Below are positions 1-64,000 of a stretch of 64,000 bases of DNA, piece by piece. The stretch's first letter is position 1, and each line of letters begins with the position of its first letter. The position numbers and the translations under genes are program-made. Under the pieces are notes generated by a model. It was not told the DNA's origin. It did no database searches and saw nothing but the letters and a program-made list of their open reading frames with translations. The DNA comes from Eubacteriales bacterium (GTDB lineage Bacteria > Bacillota > Clostridia > Oscillospirales > RGIG5299), in contig JAZQKU010000043.1 in assembly GCA_045542315.1 (NCBI GenBank), positions 3,041 through 67,040 on the forward strand. Direction: 5' to 3'.

Positions 1-51
1 AAAGTGCGGTAAAGATAACCGTTATAAAATAACCGAACTTTTTTAAAAGCT

Positions 52-729
52 TCAAAGAGAAGCCTCCTCTCTTGTTACGGAAACAGCAATAAGCGCTTGC
101 GATGGAAGATAAAACGTCCACATTCCAAAGAAAATGAAGGTCTCGATCTTCGGGAAAAGACCGAGATTAAAGGCTCCGACGCAAATATCGCATAACAGAA
201 AAAGAAAAAGTCCCAAAGCAAGCTCAATGGGCTCCTTTTTAAAAAATGCGGCAAATGCGGCAAGGGCAGTGTTTAACAAAAGATTTATTATTGAGAATGC
301 GGAAAGAAAATATAATAACGGCGCTTCCAAATGGAGAAGAATAACAGAAGCGACTGAAAATAAAAAGATTCTCAAGGCTGACGACAGCAAAAACGTGCCC
401 TTTTTCTTTCCGAGTGAAAGCTTTAGAAAATAGACTGTCTGCACTGTGCAGAAAAGGAAAACGCCTAACTCGTAGCGGTCGTTTTCAACGAGCAAGAACC
501 AATCTGCAGCGAGGGTGAGGGACATCGCCGCTAAAATAAAGGGCGTGCCTCCAAGCCTCCCTTTAATCACTTTTCTGACTGCTTCAAAAATGACAAAGAG
601 GAAGCAAATTATAATTGAAATATATTTGATTAAAGCCGAGGGAAAGGCGGCAAGACCAAGATCGGCGACGGTGAAAATAAGAAAAAGAGCCGCCTCGGTA
701 AAGAAAAACAAAAGCTTTGAAAATTTCAT
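52..729 (-). CDS. polytopic membrane protein, possibly YhhN/lysoplasmalogenase-like
   Basis: 225-aa ORF with about 7 hydrophobic helices. Its start overlaps the rsmI stop by 4 nt (726-729). The family name is from recall only. Confidence 0.45.
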   Translation of the reverse strand: MKFSKLLFFFTEAALFLIFTVADLGLAAFPSALIKYISIIICFLFVIFEAVRKVIKGRLGGTPFILAAMSLTLAADWFLLVENDRYELGVFLFCTVQTVYFLKLSLGKKKGTFLLSSALRIFLFSVASVILLHLEAPLLYFLSAFSIINLLLNTALAAFAAFFKKEPIELALGLFLFLLCDICVGAFNLGLFPKIETFIFFGMWTFYLPSQALIAVSVTREEASL

Positions 730-1550
730 TTTACAAAACGGTTGTAAAGGTCGTTTTTGCGAAGCCCCGTTTTCTTGGCGGCTTCCTTTACCGCGTCGGT
801 GCGGGAAAGACCGTTTGATAAGGCCTCGTTGAATATTTTTTCGGCGGCGTCATAATCGGGTAAGATCTCCTCCTCGGGCTTTCCGCCTACGATCACTACG
901 AATTCGCCCAAGGGGTCCTTTTGCTCGTATTTTTCGATAGCGGCAAAAAGAGAGGTTGTAATTATCTCCTCGTAAAACTTTGAAAGCTCACGAGCAAGCA
1001 CTACCTTGCGGTCTCCGAAATATTCCGCCATATCCTTAAGCGTTTTCAAAAGGCGGTGGGGCGCCTCGTAAAAGACCATGGTGCGCTTTTCGTCAACAAG
1101 TGAGGAAAGATGCTCCTTCCTTGAATTGTGTGCGGTTGACAAAAAGCCCTCGAAGGTAAATCTTCCGGTGGGCATGCCCGAAGCAGAAAGGGCGGTGATG
1201 ACTGCGGAGGGCCCCGAAATGGGAGTGACCCTTATTCCGTTTTCGTGGCAGATCCTCACAAGCTCCTCGCCGGGGTCTGAGATAGCGGGGGTGCCCGCAT
1301 CGCTTACCAAGGCGATCGACTCGCCGTTTTGCATCCTTTCAATAAGCTTTCCCGAACGCTCAACGATATTGTGAGCGTGATAGCTTATCATCTCTTTTTT
1401 GATTCCGAGATGATTTAAAAGCTTTTGAGTATTTCTCGTGTCTTCCGCCGCAATAAATGAAACGCTTTTAAGGATCTCCACCGCTCTCGGAGAGAGATCG
1501 TTTAAATTTCCAATCGGCGTGGCAACAACGTAAAGACCGTTCAAATCCAT
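726..1550 (-). CDS. rsmI: 16S rRNA (cytidine1402-2'-O)-methyltransferase RsmI
   Basis: N-terminus LYVVATPIGNLNDLSPRAVEILKSVSFIAAEDTRNT and SDAGTPAISDPG are typical tetrapyrrole-methylase-fold RsmI motifs. Confidence 0.9.
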   Translation of the reverse strand: MDLNGLYVVATPIGNLNDLSPRAVEILKSVSFIAAEDTRNTQKLLNHLGIKKEMISYHAHNIVERSGKLIERMQNGESIALVSDAGTPAISDPGEELVRICHENGIRVTPISGPSAVITALSASGMPTGRFTFEGFLSTAHNSRKEHLSSLVDEKRTMVFYEAPHRLLKTLKDMAEYFGDRKVVLARELSKFYEEIITTSLFAAIEKYEQKDPLGEFVVIVGGKPEEEILPDYDAAEKIFNEALSNGLSRTDAVKEAAKKTGLRKNDLYNRFVK

Positions 1551-1551
1551 T

Positions 1552-2205
1552 TTAAAGCTCCTTAGTGATAACGTCGGGCTCGGTGATAACGCCCTCTTTT
1601 GCGCCCTTTTTTGCCTCTATAAGCACTGCGTGAGGGCTGCTCTTCGAGTCCTTTTTGATAAACCTTATTCTTTTTATCGCAAGACTCGCCTTTTTTGCCT
1701 CTGCGGCAAATTCAAAGAGACGCTGTGCGGGACAGACGGCAAACAAAAGTCCGCCGTATTTAATAACTCTTGCCGCGGCAAAGATAAAATCGGAAAAATC
1801 ACCGTGACGTGCCGTTGCCATTTCCGCTGTAACGGGCTTTTTGCCGCTTCCCTCTCCGTAGTATGGAGGGTTGGTAACGGCTATGTCGAAGGTATCGTTG
1901 TATTTTACGGGAATATCCTTAACATCGGAAAGAAGGGCCTCGTAGCGCCCTGTAAGACCGTTTTCCTCAATATTCTTGTTGATAAGCTCAAAGGCAGCCT
2001 TCTGGCAGTCAACAAGCAGGCAGGAAGAGATCCTCTTTGAAAGAGAAAGGCCCAAAACACCGGTGCCGGCTCCGAGATCTATTGCTCTTTGATTGCGGTT
2101 GCTTCTTACAAATTCCGAAAGCAAAAAGGAGTCGGTTCCTATTTTAAAAACCTCGGGAGAAGAAATGACCCTCTCGCCCGAGGGCAAAAATTCAAAATTA
2201 TCCAT
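1552..2205 (-). CDS. class I SAM-dependent methyltransferase (YabB / tRNA m6A37 TrmN6-like)
   Basis: DLGAGTGVLGL SAM-binding motif and NPPY catalytic motif. Start moved to the internal ATG at 2205 (MDNFEF), which follows AAGGGG. yabB-rsmI synteny as in Bacillus. Confidence 0.75.
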   Translation of the reverse strand: MDNFEFLPSGERVISSPEVFKIGTDSFLLSEFVRSNRNQRAIDLGAGTGVLGLSLSKRISSCLLVDCQKAAFELINKNIEENGLTGRYEALLSDVKDIPVKYNDTFDIAVTNPPYYGEGSGKKPVTAEMATARHGDFSDFIFAAARVIKYGGLLFAVCPAQRLFEFAAEAKKASLAIKRIRFIKKDSKSSPHAVLIEAKKGAKEGVITEPDVITKEL

Positions 2206-2306
2206 AAATAATACCCCTTGAAAGCGGGTTTGAAAAGTAAAATAAATCTTCCGAATACCGAAACACCCTGTGGAGACCACAGGGCGTTTTCGTTTTTCTT
2301 TTTTAA

Positions 2307-2477
2307 TTACTCTGCTTTGGGAGCATCAACGGGACAAGCTCCGGCGCAAGAACCGCAATCAATGCAAGCATCTGCGTCGATAACGTATTTTCCGTCGCCC
2401 TCAGAGATAGCTTCAACGGGGCACTCGCTTGCGCATGCGCCGCAAGCAATGCAATCGTCACTGATAATGTATGCCAT
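2307..2477 (-). CDS. 2x[4Fe-4S] ferredoxin (56 aa), absent from the supplied ORF track
   Basis: Manual translation gives MAYIISDDCIACGACASECPVEAISEGDGKYVIDADACIDCGSCAGACPVDAPKAE. It has two CxxCxxCxxxCP clusters. ATG at 2475-2477 and TAA at 2307-2309. Confidence 0.85.
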   Translation of the reverse strand: MAYIISDDCIACGACASECPVEAISEGDGKYVIDADACIDCGSCAGACPVDAPKAE

Positions 2478-2549
2478 TTCGATACCCTCCTCTTTTGACT
2501 TGCTTCTATTATATCACAATTATTGAAAAATGCAAGCGGAATTTTAAAA

Positions 2550-2588
2550 AAGACGAAAAAACCGCCCCGAAATAAGCTTCGGGGCGGT
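2550..2588 (-). terminator. rho-independent terminator of pckG
   Basis: Stem ACCGCCCCGAA / TTCGGGGCGGT (2561-2571 / 2578-2588), followed on the minus strand by a T-run. Confidence 0.65.
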
Positions 2589-2602
2589 TTGTAACTATGC
2601 AA

Positions 2603-4357
2603 TTAAGAAATTCTCTTTTTGAGGTTTGCAAGCTCGGTCTGAAGCTCTGCGGGGATCTTGCCCTCGAACTTTGCATAGAACTCCTCGAGAGAAGCGGCGT
2701 CCTCTGCCCAGAGAGCGTTGTCAACGTCAAGAAGATTCTTAACGTCCTCAACGGTCATATCAAGACCCTCAAGGTTGATATCCTCTGCCTTGGGAAGATA
2801 ACCGATAGCAGACTCAACAGCCTCTGCCTTGCCCTCGGCGCGGTCAAGGATCCACATGAGAACTCTCATGTTGTCGCCAAAGCCGGGCCATGCGAAGTGA
2901 CCTTCTGCATCGGTGCGGAACCAGTTAACGTTGAAGATCTTGGGAGGATTCTCAAGCTTCTTGCCGATATCGAGCCAATGCTGGAAGTAGTTGGCCATAT
3001 TGTAGCCGCAGAAGGGAAGCATAGCCATGGGGTCACGTCTTACCACGCCTACTGCGCCGCTTGCCGCAGCGGTGGTCTCGGAAGCCATAGCGGAGCCGAC
3101 GAATACGCCGTGCTGCCAATCAAATGCCTCGTAAACGAGGGGAGCGGTCTTTGCACGTCTGCCGCCGAATACGATAGCGGAGAGCGGTACACCATCGGGA
3201 TTATTGAACTCCTTGGAGATGCAGGGGCAGTTCTCTGCGGGAGCGGTAAAGCGAGAGTTGGGATGTGCGCCCTTAACGCCGGAATCCTTGGTCCAGGGGT
3301 TGCCCTTCCAATCGATACCGGTATCGGGAGCTGCGGAAAGACCTTCCCACCAAACGGTGTTCTCTTCGGTCTTTACAACGTTGGTGAAGATGGTATTCTT
3401 CATGGTAGCTGCCAAAGCGTTGGGGTTGGACTTTGCATTGGTGCCGGGAGCAACGCCGAAGAAGCCGTTTTCGGGGTTAACTGCCCAAAGCTTGCCGTCT
3501 CTGATTCTGATCCAGGCAATATCGTCGCCTACGCACCAGACCTTGTAGCCCTTGTTGCGGTAGACCTCGGGGGGAATGAGCATTGCGAGGTTGGTCTTGC
3601 CGCAAGCGGAGGGGAATGCTGCTGCGATGTATTTAACTTCGCCTTCGGGATTTTCGATACCGAGGATAAGCATATGCTCTGCCATCCAGCCCTCGTTACG
3701 TCCGAGGTAGGAAGCTATACGGAGAGCGAAGCACTTTTTGCCAAGCAAAACGTTGCCGCCGTAACCGGAGTTAACGGACATAATGGTATTATCCTGGGGA
3801 AAATGCATGATGTAGCGGTTTTCCTCATCAATATCCTTTCTTGCGTGAAGACCCTTGATGAAGTCTGCTCTCTCACCGAGAACGTCCAAAACCTTCTGAC
3901 CTACTCTGGTCATGATGTGCATGTTAAGAACAACGTAGATGGAATCGGTAAGCTCGATACCGATCTTTGCAAAATCGGAGCCTACAACAGACATTGAGTA
4001 GGGGATAACGTACATAGTACGGCCCTTCATAGAGCCTGCGAAAAGACCGTTGAGCATTTTATATGCCTCGGAGGGCTCCATCCAGTTGTTTATGGGACCT
4101 GCCTCTTCCTTGGTGGGAGTGCAGATAAAGGTACGGTGCTCAACACGTGCAACGTCGTTGACGGCGGTGCGGTGGAGATAGCAACCGGGAAGTTTGTCCT
4201 GATCGAGTTTTTCAAGCTCTCCGGTAGAACAAGCCTCGGCTCTCAAAGCCTCGATCTGCTCCTCGCTTCCGTCGATAAGTACGATGTTGTCGGGGCAGGT
4301 AAGCGCCGCAACCTCTTCGATCCATTTGGAAAGAGCTTCATTTTTTAAATTAAGCAT
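2603..4357 (-). CDS. pckG: phosphoenolpyruvate carboxykinase (GTP)
   Basis: 584 aa with GTP-PEPCK signatures (FPSACGKTN kinase-1a, WIRIRDGKLWAVNPENGFFGVAPGTN). Confidence 0.92.
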   Translation of the reverse strand: MLNLKNEALSKWIEEVAALTCPDNIVLIDGSEEQIEALRAEACSTGELEKLDQDKLPGCYLHRTAVNDVARVEHRTFICTPTKEEAGPINNWMEPSEAYKMLNGLFAGSMKGRTMYVIPYSMSVVGSDFAKIGIELTDSIYVVLNMHIMTRVGQKVLDVLGERADFIKGLHARKDIDEENRYIMHFPQDNTIMSVNSGYGGNVLLGKKCFALRIASYLGRNEGWMAEHMLILGIENPEGEVKYIAAAFPSACGKTNLAMLIPPEVYRNKGYKVWCVGDDIAWIRIRDGKLWAVNPENGFFGVAPGTNAKSNPNALAATMKNTIFTNVVKTEENTVWWEGLSAAPDTGIDWKGNPWTKDSGVKGAHPNSRFTAPAENCPCISKEFNNPDGVPLSAIVFGGRRAKTAPLVYEAFDWQHGVFVGSAMASETTAAASGAVGVVRRDPMAMLPFCGYNMANYFQHWLDIGKKLENPPKIFNVNWFRTDAEGHFAWPGFGDNMRVLMWILDRAEGKAEAVESAIGYLPKAEDINLEGLDMTVEDVKNLLDVDNALWAEDAASLEEFYAKFEGKIPAELQTELANLKKRIS

Positions 4358-4535
4358 TGAACCAGTCTCCTTTAAGAAAACAAAATTTTACTTATATATT
4401 ATAAATGATTTTTCAATAAAAGTCAATGATAAAATATTAACAAAATCAATGTTTGTAAACCGAATGCAAAAAATCCGTTAACTTCTTCTCTTTTTGGCGA
4501 AATTGAATAAAATGTTTTATATAGGAGGGTTAATA

Positions 4536-5075
4536 ATGAATAACGATTTTATTCAGTTAAAACGGAAAGCAAGAGAGGAGGAGCTGAAGCTTTTGACCTT
4601 TGGCGAAGGGGAAAAACGGATAGTGCTTTTTTCAAAGGAGGAAAAAGGGAAAAGGCTGCTTTCGGATTTTTATGACGGCGTGGTCGAGGCGTATGAAAAA
4701 AATCTGCCGTTTTATAACGTAAGCTTCAGGCTTCTTTACGAGCGGATAAGCCTTACCTTTGCCTTCGGGAAAGGCGAGGATGCTGTCTTTGCGGCAAAAA
4801 GCGGAGAAGCCGCGGCGTTTTTTGAGATATTTTCAGAAAAGTCGGGACTTTTTTGTTACGGCGGAAAGGAAAATTCCGAGCGTTCCGAACAGATCGCGGT
4901 TATCTTTTCGGCAGTGTCAAAGCTAAAAAGGGGGAGAATAAAGCCGAAAACGGCGGCATATCTTTTTGCAAAGCAAACGGGACGTCTTTCATTTGCGGCA
5001 GGAACGGCGGGTGACGACTTTTCGTTAAGCCGCCTTTACGAGGCTCTTTGCATTTTTCCCGAGCTCGTGAGATAA
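4536..5075 (+). CDS. hypothetical protein
   Basis: ORF with an AGGAGGG RBS 7 nt before the ATG at 4536. No family recognised. Confidence 0.5.
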   Translation: MNNDFIQLKRKAREEELKLLTFGEGEKRIVLFSKEEKGKRLLSDFYDGVVEAYEKNLPFYNVSFRLLYERISLTFAFGKGEDAVFAAKSGEAAAFFEIFSEKSGLFCYGGKENSERSEQIAVIFSAVSKLKRGRIKPKTAAYLFAKQTGRLSFAAGTAGDDFSLSRLYEALCIFPELVR

Positions 5076-5080
5076 AAACT

Positions 5081-5107
5081 CCCCCGACGATGTTTAAACG
5101 TCGGGGG
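5081..5107. terminator. GC-rich hairpin (probable terminator between convergent genes)
   Basis: CCCCCGACG / CGTCGGGGG 9-bp stem. The T-run is on the minus-strand side. Confidence 0.45.
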
Positions 5108-5186
5108 TATAAAAAGCACCGAAGCGGTTTTTAAAAGCCCGCACGGCACATTTACATAATATGCCGACGGAGCTGAAGGTGACATT

Positions 5187-5224
5187 AAAAATCTCCCATT
5201 GCATTTTGCAAAGGGAGATTTTTA
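5187..5224. terminator. bidirectional hairpin terminator
   Basis: AAAATCTCCC ... GGGAGATTTT, with A- and T-runs flanking the stem. Confidence 0.5.
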
Positions 5225-5467
5225 ATTTTGGCTTTCAAGATATTCTTCAATCTTTAATATTACGGTGCTCATTTTGATATCAAGAGCAGAGCAAATGCGG
5301 TAAAGCGTTTCTAACGTAGGCTTGCGTTCTCCTCGTTCTATGGCGCTTAAGTGGCTGCGTCCAATATCGGCAAGACCGCTTAAAACCTCTTGCGACAAAC
5401 CTTTTTGCTGTCTGAAAAATACTATTGCCTTACCTACCGTAACAGAATCTAACATAGGGATAAACAT
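5222..5467 (-). CDS. XRE-family helix-turn-helix transcriptional regulator
   Basis: 81 aa. QQKGLSQEVLSGLADIGRSHLSAIERGERKPTLETLYRICSAL is a canonical HTH_3 domain. Confidence 0.85.
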   Translation of the reverse strand: MFIPMLDSVTVGKAIVFFRQQKGLSQEVLSGLADIGRSHLSAIERGERKPTLETLYRICSALDIKMSTVILKIEEYLESQN

Positions 5468-5511
5468 ATTTTCACCTCTATATTATATTCTACGACAAAA
5501 CTTTAAAAAAT

Positions 5512-5545
5512 ATGAATACATATGTTGACAAATGAATACTTATGT
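5512..5545 (+). promoter_or_regulatory. two 14-bp direct repeats (candidate XRE operator)
   Basis: ATGAATACATATGT (5512-5525) and ATGAATACTTATGT (5532-5545), spaced 20 bp apart and bracketing the -35 box. Confidence 0.4.
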
Positions 5546-5553
5546 GTTAAAAT
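5525..5553 (+). promoter_or_regulatory. sigma-A type promoter of the TM2 gene
   Basis: TTGACA (5525-5530), 17 bp spacer, TAAAAT (5548-5553). Confidence 0.5.
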
Positions 5554-5579
5554 AATTGTAAAAAATAAGGAGAACAAAA

Positions 5580-5990
5580 ATGGAAAATATGACTGAAAAT
5601 CAAACGGTACAAAACACAAAGTTTTGCAAGCATTGCGGAAATAAGATTCCTGCCGATGCGGTAATATGCACGGCTTGCGGAAGACAGGTTGAGGAAATAA
5701 AAAACTCGGCTTCTGCGCAACCGAGCATTGTCATCAACAACAGTAATGCCAATTCAAACGTTAATCAAAATGTAAACCAAAACGGAGCAGGATATTACGG
5801 CAGACCTAAAAACAAATGGGTTGCATTGATACTTTGCTTGACCTTGGGATATTTCGGTGCTCATAAATTTTACGAAGGAAAAGTGGGCATGGGAATTTTA
5901 TATCTGTTTACAGGCGGATTATTCTTTATCGGTGTTGTGATAGACGTCATCGCATTATTAACCAAGCCTAATCCGTATTATGTTCGATAA
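5580..5990 (+). CDS. zinc-ribbon plus TM2 domain membrane protein
   Basis: N-terminal CKHCG..CTACG zinc ribbon, an N/Q-rich linker, and a C-terminal TM2 motif (WVALILCLTLGYFGAHKFYEGKVGMGILYLFTGGLFFIG). Confidence 0.75.
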   Translation: MENMTENQTVQNTKFCKHCGNKIPADAVICTACGRQVEEIKNSASAQPSIVINNSNANSNVNQNVNQNGAGYYGRPKNKWVALILCLTLGYFGAHKFYEGKVGMGILYLFTGGLFFIGVVIDVIALLTKPNPYYVR

Positions 5991-6002
5991 GTAGCTAACA
6001 AG

Positions 6003-6049
6003 TCAAAACGGTCTCGATTCGTTATGAAAAGAGACCGTTTTGATTTATT
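6003..6049 (+). terminator. rho-independent terminator
   Basis: TCAAAACGGTCTC / GAGACCGTTTTGA 13-bp stem followed by TTTATT. Confidence 0.65.
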
Positions 6050-6055
6050 AAGGCA

Positions 6056-6087
6056 CTAACCCCACCCGTTAAATAGGGTGGGGTTAG
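6056..6087. terminator. hairpin between convergent genes
   Basis: CTAACCCCACCC / GGGTGGGGTTAG 12-bp stem, 4 nt from the stop of the 6092-8878 gene. Confidence 0.45.
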
Positions 6088-6091
6088 TATT

Positions 6092-8878
6092 TTATCTGTC
6101 CTGTTTTATAGCCGTTCCGTTATTAAAGAGAATAATTCGCAGAATATCGGAGGAATTTATTCTTCCGTCGCCGTTAATATCGGCGGCAGCCTTCTTTGCG
6201 CCCGTGAGATGAGAGTTGTTGTTATGTAAAACTATCTGGAGAATGTCGGAGGTGTTTACTCTTCCGTCGCCGTTTATCTCGCCGTAGATAACGAGGGTAA
6301 GACGGTCGGTCTCCGCTCCGATTTCATCATAGAGCACTACCTGCATTCCCGTTGCCGCCGCACCCGAGGTGACCTCGGCTTCTCCCTTGAATATCTTTAT
6401 TCTTTCGGGGGCGTTTTCAAAGGAAGCAATGAGCGCCGAAACGTCTGCAAGGGGAGTGAAGTTGGAGATAAAGCCGGTTTCGCGGTTTAAGATAAGCGAC
6501 TCGGAGAGGAGCTTTTCGGGTTCCGAGGGAGCCTTTTTAAGCGTAAGAGTGTAAACCGTTGAAACACCGTTATTGGTAACGGTTATCTCGGTAACGGCTT
6601 CGCCGTTAAGAAGGGTTACCTCGCCTTGATAGGAAAGCTCTGCGCCTTCGAAATCGCAACAAGGCAAAACCGAGGCGGTGTCACCCTCGACGGTGACGGT
6701 ATAATCGAATTTATCGGGTGAAAAATCGGGGATCGCCGTGCCGTTTACCGTAATGCCCGAAAGATAATTCTCTTTGAAAAGTGTGAAATCAAAGACCTCG
6801 GGAGCAAAAGGTCCCTTAACGCCGATAACCGAAACAACGTCGTTTCCGCCGTATTCGGGCAATGCCAATAAGGGTAAGAGGCTTCCGTTTCCGAACAGAT
6901 CAAGGTAACCGTTATAGCTTACGGGGACCAAACCGTAACGGAAGGTGTCCGGCAAGAGATCGATGTAATTTTTGCCCTCTTCGCTTGATACAACGCCTAA
7001 AAGGACGCCGTCCTTGCCGTAGCAACAGACGTCAAGGCGGTTGAGAGCAGGCTCTTCAAGAGTGCCGTAATCAACGGTAAAGGTAACTGCTTCAACAGTT
7101 TCGCCGCCCACTCTGAATTCGATATTCAGCTCGCTTCCGAGCTCCTCTCTCGTGAGATAAAATATGAAGGAGCTTTCCTTGAGGGCAATTTCCTCGGTGC
7201 CGTTTACAAAGATATCGCCGTTAAACGCCTTCGGTGTGACGGCTAAAAAGGCACCGTCCGTATAATAATTGAGCTTATATGATGTTACGCCCTCTTGGTA
7301 AATTATCGCATCGAAATAGTTTTTGTCAGCGTCTATGGGCATTATAACGAATCCCTCAAAAAGGGAAAAATCCTCTGCGCCTGCCTCAAAGCGAAGATAA
7401 TAGCTTACCGATCCTTCTCCGTTTGTTACGGTGATTACCGCGTCCTCGCCGATGGGAACTGTGTCGGTTGCTTCGCCGTTAACGGTGAACGATTCGAAGA
7501 AGCGTCCGAGAAGCTTTGAAAGCTTTACCGAGGTGACGTCGGCGGAAACGGTGCAGATTATTTTGTTTTCCTCACCGCTTTTAACGGAAAAGGCGTCCCG
7601 TCCTATTTTGTTTCCTGCGGCGTCAAAAAAGTCAAAGCCCATTTCGCTTATGAAGGGCGGCTCCGGCTTAGCAGTAAGAGTAACTGTGTAGTCAAAGCTT
7701 TCTTCGCCGTAAAAAACGGTCAGAACGGCATCGCCTGTAAATAACGGCATACCGTCATTCTTTGAATATTCCGTGCCCGAAAGAGTGAGCTTATAACCGT
7801 AGCCGTAATCCTTCTCAAAGACGGGAACGACCAAAAGATGATCGCCGTTACTGAAGTAATTTGCGGTGAATCCGTTTTCTGATTTATTCATATTGTAAAT
7901 ATGAAAGTAGTCGCCGTTATAAACCAAAAGCTCAACGCCGAGCAAAACGGGACGGGTATCTTCTGCCTCTTTGAGAACCAAATCAAAAAGACGGTTTCCC
8001 TTTATATCTCTCGCAACGAGCCTCATACCGTCTGTAAAGGTAAATGAGTCGGTTATCTCAGCGCCGCTGTCGGCATCGTAGAAGATGCAGCCATCAATGA
8101 GGTCAAAACGGTAGCTTGCGCCTTCATTCGGAAGTAAGACGGTGTAAACGTCGCTTCCGCCGTAAACGGTAAAGCTCTTTTCAAAGTTTGTCTTACCCTC
8201 GTCACCCGTCAGGGTAAAGGAGGAAATACTCTTTCCGCCGAAATCAAAAAGGTAGGTGTAGCATAACTTGCCGAGGGTTACGGTAATTTCAAAATCGGTG
8301 CCGTAGGGGGAAAGAAGATAGCTTTCCTTAACGTCTTTTCCGTTTATCTTTACCTCTGCGCCCTCCTTCGCGGATATATCAAAGGAAATTGAAACGGCGT
8401 TATCGGGAAGAGAAAGACTGTAATCAAATAAAAACGGCTTGTAATCAAACAAAAGTGAATCGGACGCGCCCTCGGAATCAAAGGTGTTGACCGAAATTGC
8501 GGATATAAGGGTGTTTGCCTCGTTCTCCTTGATAAAGAGCAGTGAATACGCCTCGTCGGAGACGGTAAATGCAACCGACGCGGTATCACCCTCAAACGAA
8601 AATTCGTTTCCGCCTTCGGTGTAAACGGGCAGCTCGTTTTCGTTGGTGGTGGCAAAAAGCGTTATTTTCGTGGCGTTTTCCGAAACGAAAATATCATACT
8701 TCCCCGCACCGTTTAAACGGAAATCGTCGCTGTAAATAAGCTCCTCTCCGTTATACACGTTATAGGTAATGCTTTCAGCCGTCACGGAAAAAACCGCGAA
8801 GGCAGAAAAGCAGGATAATATCATTAAAACCGAAATCAGATAAGCAGTTAACCTTTGGATAACCTTCACCTTAAACAC
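6092..8878 (-). CDS. secreted multi-module protein with cadherin-like beta-sandwich repeat and C-terminal type I dockerin
   Basis: N-terminal signal/TM segment. LSGITVNGTAIPDFSPDKFDYTVTV is a cadherin-like motif. The C-terminal duplicated EINGDGRVNTSDILQI / DINGDGRINSSDILRI segments are dockerin Ca-binding repeats. Confidence 0.8.
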   Translation of the reverse strand: MFKVKVIQRLTAYLISVLMILSCFSAFAVFSVTAESITYNVYNGEELIYSDDFRLNGAGKYDIFVSENATKITLFATTNENELPVYTEGGNEFSFEGDTASVAFTVSDEAYSLLFIKENEANTLISAISVNTFDSEGASDSLLFDYKPFLFDYSLSLPDNAVSISFDISAKEGAEVKINGKDVKESYLLSPYGTDFEITVTLGKLCYTYLFDFGGKSISSFTLTGDEGKTNFEKSFTVYGGSDVYTVLLPNEGASYRFDLIDGCIFYDADSGAEITDSFTFTDGMRLVARDIKGNRLFDLVLKEAEDTRPVLLGVELLVYNGDYFHIYNMNKSENGFTANYFSNGDHLLVVPVFEKDYGYGYKLTLSGTEYSKNDGMPLFTGDAVLTVFYGEESFDYTVTLTAKPEPPFISEMGFDFFDAAGNKIGRDAFSVKSGEENKIICTVSADVTSVKLSKLLGRFFESFTVNGEATDTVPIGEDAVITVTNGEGSVSYYLRFEAGAEDFSLFEGFVIMPIDADKNYFDAIIYQEGVTSYKLNYYTDGAFLAVTPKAFNGDIFVNGTEEIALKESSFIFYLTREELGSELNIEFRVGGETVEAVTFTVDYGTLEEPALNRLDVCCYGKDGVLLGVVSSEEGKNYIDLLPDTFRYGLVPVSYNGYLDLFGNGSLLPLLALPEYGGNDVVSVIGVKGPFAPEVFDFTLFKENYLSGITVNGTAIPDFSPDKFDYTVTVEGDTASVLPCCDFEGAELSYQGEVTLLNGEAVTEITVTNNGVSTVYTLTLKKAPSEPEKLLSESLILNRETGFISNFTPLADVSALIASFENAPERIKIFKGEAEVTSGAAATGMQVVLYDEIGAETDRLTLVIYGEINGDGRVNTSDILQIVLHNNNSHLTGAKKAAADINGDGRINSSDILRIILFNNGTAIKQDR

Positions 8879-8960
8879 CGCCTTAATATTTCTTATTATA
8901 TTTTATCATAAAAAATGAGGCGTTGCAATATAAATATCAAGTTTCATCTTATTATCAAAA

Positions 8961-8990
8961 AATAAAAGCCGCATAAAGCGGCTTTTTATT
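8961..8990. terminator. bidirectional terminator downstream of mrp
   Basis: AGCCGC / GCGGCT stem flanked by A-run and T-run. Confidence 0.55.
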
Positions 8991-8996
8991 TTTCAA

Positions 8997-9836
8997 TTAT
9001 TCCTGCTCCCTCTTCGGGGTCTTTTCGATTGCGTCGGCAACGCATTCGAGCCAATCGCCCTCGAAAAGCTCAACGGCGCCTCTGTCTGCCGCGGCGGCAA
9101 GACGGGGGTCAATGGGCATTCTCGAGAATACGTCGATTCCGAAATCACGTGCGGTGTCGGCGATCTTCGACTTGCCGAAGATATCGTATTCCTTATCGCA
9201 ATCGGGACATTTGAAATAGCTCATATTTTCAACTATTGCCAAAACGGGAACGTTCATAAGCTTTGCCATTTTAACAGCCTTTGCAACGATCATCGAAACG
9301 AGCTCTGCGGGAGAGGTTACAATGACGATGCCGTCAACGGGAATAGACTGGAAAACGGTAAGCGGAACGTCACCGGTTCCGGGAGGCATATCCACAAACA
9401 TATAGTCAACGTCATCCCAGATAACGTCGGTCCAGAACTGCTTTACGGCGCCCGCGATAACGGGACCTCTCCAGACAACGGGGTCGGTATCGTCCTCAAG
9501 AAGCATGTTGACCGACATCATTTTAATTCCGGTCTTGCTTTTTCCCGCAAATATTCCGGTTGCGTCTGCCTCGGCCTTTTCCTTCACTCCGAACATTTTG
9601 GGAATGGAGGGACCGGTAACGTCGGCATCGAGAACTGCGGTGGAAAAGCCGCGACGCTGCATCGTTACGGCAAGAAGGGAGGAAACCATTGATTTACCTA
9701 CGCCGCCCTTGCCGCTGACTACACCGATAACCTTTTTGATGTTGGAGAGCTGATGGGGCTTTTCGATTAAACTTTGCTTTTCGCGGGAGGAGCAGTTTGA
9801 GCTGCAGGTCTCGCAGTTGTGTGTGCATTCGCTCAT
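8997..9836 (-). CDS. mrp: Mrp/NBP35 (ApbC) family iron-sulfur cluster carrier ATPase
   Basis: GKGGVGKS deviant Walker A motif and an N-terminal Cys-rich segment (CTHNCETCSSNC). Confidence 0.88.
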   Translation of the reverse strand: MSECTHNCETCSSNCSSREKQSLIEKPHQLSNIKKVIGVVSGKGGVGKSMVSSLLAVTMQRRGFSTAVLDADVTGPSIPKMFGVKEKAEADATGIFAGKSKTGIKMMSVNMLLEDDTDPVVWRGPVIAGAVKQFWTDVIWDDVDYMFVDMPPGTGDVPLTVFQSIPVDGIVIVTSPAELVSMIVAKAVKMAKLMNVPVLAIVENMSYFKCPDCDKEYDIFGKSKIADTARDFGIDVFSRMPIDPRLAAAADRGAVELFEGDWLECVADAIEKTPKREQE

Positions 9837-9857
9837 TTTATCATATCCTTTTTAAAA

Positions 9858-12257
9858 TTAAACTTTTTCGTTCATTTCGGCAATATCTGCCTGACGCATC
9901 TGTATCTCTGCCCATTCCGCCTTGGTGAGAAGCACCTGACGGGGCTTTGAACCCTCGGGAGGACCTACTATTCCGCGCTCCTCCATCTCGTCGATTATTC
10001 TTGCGGCTCTGCCGTAGCCGAGCTTCAAGCGGCGCTGAAGCATTGAGGTAGAGACGGTTCTTGCATCGATCGCTATTTCAATAGCGTCGTCTATCATCGG
10101 GTCGGAGTCGCCGTTTCCGCCGCCCTTGTCGCCCTTGCCCTTTTCGCGCTCCTCGACCTGCTTTTCTATCTCCTTCATAACGGCATCGTCGTAGTTTGCG
10201 GTGCCGTTTTCCTTTATAAAGGAGATGACGGCGGCGATGTCCTTATCGGGAATATAACAGCCCTGTGCGCGTATGCATTTATCCGAGCCCATCGGGTGAT
10301 AGAGCATATCGCCCTGTCCTATAAGCTTTTCGGCACCCGTCTGATCGAGAATAATGCCCGAGTCGATACGGCTTGCAACCGCAAAAGCTATTCTGGAGGG
10401 AATGTTGGTTTTTATAAGACCTGTGATAACGTCTGCCGAGGGACGCTGCGTTGCAACGATAAGATACATACCTGCGGCTCTTGCCTTTTGAGCAAGACGG
10501 CAGATAGAATCCTCAACCTCCTTGGGGGCAGTCATCATAAGGTCGTTAAGCTCGTCGATAACAATAACTATCTGGGGAAGCGGCTCAAGATCGGGGTCGG
10601 TTTCCGCCAAGGCGTTATATGAGAATATCTCTCTTACCGAGTTATCTGCAAATAGCTGATAGCGCTTTTGCATTTCGGCAACTGCCCAGCAAAGAGCGCC
10701 GGCCGCCTTTTTGGGGTCTGTAACAACGGGTATCATAAGGTGGGGAATGCCGTTGTAATCGGAAAGCTCAACCATCTTGGGGTCTATCATTATAAGCTTT
10801 ACCTTATCGGGCGAGGCCTTATAGATAAGCGAAACGATTATCGCGTTGATGCAGACCGATTTACCCGAGCCGGTTGCGCCCGCAATAAGAAGGTGAGGCA
10901 TCTTTGCAATATCCATAATTACCGAGCCGCCGCCTATATCCTTGCCGAGCGCGGCGGTAACGTAGCTTTTTGATTCGGAAAACTCACGGCTTGCAACTAT
11001 CTCGCGCATAAACACGGTGGTCTTGTTTTTATTGGGGACCTCAATGCCGATGGCAGCCTTACCGGGAATGGGAGCTTCGATTCTTACTCTGCTTGCGGCA
11101 AGTGCGAGGGCAAGGTCGTTTGAAAGGTTTGCTATCTTGCTTATCTTAACGCCCATACCGGGAACAAGCTCGAATCTCGTTATCGATGGACCTCTTGAAA
11201 CGTTTGTTATTCTCGTTTCAACGCCAAACGAGGCAAGAGTTGAAACGATTTTGTCCGCCATCTGGCGCATTTCGGCGGTGGCGTCGATATTTTCCGCATT
11301 GCCCTTGGTAAGAAGGGTAATGGGCGGGAAACGGTAGGGCTTTTCGGCAGGTCTTTCGGACTTTGCCGAGGCCTCGATCTCGTTTATCATCTTCGCCTTT
11401 TCCTCGGCGGTAACGGTTATCCTCTCGGTCTCCTCGGGAGAAACGGGGGAGGGAATTGAAATTTCGGGAATTTCCGTTTCGTCGGGCTCAAAGGGAGGTC
11501 TTTCCTCCGAAAGAGGAATATCGATAGCGCTTCGCTTTTTCCTTTTTTCTTTTTTGGGCTTTTCCTCTGGCTCGTCGATGGGAATGTCGATGTTGACGTC
11601 ACCTATCGGCATAGGCTTCCTTTTGGGAGGCTCCTCAGAAACGGGCTCCTCCTTCTTTGCTTCCTTTTTCGAGGCCTTTTTTGCCTTTATTTTATCCCAA
11701 AGCTTCGAAATTATAGCTGCAACCGAAATATCGAAATACAAAACGAGTGAAACCACTGCGGCAAAAATAAAGATGAGCGCCGAAAGCACCGCACCGATGC
11801 CGCTTGCGAGAGGATAGCCTAAAACTCCGCCTATAACGCCGCCCGAAAAGAGGCTTTTGTTAGAAACGTTAAAAAGGGAGGTGAGCATCGCGGAGAAGGT
11901 TGAGGCATCGATCCCATCTCTTGCAAAGAGAGAAAAGACCGCGGAGAGCGAGATGAACATTATCGCTCCCGAAACAAGCTTCACGGCGCGTCTTGCGGTT
12001 TTGGGGAATACCGCGTAAACGCCGCTTATTGCCATAATTACGGGCAAAAGGTAGGCGGGGAAGCCGAAAAGACCCAAAAGCACCGATCTTATCCACGCGC
12101 CTGCCGTGCCGATGTCGAAAAATAACACGGCTATAAAGGCAATGGCAAGGAAAAAGAGGGCAATGCCCGCTATCTGCGCGCCGAGATTTTTCTTCGGCGC
12201 CTCGGCGGCTTTCTTTTTCACGTTATTCATTTTCCGGGATTTTTTAGCTTTAGCCAT
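9858..12257 (-). CDS. ftsK: DNA translocase FtsK/SpoIIIE
   Basis: 799 aa with N-terminal TM helices, a K/E/P-rich linker, a motor domain ([13 protein letters not shown]) and a C-terminal gamma domain. Confidence 0.92.
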
Positions 12258-12293
12258 TTAAACACCCAACTTTCAACGAAAGAAATTTTTGAA

Positions 12294-13148
12294 TTATTTA
12301 ATAAAAGACCATATTACGGCAAATATACCCACGATACCGCAGTAGATCGAGAATATGAAGAATTTATTTTTCTCGGAGATAAGCTTTACCATCCAGATAG
12401 CCAGAACGCCGACGACGGCGGCAACGGCGGCCCCCGCGATGCAGTAGATAACGGGAGTTTCCATTCCCACCTCGATCACGTCGAGAATGGTAAGAAGATT
12501 TGCGCCGAGCACTGCGGGGATAGACATAACGAAGGCAAACTCAACGGCAAAGGCTTTGTCAAAGCCGCAAAGAAGTCCGCCTGTTATGGTGGCACCCGAG
12601 CGTGAAATGCCGGGAAGGGTGGCAACCGCCTGGAAAAGACCTACTATAAGGGGGTGACGGAGCTTTGCGTTTTCGCAGGTTATCTTTCCCTTTGAAAAAC
12701 GGTCGCACAAAACGAGAAGACCCGATGTAAGAATAAGCAAAAGACCTACTGCGAGAGTGCTTGCGAAAAGTGCCTCGATCTTATCTTTAACAAGAAGCAC
12801 GAAGAAAAGCGGAATCATTGAAATAATAACGTAAACGAGCATTTTTTCGTATTTTTCCGCCGCCTTGAAGCTGTATTTTCCCGTGAATATCTTTTTTACC
12901 GATGAGAAAAAGGCCTTGATAAGTCCCCACACGGTGGCCCTGAAGACCACGATGACCGCAACGAGTGTGCCGAAGTGAAGAAATACGTCAAACGCTAAAT
13001 TTTCCGCCTCGTTATAGGAAAGACCGAAGATCTGCTGTGCAAGCACGAGATGTCCCGAGCTTGAAATGGGTAAAAATTCGGCAAGCCCCTGAATAATACC
13101 CAAAAGAATCGCTTTGATAAAACCCATGATAAAACTCCTATCTGTCAA
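12294..13148 (-). CDS. uppP: undecaprenyl-diphosphate phosphatase
   Basis: GLAEFLPISSSGHL and PGISRSGATI are BacA/UppP signature motifs. Confidence 0.9.
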   Translation of the reverse strand: MTDRSFIMGFIKAILLGIIQGLAEFLPISSSGHLVLAQQIFGLSYNEAENLAFDVFLHFGTLVAVIVVFRATVWGLIKAFFSSVKKIFTGKYSFKAAEKYEKMLVYVIISMIPLFFVLLVKDKIEALFASTLAVGLLLILTSGLLVLCDRFSKGKITCENAKLRHPLIVGLFQAVATLPGISRSGATITGGLLCGFDKAFAVEFAFVMSIPAVLGANLLTILDVIEVGMETPVIYCIAGAAVAAVVGVLAIWMVKLISEKNKFFIFSIYCGIVGIFAVIWSFIK

Positions 13149-13911
13149 AAATTTCTTTGATTGCTTCTATTGAAACTGCCTTGCCATTTTCACATTCAAT
13201 GACAACGCCGTTTATAAGAAAAGGGGGCGTGTCTGCCTGAACGAGCTTTTGCTTGCCGCCGTTTACGAAGCGGTCGATAACCTCTTCCTTGTTTACCCCG
13301 AGCACGCTGTTTAACGAGCCGCAAAAGCCTGCGTCGGAGATAAAGGCGGTGCCGCCCTCTAAAATTTCGGCGTCGTTGGTCTGGGCGTGGGTGTGGGTGC
13401 CGATGACCGCCGTTGCGATCCCGTCAAGCCAAAATCCCATTGCTCTTTTCTCACTCGAGGCCTCGGCGTGAAAGTCAACTATAACTGTATCGGTTTCCTC
13501 CTTGAGCCTTAATACCTCACTTTTTGCCGCAATAAACGGATTTTCACATTTTGACACCATATTGACGGTGCCCGAAACCGATATAACTCCGACCTTGAAG
13601 CGGACGGCGTCGTAGATAACGCTTCCCACGCCGCTATCGGTGCTCCAATTAAGCGGCCTCAAAATGTAAGGAATATCAAAAACGTCGCGGCTTCCTCTGT
13701 CAAATGAGTGGTTGCCGCCGCTTATAACGTCGGCGCCCGCGGCAAAGATCGCGTTTGCCTCGTATTCGGTAATTCCGTTTCCGGGTGCGGAATTTTCGCC
13801 GTTTACCACCGTGAAATCGGCATTGTATTTGTTTTTAAGCCTCGGAAGCTTATTCACGAGAAGCTCCACGCCGCCTCTGCCGACAACGTCGGCAATAAAA
13901 AGTATTCTCAT
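13138..13911 (-). CDS. ymdB: YmdB-family metallophosphoesterase (TIGR00282)
   Basis: MRILFIADVVGRGG ... VVNGENSAPGNGIT ... GNHSFD motifs. Its stop region overlaps the uppP start by 11 nt. Confidence 0.85.
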   Translation of the reverse strand: MRILFIADVVGRGGVELLVNKLPRLKNKYNADFTVVNGENSAPGNGITEYEANAIFAAGADVISGGNHSFDRGSRDVFDIPYILRPLNWSTDSGVGSVIYDAVRFKVGVISVSGTVNMVSKCENPFIAAKSEVLRLKEETDTVIVDFHAEASSEKRAMGFWLDGIATAVIGTHTHAQTNDAEILEGGTAFISDAGFCGSLNSVLGVNKEEVIDRFVNGGKQKLVQADTPPFLINGVVIECENGKAVSIEAIKEIFDR

Positions 13912-13924
13912 AAAAGCTCCTTTA

Positions 13925-15049
13925 TCACAAGGCTTCCTGCCAATTTTTCTTTTTGTGGCGCATAACCGACAAAACGAGCCCTACGGCAAGCCATACGGAA
14001 AGCATTGAGGAGCCGCCCGCCGAGAAGAAGGGAAGGGTAATGCCGATAACGGGTGTAAGCCCCACGCACATTCCTATATTGATTATTATCTGCACCAGAA
14101 ACATTGCCGAAACGCCGACCAGAATGGCCCTTCCGAAGCTGTCGGTGCTTTTTTTGGTATTATAAAAAATACGCGATACGATAAAAAGAAGAAGAACGAC
14201 TGCCGTCATACAGCCGAAAAATCCGAACTCCTCGCCGCAGACGGCGAAGATAAAATCGGTGTGCTTTGCGGGCAAGGCGTTTGTCTGCGTCATTACCCCT
14301 TGCATATAGCCCGCTCCGAAGAACTTTCCGCTTCCCAAAGCGATCTTTGAACGAATGACCTGATAGCCGTAGCCGAGCGGGTCAAGCTCGGGATTGAAAA
14401 GGGTGAGTATTCTGAAGCGCTGCCTGTCCTTCAGAACGAAGTTCCAGATAAAAGGTATTGCTCCGATAACGGGAACTATGCAAAGCACGAGATATTTGAT
14501 TCTGAAGCCGGCGGTGATTATCATTATAAGGAAGATAAGACCGTAGACGGTCGCCATTCCCATATCATTCTGAATAAGCACGCCAACTATATATGCTCCC
14601 GCATGCAAAAAGAGGAAAAAGAGATTTTTCGGGTTGTTTATTTCGTCACCGAGATAGCTTACGTGTGCCGCGATTGTGACGATGTAAACGAGCTTGATAA
14701 ACTCGGAGGGCTGAACGGAAACTCCAAACACCACGAGCCAGCTGTTGTTGCCTGCGATCTCGGGCGCAAAAAGTCCAACCGCCACGAGGGCAAGGACAGC
14801 CACCGGCACACAAAACTTTGAGATAGGCTCAAAGAGATGATAGTCGATCAACGAAATAACGAGAGCGAGCAAAAGGCCCAAGACCGCGGCGGCGATCTGC
14901 ACCAGGACCAAACGGTCGGGCGAAACTCCCGCAGGCGGGTTATTTACCGCCGAAATAACGAGAGCGATTCCGAAAACGGACGCACAAAGAGCGCCTGCCA
15001 ATAAAGGCAGGTCAAGCGGCTTTATGAAGCCTTGCAAAAGCTTCCTCAT
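13925..15049 (-). CDS. FtsW/RodA/SpoVE family peptidoglycan glycosyltransferase
   Basis: 374 aa and about 10 TM helices, with SHAPE-family motifs (QPSEF.K, HTDFIFAVCGEEFGF). Confidence 0.88.
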   Translation of the reverse strand: MRKLLQGFIKPLDLPLLAGALCASVFGIALVISAVNNPPAGVSPDRLVLVQIAAAVLGLLLALVISLIDYHLFEPISKFCVPVAVLALVAVGLFAPEIAGNNSWLVVFGVSVQPSEFIKLVYIVTIAAHVSYLGDEINNPKNLFFLFLHAGAYIVGVLIQNDMGMATVYGLIFLIMIITAGFRIKYLVLCIVPVIGAIPFIWNFVLKDRQRFRILTLFNPELDPLGYGYQVIRSKIALGSGKFFGAGYMQGVMTQTNALPAKHTDFIFAVCGEEFGFFGCMTAVVLLLFIVSRIFYNTKKSTDSFGRAILVGVSAMFLVQIIINIGMCVGLTPVIGITLPFFSAGGSSMLSVWLAVGLVLSVMRHKKKNWQEAL

Positions 15050-15079
15050 TCGCTTTCGTTCCTCTCTGCTTTAATAAAT

Positions 15080-16360
15080 TTATTCAGCCGATTCAAAAAC
15101 CTCGCCGTCGGCGGCAAGCTCAAGAGCCGCCGTGGCTTCCGATTCCGAAAGCCCGGAAACGCCCTTTAATTTCGAGCGTATCATTCTCGAACGGGTGCCG
15201 ATAAGGGTGTCGAGATCCTTGCTTGCGTCGTCAAGCTTTTTCTGAGTCTTTTCCAAAAGACCGCCGAACTTATCGAATTCGGTCTTTACTGCGCCTAAAA
15301 TGCTCCATACCTCACTTGAGCGCTTCTGTATTTTAAGGGTCTGGAAGCCCATCTGCAGGCTGTTTAAAAGCGCCGCTACGGTTGACGGACCGCAGACGTT
15401 TATTTTATATTCCCGCAAAAGCGCTTCGATAAGCTCGCCCTTTGCCGCCTCGGCGTAAAGACCCTCGGAGGGTAAGAACATGATCGCAAAATCGGTGGTA
15501 ACGGGGGGTGCTACGTATTTTTCCGAAATGGATCTTGCCTCGGCCTTAAAAGCTCTGTGAAGCTCCTTCCTTGCGGCCTCAACAGCCGACTTGTCGCCGG
15601 ATTCGTAGGCATCGAGAAGATGGTTGTAGGTTATGACGGGGAATTTCGAGTCGATAGGCAGATAAACGGGATCCTCGCCCTTTCCGGGAAGCTTCACAAC
15701 GAAGTCAACGCGGTCAAGACTTCCTGACGTTACTGCAAACTGCTTTTCCCAAAGCTTTTGGGGAAGTATCTCGGTGAGAATGCTTTCAAGCTGTATCTCT
15801 CCCATATTTCCGCTTGCCTTTACGTTGGTAAGGGCGTTTTTGAGGTCACCCACGCTTGATGCGAGCGACTGCATCTCTCCAAGCCCCTTTTGCACCGCTT
15901 CAAGCCTTTCGGAAACGGTGTTGAAGGATTGGGCAAAGCGCTCGTTTAAGGTCTTTTGGAGCTTTTCGTCAACAACTACCTTTATTTCGTTAAGCTTCGT
16001 TTCGTTTTCCTTTTTCATTCCGTCAATGCTTTTTTCTGTGTTTTCCTTTATGGCATTAAGACTCTTTTCGTTTGATTCGGCAAAGGTTTTGAAGCGAGAG
16101 TCCATTGAATTGGAAAGATCGTTTACCGTTTTGCGGAGAGTTTCCATCGAGTTGTTCTGATTTTCCGAAACGGTGCGGCTTATTTCCGAAACCGATTTAA
16201 GCTGCAGGGCAATAAGAGCGTTATCTCTTTCTGCGCGCTCGTCGATTATCTTCTTTATTTCGTCGGTGTTGCTCTTTTGCTTTTTCGTTACCACCGCAAT
16301 AAGCGCCGCGGCGGAAAAAAGACAGGCAAGAGCGGAAAGCACAACTGCAATCGTTTCCAT
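15080..16360 (-). CDS. rmuC: DNA recombination protein RmuC
   Basis: N-terminal TM helix, long coiled coil and C-terminal RmuC nuclease-like domain. Start set at ATG 16360 (METIAV), which has an AAAGGA RBS, rather than the upstream TTG. Confidence 0.85.
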   Translation of the reverse strand: METIAVVLSALACLFSAAALIAVVTKKQKSNTDEIKKIIDERAERDNALIALQLKSVSEISRTVSENQNNSMETLRKTVNDLSNSMDSRFKTFAESNEKSLNAIKENTEKSIDGMKKENETKLNEIKVVVDEKLQKTLNERFAQSFNTVSERLEAVQKGLGEMQSLASSVGDLKNALTNVKASGNMGEIQLESILTEILPQKLWEKQFAVTSGSLDRVDFVVKLPGKGEDPVYLPIDSKFPVITYNHLLDAYESGDKSAVEAARKELHRAFKAEARSISEKYVAPPVTTDFAIMFLPSEGLYAEAAKGELIEALLREYKINVCGPSTVAALLNSLQMGFQTLKIQKRSSEVWSILGAVKTEFDKFGGLLEKTQKKLDDASKDLDTLIGTRSRMIRSKLKGVSGLSESEATAALELAADGEVFESAE

Positions 16361-16507
16361 AAATAAACGTCCTTTTCGCAATTTAATAGTTGATTTAATA
16401 ATACCTCATAATATTATAACAAATAATTTAAATAATTTAAAGGGCTTTTTGCAAAAAAGTGGCGAAAAAATATAAAAAATTTTATAATGAAATTTAGTAA
16501 AAAGTTA

Positions 16508-16536
16508 TTGACAAACGATAATACGTGTGATACAAT
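16508..16536 (+). promoter_or_regulatory. sigma-A type promoter
   Basis: TTGACA, 17 bp spacer, TACAAT. Confidence 0.5.
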
Positions 16537-16559
16537 ATTTAACGAAAGAGGTGTTTTTT

Positions 16560-17006
16560 ATGTTAAACTACAAACGCTCTGCAAGATTTACTCTCTGGGT
16601 GCTTGCAATAGGGTCGGCGGCGCTTCTGGCGCTCTTTATCGGTGCTCCGTTTTTAATGCCGTTTCTTGAAAAGATCGGTCACGGCACAAAAACAGAATAC
16701 ACCGTTTTTCTCGTGGCATTTTACATTACGGCAACCCTCGGATTTGCGGTGATCGCACTGCTTTTCAAGCTTTTGAAAAACGTTATCGGAGAGCGTCTTT
16801 TCGTCACCGAAAACGTGAAGCTTTTAAATGCGGTGTCCTATCTCTGCTTTGCGGTAGTACCCGTTTGCTTTGCGGCGGGATTCTGGTTTATCACTCTGTT
16901 TGCCTTCTCACTTGCGGCACTTTTTATGGGATTTGTGGTGCGTATCGTAATGCACTCCTTTGAATATGCCGTCGAAATAAAAGAAGAAAACGAACTTACC
17001 GTGTGA
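16560..17006 (+). CDS. DUF2975-like membrane protein
   Basis: Four-TM protein immediately upstream of a YozG-type HTH gene, which is the classic pairing. Start at ATG 16560 after AAGAGG. Confidence 0.65.
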   Translation: MLNYKRSARFTLWVLAIGSAALLALFIGAPFLMPFLEKIGHGTKTEYTVFLVAFYITATLGFAVIALLFKLLKNVIGERLFVTENVKLLNAVSYLCFAVVPVCFAAGFWFITLFAFSLAALFMGFVVRIVMHSFEYAVEIKEENELTV

Positions 17007-17016
17007 GGTGCGAAAT

Positions 17017-17226
17017 ATGCCTATAATAGTAAATCTCGACGTAATGCTCGCAAAGCGTAAAATGGCATCAAACGAGCTTGCCGCAAAGATCAATATAACC
17101 ACTGCAAACCTTTCGATTTTAAAGACGGGCAAGGCAAAGGCTGTGCGCTTCCAGACCCTTGAAAAGATCTGTAAGGAGCTTGATTGCCAGCCCGGCGACA
17201 TTCTGGAATACAGAAAAGAGGAATAA
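17017..17226 (+). CDS. YozG-like XRE-family HTH transcriptional regulator
   Basis: MPIIVNLDVMLAKRKM.SNELA..I.IT.ANLS.LK.GKAKA.RF.TLE.IC..L.CQPGDILEY is the YozG consensus. Confidence 0.85.
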   Translation: MPIIVNLDVMLAKRKMASNELAAKINITTANLSILKTGKAKAVRFQTLEKICKELDCQPGDILEYRKEE

Positions 17227-17228
17227 TT

Positions 17229-18773
17229 ATGGAAAACGTTTTTTCTCCCGAAAAAGCAACGTCGGGAAACGGAAGGATAATGTCGCAAAGAGAAAAAACC
17301 GTCTTCGCATTTGTTTTTCTTGCATTAAGCTTTATGATCGTTTCTCTGGGCTTTTTCGGAGGAATGAGGCTGGGACTCACCGTTTCTCTTTTTGCGGTTT
17401 TTGTTGCCGCCACCGTCTATTTCCGCGGCTTCCCGAGAATAACCTTCTTCGGCGCCGCAATGGGAATTTTTGCTGTTCTGACCTCGGCGGTCTTCGCTCT
17501 TCACACCGACGTTTACGGGAATTTTATAGCCTTTAATACGGTGATATGGTGCAGTTCCGTCTATCTTATAGAGATATCGGGAACGGCGCGTTTTTTCTCG
17601 GGCTGCTGGCTCTATATAATCGATATATTAAGGGTAATATTCGTAAATCCCTTCCGCTATATCGGAAACGCCTTCAGGGTGACGGTTCCGCCCCTTTCGG
17701 ATAAATCCAAAAAGACGGCGGGCTACGCGATTGCGGGCGTTGTGCTTGCCCTTATATTCCTTCCCGTCATCGTTCCGCTTCTCATTTCGGCAGACGTTGC
17801 ATTTTCCTCCCTGATGGAAAGAATATTCGGAGATATCGGTGAAATTATTGCCGAAATAATTTTGAGCCTTATCCTTTTTCCGCTTGTGATGTCCCTCTTT
17901 TTCGGACTTCGAAGCGGTGCCGATACCCCGAAGAAAAAGCCCGATCCGGACGACGTAAACAAGCTCAAGCGCCTTGAGCCGATAATGTTTAACGTTTTGC
18001 TTTCGGCAATTTCGGTCTTTTATCTCATCTATCTTTTCTCACAGCTTGCCTATTTCTTCAATGCATTTTCGGGCATTTTACCCGAAAGCTACGATTTTAC
18101 CTACGCCGACTATGCCCGTCGCGGCTTTTTTGAAATGACGGCGATAGCCGCAATAAATCTTTTCCTCCTGTTCGTTTCCAACGCCTTCTCAAAGGAAAAC
18201 GGAAGGAACGTCTATTTAAAAGCCGTTTCGGTCTTTGTCTGCGTTTTCACCGAGATAATCGCGGCTACCTCTCTTTCCAAAATGGTGATGTATATAAACG
18301 CTTACGGACTTACAAAGCTCCGTATTATAACCTCGATTTTCACCGTTTTCATCTTTTTGGTGGTGATTTTTGCCGCTCTTAAAATAATTGTCAGGCGCTT
18401 CTCTTATATGAAAGCGGTAATTTTAACGGCGGTTATTTTAAACGCGGCTACCGCCCTTGTCGGCATCGACAGAACGGTTGCGGCCTACAACACCGAGGCG
18501 TATTTCAGCGGAAAGCTTGAAAAGGTTGACGTTTCCACCGTTTCGGAGCTCGGCGACGCGGGCGTGCCTTATCTCGTAAGGCTTGCTTATGCCGACGACC
18601 CGAAGGTAGCAAAGGAAGCAAGACGTGAGCTTAAGGCGGAAAGCCACCGTTATCTTGAGAAAAATGCAGACGGAAGCTTTGTGAAAAAGCCGCAAAAATT
18701 CTTAAGAGGCTACAACGTGACCTACGAGGCGGCGGCAAACGCCGTTTTTAAAAATTCGGAGCTGCTTAACTGA
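17229..18773 (+). CDS. large polytopic membrane protein (DUF4153/DUF4173-like)
   Basis: About 514 aa with many TM helices. ATG at 17229 lies 2 nt after the yozG-like stop. The family name is from recall. Confidence 0.6.
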   Translation: MENVFSPEKATSGNGRIMSQREKTVFAFVFLALSFMIVSLGFFGGMRLGLTVSLFAVFVAATVYFRGFPRITFFGAAMGIFAVLTSAVFALHTDVYGNFIAFNTVIWCSSVYLIEISGTARFFSGCWLYIIDILRVIFVNPFRYIGNAFRVTVPPLSDKSKKTAGYAIAGVVLALIFLPVIVPLLISADVAFSSLMERIFGDIGEIIAEIILSLILFPLVMSLFFGLRSGADTPKKKPDPDDVNKLKRLEPIMFNVLLSAISVFYLIYLFSQLAYFFNAFSGILPESYDFTYADYARRGFFEMTAIAAINLFLLFVSNAFSKENGRNVYLKAVSVFVCVFTEIIAATSLSKMVMYINAYGLTKLRIITSIFTVFIFLVVIFAALKIIVRRFSYMKAVILTAVILNAATALVGIDRTVAAYNTEAYFSGKLEKVDVSTVSELGDAGVPYLVRLAYADDPKVAKEARRELKAESHRYLEKNADGSFVKKPQKFLRGYNVTYEAAANAVFKNSELLN

Positions 18774-18859
18774 ATCAAAGCCAATAAAAACGCGGGAAGC
18801 ATCGGGTTGTACCATAAAGGACAGTTTTACCCACCAGTAGAAAAAACAAAAAACGAAGA

Positions 18860-18888
18860 TTGATTTTCTGTCAGTTTTGAAATATAAT
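18860..18888 (+). promoter_or_regulatory. sigma-A type promoter
   Basis: TTGATT, 17 bp spacer, TATAAT. Confidence 0.5.
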
Positions 18889-18959
18889 AGTGTGTGTTTA
18901 ACACTGTGCATAAAGATGTTTTCTTACGATAAATAGAATATGACGAAGGAGGCTTTATC

Positions 18960-19445
18960 ATGAGACATGTAAAGTTAATCATAGCAACTATCATTATTTG
19001 CATTGTTTTTTCTTCTTGTAGCACCGTAGGTAGCAGACGAACCGAATACTTTGGTTTCAAAATAAGTGTGTTTACTGTTATAGAGGAGAAAGACACACAT
19101 GGTTTTCATGGTGATGGCTCGTATTATCTAATTTTGGACTGCTCAGAAAAAAGAGCGCAAGCAACGGAACTTATTAGGGGTTGGACACCGCTTCCTCTTA
19201 CGGAGAATTTGCAGTTGATTATGTATGGCGGTGAAAAAGATGGTGTAGTCTATTGCCATAATCTCGCAGAAGAAGCACATTGGCCTATTATCAACAACGG
19301 TGTTTATAAATTTGTTGACCGCCACTCGGAAGCAAGCGGCAAGTCAGATGACACAAACCTATTCAGCAGATACTCTTTTAATTTTTCTATTGCAGCATAT
19401 GATTTAGACACTAACACATTGTATTATTTTGAATTTGACACTTAA
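18960..19445 (+). CDS. hypothetical lipoprotein
   Basis: Lipobox-like signal IICIVFSSC, GAAGGAGG RBS, and visibly AT-richer than its neighbours. Confidence 0.6.
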   Translation: MRHVKLIIATIIICIVFSSCSTVGSRRTEYFGFKISVFTVIEEKDTHGFHGDGSYYLILDCSEKRAQATELIRGWTPLPLTENLQLIMYGGEKDGVVYCHNLAEEAHWPIINNGVYKFVDRHSEASGKSDDTNLFSRYSFNFSIAAYDLDTNTLYYFEFDT

Positions 19446-19719
19446 TTGTTAGCCCAATCCGATTTGTCTAACAGATTTACACCGCACCAAAGCGTCCCTT
19501 TACACAAGGGAGGCTTTTTTGTTCACCTATGACTTGTCAATTTTCCTGACAAGCACTGCATTTGTGTCCACAAATGCAAAAATACGGCATACCTCTTTCG
19601 AGATATACCGCATTTTTGAAAACTGTCCTTAAGAGTGCAACTCTATAGCTTTCCGCGTTTTTATTTTCAAAAATCTGTCGAAATAGCGAAAGTTAAGAGG
19701 AAAAAACGAAAATATTTAC

Positions 19720-19748
19720 TTGATTATAAACTACATTGATGTTATAAT
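19720..19748 (+). promoter_or_regulatory. sigma-A type promoter with extended -10 (iorAB)
   Basis: TTGATT, 17 bp spacer, TATAAT preceded by TGT. Confidence 0.5.
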
Positions 19749-19777
19749 ATAATATACACAATTAAAGACTGGAGCAA

Positions 19778-21520
19778 ATGAAAATGAAAAAACTCATGCT
19801 CGGAAACGACGCCGTCGCAAGAGGACTCTACGAGGGCGGACTTTCTTTTGCCTCAAGCTATCCCGGTACCCCTTCAACCGAAATAACCGAGGCAATAGCA
19901 AAATACGATGAAATATACAGCGAATGGGCGCCCAACGAAAAGGTTGCGGCGGAAGCGGCATTCGGTGCAAGCGTTGCGGGAGCAAAAAGCTTTTGCGCAA
20001 TGAAGCACGTAGGTCTTAACGTTGCGGCAGACCTTTTATATACCGCATCATATACCGGCGTTAACGGTGGCTTCGTAATCGCCGTAGCCGATGATCCCGG
20101 AATGCACTCCTCCCAGAACGAGCAGGACAGCCGTCATCACGCTATCGCCTCAAAGGCAATGATGATAGAGCCCTCCGATTCGGCAGATTGCCTTAATTTC
20201 GCAAAGGATGCGCTTTATCTTTCCGAAAAGTTCGATACCCCCGTTATCCTTCGTCTTTCAACGAGAGTTTCTCACTCGCAGTCTATCGTTGAAATCGGCG
20301 AAAGAGGAAACGCCGATAAGAAAAAATACGAGAAAAACATAGGCAAATTCGTTATGATGCCCGGCAACGCCATCAAGCGTCACGTTGACGTTGAAAACCG
20401 CCTTGTTGAAATAAGAAAATGGTCCGAAAGCTGTAAGCTCAACAAAACCGAGTTAAACGGCTCGAAGATAGGCGTTATCACCGCGGGCATTTCATATCAG
20501 TATGCGAAGGAAGCACTCGGCGATTCTGCCGACTATCTGAAGCTCGGCGTTGTCAATCCGCTTCCCGTAGATATAATCAAAAGCTTCTGCGAAAGCCACG
20601 AGACCGTATGGGTGCTTGAGGAGCTTGACGATATAATCGAGACCCATTGCAGAAAGCTGGGCCTTTCGGTAAAGGGTAAGGAATTCTTCTCCCTTCGCGG
20701 CGAATACACCGCAACCGAGATAAAGAAGGTCATAAAGGGAGAGATAACCGAAACGGTAAAGGCTCCCGAGGCGGCTCCCGTCCGTCCTCCGGTAATGTGC
20801 CCCGGCTGCCCCCACAGAGGCGTGTTCTACGTGCTTTCAAAGCTTAAGCTCTACGTCAGCGGCGATATCGGCTGCTACACCCTCGGCGCCGCCGCTCCTC
20901 TTTCGGCAATCGACACCACAATATGCATGGGCGCTTCGGTTTCAATGCTTCACGGCTTCAATATTGCAAACGGTGCGGCAAACGAAAAGGTGAAGTCGGT
21001 TGCGGTAATCGGCGATTCGACCTTCATGCATTCGGGCATAACCGGACTTATCGATATTGCCTACAACAGAAGCAACTCCACCGTAATAATTCTCGATAAC
21101 TCAATAACCGGTATGACGGGTCATCAGCAGAACCCCACGACCGGCAAAAACATAAAGGGAGATCCCACGGCTGCCGTTTCGCTTGAAGCGCTTGTGAAAT
21201 CCATCGGCATCGAGCTCGTTTCAATAGTCGATCCCTTCGATATAAAAACTCTCGAAACAACGATAAAGGAATACACCGCCCTCGATACTCCCTCGGTGAT
21301 CATCTGCCGCCGTCCCTGCGCGCTTCTTAAATACGTAAAGCCCTCGGCTCCCGTATCCATCGATGCGAAAAAGTGCGTAAGCTGCGGAATGTGTCTCAAG
21401 GCAGGCTGTCCCGCAATAGTTAAGAAAGACGGCAAAATGCAGATAAACCACGTGCTTTGCACAGGCTGCGGTCTTTGCGAAAAGATATGCGCACTCGGCG
21501 CCATCGGTAAGGAGGCATAA
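19778..21520 (+). CDS. iorA: indolepyruvate ferredoxin oxidoreductase subunit alpha
   Basis: 580 aa with TPP-binding GDSTFMHSG and a C-terminal 2x CxxCxxCxxxC motif. Confidence 0.9.
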   Translation: MKMKKLMLGNDAVARGLYEGGLSFASSYPGTPSTEITEAIAKYDEIYSEWAPNEKVAAEAAFGASVAGAKSFCAMKHVGLNVAADLLYTASYTGVNGGFVIAVADDPGMHSSQNEQDSRHHAIASKAMMIEPSDSADCLNFAKDALYLSEKFDTPVILRLSTRVSHSQSIVEIGERGNADKKKYEKNIGKFVMMPGNAIKRHVDVENRLVEIRKWSESCKLNKTELNGSKIGVITAGISYQYAKEALGDSADYLKLGVVNPLPVDIIKSFCESHETVWVLEELDDIIETHCRKLGLSVKGKEFFSLRGEYTATEIKKVIKGEITETVKAPEAAPVRPPVMCPGCPHRGVFYVLSKLKLYVSGDIGCYTLGAAAPLSAIDTTICMGASVSMLHGFNIANGAANEKVKSVAVIGDSTFMHSGITGLIDIAYNRSNSTVIILDNSITGMTGHQQNPTTGKNIKGDPTAAVSLEALVKSIGIELVSIVDPFDIKTLETTIKEYTALDTPSVIICRRPCALLKYVKPSAPVSIDAKKCVSCGMCLKAGCPAIVKKDGKMQINHVLCTGCGLCEKICALGAIGKEA

Positions 21521-21523
21521 GAA

Positions 21524-22090
21524 ATGGGAAATATAATGATAGTCGGCGTAGGCGGTCAGGGAACCCTTCTTGCCTCACGCATACTCGGAAACGTTTTTCT
21601 TGCAGAGGGCTACGACGTCAAGGTGAGCGAGGTTCACGGAATGAGCCAGCGCGGCGGTTCGGTAGTTACCTACGTTAAATACGGCAAGGAAGTCTTTTCA
21701 CCCATAATAGAAAAGGGCGGAGCCGATATAATTCTGGCTTTTGAAAAGCTCGAGGCTCTCCGCTACTGTGAATATCTCAAAAAGGGCGGCAGACTTATTG
21801 CAAATATTCAGGAAATAGACCCCATGCCCGTAATTACGGGTGCGGCAAAATACCCCGAGAATATAATCGAAAAGCTTGAGGCGCTCGGTCAGTCGGTAAC
21901 CGCGGTTGACGCGCTTGCTCTTGCAAACGAGGCGGGCAACGCCAAAGCTATCAACGTAGTACTTCTCGGTGTCGGAGCAAAAAGCTCCGAGATCAAAAAG
22001 GAAAAATGGATAGAGGCAATAAAGGCAACGGTGCCCGCAAAGCTTCTTGATATTAACCTTAAAGCATTCGAGCTCGGATATAATTATTGA
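21524..22090 (+). CDS. iorB: indolepyruvate oxidoreductase subunit beta
   Basis: 188 aa, N-terminus IMIVGVGGQGTLLASRILG, 3 nt after iorA. Confidence 0.88.
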   Translation: MGNIMIVGVGGQGTLLASRILGNVFLAEGYDVKVSEVHGMSQRGGSVVTYVKYGKEVFSPIIEKGGADIILAFEKLEALRYCEYLKKGGRLIANIQEIDPMPVITGAAKYPENIIEKLEALGQSVTAVDALALANEAGNAKAINVVLLGVGAKSSEIKKEKWIEAIKATVPAKLLDINLKAFELGYNY

Positions 22091-22106
22091 TAGAGAGGTA
22101 AAGAAG

Positions 22107-22541
22107 ATGTCGATAATTCAGCTTTCAACCTTTTTGGAAAACTCCCCCGGCAGACTTTGCGGAATAACCCGCGTGCTTCGTGAGAACGGCATTGATATAA
22201 GAAGCCTTTGCATTTCGGAGACCACCCGCTACGGTGTTTTGAGAATGATAGTAAAGGAACCCGAAAAGGCTGCGGCTGTTCTTAAGGAAAACGGCTTTTC
22301 GGTAACCGAAAACAAGGTCGTTGCCGTTATGGTCGATGATGCTCCCGGAGGTCTTAACGCCCTTTTGGAGGCGTTTGACAAAACGGGCCTTTCCATTGAG
22401 TATATGTACGATTTCGTAGGCAGAGCAAAGGGAAATAAGGCCTGCGTGGTATTCAAGGCCTCATCAAACGACACTGCGGAAAAGATCTGCACCGAAAACG
22501 GTCTTACCGTTATCACCGCCGACGATATAAAAGAGCTTTAA
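22107..22541 (+). CDS. ACT domain-containing protein
   Basis: 144 aa with two ACT-like halves (LSTFLENSPGRL..., VAVMVDDAPGGL...). ATG 22107 follows AGAGAGG. Confidence 0.75.
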   Translation: MSIIQLSTFLENSPGRLCGITRVLRENGIDIRSLCISETTRYGVLRMIVKEPEKAAAVLKENGFSVTENKVVAVMVDDAPGGLNALLEAFDKTGLSIEYMYDFVGRAKGNKACVVFKASSNDTAEKICTENGLTVITADDIKEL

Positions 22542-22569
22542 TTTCAAAAAACAAAAATCCGAATGCCAA

Positions 22570-22597
22570 GGCGTTGTGTTCCTAAGGACACAACGCC
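22570..22597 (+). terminator. 10-bp GC-rich hairpin after the ACT gene
   Basis: GGCGTTGTGT / ACACAACGCC stem. There is no clear T-run. Confidence 0.35.
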
Positions 22598-22600
22598 AAC

Positions 22601-22772
22601 TCTATTCGCCTTCGGCGAGTTATATTGCTTCGCAGTGATATTCGGCTTACGCCGAGTGGTATTCGCTACGCGAGTTTAGGAGGCGAATAGAATATCACTG
22701 CAAGGCGAAGCCCCTGCAATATCACTTTTGCGGTAGCAAAAATATAACGCTGTCGAAGACAGCATATCACTC
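22601..22772. repeat. array of short hairpin units followed by their inverted copies (compound imperfect palindrome)
   Basis: Four tandem units ATTsGsC-(3-4 nt loop)-GsCsAGT start at 22604, 22624, 22640 and 22661. Reverse-orientation copies follow (GGCGAATA, GAATATCACTGC, GCAATATCAC, GCATATCACT). Confidence 0.6.
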
Positions 22773-22915
22773 AAAACAATCAGGAAGAGCGCACTTACTC
22801 ACCACCAACGGCGGTAGTGCTAATGCAAAAAGCCGATACGGAAATAAATCCATATCGGCTTTTTGACTGTCCTTTAGCACCCGTGGCTAAACGGGTGGAG
22901 ATTTTTTTGTATTTT

Positions 22916-22956
22916 TGCACAAATCGGCCCCTCGTTTTTTGTGCAAGGTGCACAAA
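22916..22956. promoter_or_regulatory. TGCACAAA half-site plus 19-bp palindrome TTTGTGCA-AGG-TGCACAAA
   Basis: Half-site at 22916-22923. Perfect 8-bp arms at 22938-22945 / 22949-22956, 25 bp upstream of the -35 box. Confidence 0.45.
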
Positions 22957-22980
22957 CATTCCGAGGAATACAAAAATGCG

Positions 22981-23009
22981 TTGACGGGTGGGGGGTAGCG
23001 TGTTATAAT
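22981..23009 (+). promoter_or_regulatory. sigma-A type promoter with extended -10
   Basis: TTGACG, 17 bp spacer, TGT-TATAAT. Confidence 0.55.
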
Positions 23010-23069
23010 GGAAATGGAGAGAAATGGTATCATTTTTCTTAAAATGCTTTTTCAAAGGAGGAAACCATT

Positions 23070-24131
23070 ATGAAAAAATTACTTACATTATTAACCGCGC
23101 TTATTTTGCTTTTCGGAATCACTGCCTGCACGGTAACGGAAAACAGTTCAAGTGAGCCTCCTGCATCGAGCGAGCCGCCCGCAAGCTCCGACGTTACCTC
23201 CTCCGAGCCGCCCGCAAGCTCTGTTGTTACGCCGAGCAATCTTCCCTTCGTTCCCGAAACGAATATGGGAGAATTCGGAAGAAGCGTTTGGGCTTTTGAT
23301 AATTGCACAAATGTTGTTTGGGAAAACGAAGAAGTGTATTTTATTTTTGAAAACACCGTTTTTTCACTTACAAAAAAGATATATAAAAGCGATAATGGGT
23401 TACTGTCCGATTTGCTTTTATTTGATGGATATCTTTATTTTGAAGAGGAAGTCGATGGGAACAGCTCCTTGGTAAAAATTAAAACAGACGGAAGCGATAA
23501 AACTGTTTTGTGCGAAAAAAGCGGATTTATTTATAATCTGTTTATTTATGAAGGATATTTGCATTATAAATATTCCGCAAGCAGCTATGACACTTGTCAT
23601 AAAATCAAATTAGACGGAAGCGAGCCTGAACAAAAAGCAAGCAACTTTTTCCCTTTGGGAAACGGTTGGATTTATAAGCCGGGAAAGATAGATGCCGATT
23701 TTCTCCATGGACCGGGACAGTTGATCTGTGGCGATGAAGTCTTTGAGGAAGACGATGTTTGTCCGAGGTGGCGATACGTTTTCTTCAAGGAAAACTTTTG
23801 CTATTATGACGGGGACTTGAATCAGTTTGTTTTTTACAACATAAGAAACACTGAAAACAAAACGGCCGTGGCAGTTTCGGATGTCTTGGTGCGCTCGCCG
23901 GGGTGGGAATTTTCATTTATCGGAAACTGGATTTTCTACATCAATAAAAACTTCGAGCTTTGCAAAATAGATATAGAAGGCAACGGCTACGAGGTGCTTA
24001 CAACGGAAAAGGTTACGCAATTCGAGGTCTGCGGAGAATGGATACTTTGCTTCACAACTCACGATTTTGTAACGAATAACGGCGTTAGCCTCGTTAAATA
24101 TGACGGCACCGAAAATAAATTTATCGGCTGA
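23070..24131 (+). CDS. lipoprotein with DUF5050-like beta-propeller
   Basis: Lipobox LLFGITAC, an SSEPPASS x3 linker, and repeated ...YLYF...LVKIKTDGSDKTVL / HKIKLDGSEPEQ blades. Confidence 0.65.
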   Translation: MKKLLTLLTALILLFGITACTVTENSSSEPPASSEPPASSDVTSSEPPASSVVTPSNLPFVPETNMGEFGRSVWAFDNCTNVVWENEEVYFIFENTVFSLTKKIYKSDNGLLSDLLLFDGYLYFEEEVDGNSSLVKIKTDGSDKTVLCEKSGFIYNLFIYEGYLHYKYSASSYDTCHKIKLDGSEPEQKASNFFPLGNGWIYKPGKIDADFLHGPGQLICGDEVFEEDDVCPRWRYVFFKENFCYYDGDLNQFVFYNIRNTENKTAVAVSDVLVRSPGWEFSFIGNWIFYINKNFELCKIDIEGNGYEVLTTEKVTQFEVCGEWILCFTTHDFVTNNGVSLVKYDGTENKFIG

Positions 24132-24135
24132 TAAA

Positions 24136-24171
24136 CCCCCCCCCGCCCCATTCGAGGCGGGGGTATTTTTT
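24136..24171 (+). terminator. rho-independent terminator
   Basis: CCCCCGCC / GGCGGGGG stem followed by TATTTTTT. Confidence 0.7.
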
Positions 24172-24260
24172 GCTTACCGCGGCGATTTTCACCTTCTTCC
24201 CTTCTTTTTCATATACTGAAAAAGACAGCGATGTCAGACCAAAAACAAAGGAGAAGGATA

Positions 24261-24611
24261 ATGGATTACAAAGCATTTTTCGAGAGCGACGATTACGCCT
24301 GCTCGAAAACGAAAAAGCAAGGCGCGGAAGCCGATGGCAACTTTTTTACCGCTGCTCCCGTCTTCAAGCCGATGACCGAGGCACAGCCGTCAAAAAATGA
24401 ATGCGGCCCCGTAAGATCGCCCGAAACAACGGCGCGGGTGACCCTTTCAATGGAGCTTGACAGAGAGGGTCTTCCTCTTGCGATAGCCTACGTTCCCATG
24501 CAGGCGTGGCGTGAAGTTTACGAGCCCGAAATTGCGATCACACGGGCAACTGTTTTTAAAGAGCTTGACAAGCCGTTTTGTTTAGAGGAGGCAAAAAACC
24601 GTGGACGATAG
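24261..24611 (+). CDS. cotJA: spore coat-associated protein CotJA
   Basis: LAIAYVPMQAWREVYEPEIAITRATVFKELDKPF matches the CotJA domain. ATG 24261 follows AAGGAGAAGG. Confidence 0.85.
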   Translation: MDYKAFFESDDYACSKTKKQGAEADGNFFTAAPVFKPMTEAQPSKNECGPVRSPETTARVTLSMELDREGLPLAIAYVPMQAWREVYEPEIAITRATVFKELDKPFCLEEAKNRGR

Positions 24612-24843
24612 AACCTTACTTACCCGAAAAATTATGGCTTACAGTATGGCGGCAGAGGATTCCCGCCTTTTTCTCGACACTCACCCCAACTGCGATGCGG
24701 CGCTCGATTACTACAATATGAGCCTTAAGAAAAAGATGGAATATTTAAAGGAATACGAGAGCACCTTCGGTGCGATGTCGCAATCGAGCGTTCAAAACGG
24801 CAGATATTCGTGGATAAGCACCCCCTGGCCGTGGCAGATATGA
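24601..24843 (+). CDS. cotJB: spore coat protein CotJB
   Basis: IMAYSMAAEDSRLFLDTHPNCDAALDYYN is the CotJB signature. GTG start follows GAGGAGG and overlaps cotJA by 11 nt. Confidence 0.85.
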   Translation: MDDRTLLTRKIMAYSMAAEDSRLFLDTHPNCDAALDYYNMSLKKKMEYLKEYESTFGAMSQSSVQNGRYSWISTPWPWQI

Positions 24844-24863
24844 GAGAAAGGAAGGTATTTTGA

Positions 24864-25061
24864 ATGTTTTTATATGAAAAAAGGCTCCAGTATCCCGTGA
24901 GAATAAAAAATCCGAATCCCAACACCGCAAAGCTCGTTATTTCGGCATTCGGAGGCCCCGACGGCGAGCTCGGCGCCTCGATGAGATATCTTTCACAGCG
25001 CTTTACCGCGTCGCAGGGCGAGGTGATCGGCACCCTTACCGACGTTGGTATTGAAGAATAA
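24864..25061 (+). pseudogene. cotJC: cotJC (Mn-catalase family spore coat protein), 5' fragment, interrupted after codon 62
   Basis: MFLYEKRLQYPVRIKNPNP...GELGASMRYLSQRF...TDVG, then IEE-stop read from the element sequence. Confidence 0.85.
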
Positions 25062-25072
25062 AATTGTTTATG
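25047..25072 (+). other. attL-like junction (GGTA core plus inner 16-bp arm)
   Basis: GGTA at 25047-25050 is shared with 30593-30596. The arm AATAAAATTGTTTATG at 25057-25072 matches 12/16 with the reverse complement of 30575-30590. Confidence 0.6.
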
Positions 25073-25079
25073 ATATAAT
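25051..25079 (+). promoter_or_regulatory. element-borne promoter reading into the small ORF and recombinase
   Basis: TTGAAG (the first 6 nt of the element), 17 bp spacer, TGA-TATAAT extended -10 (25071-25079). Confidence 0.4.
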
Positions 25080-25101
25080 AGTAACACAAGGAGGGGTTAC
25101 T

Positions 25102-25431
25102 ATGAGTTATTACAATTATAGACACAACATAAAAACTAGATTAAAACACTTCTGTCGCAACAACTTGACGAAAGAACAAGCACAAAGTTTGCTATTGTTC
25201 TTTATGGATAACAAAGAGTTATTTTCCCGTTTATGCCAAGCATACAATGAATATAAAGTAAGTTGTGGCAGGGAGTATTTATGTGTGATAACCAATTTAG
25301 ATGCTTTGTTTAAAAACACCGAAGCAGAAGAAGCGTTCATAAAGGAAATTAAAACTTACATAATGGACGTAATTGGTATCAAAAGAGAGGATGTTGAAAA
25401 TGGCACAGATACAGATAATAGAGCCGAATAA
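25102..25431 (+). CDS. small hypothetical protein upstream of the recombinase (candidate directionality factor)
   Basis: 109 aa, AAGGAGGGG RBS, overlaps the recombinase start by 32 nt. No family recognised. Confidence 0.55.
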   Translation: MSYYNYRHNIKTRLKHFCRNNLTKEQAQSLLLFFMDNKELFSRLCQAYNEYKVSCGREYLCVITNLDALFKNTEAEEAFIKEIKTYIMDVIGIKREDVENGTDTDNRAE

Positions 25432-27145
25432 AACAACCCTCAAAACTGACGACAACAAACCGCATAGGGTCTGCGCGTACTGCCGTGTATCGACAGACGA
25501 TACCGACCAAAAGAACTCTCTTGTGGCACAAAAGCAATTTTTCGCAAGGTATTTTAATCTTCATTCAAATTGGACTAATGTTGGCATATTTGCAGATGAA
25601 GGCCTTTCGGGAACCTCTCTTGAAAAAAGAGATGATTTCAACCGAATGTTATTTGAAGCCAGACACGGAAACATTGACATTATTCTTACAAAGGAAGTTT
25701 CCCGTTTTTCCCGTAATGTTCAGCATCTCTTGAATATCGTTGAAGAATTACGGAACAAGGGTGTTTATATTTGGTTTTTGTCTGACGACATAAACACCGA
25801 GAAACATGACTATCGAGAGAAATTGACACAGATAGCAACCAATGCCGAACAAGAGAGTTTAAGAACTTCTCGCCGTGTTCGTTGGGGGCAGCAACAACAA
25901 ATGCAACTCGGTGTCATTTTCGGTCGTAAAGAAATGTACGGGTATAATATCGTCAAGGATGACAACGGCATACAACATTTTGAAATCATACCCGAAGAAG
26001 CCGAAGTCATTAAAAAGATTTTTGAGTGGTTCGCAAGTGGCGAGGGTACTCACCGAATTAGCAGACGATTAGAGCAACAAGGTATCACTACCAAGCAATA
26101 TAAAAACGGGTGGAGTAATACTGTAATTCTTCGCATATTGCGGAACGAAAAATATGTGGGCGACTTGGCACAGGGCAAAACCTACACCCCCGACCCACTC
26201 ACCCACAAAAAGAAATACAACACGGGGCAATCATACCGATTTTATATAACCGACCACCACCCCGAAAGTGCTATTATTGACCGAGATTTATGGAACAAGG
26301 TGCGAACGATTTTAGAAGAAAAAGCACCGAGCGAAGAAATTAAGGCAAAGCACTCAAACCGCTATTGGACAAGCGGCAAGGTGTATTGTGGTTTATGTGG
26401 TGGCAGATATGTCAGTTATGTGAAGAAACAAAAGAACACCCCTTATCGTGCTTGGGTGTGCTTTGAAAATCACCAAAGGGGCAATTACAAGCAAATAACA
26501 CTTGATACGGGCGATACTGCACTTGTGGGTTGTAATGCTCTGCGAGTAAATGACAGAGTGCTAAAAACGGCAGTTCACGATATTATTACTGCATATATCA
26601 TCCCTTATAGAGAAACTTTGCTCAACGAAATGAAAAAGGAAATTGCCGAACTGTCAAAACCCAAAGACAATACCAAGCAGATAGAAAAACTACAAACGGC
26701 ACTTGAAAAGAAGCAAGGCGAAATCTCAAAGCTCACTTTGGGTTGGTCGGGTGGCTCGGTGCCTGATATTGCCTATTATTCAAGCATAGGGACACTTAAC
26801 AAGCAATATGAAGATTTACAAACACAACTCCGTAAAATGCAAGAACAAGGCAATTCTGCGAGTGCAGAGATACAAATATATACCGAGTATATAGAACAGC
26901 TTGAGTCTGTGCTCTCTCTTTCCGAGAACGACTTAAACGAGGCATTTTACGAAAGGGTTACAAAGCAGATTTTTGTTTATCCCCTTAATCTGTTGGAGTT
27001 TCGTTTGTCATTTATCCCAATGCCGATTTATATGCAATATAAGACATCAGGCAGAGGCGACGATTACACGGCAGAGTTCACTATCCTATCAAAAGAACAG
27101 TTTGCAGAACTGCTTGAAACTGCACCTAAAAACGAAATTGACTAA
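25400..27145 (+). CDS. large serine recombinase (SpoIVCA/SprA/TndX-like)
   Basis: YCRVSTDD catalytic Ser motif, resolvase core (LTKEVSRFSRN), recombinase domain, zinc ribbon (CGLCGGRY...WVCFENH) and a C-terminal coiled coil. Confidence 0.9.
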   Translation: MAQIQIIEPNKTTLKTDDNKPHRVCAYCRVSTDDTDQKNSLVAQKQFFARYFNLHSNWTNVGIFADEGLSGTSLEKRDDFNRMLFEARHGNIDIILTKEVSRFSRNVQHLLNIVEELRNKGVYIWFLSDDINTEKHDYREKLTQIATNAEQESLRTSRRVRWGQQQQMQLGVIFGRKEMYGYNIVKDDNGIQHFEIIPEEAEVIKKIFEWFASGEGTHRISRRLEQQGITTKQYKNGWSNTVILRILRNEKYVGDLAQGKTYTPDPLTHKKKYNTGQSYRFYITDHHPESAIIDRDLWNKVRTILEEKAPSEEIKAKHSNRYWTSGKVYCGLCGGRYVSYVKKQKNTPYRAWVCFENHQRGNYKQITLDTGDTALVGCNALRVNDRVLKTAVHDIITAYIIPYRETLLNEMKKEIAELSKPKDNTKQIEKLQTALEKKQGEISKLTLGWSGGSVPDIAYYSSIGTLNKQYEDLQTQLRKMQEQGNSASAEIQIYTEYIEQLESVLSLSENDLNEAFYERVTKQIFVYPLNLLEFRLSFIPMPIYMQYKTSGRGDDYTAEFTILSKEQFAELLETAPKNEID

Positions 27146-27151
27146 CTGAAA

Positions 27152-27180
27152 TTGTTTTTTGAATCGGATTATGATATAAT
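27152..27180 (+). promoter_or_regulatory. extended -10 promoter of the phosphorylase gene
   Basis: TTGTTT, 17 bp spacer, TGA-TATAAT. It shares the 13-mer TTATGATATAATA with 25068-25080. Confidence 0.4.
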
Positions 27181-27225
27181 ACAACTAACTGATAAATAAG
27201 AATTTGTGCCTTGGAGGAAATTTGT

Positions 27226-27984
27226 ATGTGGTTTTATAGGGATGATATAACAAGACCTACAATTTCTGCTGAAGAACAAGTTGAGTCTTCGCATGGAAAA
27301 AAGGATGCTTTTGTGCTTCCAAAAACAGTAGTACTGTTATATATGAGCGGCATTGAGTTTATAAAAGAACGATATGATGTTGAACTAATAACGGAACGTT
27401 TCCCAAGATTTCTTAATGCTTGCCCTATTTATAAGATTAAAGGACACAATGATATTTGCTTCTTAGATGGTGGAAGAGGTGCTCCACAAGCGGCAGATAC
27501 ATTGGAAACTTTGAAAGCATTAGGCATTGAGAATGTTGTTTCAGTAGGGATGATTGGTGGTTATTCAAGTTTAATTAATGTAGGAGATATTATCATTCCA
27601 CCACTTGCATATTCCGAAGAAGGTACGTCTCTACATTATTTTGAAAATGAAGAATATTATAAGCCTAATGAAAAACTATTTAAAGCGGCAGTTGGGTTTG
27701 TTGAAAATTGCAAACAACATTCAATTGTATCAACAGATGCGGTATATCGACAAACATTTTATAAAGAAGCACTATGGAGAAAAAAAGGTGCAGTAGGTGT
27801 TGATATGGAAACATCTGCATTATTTAGTGTTGGAAATTATTTGGATTTAAACGTAGTTGCTTTGTTAATGGTATCTGATATTCATCCTTTAGATGAGAAC
27901 GAAAATAAATGGTCGTGGAAAATGACCAAAGAAATGAGAAAAGAAGTTATTTATAAGGCGATTGATTTTGCTTTATCTATTTAG
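27226..27984 (+). CDS. PNP/UDP family 1 nucleoside phosphorylase-like protein
   Basis: GGRGAPQAADTLETLKALGIENVVSVGMIGG, INVGDIII, EGTSLHY and GVDMETSALF parallel the uridine/purine nucleoside phosphorylase motifs. Very AT-rich codon usage. Confidence 0.8.
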   Translation: MWFYRDDITRPTISAEEQVESSHGKKDAFVLPKTVVLLYMSGIEFIKERYDVELITERFPRFLNACPIYKIKGHNDICFLDGGRGAPQAADTLETLKALGIENVVSVGMIGGYSSLINVGDIIIPPLAYSEEGTSLHYFENEEYYKPNEKLFKAAVGFVENCKQHSIVSTDAVYRQTFYKEALWRKKGAVGVDMETSALFSVGNYLDLNVVALLMVSDIHPLDENENKWSWKMTKEMRKEVIYKAIDFALSI

Positions 27985-28018
27985 GATAGATAAATTCCAA
28001 TTTGTCGCTCTCTTATAA

Positions 28019-28091
28019 TAAACAAAACACCTTATGACTGTGGTCATAGGGTGTTTTGTTTATGATGGCGGGACCCTTTTGGGTCCCGGCT
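28019..28091 (+). terminator. two tandem hairpin terminators
   Basis: AACAAAACACCTTATGAC / GTCATAGGGTGTTTTGTT, then CGGGACCC-TTTT-GGGTCCCG followed by TAATTTTA. Confidence 0.65.
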
Positions 28092-28410
28092 AATTTTATA
28101 CCTTTTCTTGATTTTTATTTAAAACATTGTCATGCTATATTTGTATTCAATAATACAATGAAGGAGCAATATTAGAGAAAAAATGAAGGAGGAATATTTT
28201 ATATCTTTGAAAATCACACACAAGAAAACACACACATTAAACCCCAATCATGTGTTGTGTGCCAATGCTTGACTGTAAACGACCTCAAAGGCACACTTCC
28301 CATGATGTTCAATCGTAAAATCGTTGTATCGGGCGATTTTGGTTGAACACCCCAACCGACACGATAAGGTCGGTTTATCGGCGGTAGTTCCTATCGCTGT
28401 TTTGGGATAG

Positions 28411-28700
28411 CGGAGCGACGGCACCGTTATCTTTTATCTGAACAGTTAAACGATACATATATTATTTTTTAGGGTGTCGGTCAATGGGTCGGCACCTTAA
28501 AAATTACATAAATTATGTCGCCATTAACGGCGCGACGTTTACGATCGCGACGACAATGGCGACAAATACCACGAAAGGAGCGACAAAACAATGTCAAAAT
28601 CGTTATTCTATCAATTTAACTCTGCTTTGGACATGTGCTTTGTTTTGCATTTTGACAAGCATAGCGACAAGCACAACCCACAAGCAGATAGCGACCACAT
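28411..28700. repeat. cluster of about 8 GCGAC-core motifs around the tyrosine recombinase start
   Basis: GAGCGACGG, GTCGCC (rc), GGCGCGACG, ATCGCGACGAC, TGGCGACAA, AGCGACAA, TAGCGACAA and TAGCGACCA all fall within 290 bp. Confidence 0.45.
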
Positions 28701-29478
28701 AATAAAATCGTTGTCGGCAAAGAGCAACCTCAAAGACTTTGCTCACGACTTCGTCGCATTTATTAAAAACGAATATGGGGTCAAGCAAGTAAAGGAAATT
28801 ACCCCCGATATGTGCCAATCGTATATAGAGCGAAAAGTAGATGAGGGTTGTTCTTTGAAAACGATTAAGACCTACCAAAGCAATCTGCTCAAACTGTCAA
28901 AGTGTGCAAACAAAGCCTTCAACATTCGCACCGACTATGCGGTGTCGGTTGACGAAAGCAAGATTGAGAAAACCGAGACGATAAAGCAATACTCTTTCAC
29001 CCGTGAGGAAATGCAAAAGATACTCGCAGCCCCTCGTCAATGCGAAAGTCTGTCGGCACTACGGCTGGCATACGATTTGGGGCTTCGTGTCGGGTCTCTG
29101 TCCCGTTTAGAGGTTCGACACATAAACTTTCAAGATAATACCTTACTTGTCTACAAGGACAAAGGGAATAGGTCCAGAGTGCTACAAATGAACGACGAGA
29201 CCGCAAAGTTTCTCCGTCAGCAAATAAAGGGCAAAGACCCCCAAAGCAAGGTTTTCTCGGTGAAACCGTCAAGCATCAACACATATTTGCGGAGACGATG
29301 CACCGCCCTCAATCTCCGCGCCCCGAATGGCGAAATAAAGTCGGGGGTGCACTCAATCCGCAAGTTATGGGCAGAGGAGTTTGCCGAAAAAAACGGGGTC
29401 GCAAAAACGATGGTCGCACTCGGTCACGGGGAGCAAAGGAGCGATTTGGAGCAGACCTACCTGCATAGCAAAAAATAA
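28591..29478 (+). CDS. tyrosine-type site-specific recombinase/integrase
   Basis: C-terminal catalytic pattern: LGLRVGSL (R), HSIRKLWA (HxxR), LGHGEQRSDLEQTYL (H...Y). Confidence 0.8.
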   Translation: MSKSLFYQFNSALDMCFVLHFDKHSDKHNPQADSDHIIKSLSAKSNLKDFAHDFVAFIKNEYGVKQVKEITPDMCQSYIERKVDEGCSLKTIKTYQSNLLKLSKCANKAFNIRTDYAVSVDESKIEKTETIKQYSFTREEMQKILAAPRQCESLSALRLAYDLGLRVGSLSRLEVRHINFQDNTLLVYKDKGNRSRVLQMNDETAKFLRQQIKGKDPQSKVFSVKPSSINTYLRRRCTALNLRAPNGEIKSGVHSIRKLWAEEFAEKNGVAKTMVALGHGEQRSDLEQTYLHSKK

Positions 29479-29529
29479 TTTTAAAATTTTTTGAAAAAGG
29501 GGTCAAAAATACTTGCAATTTAATTTTTT

Positions 29530-29775
29530 ATAAGTTATATAGTTATATATACTTAACTTTTAGGTATTATAGGTATATAACTTTTTTAGGTTATATAGAT
29601 ATTAACTTACATAAGTTAGTAGGTAAAACACTTACTTATAAGGTTTATAGTTAAATCGCTTACATAAAGGTACATAGGCAGATTACTTTGAAAAGGTTTT
29701 AGTTATAACCCTTATTAAAGGTGTTTGTGTAGATATATAACTTAAATGGGTTGAGAAGTTAGATACTTTACAACG
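29530..29775 (+). repeat. AT-rich iteron-like direct repeat array
   Basis: Eight AGGT-initiated units (29562, 29571, 29588, 29621, 29641, 29668, 29694, 29719). Most carry AGTTA/TAACTTA-like second boxes. A palindrome AACTTA-CA-TAAGTT sits at 29604-29617. Confidence 0.6.
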
Positions 29776-29842
29776 GATAATGAATATACTCCTTTTGATT
29801 AGAAAAGTTTAAGTAAATAAACAAAAAGGAGTGTAAGTTTCA

Positions 29843-30193
29843 ATGCTTTCACAAAAACTAAACAATCTTTATGAAAATTATTTTTTAGGTGGTTACATTT
29901 CAAACTTGATTGATAACCCCAACAAACCCTATCTTTCTATCGCCATGAAGTCATATGACAAGGACAAGAGCAAAACTGTCTTTATTATGATTTTCAAAAT
30001 GTCGGGGTATGGCGATAGCAAATACCCGAACCCGACGGCACAAATCGTCAAAGATGCCTTTGAGAAACATATCCCCATTTCCTGTGTCTATTACGATGAC
30101 GGCAAAGGCGGAAACAAAATGTCCTGCTGCTATGCGAACTTCTCGGCAGATAAATATGCCGAAGTTCCCGTTGCCGACGAAATGCCGTTTTAA
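29843..30193 (+). CDS. hypothetical protein, possibly a divergent SSB-like OB-fold protein
   Basis: 116 aa. The C-terminus ...VADEMPF resembles the acidic D-D-D-I/L-P-F SSB tip, and the N-terminal LGGYISNLIDNPNKPYLSIAM pattern resembles an OB fold. This is a weak assignment. Confidence 0.35.
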   Translation: MLSQKLNNLYENYFLGGYISNLIDNPNKPYLSIAMKSYDKDKSKTVFIMIFKMSGYGDSKYPNPTAQIVKDAFEKHIPISCVYYDDGKGGNKMSCCYANFSADKYAEVPVADEMPF

Positions 30194-30206
30194 CGGGGGT
30201 ATGGAT

Positions 30207-30521
30207 ATGAATAAAAACAGATTTGACTTTGCCATATTAAACTGCCGTGAAATCGGCACTCATTTTGAAGGCAATCGCTATTGTTTTACTAGGCTTCCCG
30301 AATTAGAAATAGTTTCGTTTGCCAACTTCAAGTACGAAGACTACAAGCAAATAAACCAAGCATTAGAGGACGATACCTATACACATATATTTTATTCCAT
30401 TGATGACGATAGGTTGCATACAGATAAGTATGACGAATACCGAGACAGAACATATCCCGTATATTATATTGATAGAGACCACTTTGATAAATATTGGAAA
30501 CCCCAAATATTAGAAGGCTAA
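30207..30521 (+). CDS. hypothetical protein
   Basis: 104 aa. ATG 30207 follows GGGGG. No family recognised. Confidence 0.5.
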   Translation: MNKNRFDFAILNCREIGTHFEGNRYCFTRLPELEIVSFANFKYEDYKQINQALEDDTYTHIFYSIDDDRLHTDKYDEYRDRTYPVYYIDRDHFDKYWKPQILEG

Positions 30522-30530
30522 CCAAAGAAA

Positions 30531-30565
30531 GACTGTGCATTGTTGCACAGCCTTTTATTATTTTA
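30531..30565 (+). terminator. rho-independent terminator just inside the right end of the element
   Basis: CTGTGCA-TTGT-TGCACAG stem followed by CCTTTTATTATTTT. Confidence 0.6.
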
Positions 30566-30574
30566 CTATATGCA

Positions 30575-30596
30575 CAATAAAAATCTTATTTAGGTA
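30575..30596 (+). other. attR-like junction (inner 16-bp arm plus GGTA core)
   Basis: CAATAAAAATCTTATT (30575-30590), then TA, then GGTA (30593-30596). cotJC codons resume at ACC 30596-30598. Confidence 0.6.
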
Positions 30597-31015
30597 CCGA
30601 GGAGCTCGGACATATTGAGATGGTAAGCAGCATCGTTTATCAGCTCACCCGCGGGCTTACTCCCGAGGAGATCAAGAAAAGCGGCTTTGACGCCTATTTT
30701 ATAGAGCATACCACGGGAATTTACCCGGTGGCGGCTTCGGGCGAGCCGTTTAACGCAGTGGGATTCCAATCAACCGGTGACATTATCGCCGACCTCCACG
30801 AGGATATGGCGGCGGAGCAGAAGGCGCGAAAGAGCTACGATAACCTTATTACCCTTATCGACGATCCCGACGTGCTTGACCCCCTCAAATATCTTCGCGA
30901 GCGCGAGATAGTGCATTTCCAGCGCTTCGGCGAGGCGCTTCGGGTGGTCGAGGAGGGCTTGAACCCCAAAAATTTTTATTACACAAATCCCTCGTTCCCT
31001 ACCAAGAGAATGTGA
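30597..31015 (+). pseudogene. cotJC: cotJC 3' fragment (about 140 aa)
   Basis: The frame reads (G)TEELGHIEMVSSIVYQLTRGLTPEE...DLHEDMAAEQKARKSYDNL...LREREIVHFQRFGEAL, which are Mn-catalase/CotJC motifs. It is in frame with the 5' fragment when 25049 is joined to 30596. Confidence 0.85.
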
Positions 31016-31030
31016 AAAAGAAAACCCGCC

Positions 31031-31056
31031 CGTTACGGGCGGTTTTCGATTTATAT
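31031..31056. terminator. bidirectional terminator after cotJC
   Basis: CCGCCCG-TTA-CGGGCGG stem flanked by AAAA and TTTT. Confidence 0.6.
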
Positions 31057-32745
31057 TGACTTTAGAAAATCCCCGTAAACCCTCGTAAGCTCTCCCATGA
31101 TAAGCGAGTTATCCTTAAGAAGCGGGATATACCACAAAAGGAAAAGGACAAAGAGCACCGCAACCGGCAAAAGACATTTGAGCGCCTTTATGGCGTGCGA
31201 TCTCAGTGAGGGGATGTTAAGACGAAGATCGGCAAGCGAATAGAATGCAAAAACGCCGTAAACTATAGCAAACCACGGAAGCAGGTAGCGGCTTTCCATT
31301 TTTGTAAGACAGGAGACGGCACCCGAGAGCACTATTGCCAAAACGGGAACGAGGGTGAAAAAGTTGTGACGTGCGCGCTCGCGCTTTCCCTTGGTTTTGA
31401 AAAATTTGAAAACGGCGCTGGAAACGGTGACCACAAAGCAGGAAATCATAAAGATACTCAATGCCGCGCGCTCGAAAAAGCCGGTAGTGAGGTCGGTAAC
31501 GTAGCTTTCGCCGTAGGTCGCGACCATTCCGAGAAATGCGGAGTTAAGCCACGATTCGATATACCATTTCGGGTGACTGAGAACGGAGCTGAAATAGCTT
31601 TCGTAGTCAAAGCATTTTTCGTAGCCCTCGAAGGGGGAGTTGGGATATACGGCGGCGTAGATCTCGTGGGTGTTGAAGTCACGTACCCAGAAATCGACCT
31701 TGAGCATTGTGGCAAGGCCGTGGGCGTTAAAAAGCACCAAGGGGTATTCGACCCCTTCGGCCGCAAGCGGATAGGTCTGGGTCTGCACCTGCCAATCGCT
31801 TTTGTTAAGATGCGCCCTGTTTATTATTACCTGCGGTATCATTATCAAAACGACGCCGAGGATAACGGCAGATATCTTGAGAGCCTTTCTTGCTCCGTTT
31901 AAAACTATTCTGAAAACGGGCTTCAGGCTACTTATTTTATCGGGTATTTTTTTGAAAAATCCCCTCGTAATGCCGAAAAAGGAGTGGACCTCGCGGGTTG
32001 CAAATATCTTTAACGCCGTCATTGCTATCATTGCAAAAAGGAAGATGAGATAGATCTGGCGGAGATTATAGGCCGCCGCGGCGGAGAGGCCAACGAGAAA
32101 AGCCGATAAAAGACGGAAACGTCCGTCGTCCATCTTGAAATATGCGGTAAGCGATATAAAGATAAAGCAAAGGGCGGGAATATCGGTCAACGGGTGAGCA
32201 AAGTCGCCGCCGAAGAAGATCAAGAGAAGCAAGATAAATACTCCGAGAGAGAGGAAGGAAAACCTTTTCTTGAATGCTTTGCAAAAGACGTAGGGAGCAA
32301 CGAAGGTAAAGATTACCGCCGAGAAAAGTGCGTAGCTGAAATAATAGGCGGAAACGGGGTCGATAAAGCCCAAAAAATCGGTTGCAAAGCGCACGAAAAG
32401 AAAGACTGTAAAGGAGGCGAGGTAGCCTCTTGCATAGGAGGTGTAGTGAGCAAAGGAAAAGACCTTATCGGTGTTTACAAACACCTTGGCGCTGTTCCAA
32501 TATCCGTGTGCGTCGCCCGTAAACTGCGGGGGACGGTGGGCGTTCATCGTGGCGTAGATCGCGTAAAAGACCGCGAAAAAGAAAAGTATTTTAAGCAAAA
32601 GCTCAAAAATACCCTTGCCCGTCTCTCTTTCGGAAAGCGGACTTTCGGATCTGTCTTTGAATAATCTCAAAGCAGCTGAAAACGGCTTGCCGACGGCTTC
32701 GAAAATACCGTCACGCAATTTTGAGAACGTCGCGGAAAAGAACAT
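31051..32745 (-). CDS. large polytopic membrane protein (possible GT-C type glycosyltransferase)
   Basis: 564 aa and at least 12 TM helices. The function is a guess from architecture only. Confidence 0.4.
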   Translation of the reverse strand: MFFSATFSKLRDGIFEAVGKPFSAALRLFKDRSESPLSERETGKGIFELLLKILFFFAVFYAIYATMNAHRPPQFTGDAHGYWNSAKVFVNTDKVFSFAHYTSYARGYLASFTVFLFVRFATDFLGFIDPVSAYYFSYALFSAVIFTFVAPYVFCKAFKKRFSFLSLGVFILLLLIFFGGDFAHPLTDIPALCFIFISLTAYFKMDDGRFRLLSAFLVGLSAAAAYNLRQIYLIFLFAMIAMTALKIFATREVHSFFGITRGFFKKIPDKISSLKPVFRIVLNGARKALKISAVILGVVLIMIPQVIINRAHLNKSDWQVQTQTYPLAAEGVEYPLVLFNAHGLATMLKVDFWVRDFNTHEIYAAVYPNSPFEGYEKCFDYESYFSSVLSHPKWYIESWLNSAFLGMVATYGESYVTDLTTGFFERAALSIFMISCFVVTVSSAVFKFFKTKGKRERARHNFFTLVPVLAIVLSGAVSCLTKMESRYLLPWFAIVYGVFAFYSLADLRLNIPSLRSHAIKALKCLLPVAVLFVLFLLWYIPLLKDNSLIMGELTRVYGDFLKSI

Positions 32746-32756
32746 AATATCTCTCC

Positions 32757-33818
32757 TTATTTTACTCCAAGCTCGTTAAGTGCCTTTAATACCTTTATTG
32801 CCATTCTTGAAAAGCCGAGATCGTTGGGGTGACAGCCGTCGGTGGTGCAGCCGTCCTTGAAGCGGCCGTCAAAGACGTGTTTGCCGTCAACGAAGGCAAC
32901 CCTGTCGCCTCGCTCCTTGGCGATGCGGTAGGTTTCCATAATTATATTGCGGCGCTCGAAATCGTCGGAATCGTCGCCGCGGTAGTCGGGCTTTGAAAGG
33001 ATTACGATGGGAAGGTCGGGATTTTTCTCTCTTACGCGCTCGTAGCAGGCAAGATGGGTATCTCTTAAAAAGTCTATGGTAGGACAGTTGTGATCGTAAT
33101 CGTAAACGTATGCGGTGAGGTCAAGAGTGTTTATGTAGTCTGCCATAATTATCTCGCCCTGACAGCTTCCCGAAAAGCCGAGGTTTATCATGGGAGCGTC
33201 AAGCTCGCGGCAGACTATGGTGGGGTAAGCGGTGCCGGGGTGCGAGCAGCAGCCGCCCTGGGTTATGGAGGAGCCGTAGAAGCAGATGGGCTTCTCGTTT
33301 TTGAAGGGGGTGGGCGGCAAAAGCTTGCTTCCCTCTTTAACGCCGACCGATATCGAAAGCACCTCGGCGTAGGTGGGCAGGTTTATGGTGATTTCCTTGA
33401 GGCCGGGCTTCAAATTTAGGGTGACCACGTTTTCCTTTTCGTTTTCCGAAGGAATAACGTTGCCGGCAAAACGCTTGTTTTTACCCTTGCCTATATAAAC
33501 GTCCATTCCCGCAAGACCTATCATTGAAAAATGAGGATAGGGATAGATGCCCGAGAGAGTGGATTTCACCGCAAGGGTGTCGGAGTCGGTCATAAATCTT
33601 ATCATACCGCCTGTCGAGCACACCTGCATATTTTTAACGCCCCAGAAAAGGTTGGGATCGTCCTGAAGCGCGGTGGGAAGTCTTCTGTAATTTCCGTTCT
33701 TTTCCTTGTTGGGAAGACCCGAAAAATCAAAAGGGGGCAAATTGGGGTCAAAATAAACTATTCCGTTTTCGTTTGCTATAGGTGCGGCAAAATTCTTATC
33801 TACGTCTGTAAGCTTCAT
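32757..33818 (-). CDS. SGNH/GDSL hydrolase family protein with N-terminal beta-sandwich
   Basis: Block I FYGSSITQG and block V DGCHPND. Confidence 0.75.
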   Translation of the reverse strand: MKLTDVDKNFAAPIANENGIVYFDPNLPPFDFSGLPNKEKNGNYRRLPTALQDDPNLFWGVKNMQVCSTGGMIRFMTDSDTLAVKSTLSGIYPYPHFSMIGLAGMDVYIGKGKNKRFAGNVIPSENEKENVVTLNLKPGLKEITINLPTYAEVLSISVGVKEGSKLLPPTPFKNEKPICFYGSSITQGGCCSHPGTAYPTIVCRELDAPMINLGFSGSCQGEIIMADYINTLDLTAYVYDYDHNCPTIDFLRDTHLACYERVREKNPDLPIVILSKPDYRGDDSDDFERRNIIMETYRIAKERGDRVAFVDGKHVFDGRFKDGCTTDGCHPNDLGFSRMAIKVLKALNELGVK

Positions 33819-33835
33819 TGCACTGTTTCCTCAAT

Positions 33836-34276
33836 TTATGCCTTTTCAAAGGTGAAAAGATATGCGTTGTCATCGTCGCTCCACTCGATGGTGAGGGTAT
33901 AGAGGTTTTCGCCGACGGCTACAACGTCAACGCCGCCCGCGTCGGTAACGGTTATCTTAAGGGTAAAGCTTCCGCTTGTTTTGGTAACGCTACCTTCGGA
34001 AACGGTCACGTCGGAGACGGTGGGCTGTGCCCAGGCGCCGTAGGTATCGACGGGAGCGCTTCCGAGCGTTTCCATCATAACCACGTTATTGGTCTTGACG
34101 GCGTTTGCAAAGGCTGCCGCCTTTTCTCTTATTTCGGTTGAAAGGTCGGTTTCGGGAACCGAAGAGGCGGGAACGCTTGATTCGGGAACAGAGGACTCTC
34201 CTCCGCCTGTGCTACCGCATGCGGCAAAGGAAAGGGTAAAGGACAAGGCTAAAAGCATTAAAACGATTTTTTTCAT
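33836..34276 (-). CDS. hypothetical lipoprotein
   Basis: Lipobox LSFAAC with an S/V/P-rich linker. Confidence 0.6.
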   Translation of the reverse strand: MKKIVLMLLALSFTLSFAACGSTGGGESSVPESSVPASSVPETDLSTEIREKAAAFANAVKTNNVVMMETLGSAPVDTYGAWAQPTVSDVTVSEGSVTKTSGSFTLKITVTDAGGVDVVAVGENLYTLTIEWSDDDNAYLFTFEKA

Positions 34277-34283
34277 TTTCCTT

Positions 34284-34763
34284 TCAGAGCGAGGCGCGCT
34301 CGTTAAGATATTCTTCGATTATGTCTGCGGCGCTTTTTACAAGCTCACCGCAGGGACGCTTTTTGTAATATTCGGGGCTTCTTGTCTCGGGATTTCCTCC
34401 GGGTGCGGCGTTGACGCCTTCAAGAAGCTCACGGCAGATTATAGAGCCGTTTTCCGCCTTGAATTTATCGGCGATCTCTCTTACCTTTGCGTAAAGAGCC
34501 ATCTTTCCCTCACTGTCGGCGGGGTCGGTGTATTTTTCGGTAAGACCCAAAACCATAAAGCTTCCGCTTACCGCTCCGCAGACCTCTCTCATTCTGCCCA
34601 TACCGCCGCCGAAGGGAGCGGCGAGCGCCGAGAGAGTCTCCTCGGGTATATCAAAAAGGTCGGCAAATGAGAGCGCCACCGCCTGCGAGCAGGTATAGCC
34701 GCTTTCAAAAAGTGCCTTTGCTTTTTCTCCTCTTGTCATTTTGTCATTACTCCTTTTCGTCAA
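34284..34763 (-). CDS. C_GCAxxG_C_C family protein
   Basis: GYTCSQAV ... FGGGMGRMREVCGAVSG ... C...LV pattern. Confidence 0.8.
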   Translation of the reverse strand: MTKRSNDKMTRGEKAKALFESGYTCSQAVALSFADLFDIPEETLSALAAPFGGGMGRMREVCGAVSGSFMVLGLTEKYTDPADSEGKMALYAKVREIADKFKAENGSIICRELLEGVNAAPGGNPETRSPEYYKKRPCGELVKSAADIIEEYLNERASL

Positions 34764-35322
34764 ACTTCTTCGAGCTTTCGGTGAGATAACCCATAAAGCT
34801 CATATAAACGCCCTCGGGGTCTGCTTTGAAAAGACGGCAAAGGGCTTTCGCCTGACCGATGCTCGGCATATAGAGGGTGGTGTCAAATATTTTCATCGTT
34901 TCGTCGTTTAAGGAAAGCCTTACCATATATCCCATGGGGACCTCCTTTATTTCGGTTACGACCGACTCCTTGCGGATTATGGCGGCAAGGGTGGCGGCGG
35001 CGGAAACGTCGGCCTTATCGCGGATAGACTTCGGAATGTGCCTCTCAAGCTGAGAAAGCGCCGAAAAGCCCTTTGCGGTGGGACTGTAGTAATTCTCGCC
35101 GTCGATATCGGTCCTGTCCATAAGGCCGTCTTTAACAAGCTCCTTTAAGCAGCCTGTCATATCGAAATAGTTGCATAGCTCCTCGTAACGGACGGTGTCG
35201 GTTATTTCGGTAAGGGTCATCGGACGGCGAACCGAAATAAAAATATAAAGCAGTAAGAGCTTTATCTGCTCGGGGTCGTTCAATGCTCCGAGATTAAGAT
35301 CCTCATCAAAAAATTTTTTCAT
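34747..35322 (-). CDS. DUF4364-like protein
   Basis: 191 aa with N-terminal IKLLLLYIF...MTLTEITD winged-helix-like region. The family name is from recall. Confidence 0.55.
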   Translation of the reverse strand: MKKFFDEDLNLGALNDPEQIKLLLLYIFISVRRPMTLTEITDTVRYEELCNYFDMTGCLKELVKDGLMDRTDIDGENYYSPTAKGFSALSQLERHIPKSIRDKADVSAAATLAAIIRKESVVTEIKEVPMGYMVRLSLNDETMKIFDTTLYMPSIGQAKALCRLFKADPEGVYMSFMGYLTESSKKFDEKE

Positions 35323-35339
35323 AACATTACCTCAACTTG

Positions 35340-35368
35340 TTGCAATTCCACGGAAAAAGTGGTAAAAT
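35340..35368 (+). promoter_or_regulatory. sigma-A type promoter with extended -10
   Basis: TTGCAA, 17 bp spacer, TGG-TAAAAT. Confidence 0.5.
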
Positions 35369-35440
35369 AATAACTATATAATATAGTACATTATTTTTGA
35401 GTTTTTGTAAAGTAAATTTTTTAAAAAAGAGGAATGACTT

Positions 35441-36049
35441 ATGGCAAAAAGAAAAAACAACTATGAAAAAATGGTAACTGTGGCTCTTCTTATGGCAATC
35501 GTTGCCGTTCTTCAGATAATTTGCACCTTTATAAAGTTCGGCCCCTTTTCGATAACGCTTGCGCTCACGCCCGTAGTGATCGGCGCGGCGCTTTACGGCT
35601 GGAAGGTCGGCGCAGGGCTTGGATTTGTCTTTTCCGCGGTTGTATTTATCAGCGGTATTGCAGGCTGGGACGGCGGCTTTATCAATATGATGCTTAACTA
35701 CAACGCCGTTGCAACCGTTTTGGTATGCTTCGGAAAGGGCACTCTTGCGGGGCTTTTCGCAGGGCTCATCTACCGCCCTCTTACCAAGGTTAACGATACC
35801 GCCTCTGCGGTTATAACGGGCGCTTTGGCACCGATTGTCAACACGGGACTTTTTGCCGTAACGATGCTCACCGTTTTCTGGGGCTTCCTTGCGGGAAACG
35901 CGCCTGCCGACGGTTCAATGTCGCCCGTGGCGATGCTTTTCCTTTCATGGATAGGAGTGAATTTCCTCGTTGAGCTTGTAACGAATATCGTTTTAAGCTC
36001 CGTTACCGTGAGAGTCGCGAGAATTTTTGAAAAGAAAAAGTCAAAATAA
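35441..36049 (+). CDS. ECF transporter S component-like membrane protein
   Basis: 202 aa, 6 TM helices, Gly-rich helices typical of ECF S units. Substrate unknown. Confidence 0.6.
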   Translation: MAKRKNNYEKMVTVALLMAIVAVLQIICTFIKFGPFSITLALTPVVIGAALYGWKVGAGLGFVFSAVVFISGIAGWDGGFINMMLNYNAVATVLVCFGKGTLAGLFAGLIYRPLTKVNDTASAVITGALAPIVNTGLFAVTMLTVFWGFLAGNAPADGSMSPVAMLFLSWIGVNFLVELVTNIVLSSVTVRVARIFEKKKSK

Positions 36050-36065
36050 TTTTACCGAAAATTAA

Positions 36066-36095
36066 AAAACGGGGCGTTTTGCCCCGTTTTTATTT
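36066..36095 (+). terminator. rho-independent terminator
   Basis: ACGGGGC / GCCCCGT stem plus TTTTTATTTT. Confidence 0.75.
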
Positions 36096-36398
36096 TGCCT
36101 GTTTTCACAAAAGATTGCCGAAAACCGTCGAAAAACTGCGTAAAAACGCCGCAAATTTTCACATAAAATCTCCGTTTTTGCGGGGGATCTTGCATTCGGA
36201 ACAGGGTTGAACGCGGGAGATTTTCAGCACGAAAAAAACAAAAATTTGTTGAAAGTGTCAACGGTGAGTGATTTAAGATTGAATTAAAATAAGTTTAAAT
36301 TAACTTTATAATTTTTAACGTTTAGATTAAAAATTCGCAAAATAGCCAAAAACAGGAAAAAACGGAAAAAAACGGCGGCTCGGTTTCTGCACAAGGGA

Positions 36399-36426
36399 TT
36401 GACAAATCGCATAAAAGGTATATAAT
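36399..36426 (+). promoter_or_regulatory. sigma-A type promoter of the ABC operon
   Basis: TTGACA, 16 bp spacer, TATAAT. Preceded by phased A-tracts and a TGCACAA half-site (36388-36394). Confidence 0.5.
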
Positions 36427-36485
36427 ATATATTACTGAAATTGTCGTTTCAGCGTCTATCATTTTCCCAGAAAGGATTGAAGCAA

Positions 36486-39400
36486 ATGCAAAACAAGAAA
36501 AAGCTCACCAGGCTTTTATCGGTAGTGCTTGCAGTGTTTCTCGTGTTGCCTCTCGTCTTCGGTATGACAGGCTACGCCGCCAATGAGCTTTACGGCGCAG
36601 AGAACCCCTACACCGATGAAATGATCCAAGAGCTTATGGACATCCCCTTCTACTCGGTATTGAGGAGAAAATACGAAAAGGCGGGCTACAAGGCTCCCTC
36701 CGATTCTCCCGAAAATACCATCGTGGTCAAGCCCGAGGAGATTACCACGGAAAACGGAGAAAAGGTTACTCTTTCCAACTGCGGTCCCGCAGACGGTCAG
36801 AAGAACGCTTTTTTCTGGACCTACGATAACAAAACCGCTACCTGGACCTTTGAGGTTAAGGAGTCGGGACTTTATCAGTTCAACCTCGAATACTACCTCC
36901 CCACAGGTAAGGGTGCAGATCCCGTAAGAAAGCTCACCGTTGACGGCACTAAGCTTTACTACGAGGCCGATAACCACATATTCTACCGTTATTTCAAGGA
37001 CGAAAACGGTGCTGACCGCGTTCTTAACACCGACGGCGACGAAATGCGTCCCCGCGCTATTGAGATCGACAGATGGCGCTCTGTTGACGTCGTTGATTAC
37101 TACGGCTTCTCGTCAACTCCCATTGCCATCTACTTCGAGGCAGGCACCCATTCGGTAACGATGGAGTACTACTCGGGTGATATGGCTGTCGGTGATTTCA
37201 CCGTTTTGCCGATGAAGAACTACAAGAGCTACGCCGAATATAAGGCACAGCTTGAGGCAGACGGTCTTTTCGTTCAGGCAGGCGACGTTGATCCCATCAC
37301 CTTTGAGGCTGAGTTCCACACCGAGAGAAACGGAAGCGCTATCCGCCGCGAGGCTGACGGTGACCCCGCTTGCTCTCCCTATCAGTGGGATAAGAAGATA
37401 CTCAACATCATCGGTGCGGGCACCTGGTATAAGGCCAATAAGGCTATCACCTGGACCTTCAACGTTGAAAAAGCAGGCGTTTACAAGATCGCTCTCCGTC
37501 AGTTCCAGGCTTATAACGACAATGTCTCATCTTACAGAAAGATCGAGATAGACGGCGAGGTACCCTTCGCAGAGTTTAACGAGTATGAGTTTGAGTACAG
37601 CAAGAACAAGAGCTGGAAGAACTACACTCTCAACATCGACGACGAAGCGGTATATTACTACTTCGGCGAGGGTGAGCACACCATCACCATGACGGTTGTA
37701 ATGGGCGGCTACACCGAGGTTATTCAGTCGATCTACTACGATATGCAGCTCATGACCGATTTCATGAACGATATCCGTACCATCACCGGTGCAAACCCCG
37801 ACTACAACTACGACTACGGCTTCTACGATAACGACGATAAGAGAGGCTTCAAGGTCAAGTTCCAGAAGATGAGCGACAGTATGGCCTGGAAATACGATTT
37901 CCTCGTTAAAAACTCGCGCACCGGAAAGATCCCCTCGATGGCAAACAGCTTTAAGTTCTTAAAGACCTCGTTTGACACCGCTATCAAGTATGAGTACCGT
38001 ATTGCAAAGCTCTACGATACCGACTTCTTAAGCGCACAGTCGAGCCTCTCGACCTACTACTCGCAGTTACAGTCACAGAATCTCGCGATAGACGACTTTA
38101 CGATATATAACGACAGCTACACACTTCCCAAAAGAGAAGCCACCGTCTGGCAGAAGCTTTCTTCTTCAATTAAAAACTTCTTCCTCTCCTTCACCAAGGA
38201 TTACGACAGCATCAAGGGTGTTCAGGGTGCTGCACAGCCTGAGGAGATCGTTAAGGTATGGATCGCCCGCGGTATCGACTGGGCAGAGCTCTTCAAGGAG
38301 CTTGCGGATACCACCTTCACTCCCGAATCGAAGATAGGCGTTCAGCTCTCGATCATGCCTGCAGGTCAGCTCACCGCAGGTGCTACCAACGCTCTTATGC
38401 TTGCGATCGCATCGGGTAAGAATATTCCCGACATTTGTATATCCTCCGACACCGGTTCTCCCGCAGAGTTTGCGGTTCGTGAAGCAACTCTCGACCTTAC
38501 TCAGTTTGAGGATTACGATATAGTTAAAGAGTGGTTCCTTGACGTTTGCATGAACCCCCTTACCTATACCGACGCTGAAGGTCACGCAGGCGTTTACGGT
38601 CTTCCCGAAACGATGGACTTCAAGGTATTCTTCTACCGCACCGATATATTCGAGGAGCTCGGTCTTGAGGTTCCCGAAACCAGAGAAGATATATACAATT
38701 ATATTATGCCCGCTCTCTACCGTCAGCAGATGACCGTAGGTATGGGCAGAGACGAGCTCACCTACATCCTTCAGCACGGCGGCAGCCTCTACACCGAGGA
38801 TCTTCTTTATTCGGGTCTCGGCACTCCCGAGGCATACCTCGCAATGAAGGAGCAGACCGACCTCTTCACAAAATACGCAGTTCCGATTGCGCAGGATTTC
38901 TACAACCGCTTCCGTACCGGTGAAACCCCCTGCGGTATCGGTACCTTCGCAACCTACATTCAGCTTAAGGCAGCGGCTCCCGAGCTTAACGGACGTTGGT
39001 CCATCGCATTGCTCCCGGGTCTTGAAAAGGTTAACACCGAAACCGGCGAGACCTACGTTGACCGCAGCCACAGCGGCTCGATCGCAACCGCATCCTTCAT
39101 TATGGCAATGACCGAGAAGCCCGACGAGTGCTGGGAAATTCTCAAATGGTGGATGAGCGAGGAAACCCAGACCGAGTACGGCGTATCCATAGAGGGTATC
39201 GTCGGTGAAAGCGCAAGATGGAACTCGGCGAACCTCGCCGCATTCGACAAGATGAACTGGAACGTTGAGGACCTTAAGGTCATTCGCGAAACCAGAAACT
39301 GGGTTTACGAATATCCCTACGTTCTCGGCGGTTACTTCACCACCCGTCATCTTACCAACGCATACACCAAGGTCGTTATGAGCGCAGGCAACCTCAGAGA

Positions 39401-39497
39401 TGCTCTTGAATCCGCAGTAAGAGATATCAACCGCGAGCTCAAGATGAAGCACGAGGAATACGGCCAGGGTCACCTTTATGAAACGGAGGGAGTATAA
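36486..39497 (+). CDS. giant extracellular solute-binding protein (about 1003 aa) with two N-terminal CBM-like modules
   Basis: Signal peptide; duplicated TWTFEVKESGLYQFNLEYY / TWTFNVEKAGVYKIALRQF beta-sandwich signatures; C-terminal family-1 SBP region. ATG 36486 follows GAAAGGA. Confidence 0.75.
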   Translation: MQNKKKLTRLLSVVLAVFLVLPLVFGMTGYAANELYGAENPYTDEMIQELMDIPFYSVLRRKYEKAGYKAPSDSPENTIVVKPEEITTENGEKVTLSNCGPADGQKNAFFWTYDNKTATWTFEVKESGLYQFNLEYYLPTGKGADPVRKLTVDGTKLYYEADNHIFYRYFKDENGADRVLNTDGDEMRPRAIEIDRWRSVDVVDYYGFSSTPIAIYFEAGTHSVTMEYYSGDMAVGDFTVLPMKNYKSYAEYKAQLEADGLFVQAGDVDPITFEAEFHTERNGSAIRREADGDPACSPYQWDKKILNIIGAGTWYKANKAITWTFNVEKAGVYKIALRQFQAYNDNVSSYRKIEIDGEVPFAEFNEYEFEYSKNKSWKNYTLNIDDEAVYYYFGEGEHTITMTVVMGGYTEVIQSIYYDMQLMTDFMNDIRTITGANPDYNYDYGFYDNDDKRGFKVKFQKMSDSMAWKYDFLVKNSRTGKIPSMANSFKFLKTSFDTAIKYEYRIAKLYDTDFLSAQSSLSTYYSQLQSQNLAIDDFTIYNDSYTLPKREATVWQKLSSSIKNFFLSFTKDYDSIKGVQGAAQPEEIVKVWIARGIDWAELFKELADTTFTPESKIGVQLSIMPAGQLTAGATNALMLAIASGKNIPDICISSDTGSPAEFAVREATLDLTQFEDYDIVKEWFLDVCMNPLTYTDAEGHAGVYGLPETMDFKVFFYRTDIFEELGLEVPETREDIYNYIMPALYRQQMTVGMGRDELTYILQHGGSLYTEDLLYSGLGTPEAYLAMKEQTDLFTKYAVPIAQDFYNRFRTGETPCGIGTFATYIQLKAAAPELNGRWSIALLPGLEKVNTETGETYVDRSHSGSIATASFIMAMTEKPDECWEILKWWMSEETQTEYGVSIEGIVGESARWNSANLAAFDKMNWNVEDLKVIRETRNWVYEYPYVLGGYFTTRHLTNAYTKVVMSAGNLRDALESAVRDINRELKMKHEEYGQGHLYETEGV

Positions 39498-40405
39498 TGG
39501 CATCGTCACTTGCATTAAGAAAGCCTAAAAAGGCAAAGCTTGAGAAAAACTGGGTCGGCCTTCTTTTCTTCCTTCCCTTCTTTATTCTCTTCATCGTATT
39601 TACCATCGCTCCCGTTTTAGTTGCCATGGGTCTTTCTCTTACCAATTATAATATGATACAGACCCCTGATTTCAGCGGCATCACAAACTATAAGCTTTTG
39701 TTCCTTGACGACGATATATTTATTCTCTCGCTCAAGAACACCTTTACCTTCGCAATAATCACAGGTCCCGTAGGTTATTTGATGTCCTTCGTTTCTGCAT
39801 GGGTCATCAACAACCTCAAGTTCAAGACCGGATTTGCGCTTGCCTTCTATATCCCCTCCATCACCTCCGGTGTTGCGATGTCGGTTATCTGGCTCGTTGT
39901 TTTCTCTCCCGATAAATACGGTTACTTGAACAACTTCCTTATCAACGTAGGACTTATTTCGGAGCCTATCGCATGGACGCAGGACCCCACCCAGTTAATG
40001 ACGGTTATAGTCATCATTCAGATCTGGATGAGTATGGGCGGCGGCTTCCTGGTATTCCTTGCAGGTATTCAGAACCTCAACAGAGAGCTTCTTGAATCCG
40101 GTAAGATAGACGGTATCAAGACGAAGTTCCAGGAGCTTCAGTATATCATTCTTCCCTCGATGAAGCCCCAGCTCCTTTACGGTGCTATCACCTCTGTTAC
40201 CGGCGCACTCGGCGTTTACGATATCGCGGTTGCGGTTGCGGGCTTCCCCTCACCGAACTACGCGGTACATACCATAGTTGCTCATCTTTACGACTACGCC
40301 TTCGTAAGATTCCAGATGGGCTACGCATCAGCAATAGCAGTTGTACTCTTCGCAATGACCTTTATTATAGGTAAGATCATTATGAGAGTACTCAGATCCG
40401 AATGA
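39497..40405 (+). CDS. carbohydrate ABC transporter permease (MalF-like)
   Basis: 6 TM helices with an EAA-type loop (ESGKIDGIKTKFQELQYIILP). Its ATG overlaps the SBP TAA. Confidence 0.85.
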   Translation: MASSLALRKPKKAKLEKNWVGLLFFLPFFILFIVFTIAPVLVAMGLSLTNYNMIQTPDFSGITNYKLLFLDDDIFILSLKNTFTFAIITGPVGYLMSFVSAWVINNLKFKTGFALAFYIPSITSGVAMSVIWLVVFSPDKYGYLNNFLINVGLISEPIAWTQDPTQLMTVIVIIQIWMSMGGGFLVFLAGIQNLNRELLESGKIDGIKTKFQELQYIILPSMKPQLLYGAITSVTGALGVYDIAVAVAGFPSPNYAVHTIVAHLYDYAFVRFQMGYASAIAVVLFAMTFIIGKIIMRVLRSE

Positions 40406-40421
40406 GAAAGGAGGAGCAAAG

Positions 40422-41357
40422 TTGAATTACGAATCTACAAAGGTCATTGTAAAAGACCCTTTCAAAAAACGCGTTATTGAAAAGCTTAAGGATATACGCA
40501 GAGGATTCAGACATATCACTCCGGGCTGGGTAATGCTTTACGTATTTATGATATTACTCGCAGTCTTTTGTCTCCTCCCCATCGTATATATGATTTCGGC
40601 TTCCTTGAAGCCCTACGACGAGCTTTTCTACTTCCCGCCGAGATTCTTCGTTGAAAAGCCCACCTTCGATAACTTCACAAATCTTTTCTCGGCACTTTCA
40701 AACTCCACCGTTCCCTTTACCCGTTATCTCTTTAACAGTATCGTGATCACGGTGGCAACCGTTGTCGGCACCTGCCTTGTTTGCTCGATGGGTGCTTACG
40801 GTCTTTCAAAGTTTAAGATCCCCGGCGGCAATACGATATTCAATATCATCATTGCTACCCTTATGTTCTCCCCCTACGTAACGAGAATCCCCTCCTTCCT
40901 CGTTGTTTCCAACCTGGGATTGCTTGACAGCTTTGCGGGTATCGTTATAGTTTCGGTAGGTACCTCGAGTAACTTCTTCCTTATGAAGCAGTTTATCGAC
41001 CAGTATCCCTACGAGCTTATAGAGGCGGCGAGAATAGACGGCGCAGGCGAATTCAGAATATTCTGGAAGATCGTTATGCCCGCACAGAAGCCGGCGCTCT
41101 CCGCACTTATAGTTTTCTCCTTCGTTGCGTCGTGGAACGATTACTTTACTCCCCTTATATTCCTCTCGCAGCAGTCGATGAGAACTCTCCCGTTGGCACT
41201 CCAGAGCCTTGCGGGCGGCGCGGGCGCAGCAACACTTGCAACCGCAGGTATTACCGCAGCGGCGTCACTCCTTATGACACTCCCCGTTGTAGTAATATTC
41301 GTTATAATGCAGCGTAAGGTTATTGAAACGATGACCTATGCAGGTATTAAGGGTTAA
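40422..41357 (+). CDS. carbohydrate ABC transporter permease (MalG-like)
   Basis: EAARIDGAGEFRIFWKIVMP EAA motif. TTG start follows AAGGAGG. Confidence 0.85.
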   Translation: MNYESTKVIVKDPFKKRVIEKLKDIRRGFRHITPGWVMLYVFMILLAVFCLLPIVYMISASLKPYDELFYFPPRFFVEKPTFDNFTNLFSALSNSTVPFTRYLFNSIVITVATVVGTCLVCSMGAYGLSKFKIPGGNTIFNIIIATLMFSPYVTRIPSFLVVSNLGLLDSFAGIVIVSVGTSSNFFLMKQFIDQYPYELIEAARIDGAGEFRIFWKIVMPAQKPALSALIVFSFVASWNDYFTPLIFLSQQSMRTLPLALQSLAGGAGAATLATAGITAAASLLMTLPVVVIFVIMQRKVIETMTYAGIKG

Positions 41358-41370
41358 GGAGGAACTGAAG

Positions 41371-43749
41371 ATGAAAAAAGCAAAGCGTATAATCAGTGCC
41401 CTCCTTGCAGCTCTTATGCTTGTCGTTCTCCTCACCACGAGTGTAGGAGCGGCAAGCAACAGCTACATTCCCAACGGCACCGACGGAAAGACCTCCATAC
41501 CCACCACCTATAGCGTTGAAACCGTTATAATGGAGATCGAGGTCAAAAAGCAGTTTACCTATAATAAGGTAACGGCAACTCATAAGGTCACCGATGACGA
41601 AGGCTTTACCTACGAGGTAAACGAGTGGGAAACCCTCACCTTCGAGCCCGGCGACATTATTGAATTGTCCTCACCCGAGGATCTCTTTATCGACAACGAA
41701 AACAATATGTACGTTGCCGACACCAAAAACGGCAGAATACTCAAGTTCAACCGCGATCAGGAGCTTCTCGGAATCTGGACCGGCGTTATCGCAGATAACG
41801 TTAAGACTGCCATAAAAGGCACCGGTGAAAACGCACAGAAAAAAGAAGTCATCGTTGAAGACGAATTTATCGGCTTTGCCGATCCCAAGGGCGTATTCGT
41901 TGCAGACTTTGAAAACAACACCGTTTACGTTGCAGACACCGGTAACAGAAGAATCGTTGCCCTCAATCAGGAGGACGGCTCTTGCGTAAGAATTTACGGC
42001 GTTCCGAAGTCCGACCTCATTATCGACGAGGAGATCCAGAACAACTATTCTCCCGCAAAGATAGTAAAGACCAAGACCGGCTGGCTCTACGTTGTTGTTA
42101 AGGAAGCGGTCATGACCCTTGACGATAACAACGTTTTCCAGGGCTACTACGGTCAGGCAGCGGTTGCATTCGACCTTGAGCTTGCTATCTACCGTGCACT
42201 CGGCCTTCAGGAGTATATTGACAGACAGGCAAAGACCTATGCAAGCTTCTATTTGAATATAACCCTCGGAAACGACGGAATGATCTACGCCGTTACCCAG
42301 GATAACCTCGGCGGCGAGGTAAAGAAGCTTAACTCCGTAGGCGATAACATTTACAAGAACTACGGCGGCGTCGGCGGCGGAAGCATCTACGATTCACTCG
42401 TTGCAAGCTTCTTCTCAAGCGCCACAAACCCCTTGGCTCTCCTCTTTGCAAAGACCAACATTCTCGGTGAGACCTTCTGGTTCGGCGAGCGTGTTAACGA
42501 GGACGGCCTCTACACCTTCCCCGTATTCGCAGATATCTGCGTTAATAACGACGGTATCGTAACCGTTCTGGAAAGAAACAACGGTAAGCTTTATCAGTAC
42601 GACGCAGAGGGCAACTGCCTCACCGTTTTCGGCGGACTCGGCGCTTCGAAGGGTACCTTCGAATATCCCGAATCACTCGCTACCGACTCTGAAGGCAACA
42701 TCTACGTTCTTGATAAGAACTTAAACTCCATTCAGATATTCAAGCCCACTGCCTTCATCAAGCTCGTTCACTCTGCTGTTAAGCAGTATTCAGAGGGTCA
42801 GTACGACGCAGCCTCCGAGACCTGGAAGGAAGTCCTCAAGATGACCTCCACCTACGATATGGCTCACGTCGGCCTTGCAAAGACCGAATTCAAGGACGGC
42901 AACTACGACAAGGCAATGGACCTCTACTATCTCGCACAGGACCGTGCAGGCTATTCGCAGGCATTCTCCGAATGGCGCCGCGAGGCATTCAGAAACTATT
43001 TCCCCCTTATTATAATAGGTATAGCGGCAATAGGATTTGCATTTATAATGCTCATTAAGGGCATCAACAAGACCGCAGACCTTGCTCTCTCCTTCTCCTC
43101 CGAGGAAGGCAGAAAGAAATGGTCGGCAAAGAAGAACGCGCAGATATTCGTTGGAACGATACGCTCGCCCTTCAAGCTGTTTGACAGCGTAAAGGGTGCA
43201 AACGCAAAGCTTATGTGGTGGCCTCCGATAGTGGTTTACGCTCTCGTGGTCGTTGTAAGAATCGCTTACATCTTCCTCGTCCACTACCCGCTTGCGGATA
43301 TCGAGCCCAGAAACGCAAACATTCTTCTTGAAATAATCAAGATGCTCATTCTCCCGATTACCTGGTCTGCCGCATCTATCGCGGTAACCTCTATCTGGGA
43401 CGGTGAATCGAGATTCAAGGAAATCTTCTATGCAACCGCAATGGCACAGATTCCTTACATCTTCGTAACCACCCTTCTCATTCCCTTGAGCCACGGCCTC
43501 TGCCAGGAAGAATACGATATTTACAGCTCTCTTATTCAGATAGCTTCTTATTGGGTAATATTCCTCATGCTCGGATCGCTCAAGAGTCTTAACGATTACA
43601 GCGTTGGAAAGACCATCCGCGTTGCAATAGTAATTCTTATTATGATGGCTCTTATCTGGCTCGTATGTATCCTCGGCGTCACCCTCATCGGCCAGGTTAT
43701 CAACTTCTTCGAGAGCATTGCTCTTGAAATCCGAATGATGTTACTGTAA
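41371..43749 (+). CDS. NHL-repeat / TPR / Yip1-domain membrane protein
   Basis: Signal peptide; NHL blades (NMYVADTKNGRILKFN, TVYVADTGNRRIVALN, NIYVLDKNLNSIQIF); TPR-like segment (GQYDAASETWKEVL...GNYDKAMDLYY); C-terminal 5-TM Yip1-like region. Confidence 0.7.
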   Translation: MKKAKRIISALLAALMLVVLLTTSVGAASNSYIPNGTDGKTSIPTTYSVETVIMEIEVKKQFTYNKVTATHKVTDDEGFTYEVNEWETLTFEPGDIIELSSPEDLFIDNENNMYVADTKNGRILKFNRDQELLGIWTGVIADNVKTAIKGTGENAQKKEVIVEDEFIGFADPKGVFVADFENNTVYVADTGNRRIVALNQEDGSCVRIYGVPKSDLIIDEEIQNNYSPAKIVKTKTGWLYVVVKEAVMTLDDNNVFQGYYGQAAVAFDLELAIYRALGLQEYIDRQAKTYASFYLNITLGNDGMIYAVTQDNLGGEVKKLNSVGDNIYKNYGGVGGGSIYDSLVASFFSSATNPLALLFAKTNILGETFWFGERVNEDGLYTFPVFADICVNNDGIVTVLERNNGKLYQYDAEGNCLTVFGGLGASKGTFEYPESLATDSEGNIYVLDKNLNSIQIFKPTAFIKLVHSAVKQYSEGQYDAASETWKEVLKMTSTYDMAHVGLAKTEFKDGNYDKAMDLYYLAQDRAGYSQAFSEWRREAFRNYFPLIIIGIAAIGFAFIMLIKGINKTADLALSFSSEEGRKKWSAKKNAQIFVGTIRSPFKLFDSVKGANAKLMWWPPIVVYALVVVVRIAYIFLVHYPLADIEPRNANILLEIIKMLILPITWSAASIAVTSIWDGESRFKEIFYATAMAQIPYIFVTTLLIPLSHGLCQEEYDIYSSLIQIASYWVIFLMLGSLKSLNDYSVGKTIRVAIVILIMMALIWLVCILGVTLIGQVINFFESIALEIRMMLL

Positions 43750-43764
43750 AGGAGGCAATGAATT

Positions 43765-46700
43765 ATGAAATTTAAAAAGTTTTTAGCTGTTTTATCAGTT
43801 CTCGTAATGGTTTTACCCCTTTTCTCGTTCATGGCCTCTGCCGATACAAAGGCTGACAAGGAAGTTTACGAATTCCCCGCACAAAGCCTTGCCGAGCTTG
43901 AAATCGATTGGGATAACCCCATTGCGGAAAACGGCAGCCTTAAAATGTACTTCGTACGTTACAGCGGCCTTGCAAAGGAAACCCAATTTGCCGCAGATAA
44001 GGTCATAGTTGACCGCCTCACCGGCATTACCGACGCTATTTATATAGAAGAGGTCGGTGAGACAAGACCCTCCGGACTTATCGTTGGCGGAATGATAACT
44101 CCCGCAAACGGTATAACGAGCGACCTTCAAAAGGCAAATTTTGCCGCAGGCACTCTCGTTACCGAGATCGACGATCAGCCCATCACCTCTATTGAGGACT
44201 ACGTTAAGGTTCTTGAATCAAAGAAGCTTGGCGATAAGATCAAGCTTTCCTACGTTAACAGAAGCGGCGACAAGAACGACTCTGCCAGCGAAACGATTAC
44301 CGATGAAAACGCTACCGCTCCCAAGTCGCTCGTAATGAAGGACTATTACAAGCAGAACCTTACCACCAACGAATTCGGCGTGGTTCTCGGAAGCCTTAAG
44401 GTTCCCGAGGGAATGACCGAGGCTGAGTTCAAAAAGATCGTTAAGGCTCCCGCAGGCGCAATTATCGTAGGCGCCGAGTATAAGGTTGAGATCAAAAAGG
44501 CAAGCGGCGCTGCGATCAAGGACCCCGCAACCGGCGAAGCTCCCGCAAGCAACAAGGGAGAACAGAAGATCAAAGAAGTCGAGTCTGTCGATCAGCTTAT
44601 TGAGTTTATCGAAAACTTCGAAAGAGATTATGCATATTACACCGGCATCCGCCAGGAGAAAAACACCATCTCCGTTTCCTTCAAGATAACCTATCAGTTT
44701 TACGAGGAAAAGAGCGCTACCGTTACCGCAGGCGTTCAGACCGATTCACTTTTCGTTCTCGACAGCCAGAATCCCGAGGCTCCCTATCTTTGGAGAGCGG
44801 GCGTTGACGAGACCGAGTACGACATCGCAGACCCCAACATCGTAGGACGTTGGAAGAACATTATGAGATCTCTCGTAGTTCTTTATGCCGACCAGCTTCG
44901 CGCAGAGTCTGCTACCGGTACAAAGGTAACCTACTCCTCTGCAGACGATAAGGAATGCACAACGAACTACGCCGTTAAAAACGGCAAGCTTATTTACAGC
45001 GTTGATTTCAAAAACGCAGAGATAAAATTCGACGTTGAGTTCGGTCTTGTTGACGGAAGCTTCTACGGAAAGATCCTTAATAAATCCATCAGCGAATACG
45101 ACGACGGCGAAGGCGCAAAGAGAATAATCGATATTGAGCTTATGCCCTTCTTCGGAGCGGTAAACAGCGTAAGAAACGGTTATTCCATCGTTCCCGACGG
45201 CTCGGGCATGATGATAAACTTTGCCGAAAACGTAAACAGCATCTACGCCAAGGAATACGCCTTCTCGGTTGGCGGAAGCGATATTCTTGATATGGATAAA
45301 TACCTCAAGAATAAAAACCTTCTCGAAAACACCAACCTTCCCGTATTCGGTATGGCAAACCTCGATAAAAACGTTGCATTCGTCGGTTATTCGGCTACGG
45401 CTGACGCCGAGGCTTCGGTAATTACCTCTCCCGCAGGCTATGCGGTTGATATCTACCGTTCTTCTCTCCGCTTCCGTTACCGCTACACCACCGATATTCT
45501 CGCAACCAACATCACCACCACCGGCGCAGGAAATGCGATCGACCGTACCCAGAACCTCAATATCAAGCGTATTGCAGGTAAGAGATACACCAACGAGATC
45601 GTTTGCGATAAGGACCATGAGGTTCGCTACAAGCTCCTCTCGGGTGAAAACGCAAACTACAGCGGAATGGCTAACGCCTACAGAAGCTACCTCATTGCAA
45701 ACGGCGATCTCAAGAAGAATATTCTCGCAAACGAGGATATGCCCATAATGATCGACTTCTTTATGGCAACCTGGGAAAGCCAGATACTCTTTACAAAGAT
45801 CGTAAAGATGACCTCTTTTGCAGACGCAAAGGAAATTGCCGCTGACCTTTATGATAACGGCGTTACCAACATTTACGCAAACTTCGTTGGCTACGTCAAG
45901 GGCGGTTACGGCAAGAACCCGAGAATCTGGCCTATTGAAAATGCAATAGGCGGCGCAAACGGCGCAAGAGATTTTGCCGAGTTTGCAGATGCAAAGAATA
46001 TCAAATCGCTTCTTTCGATCGAGCCTATTCTTGCTTCTCTCGATAACGGCGGCTTCTCAACCAAGAACGATATCGTAAACTTCGGTAACTCCGTTGCAGT
46101 TTCCGATAAGAAGGGCGATAAGTATTTCCTTAACGCTCCCGCAGTTTTGAAGAAGCTCAACGGCTTCACCAAAAACGTTGATTCCATCAACTTCAGCGGC
46201 GTTGCTCTTGAGACCATAGGCAATATGCTCACCCAGAACTACAAGGGTAAGGCGCTTATCGAAACCAGAACCGACACCTTGAACAGATGGGACGAGGCTC
46301 TTAAGAATCTTTCGGAAAAGACCGATATGCTCGCAGTAGAGGGCGCATCGCTTTACAGCCTTAAGTATTCGAACCACATTCTCGGAATGCCCAACAAGTC
46401 TTCCGAATATCACATCACCTATAAGTCGGTTCCCTTCGTTCAGCTTATACTTCACGGCTTTGTAACCTACACCGACGAGCCTATCAACCTCTTCTACGAC
46501 CAGAACGTCCAGAAGCTTCAGCTCATTGAGTACGGTTGCATTCCTTACTACAAGATAACCAAGGAAGCCACCGAGAAGCTTAAGCTTGCTGATTATAACG
46601 AGCTCTTCTCCTCCGAGTATTCGCAGTGGAAAGAGGATATCGTATCCTTCTACACGGAATGCAACGAAAAGCTTGCAGAGGTCTGGAATCAGCCGATGGT

Positions 46701-46833
46701 ATATCACGAAAATAACGGCACCACAGCTATAGTAAGATATGAAAACGGCAAAACTCTTCTTATCAACTATACCGCAGCCGAGCTTGTGATCGAAGGCGTC
46801 ACCGTTGGCGCATACGATTACGAGGTTAAATGA
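43765..46833 (+). CDS. 1022-aa secreted protein with PDZ-like segment and DUF5696-like C-terminal region
   Basis: Signal peptide and a PDZ-like GTLVTEIDDQPITSIEDYVKVLESKKLGDKIKLSY segment. The DUF5696 assignment is from recall of synteny with Yip1 and ABC permeases. Confidence 0.55.
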   Translation: MKFKKFLAVLSVLVMVLPLFSFMASADTKADKEVYEFPAQSLAELEIDWDNPIAENGSLKMYFVRYSGLAKETQFAADKVIVDRLTGITDAIYIEEVGETRPSGLIVGGMITPANGITSDLQKANFAAGTLVTEIDDQPITSIEDYVKVLESKKLGDKIKLSYVNRSGDKNDSASETITDENATAPKSLVMKDYYKQNLTTNEFGVVLGSLKVPEGMTEAEFKKIVKAPAGAIIVGAEYKVEIKKASGAAIKDPATGEAPASNKGEQKIKEVESVDQLIEFIENFERDYAYYTGIRQEKNTISVSFKITYQFYEEKSATVTAGVQTDSLFVLDSQNPEAPYLWRAGVDETEYDIADPNIVGRWKNIMRSLVVLYADQLRAESATGTKVTYSSADDKECTTNYAVKNGKLIYSVDFKNAEIKFDVEFGLVDGSFYGKILNKSISEYDDGEGAKRIIDIELMPFFGAVNSVRNGYSIVPDGSGMMINFAENVNSIYAKEYAFSVGGSDILDMDKYLKNKNLLENTNLPVFGMANLDKNVAFVGYSATADAEASVITSPAGYAVDIYRSSLRFRYRYTTDILATNITTTGAGNAIDRTQNLNIKRIAGKRYTNEIVCDKDHEVRYKLLSGENANYSGMANAYRSYLIANGDLKKNILANEDMPIMIDFFMATWESQILFTKIVKMTSFADAKEIAADLYDNGVTNIYANFVGYVKGGYGKNPRIWPIENAIGGANGARDFAEFADAKNIKSLLSIEPILASLDNGGFSTKNDIVNFGNSVAVSDKKGDKYFLNAPAVLKKLNGFTKNVDSINFSGVALETIGNMLTQNYKGKALIETRTDTLNRWDEALKNLSEKTDMLAVEGASLYSLKYSNHILGMPNKSSEYHITYKSVPFVQLILHGFVTYTDEPINLFYDQNVQKLQLIEYGCIPYYKITKEATEKLKLADYNELFSSEYSQWKEDIVSFYTECNEKLAEVWNQPMVYHENNGTTAIVRYENGKTLLINYTAAELVIEGVTVGAYDYEVK

Positions 46834-47966
46834 AAAGGGGTGAAGAAGAATTGAAAAACGATGAGAATAAAAACCTCGCGGAGTCGGCAGAGAATATTGC
46901 TCCCGTTTCCGAAAAGGTAGAAACCAAAAAAGAAAAGGCTCCCAAAGCTCCCAAAGCCCCCAAGGCTCCCAAGGAGAAGAAGGTAAAGGCCAAAAAAGAA
47001 CCCAAGCCCTATAAGGACCCCTCAAAGTTTACCGTATGGCTCAAGAGAAAGATAGATCTTGAAAAGAGAGCAGCTCTTGAAGGATATTTCTTCACCACGC
47101 CTCTTATAATCGGTCTTTTGGTCTTCTTTGCATTCCCCTTAGGTCTCTCGATTGTTTTAAGCTTCTCGGAGCTTGAAAAAATGGTTGGCTTTGAAATGCA
47201 CTGGATAGGCTTTAAAAACTACATCGACGTTGTTTTGAACGACGTGCGCTTCACAACGGCGCTTGGCGAGATCTTCTCCGATACCTTTATTAAAATTCCT
47301 CTTATAATTGTTTTCGCGCTTCTTCTTTCAATAATTATAAGCAGAAACATAAAGGGAAAAGGCTTCTTCCGAGTAGTATTCTTCCTCCCCTTCATATTGG
47401 GAACCGGATACGTTCTTGAGCAGCTTTATTCACTCGGCGTTGTGTCGCAGGCTCTTTCACTTGACTCCTCGTCGCTCATTCCTCCCTCGGTTATCGCTTA
47501 CCTCGGCGGCGACTTTACCGCAATGGTAAACGAGTTCCTCGGAATAATCGTTTCGGTTCTGTGGTCCTGCAGCGTTCAGATACTTATGTTCCTTTCGGGA
47601 CTTCAGAGCATTTCGCCCACTCTTTACGAGTCTGCCGGCGTTGACGGCGCTACCGAGTGGGAAAAATTCTGGAAGATAACTCTTCCGATGATAATGCCCA
47701 TCATGGTCGTTAACATCATCTACTCTATCTGCGATTCCTTCGTAAATGTTGAGAACGGAGTTCTCACCCTTATTAAGGACCTCACCTACGGTGCAGGCGC
47801 ACAGATGGAAAAGGCAGCCGCAATTTCCTGGATCTACACACTTATTATAATGGCATTCGTCGGCATAGTCTTCCTCTTCCTCGGAAGAAGCTACGGATCA
47901 GATACTACGAAAGGAGCGAATGAACGTGCAATCAGAAAAGCTAAAAAGCGCCGCTATAATTGGTAA
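46830..47966 (+). CDS. carbohydrate ABC transporter permease (MalF-like) with a 70-aa K/P-rich N-terminal extension
   Basis: ATGA overlap with the upstream stop. KAPKAPKAPKAPKEKK tract followed by 6 TM helices. Confidence 0.8.
   Translation: MKRGEEELKNDENKNLAESAENIAPVSEKVETKKEKAPKAPKAPKAPKEKKVKAKKEPKPYKDPSKFTVWLKRKIDLEKRAALEGYFFTTPLIIGLLVFFAFPLGLSIVLSFSELEKMVGFEMHWIGFKNYIDVVLNDVRFTTALGEIFSDTFIKIPLIIVFALLLSIIISRNIKGKGFFRVVFFLPFILGTGYVLEQLYSLGVVSQALSLDSSSLIPPSVIAYLGGDFTAMVNEFLGIIVSVLWSCSVQILMFLSGLQSISPTLYESAGVDGATEWEKFWKITLPMIMPIMVVNIIYSICDSFVNVENGVLTLIKDLTYGAGAQMEKAAAISWIYTLIIMAFVGIVFLFLGRSYGSDTTKGANERAIRKAKKRRYNW
46938..46973 (+). repeat. 4 x 9-bp tandem repeat encoding (A/K)PK
   Basis: GCTCCCAAA GCTCCCAAA GCCCCCAAG GCTCCCAAG. 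Confidence 0.8.
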
Positions 47967-48951
47967 GCTCTTTAAGAGAGAGCCCAAGCCCAAAAAGCCC
48001 CGCATGACAAAGGAAGAATTCGTGCAGACCTATAAGCGCAAGATCAAGCAGCCTCAGTTCTGGGGTTCCGTCGGTCTTAATATAGGAATGTATATCCTTC
48101 TTATCGGTATTGCATTCATCTTCCTTTACCCCTTTATATTTATGATAATAACCTCCTTGAAATCCAATTCCGACCTTATCGACCCCACCATCGGTTGGAT
48201 TCCGAGATATCTTCGCTGGGAAAACTATGCAATGGCGTTTAAGCTTATGGGCTTTACCAAATATATCGGTAACTCGGTGCTTATCACTCTTGTATGTACC
48301 CTCGGTCATCTTATATCCTGCACCTTCGTAGGATACGGTCTTGCGAGATTTAAATTCAAGGGAAGAGGACTTCTTTTCTTCCTCGTTATCCTTACCATTA
48401 TAATCCCGATTCAGACCACCATCACTCCCAGCTACATTATGTTTGCAAACATCAAGTGGCTCAATACCTTCCTTCCCACCTTCGTACCCTCCTTCCTCGG
48501 ACTCGGACTTAAGGGCGGTCTCTTCATCTTCCTTGCAAGAAACTTCCTTTTAGGACTCCCGAAGGAAATGGAAGAAGCAGCGAGAATCGACGGATGCTCT
48601 TTCATCGGCATATTCTTCAGAATAGTTGTTCCGATAGTAAGACCTCTTCTTCTCGTTATTCTCGTTCTTTCGCTCGTTTGGCACTGGAACGATTACTATG
48701 AGCCCTCGCTCTACTTCAAGCAGGATATGCAGCCTCTCTCAACCGGTATTAAAGAGCTTATAACTCTTTCGAAGCTTACCGACGAAGAACGCGAGAGAAT
48801 TCTCGGACGTCCCGTAACCGACGACGATATAGTTAACACCGCAACGGTTATGGCGGGAAGCTTCATTACCCTTACTCCCCTTATCGTAATGTTCATGTTC
48901 TTACAGAAGCAGTTCATTCAGGGCGTTGAGAGAACGGGTCTTGTTGAATAA
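47920..48951 (+). CDS. carbohydrate ABC transporter permease (MalG-like)
   Basis: EAARIDGCSFIGIFFRIVVP EAA motif. ATG follows AAAGGAG and lies 47 nt inside the upstream gene. Confidence 0.85.
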   Translation: MNVQSEKLKSAAIIGKLFKREPKPKKPRMTKEEFVQTYKRKIKQPQFWGSVGLNIGMYILLIGIAFIFLYPFIFMIITSLKSNSDLIDPTIGWIPRYLRWENYAMAFKLMGFTKYIGNSVLITLVCTLGHLISCTFVGYGLARFKFKGRGLLFFLVILTIIIPIQTTITPSYIMFANIKWLNTFLPTFVPSFLGLGLKGGLFIFLARNFLLGLPKEMEEAARIDGCSFIGIFFRIVVPIVRPLLLVILVLSLVWHWNDYYEPSLYFKQDMQPLSTGIKELITLSKLTDEERERILGRPVTDDDIVNTATVMAGSFITLTPLIVMFMFLQKQFIQGVERTGLVE

Positions 48952-49023
48952 TCAATAATTCTCCGCCGATGCATAACGGCATTGGCGGAGAATAAAAGCA
49001 AAAACAGAAAGAACGGTGTAAAA

Positions 49024-49800
49024 ATGATTATAGACGCACACGCACACATCGGCGAGATAAAGGACTTTCTTTGCTTTGACCCGTCGGTTGAAAACCTTTT
49101 AAAGAGAATGGACGAGCTTAAGGTTGACGTCGTTATCAATGCAGACTATTACGGTCTTGACGTTCCGGATTTTGACCGCGGCGCAGAGGTAAGCATCAAT
49201 CTTTACAACGTTTCAAACGGAAAGCTCGTAAACTATTTCAACTATAACCCCAAGCATATGGAAAAATGCCTCGAGGTCATTGAGAAATATCACGATCATC
49301 CCGCATTCGTTGGCATAAAGATCCACCCCTCCATGCACCACATCTTTGCAGACGACGAAAGCTACCGTCCCGTTTGGGAGATCGCAAAGAAATACGACCT
49401 TCCCATTATGTCGCACACCTGGGCGCTTTCCGATTACAACCCCCGTCAGAAGTTTGCTGTTCCCGGTCTCTTTGAGAAATATATCAAAGAATATCCCGAG
49501 GTTGACTTCATCTTCGGTCATTCGGGCGGCAGAACAGAGGGTGTAAGAGAGGCTGCGGCCTTGGCTGCAAAATATGCAAACGCATACCTCGATATAGCAG
49601 GCGATCCTTTTGAGTTCGGCGTTGTTGATTACCTTGTCAAAAACGGCGGCGAGGATAAGGTCCTCTTCGGAACCGACGTTTTCTGGTTCGACTTTTCTCC
49701 CCAGCTCGGAATGGTGCTCGGCGCCAACATTTCCGACGAAGCAAAGGAAAAGGTATTTAAGACAAACGCTCTCAAGGTGTTTAAAAAGCTTAACAAATAA
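49024..49800 (+). CDS. amidohydrolase-family metal-dependent hydrolase
   Basis: MIIDAHAHIGE N-terminal HxH motif, with later H and D ligands (GHSGG, GTDVFW). Confidence 0.75.
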   Translation: MIIDAHAHIGEIKDFLCFDPSVENLLKRMDELKVDVVINADYYGLDVPDFDRGAEVSINLYNVSNGKLVNYFNYNPKHMEKCLEVIEKYHDHPAFVGIKIHPSMHHIFADDESYRPVWEIAKKYDLPIMSHTWALSDYNPRQKFAVPGLFEKYIKEYPEVDFIFGHSGGRTEGVREAAALAAKYANAYLDIAGDPFEFGVVDYLVKNGGEDKVLFGTDVFWFDFSPQLGMVLGANISDEAKEKVFKTNALKVFKKLNK

Positions 49801-49804
49801 TCGT

Positions 49805-49836
49805 AAATCCTCCGCGAAAAGCGGAGGATTTTATTT
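49805..49836 (+). terminator. rho-independent terminator
   Basis: AAATCCTCCGC-GAAAA-GCGGAGGATTT stem followed by TAT. Confidence 0.75.
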
Positions 49837-49839
49837 GTA

Positions 49840-49868
49840 TTGACATATTTTAAATAGTATGCTATAAT
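49840..49868 (+). promoter_or_regulatory. sigma-A type promoter of the glmS leader
   Basis: TTGACA, 17 bp spacer, TATAAT (consensus). Confidence 0.6.
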
Positions 49869-49899
49869 ATTATAAAAGAAAGCAGTGAATGCAAGGTAT

Positions 49900-50100
49900 A
49901 TACGTAGCGCCGGCTCCGCGAAAAGCGGAGGACGAGGACGGGGATCATCGAAATTTTCGGCGGATATTCCCGCGGCTTGAGGCAGTCGAAAGACAGAGGC
50001 AAATACCCCTGTAAAGGGGCAACAGATCCTGCTGTCACGCCTTTTGCATTCACCTGACTTTTAGGGGCATTAAGCCCCGCGGCAAGTGAAGCACGCAGTT
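49900..50100 (+). ncRNA. glmS ribozyme (GlcN6P-dependent self-cleaving riboswitch)
   Basis: A|GCGCC cleavage-site motif at 49906/49907, a P1 hairpin CTCCGC-GAAA-AGCGGAG, and the conserved core GACGAGGACGGGGATCATCGAAATTTTCGGCGGATATTCCCGCGG. It lies directly upstream of glmS. The 3' boundary is approximate. Confidence 0.85.
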
Positions 50101-50168
50101 TAAAAGCTCGCACCTTTTAAGCTGCAGGCTTTGTTGTGCTTGCCTGAAAAAGAAAGGTGGATTTTTTT

Positions 50169-51971
50169 ATGTGCGGAATTGTTGGTTACAGCGGAAAAAG
50201 AGAAGCTAAAGAGGTGCTTGTAAGCGGCCTCTCAAAGCTCGAATACAGAGGCTACGACTCGGCGGGTATTGCCGTTTCAAAGGCTTCGGGCGTGGAAACG
50301 GTCAAATCGAAGGGCAGACTTCTTGAGCTTACCAAAAAGCTTGAGGCTCTGGATATGAGCGGAAACGTCGGCATCGGTCACACGAGATGGGCAACCCACG
50401 GCGAGCCCTCCGATGCAAACTCTCACCCCCACAGAAGCGGAAGAGTAACTCTCGTACACAACGGCATTATTGAAAACTATATGCAGCTTAAGGAAAAGCT
50501 TATAAACAAGGGCAAGACCTTCGAGTCGGATACCGATACCGAGGTAGTCGTCGCGCTTATCGACCATTATTACTCCGATGACCCCATTGCCGCCATCTAT
50601 AAGGCAATAGGCAAGCTTCGCGGCTCCTACGCTCTTGCTATAATTTTCGACGATATCCCCGACACCGTTTACGCAATAAGAAAGGACAGCCCTTTGGTTA
50701 TCGGCGTCGGCAAGGAGGAGATAATAATCGCCTCCGATATCCCCGCATTCCTTTCGGAAACGAGGGATTACTATCTTCTTGACGAGGGCGAGCTTGCCAT
50801 CGTTAAAAACGGTGCGGTAAGATTTACCGACGAGTGGCTTACCGAGCGCAAAAAGGAGCTTCTCACCGCATCGTGGGATATTGAGGCGGCTGAAAAATGC
50901 GGATATCCCCACTTTATGCTAAAGGAAATGCACGAGCAGCCCAAAACGCTTAAGGACACGATATTCCCCCGCATAGGCGAAAAAGGCGAAATACTTAAAA
51001 ACGAGCTTAAAGACACCTCTTATATCAAAAGACTTCACATCGTAGGCTGCGGAAGCGCAATGCACGCAGGCCTCTTGGGCAAGGCGTTTATTGAAAAATA
51101 TGCGCGCGTTCCCGTTTCGGTTGAGATAGCTTCGGAATTCCGCTATGCAAATCCCGTTCTTTCGGAGGGCGACGTTATCGTGCTTATCTCCCAGTCGGGC
51201 GAAACGGCAGACAGTCTTGCCGTTATCAAGCTTGCAAAGGAGCTTAATATTCCCACTATCGGCATCGTAAACGTTGTAGGTTCCTCTATTGCAAGAGCGG
51301 CCGACACCGTTATCTACACCAATGCAGGCCCCGAGATCGCGGTTGCGACCACCAAAGCATACACCGCACAGGTTTCTGTCCTCTATCTTTTGGGACTCCG
51401 CCTTGCAGCCGACAGAAAGACGATTTCCGATTCCGATTACAATGATATCGTGAATGCACTTAAGGTCCTTCCCGAGAATGCCGAGAAGGTGCTTGAAAAG
51501 GAAGAGGACTACAAGCGTCTTGCATCGGTCTATCAGAACGCGAAGGATATGTTCTTCATCGGCAGAGGTCAGGACAGCGCTCTCTGTTGCGAGGGCTCCT
51601 TGAAGCTCAAGGAGATATCTTATATGCACTCCGAGGCCTATGCGGCAGGCGAGCTTAAGCACGGCACCATCTCGCTTATCACCGACGGTGTTCCCGTTGT
51701 CGCCGTTGCGACCACCGAGGCAATGTTTGAAAAGACGGTAAGCAACATAAAAGAAGTCACCTCCCGCGGTGCCGACGTTGTATTTGTCACCCAGTTTGAC
51801 GATGCGGGCGGCTTCTATAAGGATAAGATACAGCTCCCCGCTATCCACGAGGCAATAATGCCTATCCTTGCGATAATTCCCTTGCAGCTCTTTGCCTATT
51901 ACGTTTCGATAGACAGAGGCTGTGACGTTGACAAGCCCAGAAATCTCGCAAAATCGGTAACTGTTGAATAA
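50169..51971 (+). CDS. glmS: glutamine--fructose-6-phosphate aminotransferase
   Basis: MCGIVGY N-terminal nucleophile Cys, two SIS domains and the C-terminal KSVTVE motif. Confidence 0.95.
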   Translation: MCGIVGYSGKREAKEVLVSGLSKLEYRGYDSAGIAVSKASGVETVKSKGRLLELTKKLEALDMSGNVGIGHTRWATHGEPSDANSHPHRSGRVTLVHNGIIENYMQLKEKLINKGKTFESDTDTEVVVALIDHYYSDDPIAAIYKAIGKLRGSYALAIIFDDIPDTVYAIRKDSPLVIGVGKEEIIIASDIPAFLSETRDYYLLDEGELAIVKNGAVRFTDEWLTERKKELLTASWDIEAAEKCGYPHFMLKEMHEQPKTLKDTIFPRIGEKGEILKNELKDTSYIKRLHIVGCGSAMHAGLLGKAFIEKYARVPVSVEIASEFRYANPVLSEGDVIVLISQSGETADSLAVIKLAKELNIPTIGIVNVVGSSIARAADTVIYTNAGPEIAVATTKAYTAQVSVLYLLGLRLAADRKTISDSDYNDIVNALKVLPENAEKVLEKEEDYKRLASVYQNAKDMFFIGRGQDSALCCEGSLKLKEISYMHSEAYAAGELKHGTISLITDGVPVVAVATTEAMFEKTVSNIKEVTSRGADVVFVTQFDDAGGFYKDKIQLPAIHEAIMPILAIIPLQLFAYYVSIDRGCDVDKPRNLAKSVTVE

Positions 51972-51974
51972 AAG

Positions 51975-52006
51975 AAAAAACCTGCTCGTTTAGAGCAGGT
52001 TTTTCT
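51975..52006. terminator. bidirectional rho-independent terminator
   Basis: AAAAACCTGCTC / GAGCAGGTTTTT stem. Confidence 0.75.
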
Positions 52007-52017
52007 TATGCTTAAGG

Positions 52018-52872
52018 TTAATTTTCCTTTTTCCTTGAACTGACGGCGCTTACAAAATAGCCAAGAAAAACGGCTATTACGGGTAAGACGGCAGATGCAA
52101 CCAAATAGAATTGTTCATAGGAGTAGTCTGCGATTGCAAAAGCGGCGACGGCTAAGGCGGATATGGGCAAGATTACGGCAAGCTGAATTGCAAGCGGCTT
52201 TTTGTTTATAAAAAACCACAGAATGACGGCTGTTAAGATAAGAAAGACGGCGACAAGACCGGCTGCGAGAGAAAATCCGTATCTTGAGTCGGCAGGTCTT
52301 GTGAAAATGCCGTAAAGACGTAAGCCCGCGCCTGCAAGAGAAGCAGCGGAAATAATTGAAAAGATTATCAAGGAAAGGGGGGTTGGCTTTCTTGAAAGCT
52401 TGAATTCAAAGCCGTAGACCGTGCGGTAAACCAAAAGCTGAACGAGTGATATAATGAGATATATCACGGAAGCAGCCGAAGCCAAAGCCAAAATGGTAAC
52501 GCCTATTCCCTGACCGAGATCTGCCCAGATCCCCGGCGGACCGAGTATCGTGCCTTGAGAGGACTCGTGGAGAGAAGAAAGGTCAATGGTGGAAAATATA
52601 ACAGGTATGACGTTTAAAACCGAAGCGAAGACATAAATCCATTCGGTTTTTCTGCTGCGCTGTGCAATCGAAAGAGCGACGGGAGTGAAAAATGAGCCGA
52701 TAGCGCCGCCGAAGACCAATGCCAACGGGATCACGATTAAAAAGCCGTATAAAAGGTTTAAAAAGTCGTGGCCGTTTGACAGTACCTTAATAACTATCGG
52801 CCCCGGGAACCAAAAGATCAAGGCTAATACCGTGACGGCGATAGCCGCACCGTTTTTGTTTTTTAAGTTCAT
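52018..52872 (-). CDS. hypothetical polytopic membrane protein
   Basis: 284 aa, about 8 TM helices. No family recognised. Confidence 0.5.
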   Translation of the reverse strand: MNLKNKNGAAIAVTVLALIFWFPGPIVIKVLSNGHDFLNLLYGFLIVIPLALVFGGAIGSFFTPVALSIAQRSRKTEWIYVFASVLNVIPVIFSTIDLSSLHESSQGTILGPPGIWADLGQGIGVTILALASAASVIYLIISLVQLLVYRTVYGFEFKLSRKPTPLSLIIFSIISAASLAGAGLRLYGIFTRPADSRYGFSLAAGLVAVFLILTAVILWFFINKKPLAIQLAVILPISALAVAAFAIADYSYEQFYLVASAVLPVIAVFLGYFVSAVSSRKKEN

Positions 52873-52940
52873 AAAATCACTTCCTTTGTTGTGGTAATTC
52901 TATTATACAGTAGCCGCACGGAGTTGTCAACCAAGGGAAT

Positions 52941-52959
52941 TTTGTGCAGATTGCACAAA
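52941..52959. promoter_or_regulatory. 19-bp palindrome TTTGTGCA-GAT-TGCACAAA
   Basis: Perfect 8-bp arms identical to those at 22938-22956. It lies in the divergent intergenic region 69 bp from the 52872 start codon. Confidence 0.45.
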
Positions 52960-53146
52960 AAACGGGGGAGTAAGAACGCAAAAGGGGCATTTTTGGGGGA
53001 GTTACTCCGTAAATTATACACAGAGTATATTTTTTTCAAGCCGAATTTGTAACATTAAACAAAACGGCAACGCCGCTTTAAAAAACGGCAGTATGTTAAT
53101 TTGTTAACAAACTTTTTGAAAAATATGCGTATTTTGCGGTTTTTGC

Positions 53147-53175
53147 TTGACAAATTGGGGTTAATCGTTTATAAT
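53147..53175 (+). promoter_or_regulatory. sigma-A type promoter
   Basis: TTGACA, 17 bp spacer, TATAAT (consensus). Confidence 0.6.
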
Positions 53176-53216
53176 TTAATCGTAAAACCCAAAAGCGTAT
53201 GAAAGGACGAAATTTT

Positions 53217-54878
53217 ATGAAAAAAGTAATTGCAGTATTCTTTGCCGTGCTTATGCTTTTCTCCTCACTTGCGCTGCTTTCGGCGTGCGGCGGCGAGAAG
53301 ATAACGGTTGAAGAAGGCCCTTTAGGCAAATACAGCCCCAATCTTACGGTAAGCTATGCAAGACCCTATTTTGCAACCGATGAGTCGATCCTTGCAAAGG
53401 CAGGCTGGACTCTTACGGAAAACGGTTGGTTTGACCTTATTAAGGAGCATCTTGGCGTTAAAATAAGAGTTGAGTGGTCGCTTAACGATTACGGTATGTA
53501 CGTTGAGCGTCTTAACAACGCTATTTTAGAGGGAACCATTCCCGATATTCTCGACGTAAGTGCCGGTGAGGGCGCATATCAGTCGATTCAGGCTCTTTAC
53601 AATAACGATATCATCGCCGAGCTTGATGACGTTATGGCAAACTATATGTCGGACGATGCAAGAGCGCTTTACGAGCTTGCGGGTCCCGAAATATTCTATC
53701 CCGCAACCTTTGGCGGCAAGACCTACGCTATCTGCCAGGTCGCATCGGGCGAGGGTATTGCAAAGACCTTCTATTATATCCGTCAGGACTGGCTCGACAA
53801 TTTAAACCTTCAGGCTCCCACCAACTATACCGAGCTTGAGGAGGTAATTGAGGCCTTTGCAAATAAGGACCCCGACGGCGACGGAGAGAAAAACACCTTC
53901 GGTATGACGGTAAACACCGTTCAGTCAACCGAGCTTGACGCCTATTTCAACGGCTACGGCGCCTACCCCAACATCTGGCTTGAAAACGATCAGGGCGAGC
54001 TTTACTACGGCACTGTCGGCGCCGAGATGAAGAAGCCTCTTGAAAGACTTTCTCACATGATAAAATCCGGCTGGGTGGATTACGCTCCTCTTTCCGGTGC
54101 AAACATTTCGGGCGACTTTATGACAGGCAAGACCGGTATCGTTATCGGTCAGACAAACTCCATTCTCACCCTTACGAATCTTTACAAGATAAACCCCGAC
54201 GCGAAGATAACCGCGATCCCCGCCTTTACCGAGGACGGCGACGTTGCAAAGGTAACCGCAGGTCCCAACTCATACAGATATTACGTTGCAAGCAAGGAAT
54301 TTGATTATCCCGAGGTCCTCATTAAGCTCAACAACTTTATGCTTCATATGACCGACCTTGCCTCGAGCGACATCGATCTCTACCATCAATATTTCACTAT
54401 TGAGGACGGCTCTGCCCATCTTTATAACTACGCACCCGTCGTTCAGGAGGATTACCCCGCAAGAAACTATAACAACGCGGTGCTCGTAGGCGAAGCGCTT
54501 GCCTCGGATAACAGAGATATGCTTGAAACCGAGCTTCAGCGTATGCTTTACGACTGGGTAAAGGAATTTGAGGAAAGCGGCAGAGAAAGCTATCGCGGTT
54601 ACGCCCTTCTTTACGGCGAAAACGGCATTCAGCAGCTACAGGGCCTTTTCTTTGAAAACGACGGATATATTCAAAATAAATTCTTATCGGTACCTACCGC
54701 AACGATGGCTTCCCATCAGGTTGAGCTTGATACCCTTGAAATCGGCGCTATCGGTCAGATACTCGTAGGCGAGCAGCCGCTTGACTACTTCGATATCTTT
54801 ATCGGCGAGTGGAAGGACCTCGGCGGCAGCGACGTCACCCGCGAGGTAAACGAGTGGTATCAGAGCATTAACGGCTGA
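53217..54878 (+). CDS. extracellular solute-binding lipoprotein (orphan, family 1 SBP, LplA-like size)
   Basis: Lipobox LALLSAC, 553 aa. No adjacent permease genes. Confidence 0.75.
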   Translation: MKKVIAVFFAVLMLFSSLALLSACGGEKITVEEGPLGKYSPNLTVSYARPYFATDESILAKAGWTLTENGWFDLIKEHLGVKIRVEWSLNDYGMYVERLNNAILEGTIPDILDVSAGEGAYQSIQALYNNDIIAELDDVMANYMSDDARALYELAGPEIFYPATFGGKTYAICQVASGEGIAKTFYYIRQDWLDNLNLQAPTNYTELEEVIEAFANKDPDGDGEKNTFGMTVNTVQSTELDAYFNGYGAYPNIWLENDQGELYYGTVGAEMKKPLERLSHMIKSGWVDYAPLSGANISGDFMTGKTGIVIGQTNSILTLTNLYKINPDAKITAIPAFTEDGDVAKVTAGPNSYRYYVASKEFDYPEVLIKLNNFMLHMTDLASSDIDLYHQYFTIEDGSAHLYNYAPVVQEDYPARNYNNAVLVGEALASDNRDMLETELQRMLYDWVKEFEESGRESYRGYALLYGENGIQQLQGLFFENDGYIQNKFLSVPTATMASHQVELDTLEIGAIGQILVGEQPLDYFDIFIGEWKDLGGSDVTREVNEWYQSING

Positions 54879-54896
54879 TAAATAAATACAAATATA

Positions 54897-54925
54897 AAAC
54901 CTCCGCAAAAGCGGAGGTTTTTAGT
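54897..54925. terminator. bidirectional rho-independent terminator
   Basis: AAACCTCCGC-AAAA-GCGGAGGTTT stem. Confidence 0.75.
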
Positions 54926-54926
54926 T

Positions 54927-56687
54927 TTAATCCTCTGTATGGAAGCTCTGCACTACACCGTAAACAACGGAAACGTAAAGAGTCTTGCCGTTTGAAAGCT
55001 TATAGAGAAAGATGCTTATACCGCTGCCGATATCGTCGTAGGGCTTACCGAGGAGCTTTATCACTGTTCTGTAAGACATTCCTTCATATAGAACATCGAG
55101 CGCTTCTTGCTCGGAGGGCCAATCGGTTCGGCTTGGGTCAGGCGCATAGTAACTGTATTCATCATTGAGCTCATCCTCGGGAATAAAGGCGACGATAGAT
55201 GAGGCAATCGCAAAGCCTACGTCACCGTAATATCTTTTTACCTTTTTGCCGTTTTTGAGCTTATAGGAAAAAGCGAGAGTATAGTTACCGTCGTTTTCGG
55301 GGGTAAAGCGTGAATTGGCGGCTATTGCCTGCTTGTGCATTTCTTCAATCTTTAAGATATCCTTTTCCGAAACGACGGCAAAGTTCGTGCGCATTTCTCC
55401 TCCGAGGGTTATCGCAACGTTTTCAACCTCGGAAACGGCAGGAATATAAGAGGTATAGCCGAAGCAACCGAATATCATTGTGAAGATGAGAGCCAAGGAG
55501 ATGAGTGCGGTGATGACGGGGGCGCGGTAGCTTTTCCATATCTTACGAAGCGACGCTCTGCAAAGGCCGTAAAGGAGAAAATAGAGAACGAAAAAGGTAA
55601 TGAGGAAGATAAGAATGCTCAAATAGGGATTTTTAACCGTAAAGAGCAGGCTTGAAGCAATCGCCGTGGAAATAACTGCCGAAAAAGCAATCGAAAGCGG
55701 CTTATTTGAATTTGGCTTTTCGGCAATTTCGGCATTGCGCTTGCAAAATGCAAAATAAGCTAAGACCGCGGCAAGCACTCCGAAAAGGAAAACCAAGATA
55801 ATCGGTAAAACGGGAACGGAATATCTTGAAAGAAGCGTTTCTGTCGGCGGATAGTTTGATGCAAGCTTGTCGCCGGGGGCGATGGGGGCAGAGGGCATTT
55901 CTATAACGCTTTTGTGATATGAAAATTCGGCAAAAGTGCGGAAAGCCTCCCCAAATACCGTTAAGATCGAATAGGTCCATGTAGTGATTAATATTTTTGG
56001 GCATCTGTAATAGAAGATAGTGGAGAAAGATGTGCCTAAATACTTCTCGGAATAGGCACCGTTGAGGAAAGCCTCGGTTATATTTCCAACGGTAAATAAA
56101 ACCGCTAAAACGGAAAGCACCCAAAAAAGATTAAAGGCGAAAAACTCTGTTTTGCGTCCTATAAGTGTGGCAATAAGTGACGCCGCGGAAAAGACGGCAA
56201 ACACGGTAAGGATCATTATTCCCGTTATTATAAGGCTGTTTCGGATTATAAAATAGGTGTCGGGCAAAACGACGATGAAATTTATTGCTACAGTCGTTCC
56301 CATTGCGATGATTATAGGCACAAAAAGGGAGAGAAGACCGTAAATAAAGCGGCTTATAAAAAGAGAGGAGCGCTTTCCGCCGGTTATGAGCATTGCTGTT
56401 TGGTGCTTTTTGTTAAAAAGAAAGTTAAAGCAGCCAAACGCCGATATTACCGCTAAAACGATAAGAAGAAACGGGAGCTTTTCTGCACCGTTGTAAAGCG
56501 AAAACGGGCCGTCAAGAACGAGATCGTAACCTACGTCGGAAAAATCATAGAGAGGCATAGAGTTGTTGACGGGTATTGCAAGAATTAAAAGAACAAGATT
56601 CAAAAGCGGTATCCACCAAAGCGTTTTTGCGTTTTCCAAAATACCGGTGCGGTCAAATCTTTTATGAGAAGATATTGCAAACTTCAT
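54927..56687 (-). CDS. multi-TM ABC-2-like permease with C-terminal extracellular domain
   Basis: 586 aa, more than 10 TM helices, overlaps the upstream ATPase gene by 26 nt. Confidence 0.55.
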   Translation of the reverse strand: MKFAISSHKRFDRTGILENAKTLWWIPLLNLVLLILAIPVNNSMPLYDFSDVGYDLVLDGPFSLYNGAEKLPFLLIVLAVISAFGCFNFLFNKKHQTAMLITGGKRSSLFISRFIYGLLSLFVPIIIAMGTTVAINFIVVLPDTYFIIRNSLIITGIMILTVFAVFSAASLIATLIGRKTEFFAFNLFWVLSVLAVLFTVGNITEAFLNGAYSEKYLGTSFSTIFYYRCPKILITTWTYSILTVFGEAFRTFAEFSYHKSVIEMPSAPIAPGDKLASNYPPTETLLSRYSVPVLPIILVFLFGVLAAVLAYFAFCKRNAEIAEKPNSNKPLSIAFSAVISTAIASSLLFTVKNPYLSILIFLITFFVLYFLLYGLCRASLRKIWKSYRAPVITALISLALIFTMIFGCFGYTSYIPAVSEVENVAITLGGEMRTNFAVVSEKDILKIEEMHKQAIAANSRFTPENDGNYTLAFSYKLKNGKKVKRYYGDVGFAIASSIVAFIPEDELNDEYSYYAPDPSRTDWPSEQEALDVLYEGMSYRTVIKLLGKPYDDIGSGISIFLYKLSNGKTLYVSVVYGVVQSFHTED

Positions 56688-57576
56688 TTTTATTCTCCTC
56701 CGTTTCGTATTTGAAAATTTCGCTTAAGGTAAGAGGCGAAGCCTCGAAAAGCAGTATTTCGGCGTGAGCCGAAAGCGTTTTTTCGATTTTATCTCTGCTT
56801 TCGTTGCTGTCAAAGGAAAGAACGTTGCCGATAACGCTTATATTTTTGCAATTTATACCGAGAGTATAATTTTCGGCGGGTGCGGTGGAAAAGCCAATGC
56901 TGTAACGGAAAACGGAATTTTTAAGGGCGAAGATCTCGTCGCTGTAAAGCAGACGTCTGCCACTTAAAACACCCACCGTGTCGCATATCCTCTCGATCTC
57001 GTAAAGATCGTGCGATGAGATCATAACGGTAAAGCCCGTTTCCATAACGTATTCGTTTAAAAGATCTCTCACGGTAATGCGCGCCGCGGGGTCGATACCG
57101 TCGAATATCTCGTCAAGCAAAATATATTCCGCTTTTGAGGAAAGAGCAAGGATAAGAAACGCCTTTTTCCTCATTCCCTTTGACAGATCTGAAATTCGGG
57201 TAAACGGCTTTAAGCCAAAAAGTGAAACGAGCCTGTCAAAAGCCTTATCGCTCCAGTTTGGATAGACGCATTTGTAAAATTCTTTCATTCCGTTCAGGGT
57301 TGAATGACGAATAAAATAAGGGTCGTCGGTGAGATAGAAGCATCTTTGCTTGAAATAGGGATTGTCAAAAACGGGCTGCTCATCTTCGCCGCACGATACC
57401 GTTACTTCGCCGCTGTCGGCGCGGTAAAGTCCCGAAATAATATTCAGAAGGGTGGTTTTTCCTGCACCGTTTAAGCCAATAAGTCCGTAAACGGTGCCGT
57501 CGGCTATTTCAAGGCTGATATTTTCCAAGACCTTAAGATCATCAAACGATTTTGAAACAGATTTTATCTTTATCAT
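56662..57576 (-). CDS. ABC transporter ATP-binding protein
   Basis: Walker A GLNGAGKTT, signature LSKGMRKK, Walker B ILLDE. ATG 57576 forms an ATGA overlap with the GntR stop. Confidence 0.88.
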   Translation of the reverse strand: MIKIKSVSKSFDDLKVLENISLEIADGTVYGLIGLNGAGKTTLLNIISGLYRADSGEVTVSCGEDEQPVFDNPYFKQRCFYLTDDPYFIRHSTLNGMKEFYKCVYPNWSDKAFDRLVSLFGLKPFTRISDLSKGMRKKAFLILALSSKAEYILLDEIFDGIDPAARITVRDLLNEYVMETGFTVMISSHDLYEIERICDTVGVLSGRRLLYSDEIFALKNSVFRYSIGFSTAPAENYTLGINCKNISVIGNVLSFDSNESRDKIEKTLSAHAEILLFEASPLTLSEIFKYETEENKNEVCNIFS

Positions 57577-57947
57577 TTTAAATCTCCTTTCAAACAGGCT
57601 TTCTTTACCGTTTCGATTATCTCTTCCTCTGTCATACCGTAGGAGAGAGCCGCCAATGCGGCGCAAGACAGGTCGTTTTGCGCTTTTGAAATTACTGCGG
57701 GGTTTCGGTAGGCTGTGGCGGAAAGGTAGCTGCCGCTTCCAACCACGGTTGTAATTACTCCGTCTGCTTCAAGCTCGGAAAAAACCTTTTTCACGGTGTT
57801 TATATTAAGATGAAGCTCCGAGGACAAAACGCGTAAGGACGGAAGTTTATCGCCTTCCTTCAAAACGCCCGCCGAAACAAGTGCTAATATCTGGCGCTTT
57901 ATCTGCTCGTATATAGGCGTTTGTGACGAGTGGTCAATTATAAACAA
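57573..57947 (-). CDS. GntR-family transcriptional regulator (YhcF-like, short)
   Basis: PIYEQIKRQILALVSAGVLKEGDKLPSLRVLSSELHLNINTVKKVFSELEADG. Start reassigned to TTG 57947, 6 nt after GAAAGGAGGAGG. Confidence 0.8.
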   Translation of the reverse strand: MFIIDHSSQTPIYEQIKRQILALVSAGVLKEGDKLPSLRVLSSELHLNINTVKKVFSELEADGVITTVVGSGSYLSATAYRNPAVISKAQNDLSCAALAALSYGMTEEEIIETVKKACLKGDLK

Positions 57948-57967
57948 CGGCGCCCTCCTCCTTTCAA

Positions 57968-57992
57968 AGTGTGCTATCTCTAGTATCACACT
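57968..57992. promoter_or_regulatory. imperfect palindrome between -10 and RBS (candidate GntR operator)
   Basis: AGTGTGCTATCTCTAGTATCACACT, with outer arms AGTGTG / CACACT. Confidence 0.35.
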
Positions 57993-57993
57993 T

Positions 57994-58022
57994 AATATAA
58001 CACAAACTGATTGCGTTGTCAA
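57994..58022 (-). promoter_or_regulatory. sigma-A type promoter of the GntR-ABC operon
   Basis: On the minus strand: TTGACA, 17 bp spacer, TATATT. Confidence 0.5.
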
Positions 58023-58041
58023 TATATTTTTTGAAAAAAAT

Positions 58042-58073
58042 AAAAGCAGGCAAAAATATTTTTGCCTGCTTTT
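58042..58073. terminator. bidirectional terminator after gpmI
   Basis: AAAAGCAGGCAAAA / TTTTGCCTGCTTTT near-perfect 14-bp stem. Confidence 0.75.
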
Positions 58074-58093
58074 ATCTATATTTATATCTATCT

Positions 58094-59611
58094 TTATTCC
58101 TTTGCAATAAGGCTTTCGCCGTCCATTACCGAGGGCTTATCGATCGAAAGGATCTCAAGCACGGTGGGAGCGATGTCGGCAAGTCTGCCGGTTTCCTTCA
58201 ATTTGCAGGGGAAGTTTACCACAGAGAAGGGAACTGCGTTGGTGGTGTGAGCGGTGAAGGGCGAAACGCCGTCGGGCTCGAGCATCTTTTCGGCGTTGCC
58301 GTGGTCTGCGGTGATTACCATAATGCCGTCGACCGATTTAACTGCCTCGTAGACCTTCTGTACGCACTCGTCAACTGCGATAACAGCCTTTTCAGCCGCC
58401 TCGTAGACGCCGGTGTGACCTACCATATCGCAGTTTGCGAAGTTGATAACGATGAAATCGTAGCATCTCGCGGTGATCTTTTCGCAAACGGTGTCGCATA
58501 CCTCATAGGCGCTCATTTCGGGCTTTAAGTCGTAGGTCGCAACGTCGGGAGAATCTATAAGTATTCTGTCCTCGCCGCTGTAAATTGTCTCAACGCCGCC
58601 GTTTAAGAAAAAGGTAACGTGAGCGTATTTGGTGTATTCTGCGATGCGAAGCTGGGTAAGACCGTGCTGGCTTACGATAGCGCCCAAGGGGAGATCGAGA
58701 GATTGGGGCTTGTAGGCTATCTCAACGTTCGGCATAGTGGCGTCGTACTGCGTCATACAAACGTAGTAGAGATCAAGCTGCTCGGGTCTTTCAAAGCCGT
58801 CGAAGCGGGGATCGACGAAGGCGCGGGTTATCTCTCTTGCGCGGTCGGGACGGAAGTTAAAGAAGATCACCGAGTCGCCGTTTTTAACGGTCGCGTTCTC
58901 CTCACACACGGTGGGAACGATAAACTCGTCGGTAATATCGTTCTTGTAGCTTTCCTTGCAAACGTCTGCGGCGGAAGCCTTTATGCCCTCGCCAAAGACC
59001 ATTGCATCGTAAACTCTCTTAACGCGCTCGAAACGCTTTTCGCGGTCCATAGCGTAATATCTGCCCGAGATGGTGGCGATCTTGCCGATATTCTTCTCGG
59101 CAGTTACCTTTATAAGCTCGTCAACGTAATTCTCGCCCGAGGTGGGAGGAACGTCACGTCCGTCCATAAAGCAGTGAATGTAAACCTTTTCAAGGCCTTC
59201 CTTCTTTGCAAAATCAAGAAGACCGTAGAGATGGGTGTTGTGGGAGTGAACGCCGCCGTCGGACAAAAGTCCCATAACGTGAAGGGCAGAGCCGTTCCTT
59301 TTGCAGTTTTCCGCGGCGCCCTTGAAGGCGGGATTTTCAAAGAAATCTCCGTCTTTAATAGACTTTGAAATTCTCGTGAGCTCCTGATAAACGATTCTGC
59401 CTGCACCGATGTTGGTGTGGCCTACCTCACTGTTGCCCATCTGACCCTCGGGAAGACCTACGTCCATGCCCGAGGCGTGTATCTGCGTGGTGGGATTGCT
59501 TTTGAATATTTTATCGATATTGGGGGTGGTCTTTGCATTTATGGCGTTGCCCTTGCCTTCGGGCGCAATACCGAAGCCGTCGAGTATCGTGAGAACCAAT
59601 GGTCTTTTCAT
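58094..59611 (-). CDS. gpmI: 2,3-bisphosphoglycerate-independent phosphoglycerate mutase
   Basis: 505 aa with LVLTILDGFG, NSEVGHTNIGAGR and ITADHGNAE motifs. Confidence 0.95.
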   Translation of the reverse strand: MKRPLVLTILDGFGIAPEGKGNAINAKTTPNIDKIFKSNPTTQIHASGMDVGLPEGQMGNSEVGHTNIGAGRIVYQELTRISKSIKDGDFFENPAFKGAAENCKRNGSALHVMGLLSDGGVHSHNTHLYGLLDFAKKEGLEKVYIHCFMDGRDVPPTSGENYVDELIKVTAEKNIGKIATISGRYYAMDREKRFERVKRVYDAMVFGEGIKASAADVCKESYKNDITDEFIVPTVCEENATVKNGDSVIFFNFRPDRAREITRAFVDPRFDGFERPEQLDLYYVCMTQYDATMPNVEIAYKPQSLDLPLGAIVSQHGLTQLRIAEYTKYAHVTFFLNGGVETIYSGEDRILIDSPDVATYDLKPEMSAYEVCDTVCEKITARCYDFIVINFANCDMVGHTGVYEAAEKAVIAVDECVQKVYEAVKSVDGIMVITADHGNAEKMLEPDGVSPFTAHTTNAVPFSVVNFPCKLKETGRLADIAPTVLEILSIDKPSVMDGESLIAKE

Positions 59612-59650
59612 TTTATCTGATTTGATCCTTTCAGTAACTGATATTACAGC

Positions 59651-60406
59651 TTATTTTGCAGCTGCGGCAACGATTATTGAGAAGTCTGCGCTCTTTAAGG
59701 AGGCTCCGCCGATAAGTCCGCCGTCAACATTGGGCTTTGAGAGAAGCTCCTCGGCATTTTTTGCGTTCATAGAGCCGCCGTACTGGATAACTACCTTGTT
59801 TGCAACTGCCTTGCCGTAGAGAGAAGCAATGCAGGAGCGGATAACGCCGCAAGCCTCGTCAGCCTGCTCGCTCGTTGCGGTCTTGCCGGTGCCGATTGCC
59901 CAAACGGGCTCGTATGCAACGATGATGCCCTTTGCTTCGTCTGCGGAGATGCCCTTGAAGGCAATCTTTATCTGACGGCGAAGCACCTCTGCGGTGATGT
60001 CGTCCTCTCTCTCGGAGAGAAGCTCGCCAACGCAGACGATGGGCTTTAAGCCCGCTGCCAAAGCGGCTTTGATCTTGAGGTTAACGGTTTCGTCGGTCTC
60101 GTTGAAATACTGACGTCTTTCGGAGTGGCCGATGATTACGTATTCAACGCCGAGGTCTTTAAGCATATCTGCCGATACCTCGCCGGTGAATGCGCCCGAT
60201 TTTTCAAAGTGAAGGTTCTGTGCGCCGATCTTTATGTTGGTGCGCTTTGCAGCTTTAACTGCTGCGGCGAGATCGGTGAAGGGAACGCACGCGATAACGG
60301 TGCATTTTGCGCCCTTGACGAGGGGAGCAAGCTCCTTTAAGAAGCTGTCTGCCTCGGAGGCGGTCTTATTCATTTTCCAGTTTCCTGCAATAACGGTTTT
60401 TCTCAT
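59651..60406 (-). CDS. tpiA: triose-phosphate isomerase
   Basis: AGNWKMN, GHSERR and AYEPVWAIGTG motifs. Confidence 0.95.
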   Translation of the reverse strand: MRKTVIAGNWKMNKTASEADSFLKELAPLVKGAKCTVIACVPFTDLAAAVKAAKRTNIKIGAQNLHFEKSGAFTGEVSADMLKDLGVEYVIIGHSERRQYFNETDETVNLKIKAALAAGLKPIVCVGELLSEREDDITAEVLRRQIKIAFKGISADEAKGIIVAYEPVWAIGTGKTATSEQADEACGVIRSCIASLYGKAVANKVVIQYGGSMNAKNAEELLSKPNVDGGLIGGASLKSADFSIIVAAAAK

Positions 60407-60436
60407 TGTTATACTACCTTTCTGTCTTTACATAGG

Positions 60437-60470
60437 TTGTTGCTTGCCTTTTTAAAAGACAAGCAACAAC
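60437..60470 (-). other. 11-bp intercistronic stem-loop between pgk and tpiA
   Basis: GTTGTTGCTTG / CAAGCAACAAC with a 12-nt loop and no T-run. Confidence 0.4.
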
Positions 60471-60485
60471 GGCTGTTTTCAAATC

Positions 60486-61673
60486 TTATTTGTCGTTTAA
60501 GCAAGCGATGCCGGGAAGCTCAAGACCCTCGAGGAATTCGAGAGAAGCGCCGCCGCCGGTGGAGATGTGGGTCATTTTGTCAGCAAAGCCGAGCTTCTGA
60601 ACGGCTGCTGCGGAGTCGCCTCCGCCGATGATGGAGATAGCGCCGCTTTCTGCAACTGCCTTTGCAACGGATACGGTGCCGTTTGCGAAGTTTGCCCATT
60701 CGCTTACGCCCATGGGGCCGTTCCATACAACGGTGCCTGCGCCGAGGATAGCGTCGGCAAAAAGCTTGGAGGTCTTGGGACCAATATCAAGGCCCATCCA
60801 GCCGTCGGGGATCTCGTCGGAGTTGATTACCTTGAACTCGGAGTTCTCGTTGTATTCGGTTGCAACTACGTTGTCAACGGGAATGAGGAAGTTTACGCCC
60901 TTTGCCTTTGCCTTATCCATAAGTTCCTTTGCAAGCTCGAGCTTGTCCTCTTCGCAAAGAGAGGTGCCGATGTGGTGACCGAGAGATTTAAGGAAGGTGT
61001 AAGCCATACCGCCGCCTACGATGAGGGTATCTACCTTTTCGAGAAGGTTGGTGATAACGCCGATCTTATCGCTTACCTTTGCGCCGCCCAAAATCGCAAC
61101 GAAGGGACGCTTGGGATCGTTAAGAGCGTCGCCCATGATCTTGATCTCCTTCTGAATGAGGTAGCCGCAAACTGCGGGAAGATAATCTGCAACGCCTGCG
61201 GTTGAGGAGTGCGCTCTGTGAGCGGTGCCGAATGCGTCATTAACGTAGATCTCTGCAAGAGAAGCCAAAGCCTTTGAAAATTCGGGATCGTGCTTTTCCT
61301 CTTCCTTATGGAAACGGACGTTTTCAATAAGCATAACGTCGCCGTCCTTCAAAGCGGCGGCCTTTGCCTGTGCGTCCTCGCCGATTACGTCGGCTGCAAG
61401 AACGACCTCTTTACCGAGAAGCTCGGAAAGACGTGCTGCAACGGGAGCGAGAGAATACTTCATATTGAATTCGCCCTTCGGTCTGCCCATGTGAGAGCAG
61501 AGAATGAGCTTCGCGCCGTTATCGGAAAGATATTTGATGGTGGGGAGCGCTTCAACTATTCTCTTATCGTCGGTGATAACGCCGTCCTTAAGCGGAACGT
61601 TGAAATCGCAGCGTGCAAGGACCTTTTTGCCCTTAACTTCAATGTCTTCTACTGTTTTCTTGTTGTAATTCAT
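60486..61673 (-). CDS. pgk: phosphoglycerate kinase
   Basis: [15 protein letters not shown] and GGGDSAAAV motifs. Confidence 0.95.
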
Positions 61674-61714
61674 TGTTATTACTCCTTCTTATATACCTTA
61701 TATAAAATAAATTA

Positions 61715-62206
61715 TTACCAATCAAATTGAGTGAGCTCGCCCTTTTCAAGAAGTCCCTCGTAATCTCTCTGGCGAAGCGCCTCGTAAAGCACGATGGCAA
61801 CGGAGTTTGAAAGATTTAAGCTCCGAAGCGTGTTTCGCATGGGAATACGGAGAGTGGAATCGGGATTTTCCTTTAAAAGCTCCTCCGGAAGCCCCTTGGT
61901 CTCCTTACCGAAGATTATATAGAAATCATCGGGATAAATGACCTCGGAATGAGTTTTTCTTCCCTTTGTTGAAAGAAAAAATCGGGGCTTTCCTTTTGTT
62001 TTTTCAAGAAAATCCGCAAGGCTGTCGTAATAGGTTATGTCGAGCTTGTCCCAATAATCAAGACCTGCCCGCTTTAATTTTTTATCGTCTATCTCAAAGC
62101 CCATGGGCTTCACGAGATGAAGTCTTGCGCCGGTGCAGGCGCAGCTTCTTGCGATATTGCCCGTGTTTTGCGGGATCTCGGGCTCAACCAATACGATGTT
62201 TATCAT
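61715..62206 (-). CDS. trmL: tRNA (cytidine/uridine-2'-O-)-methyltransferase TrmL (SpoU/TrmH family)
   Basis: IVLVEPEIPQNTGNIARSCA ... LNLSNSVAIVLYEALRQ. Confidence 0.88.
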   Translation of the reverse strand: MINIVLVEPEIPQNTGNIARSCACTGARLHLVKPMGFEIDDKKLKRAGLDYWDKLDITYYDSLADFLEKTKGKPRFFLSTKGRKTHSEVIYPDDFYIIFGKETKGLPEELLKENPDSTLRIPMRNTLRSLNLSNSVAIVLYEALRQRDYEGLLEKGELTQFDW

Positions 62207-63594
62207 CAGAACGCGATCTTTTCCTCGATGTAAGCCTTAAGCTCGGAAACGGGAATTCTTACCTGCTCCATGGTGTCGCGGTCACGGACGGAAACTGCGC
62301 CGTCTGTTTCGGTGTCGAAGTCAACGGTGATGCAGAAGGGGGTGCCTATCTCGTCCTGACGGCGATAGCGCTTACCGATAGAGCCTGCCTCGTCATACTC
62401 GATATTGAAATATTTGGAGAGGTCTGCATAGATCGCGGTTGCCTGCTCGGAAAGCTTTTTGGAAAGGGGAAGGATTGCCGCCTTGACGGGAGCAAGTGCG
62501 GGGTGGAAGCGCAAAACGGTCCTTACGTCGTTCTTTTCCGCGTCGATAACCTCTTCGTCATAGGCGTCGCACAAAACTGCCAAAACGCTTCTCTCAACGC
62601 CCAAAGAGGGCTCGATAACGTAGGGGACGTAGCGCTCGTTGGTCTCGGGGTCGAAATAGGTCATATCCTTGCCCGAATGGTCCTGATGCTGGGTAAGGTC
62701 GTAGTCGGTTCTGTCGGCAACGCCCCAAAGCTCGCCCCAGCCGAAGGGGAAGAGGAACTCGAAGTCGGTGGTTGCCTTGGAGTAGAAGCAAAGCTCGTCC
62801 TTATCGTGGTCGCGAAGACGCAGGTTTTCCTCCTTAAGACCGATGGCAAGGAGCCAATCGCGGCAGAAGCTTCTCCAGTAATCGAACCACTCAAGGTCGG
62901 TGCCGGGCTTGCAGAAGAATTCAAGCTCCATCTGCTCAAACTCACGTACACGGAAGATGAAGTTTCCGGGAGTGATCTCGTTTCTGAAGGATTTACCTAT
63001 CTGGCCGATACCGAAGGGTATCTTCTTTCTCGAGGTTCTCTGAACGTTCTGGAAGTTTACGAAGATGCCCTGTGCCGTTTCGGGACGGAGATAAATCTCG
63101 CTCTTGTTATCCTCGGTAACGCCCTGGAAGGTCTTGAACATAAGGTTGAATTTTCTTATGTCGGTAAAGTTGCTCTTGCCGCAGTCGGGACAAACGATGT
63201 TGTTATCTCTTATATACTGAAGCATCTGCTCATTGGACCAGCCTGCACACATAACGCCGGTATCCTCGATGAGCTTATCGGCTCTGTGACGTGAATGACA
63301 CTCCTTGCAGTCCATAAGAGGATCGGAAAATCCGCCAACGTGACCGGAAGCGACCCAGGTCTCGGGATTCATAAGAATAGCGCAGTCAAGACCGACGTTC
63401 AAGGGAGATTCCTGAACGAATTTCTTCCACCACGCCTTTTTGATATTGTTTTTAAGCTCAACACCCAAAGGACCGTAGTCCCAGGTGTTTGCAAGACCGC
63501 CGTATATCTCGGAGCCTGCGTAGATAAGACCTCTGCCCTTACAAAGAGCAACGATCTTTTCCATTTTCTTTTCGGTGTTTAACATTGTAGTCAC
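62206..63594 (-). CDS. glyQS: glycine--tRNA ligase (class II, alpha2 type)
   Basis: 462 aa with [37 protein letters not shown] and an anticodon-binding C-terminus. Confidence 0.93.
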
Positions 63595-63641
63595 TCCATA
63601 TTTAAATGATGTTATTATATATCTAATAAATACCGCATAAT

Positions 63642-63670
63642 ATAATAGAGAAATTTTGCCTTTTTGTCAA
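63642..63670 (-). promoter_or_regulatory. sigma-A type promoter of glyQS
   Basis: On the minus strand: TTGACA, 17 bp spacer, TATTAT. The leader is only about 40 nt. Confidence 0.55.
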
Positions 63671-63738
63671 GCGGTTTTGCAAAAAAACCGCAATTTTTTA
63701 ACGAAAATTTTGTAAAAAGGGGCTGTAAATGCAAAAAA

Positions 63739-64000
63739 TCACTGTTTTGAAGCCCAAGCCTCGTAAGTGACTATCGGCTCTCTCTTGTGATTGCTTCTTT
63801 TGTGGTAGCGCTCGATGACTTCAAGATCCTTTTCGTCGCAGCTTCCTTTTAAGAGAAGAGAGTCGATCGCGGCGTAGGTAACGCCCATCTCCTGCTCGTC
63901 GGTCTGACCCTCGAAAAGACCTGCAGAGGGAGCCTTTTTGATGATCGACTCGGGCGCTCCGAGATATTCCAGAAATTCATAGACCTCACACACCGCAAGA
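63739..64000 (-). CDS. nadE: NAD+ synthetase, C-terminal part (runs off the window)
   Basis: KAPSAGLFEGQTDEQEMGVTYAAID is the NadE C-terminal motif. The ORF is open to the window edge. Confidence 0.75.
   Translation of the reverse strand, partial: LAVCEVYEFLEYLGAPESIIKKAPSAGLFEGQTDEQEMGVTYAAIDSLLLKGSCDEKDLEVIERYHKRSNHKREPIVTYEAWASKQ

Follow-up and report, generated by a model that had tools for sequence, protein, structure and literature searches.

A widespread Bacillota gene cassette that may encode a compound two-module ABC carbohydrate importer with NHL/Yip1 and GH129-related partners

Introduction

The CUT1 importers of Firmicutes that depend on a shared MsmX/MsmK ATPase (MalEFGK2 type, TC 3.A.1.1) combine a family-1 substrate-binding protein (SBP) domain with UgpA/MalF-like and UgpE/MalG-like permeases carrying EAA loops, and are encoded in operons without an ATPase gene. 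The locus described here, comprising genes g1 to g8 of a 64-kb stretch of DNA (the window), shares these features, and in some relatives the corresponding cassette adjoins a MalK-type ATPase gene with OB_MalK and TOBE domains. In contrast to such importers, it holds two diverged permease pairs within one operon, its SBP forms a single polypeptide with two CBM35-like modules and a helical stalk, anchored by a hydrophobic N-terminus instead of a lipid, and it has obligatory NHL/Yip1 and DUF5696 partners.

Two of these partners have described relatives. Family GH129 is represented by NagBb, an alpha-N-acetylgalactosaminidase of Bifidobacterium bifidum, and ZGAL_3152, a GH129-like 3,6-anhydro-D-galactosidase of Zobellia galactanivorans, with which DUF5696 shares a three-domain fold and profile-level homology. 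However, identity is ~11-20%, the catalytic Asp cannot be placed confidently in the alignment, and DUF5696 does not conserve the NagBb acid/base column. The window protein itself carries Asn and Tyr in place of the best-conserved acidic residues of the family and has an extra PDZ-containing N-terminal region; moreover, DUF5696 is always encoded beside ABC permeases. In Bacillus, YknW, a member of the Yip1 family, influences how the ABC transporter YknXYZ is assembled (PMC4887032), and the window locus similarly encodes a Yip1-type polytopic membrane protein together with, and presumably assembling with, an ABC transporter of a Firmicute. The transporters differ in type, as YknYZ belongs to the MacB-type exporters and has a membrane-fusion protein, whereas the window partner is a MalFG-type importer. 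In the window, an extracellular NHL propeller and TPR are moreover fused or coupled to the Yip1 domain.

At the level of the whole locus, surface capture, glycan-active proteins and ABC import are likewise encoded together, along with binding proteins that suit large ligands, in Gram-positive polysaccharide utilisation loci and in the AlgQ-AlgM1M2SS macromolecule importer of Sphingomonas sp. A1; an orphan SBP of the window resembles AlgQ1/2. In contrast to these systems, the window has neither a regulator nor a classical CAZyme, and we know of no description among them of a fixed seven-gene core with two translocons. On balance, we consider it fairly probable that the operon represents a streamlined version of a cassette widespread among Bacillota, one encoding a compound, two-module CUT1-type ABC carbohydrate importer with extracellular accessory proteins.

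Results and Discussion

Eight co-directional genes were called at 36486-49800, between a promoter preceded by an AT-rich stretch and a terminator (Table 1). The open reading frames, the promoter match and the hairpin with its T-run bear out what had been claimed from the sequence alone (hereafter the sequence-only reading), namely an eight-gene operon with one promoter, one terminator and tight or overlapping junctions. Genes g1 and g2 overlap in TAATG at 39497, g5 and g6 share a 4-nt ATGA overlap at 46830 that recurs in 46 of 83 related loci, and g7 starts 47 nt within g6, with the RBS AAAGGAG ahead of its ATG. The TTG start codon of g3 is preceded by AAAGGAGG, while an RBS-based correction placed the start of g4 at ATG 41371, 13 nt past the g3 stop, and these two genes therefore do not overlap. 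For g1, a TTG start at 36441 was rejected; the RBS favours ATG 36486, which gives the same protein length as the sequence-only reading. The loosest coupling is that of g8, which most likely starts at ATG 49024 after a 72-nt spacer containing an inverted repeat. All eight genes are under purifying selection (dN/dS 0.06-0.20), and none of the proteins reached an NCBIfam equivalog cut-off.

Table 1. Features of the operon and of the nearby orphan SBP gene (window positions).
Feature	Position	Strand	Evidence and remarks
Promoter, TTGACA, 16 nt, TATAAT	36399..36426	+	consensus match 12/12; sigma-70 type
g1, giant binding protein, 1003 aa	36486..39497	+	RBS-supported ATG; SBP-domain and CBM35 matches
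g2, UgpA/MalF-like permease, pair 1	39497..40405	+	BPD_transp_1 4.9e-10; closest to UgpA; EAA loop residues 200-220
g3, UgpE/MalG-like permease, pair 1	40422..41357	+	BPD_transp_1 7.4e-16; UgpE 3e-43; EAA loop 201-220
g4, NHL/TPR/Yip1 membrane protein, 792 aa	41371..43749	+	Pfam NHL 3.8e-15, TPR, Yip1 25.2 bits (slightly under the Pfam cut-off of 28.6)
g5, secreted DUF5696 protein, 1022 aa	43765..46833	+	DUF5696 3.5e-134 (Pfam)
g6, UgpA/MalF-like permease, pair 2	46830..47966	+	BPD_transp_1 2.6e-6; UgpA-like; EAA loop 267-286
g7, UgpE/MalG-like permease, pair 2	47920..48951	+	BPD_transp_1 2.5e-14; UgpE 5e-25; EAA loop 219-238
Inverted repeat TTCTCCGCC ... GGCGGAGAA in g7-g8 spacer	48959..48992	+	read from sequence; no T-run behind
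g8, Amidohydro_2 family metal-dependent hydrolase, 258 aa	49024..49800	+	Pfam 2.3e-27; most likely start
Intrinsic terminator	49805..49831	+	11-pair stem, then T-run
Orphan lipoprotein SBP, 553 aa, outside operon	53217..54878	+	translation; lipobox LSAC; PDB matches

At least 573 DUF5696 loci are present in species-representative Bacillota genomes. The order and strand of g1-g2-g3-g4-g5-g6-g7 were kept in essentially all of the best 80 loci with enough flank, which are the best tblastn matches, mostly from Paenibacillus, and not a random sample, as well as in five further contexts with upstream flank (L005-L008, L171). Since the same order recurs in different classes of Bacillota, the arrangement is not due to chance, and the synteny of Yip1, DUF5696 and permease genes that the sequence-only reading had mentioned does exist, with very strong conservation in both Paenibacillus and Clostridia. 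Its description of the locus as uncharacterised also holds, as neither a characterised homologous locus nor any mention of DUF5696 was found in the searchable literature.

Half-cassettes consisting of NHL-Yip1, DUF5696 and pair 2 occur without the giant SBP and pair 1, which assigns the accessory proteins to pair 2, contrary to the initial view that they were inserted between two equivalent pairs. These half-cassettes indicate that the two modules are separable, and each pair is complete alone with its EAA loops, as would be expected if two ordinary independent ABC sugar importers had come to flank unrelated genes by accident. Such an origin is nevertheless extremely improbable, as Bacilli, Clostridia and Haloplasma share the same gene order with proteins that are 20-29% identical, neighbouring genes lie close together or overlap, and in the ~90 contexts examined NHL-Yip1 and DUF5696 were always found with pair 2 and never away from it.

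All four permeases are CUT1-like, with a BPD_transp_1 match and an EAA loop, and g6 carries a Lys-rich cytoplasmic N-terminal extension of ~70 aa. Pairs 1 and 2 share only 24-27% identity, by which they appear to be old paralogues, and each permease is closest to its same-position counterpart in related loci. Given the EAA loops in both pairs, these are presumably powered by a MalK/MsmX-type ATPase, which would be encoded elsewhere in this genome. No genes for a MalK-type ATPase, a regulator or a glycoside hydrolase were found within the 64-kb window, and the claim that the operon has no ATPase gene holds. The further proposal of a shared MsmK-type ATPase elsewhere is plausible (MsmK/MsmX-type) because in ~12 related loci the giant SBP gene is immediately preceded by a MalK-type ATPase gene (ABC_tran + OB_MalK + TOBE_2).

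The giant binding protein g1 has a hydrophobic anchor or signal at its N-terminus; two CBM35-like modules and a helical region (stalk) follow, and a family-1 SBP domain lies at the C-terminus. Pfam gave no SBP match for g1; residues 601-869 resemble solved family-1 SBPs (Lin1841, 5ysb, 1.5e-9), and a profile search with the N-terminal half gave matches to the CBM35 modules of CITase (5x7g, 5.6e-9) and CsxA (2vzp, 1.6e-4). Among 78 orthologues, 45 have a Golvesin_C match and 23 a CBM_35 match, and a lipobox is absent from 73 of 77 giant SBPs. A single binding protein shared by both pairs, as originally suggested, is not the family norm: 72 of 84 related loci have a conventional lipoprotein SBP (~450 aa) beside the cassette, and the window has an orphan SBP gene 3.4 kb downstream of the operon. 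This orphan SBP, which has no adjoining permease gene, matches Smon0123-type 5gx8 (2e-12) and AlgQ1/2 (6e-9), occupies the same position in L001/L002, and has homologues (~1e-54) that follow the cassette immediately in L050 and after ~3.5 kb in L069, making it a candidate second binding protein for the operon.

The accessory protein g4 combines a signal peptide, a six-bladed NHL beta-propeller, TPR, a transmembrane helix and a Yip1-type helical membrane domain, and in 40 of 84 related loci it is replaced by separate NHL and Yip1 genes. Its AF2 model (pLDDT 84) gave the NHL domains of TRIM71, Thin and Brat as well as Pizza6 as best Foldseek matches, suggesting an NHL domain like those of binding scaffolds, with no hint of the substrate. 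In g5, the ~400 aa at the N-terminus are specific to the clade and include a PDZ domain (a weak Pfam match, supported by PDB PDZ domains at 2e-6); they are followed by a GH129-like beta-sandwich, a (beta/alpha)8 barrel and a beta-sandwich. Its AF2 model (pLDDT 80) matched ZgGH129 (1e-28) and NagBb (1e-23) in Foldseek, the DUF5696 profile matched GH129 in the PDB (1e-11), and hhalign related DUF5696 to NagBb at a probability of 98.4-99%. By predicted fold and by profile, DUF5696 is thus a remote GH129 homologue, and the structural search proposed in the sequence-only reading did return a glycoside-hydrolase fold.

An enzymatic role in the window clade, as in the "processing" proposed in that reading, is uncertain. 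In the window protein, the family residues D, D, E, W and N are replaced by N825, Y886, K887, Y710 and S862, respectively; N825 and Y886 stand where 61 of 69 relatives are acidic and 56 of 69 have Asp. Because D825N and D886Y are losses of the best-conserved acidic residues of the family, catalysis by the window-clade protein is doubtful, and DUF5696 may here have been converted to a non-catalytic binding subunit. The column aligned with the NagBb acid/base is acidic in just 31 of 69 members, in an alignment that places the GH129 catalytic Asp with low confidence.

A more far-reaching reading is that DUF5696 and the NHL/TPR/Yip1 protein are both non-catalytic and form an extracellular docking or lid structure replacing or aiding the SBP on pair 2, which would then be, at least in the window clade, an SBP-independent, lectin-gated ABC translocon. 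In its favour, the window clade has neither the two best-conserved barrel-face acidic residues of the family nor an adjoining small SBP, and no SBP lies up to 9 kb from the half-cassette L169. Translational coupling links g5 to g6 in most loci, selection on g5 remains purifying (dN/dS ~0.2), and the NHL fold matches binding scaffolds. However, in most members the catalytic face of the GH129-like barrel retains D825, D886, W710 and N862, pointing to an ancestral enzyme, and both the frequency of conventional SBPs in related loci and the orphan SBP of the window argue against this arrangement. To our knowledge, there is also no precedent for an SBP-independent type I (MalFG-fold) importer, and we regard this reading as rather unlikely.

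The cytoplasmic amidohydrolase g8, in which no signal peptide was found and which has only weak PDB matches (ACMSD at 2e-5), occurs among the loci compared only in the closest relatives (L001-L004). It is thus a lineage-specific addition outside the conserved cassette. Overall, the observation, operon structure and synteny of the sequence-only reading stand, while the single shared SBP, the "inserted" accessory genes and the amidohydrolase as part of the cassette are unsupported or need revision.

The genomic setting bears on what the operon does in this lineage. Here its neighbours are housekeeping genes (glmS, glycolysis genes), with ribosomal protein operons in L004, and the consensus-strength promoter is accompanied by no regulator, flanking glycoside hydrolase or in-operon second SBP. 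This pattern fits a constitutive function better than inducible glycan foraging, and the operon might accordingly have a housekeeping role, e.g., recycling the cell's own envelope or exopolysaccharide material, and not serve to forage on dietary polysaccharides. In other taxa, however, the cassette lies among genes for xylanases, mannosidases, hexosaminidases and similar enzymes (frequently but variably GH10, GH38, GH20, GH43, GH113, GH115, GH16 and GH30), plus response regulators, several genomes carry two or more copies, suggesting substrate diversification, and the glmS adjacency is absent in L004. We therefore find a housekeeping role quite unlikely.

Conclusion

Within the importer model that we favour, module A would consist of the giant binding protein, tethered to the membrane by its N-terminal hydrophobic segment, and the permeases of pair 1, and module B of the anciently diverged pair 2, always accompanied by the NHL-propeller/TPR/Yip1 protein and the secreted GH129-related DUF5696 protein. 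At the cell surface, the CBM modules of g1 would capture a large or polymeric glycan, and the SBP domain of g1 would pass an oligosaccharide to pair 1. DUF5696, kept near pair 2 by the Yip1-anchored propeller/TPR scaffold, would trim or hold the glycan, and pair 2 would take in the products, helped in most species by the conventional lipoprotein SBP, a part that the orphan SBP may play in the window; g8 would act as a lineage-specific downstream enzyme. The cassette, widespread in Gram-positive bacteria and so far unstudied, probably serves the capture and import of complex glycans.

Operon Structure and Genomic Surroundings

Eight co-directional ORFs (g1–g8) were found between a sigma-70 promoter and a terminator hairpin, and all of them are under purifying selection, with dN/dS values of 0.06–0.20. 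The sequence-only reading had described the region as an operon of eight such ORFs with one promoter, one terminator and no ATPase gene, and this description was accurate; its gene layout also stands, while some start sites had to be corrected in minor points to the RBS-supported starts obtained by reading the junctions. A longer ORF for g4, starting at 41338, was without support when its junction was read. No genes encoding a MalK-type ATPase, a regulator or a classical glycoside hydrolase were present in the whole 64-kb window.

Coordinates of the operon and of neighboring features in the window
Feature	Position	Strand	Remarks
Dockerin protein	6092-8878	-	928 aa; C-terminal type I dockerin and cadherin-like domain
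DUF5050 protein	23070-24131	+	
Recombinase stretch	25373-29478	+	large serine recombinase (590 aa), PNP_UDP_1 phosphorylase-family protein, tyrosine integrase
Polytopic membrane protein	31051-32745	-	564 aa; no Pfam match
ECF-transporter S component	35441-36049	+	own terminator at 36065-36091
Sigma-70 promoter	36399-36426	+	consensus match 12/12
g1, giant SBP	ATG 36486	+	1003 aa; RBS-supported start
g2, permease	39497 (start)	+	TAATG overlap with g1; RBS-supported
g3, permease	TTG 40422	+	start preceded by AAAGGAGG
g4, NHL/TPR/Yip1 protein	ATG 41371	+	792 aa; g3 stop 13 nt before
g5, DUF5696 protein	43765 (start)	+	
g6, permease	46830 (start)	+	ATGA overlap with g5
g6 N-terminal repeat	46830-47040	+	Lys/Pro-rich, KAPKAPKAPKEKKVKAKKEPKP; in cytoplasmic extension of ~70 aa
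g7, permease	47920 (start)	+	RBS AAAGGAG; overlaps g6 by 47 nt
Inverted repeat	48959-48992	+	TTCTCCGCC ... GGCGGAGAA; 9-bp arms; in g7-g8 spacer; no T-run behind
g8, amidohydrolase	ATG 49024	+	most likely start; preceded by 72-nt spacer holding the inverted repeat
Terminator hairpin	49805-49831	+	11 pairs, then T-run
Extended -10 promoter	49840-49868	+	consensus; upstream of glmS ribozyme
glmS ribozyme	49895-50046	+	72 bits, E 1e-14
glmS	50157-51971		downstream of ribozyme
Orphan lipoprotein SBP gene	53217-54878	+	553 aa; lipobox LSAC; 3.4 kb downstream of operon
ABC_tran ATPase and overlapping 586-aa protein	54927-57666	-	ATPase gene 56662-57666, 334 aa

The last gene, g8, encodes a protein of the Amidohydro_2 type that has no signal peptide and is only weakly similar to solved enzymes; outside the window it was found only in the closest relatives (L001–L004). 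The inverted repeat in the g7-g8 spacer may serve in processing, stability or attenuation and thereby divide g8 from the preceding seven genes, hereafter the cassette.

The ECF-transporter S component lies directly upstream of the operon, and this adjacency, together with genes encoding DUF4364 and C_GCAxxG_C_C proteins, is kept in L001–L004. The recombinase stretch has a GC content of 0.38–0.39 compared to ~0.47 and is probably an integrated mobile element. The 928-aa protein with its type I dockerin suggests that the organism makes cellulosome-type assemblies.

Conservation of the Cassette

A scan of species-representative genomes, using a 15-sequence subset of the alignment as query, identified at least 573 loci encoding DUF5696 relatives; after clustering at 50% identity, the family numbers 4290 representatives (E 1e-30 or better). 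Gene order was then compared by phmmer searches of the window proteins against all ORFs of the best 80 of these at least 573 loci and of eight loci fetched by protein identity. The order g1-g2-g3-g4-g5-g6-g7 and the strand were kept in essentially all loci whose flanks were long enough, thus bearing out the synteny of Yip1, DUF5696 and permease genes that the sequence-only reading had mentioned, and each permease was closest to its positional counterpart. The tightest junction is the 4-nt overlap of g5 and g6 (46/83 loci), and 40 loci have two separate genes, NHL and Yip1, in place of g4. Paenibacillus accounts for ~48 of the best 80 of the at least 573 loci; the cassette is also found in Lederbergia, Amphibacillus, Gracilibacillus and Halalkalibacter, as well as in Caldicoprobacter, Acetatifactor, Anaerotaenia, Roseburia, Oscillospiraceae, Ruminococcus, Haloplasma and Izemoplasmatales, and the closest relatives of the window are Clostridia MAGs. 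Such conservation in effect rules out that two unrelated transporters, each with its own complete permease pair, merely lie side by side in the operon.

Half-cassettes consisting of NHL-Yip1, DUF5696 and the second permease pair (g6 and g7), without g1–g3, were found at four loci (L169, at 6606-13351, L055, L056 and L071), and no SBP gene was present within 9 kb on either side of the one in L169. Since such half-cassettes exist, g4–g7 is the invariant core, and the giant SBP with the first permease pair (g2 and g3) is a second module. Across the genomic contexts, the GH129 homolog g5 (see below) and the NHL/Yip1 membrane protein are inseparably linked to the second pair.

Next to the cassette, 72 of 84 loci have a gene for a conventional small SBP of ~450 aa, usually a lipoprotein, which lies either immediately before g1 or immediately after g7, and ~12 loci have one for a MalK-type ATPase (ABC_tran, OB_MalK and TOBE_2; ~373 aa) directly upstream. 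Genes downstream of the cassette elsewhere vary and encode GH10, GH38, GH20, GH43, GH113, GH29, GH16, GH30 and GH115 enzymes and OmpR-type regulators; some genomes carry two cassette copies, and in some several copies each lie beside different glycoside hydrolases. The window lineage is thus a minimal variant that lacks nearby genes for a small SBP, an ATPase, a regulator and a glycoside hydrolase. A housekeeping recycling role of the system in this lineage is another reading; this sparse context speaks for it, the glycoside hydrolases flanking the cassette elsewhere speak against it, and we regard it as rather improbable.

Two Translocators and Their ATPase

Gram-positive bacteria of the gut, the rumen and the soil take up glycans mainly through CUT1 ABC importers, for which the usual picture is a single SBP with two permeases and a shared ATPase. 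The two MalF/MalG-type membrane subunits with an EAA loop that characterize this class occur twice in the operon: g2 and g6 are UgpA/MalF-like, g3 and g7 are UgpE/MalG-like, and all four have a BPD_transp_1 match and an EAA coupling loop. The operon appears to encode two CUT1 translocators, each of them complete and ATPase-competent. That one of the permease pairs arose by recent duplication was rejected, as the pairs share only 24–27% identity and each groups with its positional orthologs. The N-terminal extension of g6 is absent from most orthologs, which have a median length of 300 aa compared to 378 aa in the window.

A further feature of CUT1 systems (TC 3.A.1.1), a MalK/MsmX-type ATPase with a C-terminal regulatory domain, is not encoded in the 64-kb window. 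The sole ABC_tran gene of the window encodes a protein without OB_MalK and TOBE domains, that is, without a MalK-type C-terminal domain, and overlaps the gene of a 586-aa protein for which no Pfam match was obtained; this is an unrelated ABC system, probably of the exporter type. Because ~12 related loci have a MalK-type ATPase gene directly upstream of g1, the MalK/MsmX-type ATPase for the window operon is probably supplied in trans.

Solute-Binding Proteins

No SBP match was obtained for g1 in Pfam. Residues 601–869 nevertheless match solved family-1 SBPs, with Lin1841 as the best (1.5e-9) and 5ci5 following (4.7e-7), and its orthologs match SBP_bac_1 and SBP_bac_8, so that g1 provides the family-1 extracellular SBP of a CUT1 importer. 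In a profile built from the N-terminal halves of 78 orthologs, two separate stretches match CBM35 modules of solved structure (CITase 5x7g, 5.6e-9; CsxA 2vzp, 1.6e-4), and the region between these and the SBP domain matches coiled-coil-like helical proteins. A lipobox was detected in 4 of 77 giant SBPs and in 66 of 78 adjacent small SBPs, and many of the giant SBPs look as if they start with an uncleaved signal anchor.

The orphan lipoprotein SBP downstream of the operon resembles Smon0123 and AlgQ-type SBPs, and no permease gene adjoins it. Its position is kept in L001 and L002, and homologs (~1e-54) are encoded directly downstream of the cassette in one related locus (L050) and ~3.5 kb downstream in another (L069). 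We consider this protein a reasonable candidate for the second SBP that the operon lacks.

The DUF5696 Protein Is a Remote Relative of GH129

The match of g5 to DUF5696 (PF18952) covers profile positions 5–612 of 612 (3.5e-134; 449 bits, cut-off 25.6). In the AF2 model (pLDDT 80, pTM 0.72), a clade-specific N-terminal region of ~400 aa, which includes a PDZ domain (PDB match 2e-6), is followed by a beta-sandwich, a (beta/alpha)8 barrel and a C-terminal beta-sandwich, giving the three-domain GH129 fold homologous to NagBb. The sequence-only reading had proposed that Foldseek might reveal a glycoside-hydrolase-like fold, and this was found: GH129 ranked first (ZgGH129 1e-28, NagBb 1e-23; target-normalized TM-score 0.68–0.70), followed by GH36, GH101 and GH31. 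The family profile recovered the same GH129 chains by sequence (hmmsearch, 1e-11), and hhalign of DUF5696 against full-length NagBb, taken from metagenome contigs, gave a probability of 98.4–99%. Protein sequences found with an 87-aa piece of NagBb as query were fragments only, and these GH129 fragments themselves have precomputed Pfam matches to both GH101 and DUF5696. Based on the Foldseek, profile, hhalign and Pfam matches, DUF5696 is a remote relative of GH129.

Most DUF5696 members keep W710, D769, S824-D825, R835, N862, S880, D886-E887 and N908 on the catalytic face of the barrel, as well as D478 in the invariant VPDGSG loop of the N-terminal domain, and DUF5696 as a whole resembles a family of enzymes. 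In the window protein and the three relatives closest to it, the pattern is altered, with N825, Y886, K887, S862, and Y or S at 710; these four proteins retain D478, R835, N908 and E922, with D or E at position 769, and H897 is retained in the window protein. The catalytic Asp conserved in GH129 is D435 of NagBb, equivalent to D486 of ZGAL_3152, a GH129-like protein that has only this Asp in common with NagBb and is missing the acid/base Glu (PMC5698469). In the global hhalign alignment the D435 region falls, with gaps and at low confidence, near column 825, and the hmmsearch alignments of DUF5696 to GH129 end before D435. No well-conserved acidic column lies closer than 825, which has an acidic residue in 61 of 69 relatives but Asn in the window and its clade. 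The acid/base residue E478 of NagBb aligns to E859 of the window, a column acidic in just 31 of 69 family members. The mapping of GH129 catalytic residues onto DUF5696 is thus uncertain, and it is doubtful that the protein of the window clade is catalytically competent, even though g5 is under purifying selection (dN/dS ~0.2). Both acidic residues (825 and 886) are missing from five sequences, and in three of these five (the window, L004 and L007) no small SBP is encoded next to the cassette either; as the numbers are small, this is only a hint that the two losses go together.

The NHL/TPR/Yip1 Protein

The AF2 model of g4 (pLDDT 84) shows, in order, a signal peptide, a six-bladed NHL propeller (32–459), TPR helices (461–542), a long transmembrane helix and a Yip1-type helical bundle (586–791). 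The propeller places g4 among the six-bladed NHL proteins, with a Pfam NHL match of 3.8e-15 and target-normalized Foldseek TM-scores of 0.72–0.77 against Pizza6 and the NHL domains of TRIM71 and Thin. The Yip1 (PF04893) score of the window protein (25.2 bits) is under the cut-off of 28.6, and its orthologs carry unmarked Yip1 matches. The link of g4 to an ABC transporter seen here is at the gene level, as an obligatory linkage to the second permease pair. A reading of the propeller as a lyase or lactonase was unsupported and was dropped: the top structural matches are to NHL domains of the binding type (TRIM71, Thin, Brat, Pizza6) and not to enzymes, and virginiamycin B lyase comes far down the list.

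The DUF5696 and NHL proteins may both serve as a non-catalytic dock or lid. Binding-type propeller matches and the substituted barrel face of the window clade speak for such a role, the catalytic-face residues kept by most family members speak against it, and we consider it possible, if unlikely.

A Tentative Model and Its Implications

The reading that we favor, with moderate confidence, is a compound CUT1-type importer of two modules. The CBM modules of g1 would catch a polymeric glycan and its SBP domain would pass oligosaccharide to the first pair. The Yip1 domain would act as a membrane scaffold, setting the propeller/TPR part and DUF5696 at the second pair; the precedent is YknW, a modulator of how the ABC complex YknXYZ assembles (PMC4887032). 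Trimmed products would enter via the second pair with a second SBP, and one MsmX-type ATPase, common to both pairs, would power import. In a more far-reaching reading, put forward with low confidence, the cassette would form a single surface supercomplex, a Gram-positive counterpart of Sus-type machines for capture and import. A Yip1-anchored propeller/TPR scaffold would hold the GH129-like protein over the second translocon and couple glycan binding or cleavage mechanically to import, as an enzyme- or lectin-gated system, while the CBM-SBP fusion would feed the first translocon and one shared MsmX-type ATPase would drive both.

Unlike the usual CUT1 importer, the cassette keeps seven genes together as a fixed unit, and these encode two translocons, an SBP fused to CBM-like modules, and GH129-related and NHL/Yip1 proteins. 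In a Gram-positive polysaccharide utilization locus (gpPUL), genes for a transporter and a regulator lie together with those for one or more enzymes that degrade polysaccharides. The window differs from this pattern in having a transporter and a lone enzyme-like protein (GH129-like, of doubtful activity) but no regulator, whereas glycoside hydrolases and response regulators do flank the cassette in many related loci. Our literature search found no paper on DUF5696 or PF18952, nor on this gene combination; taken singly, the parts (CUT1 importers, GH129 superfamily, NHL, Yip1) are of familiar types, and their fixed architecture is undescribed in the literature searched.

In conclusion, the cassette is a good experimental lead. 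Solving it would reveal what a large DUF does, establish Yip1 and NHL proteins in a new accessory role, and show how Gram-positive bacteria couple the capture or processing of glycans at the surface to import, and consequently would improve the annotation of polysaccharide-utilization capacity in microbiome genomes.
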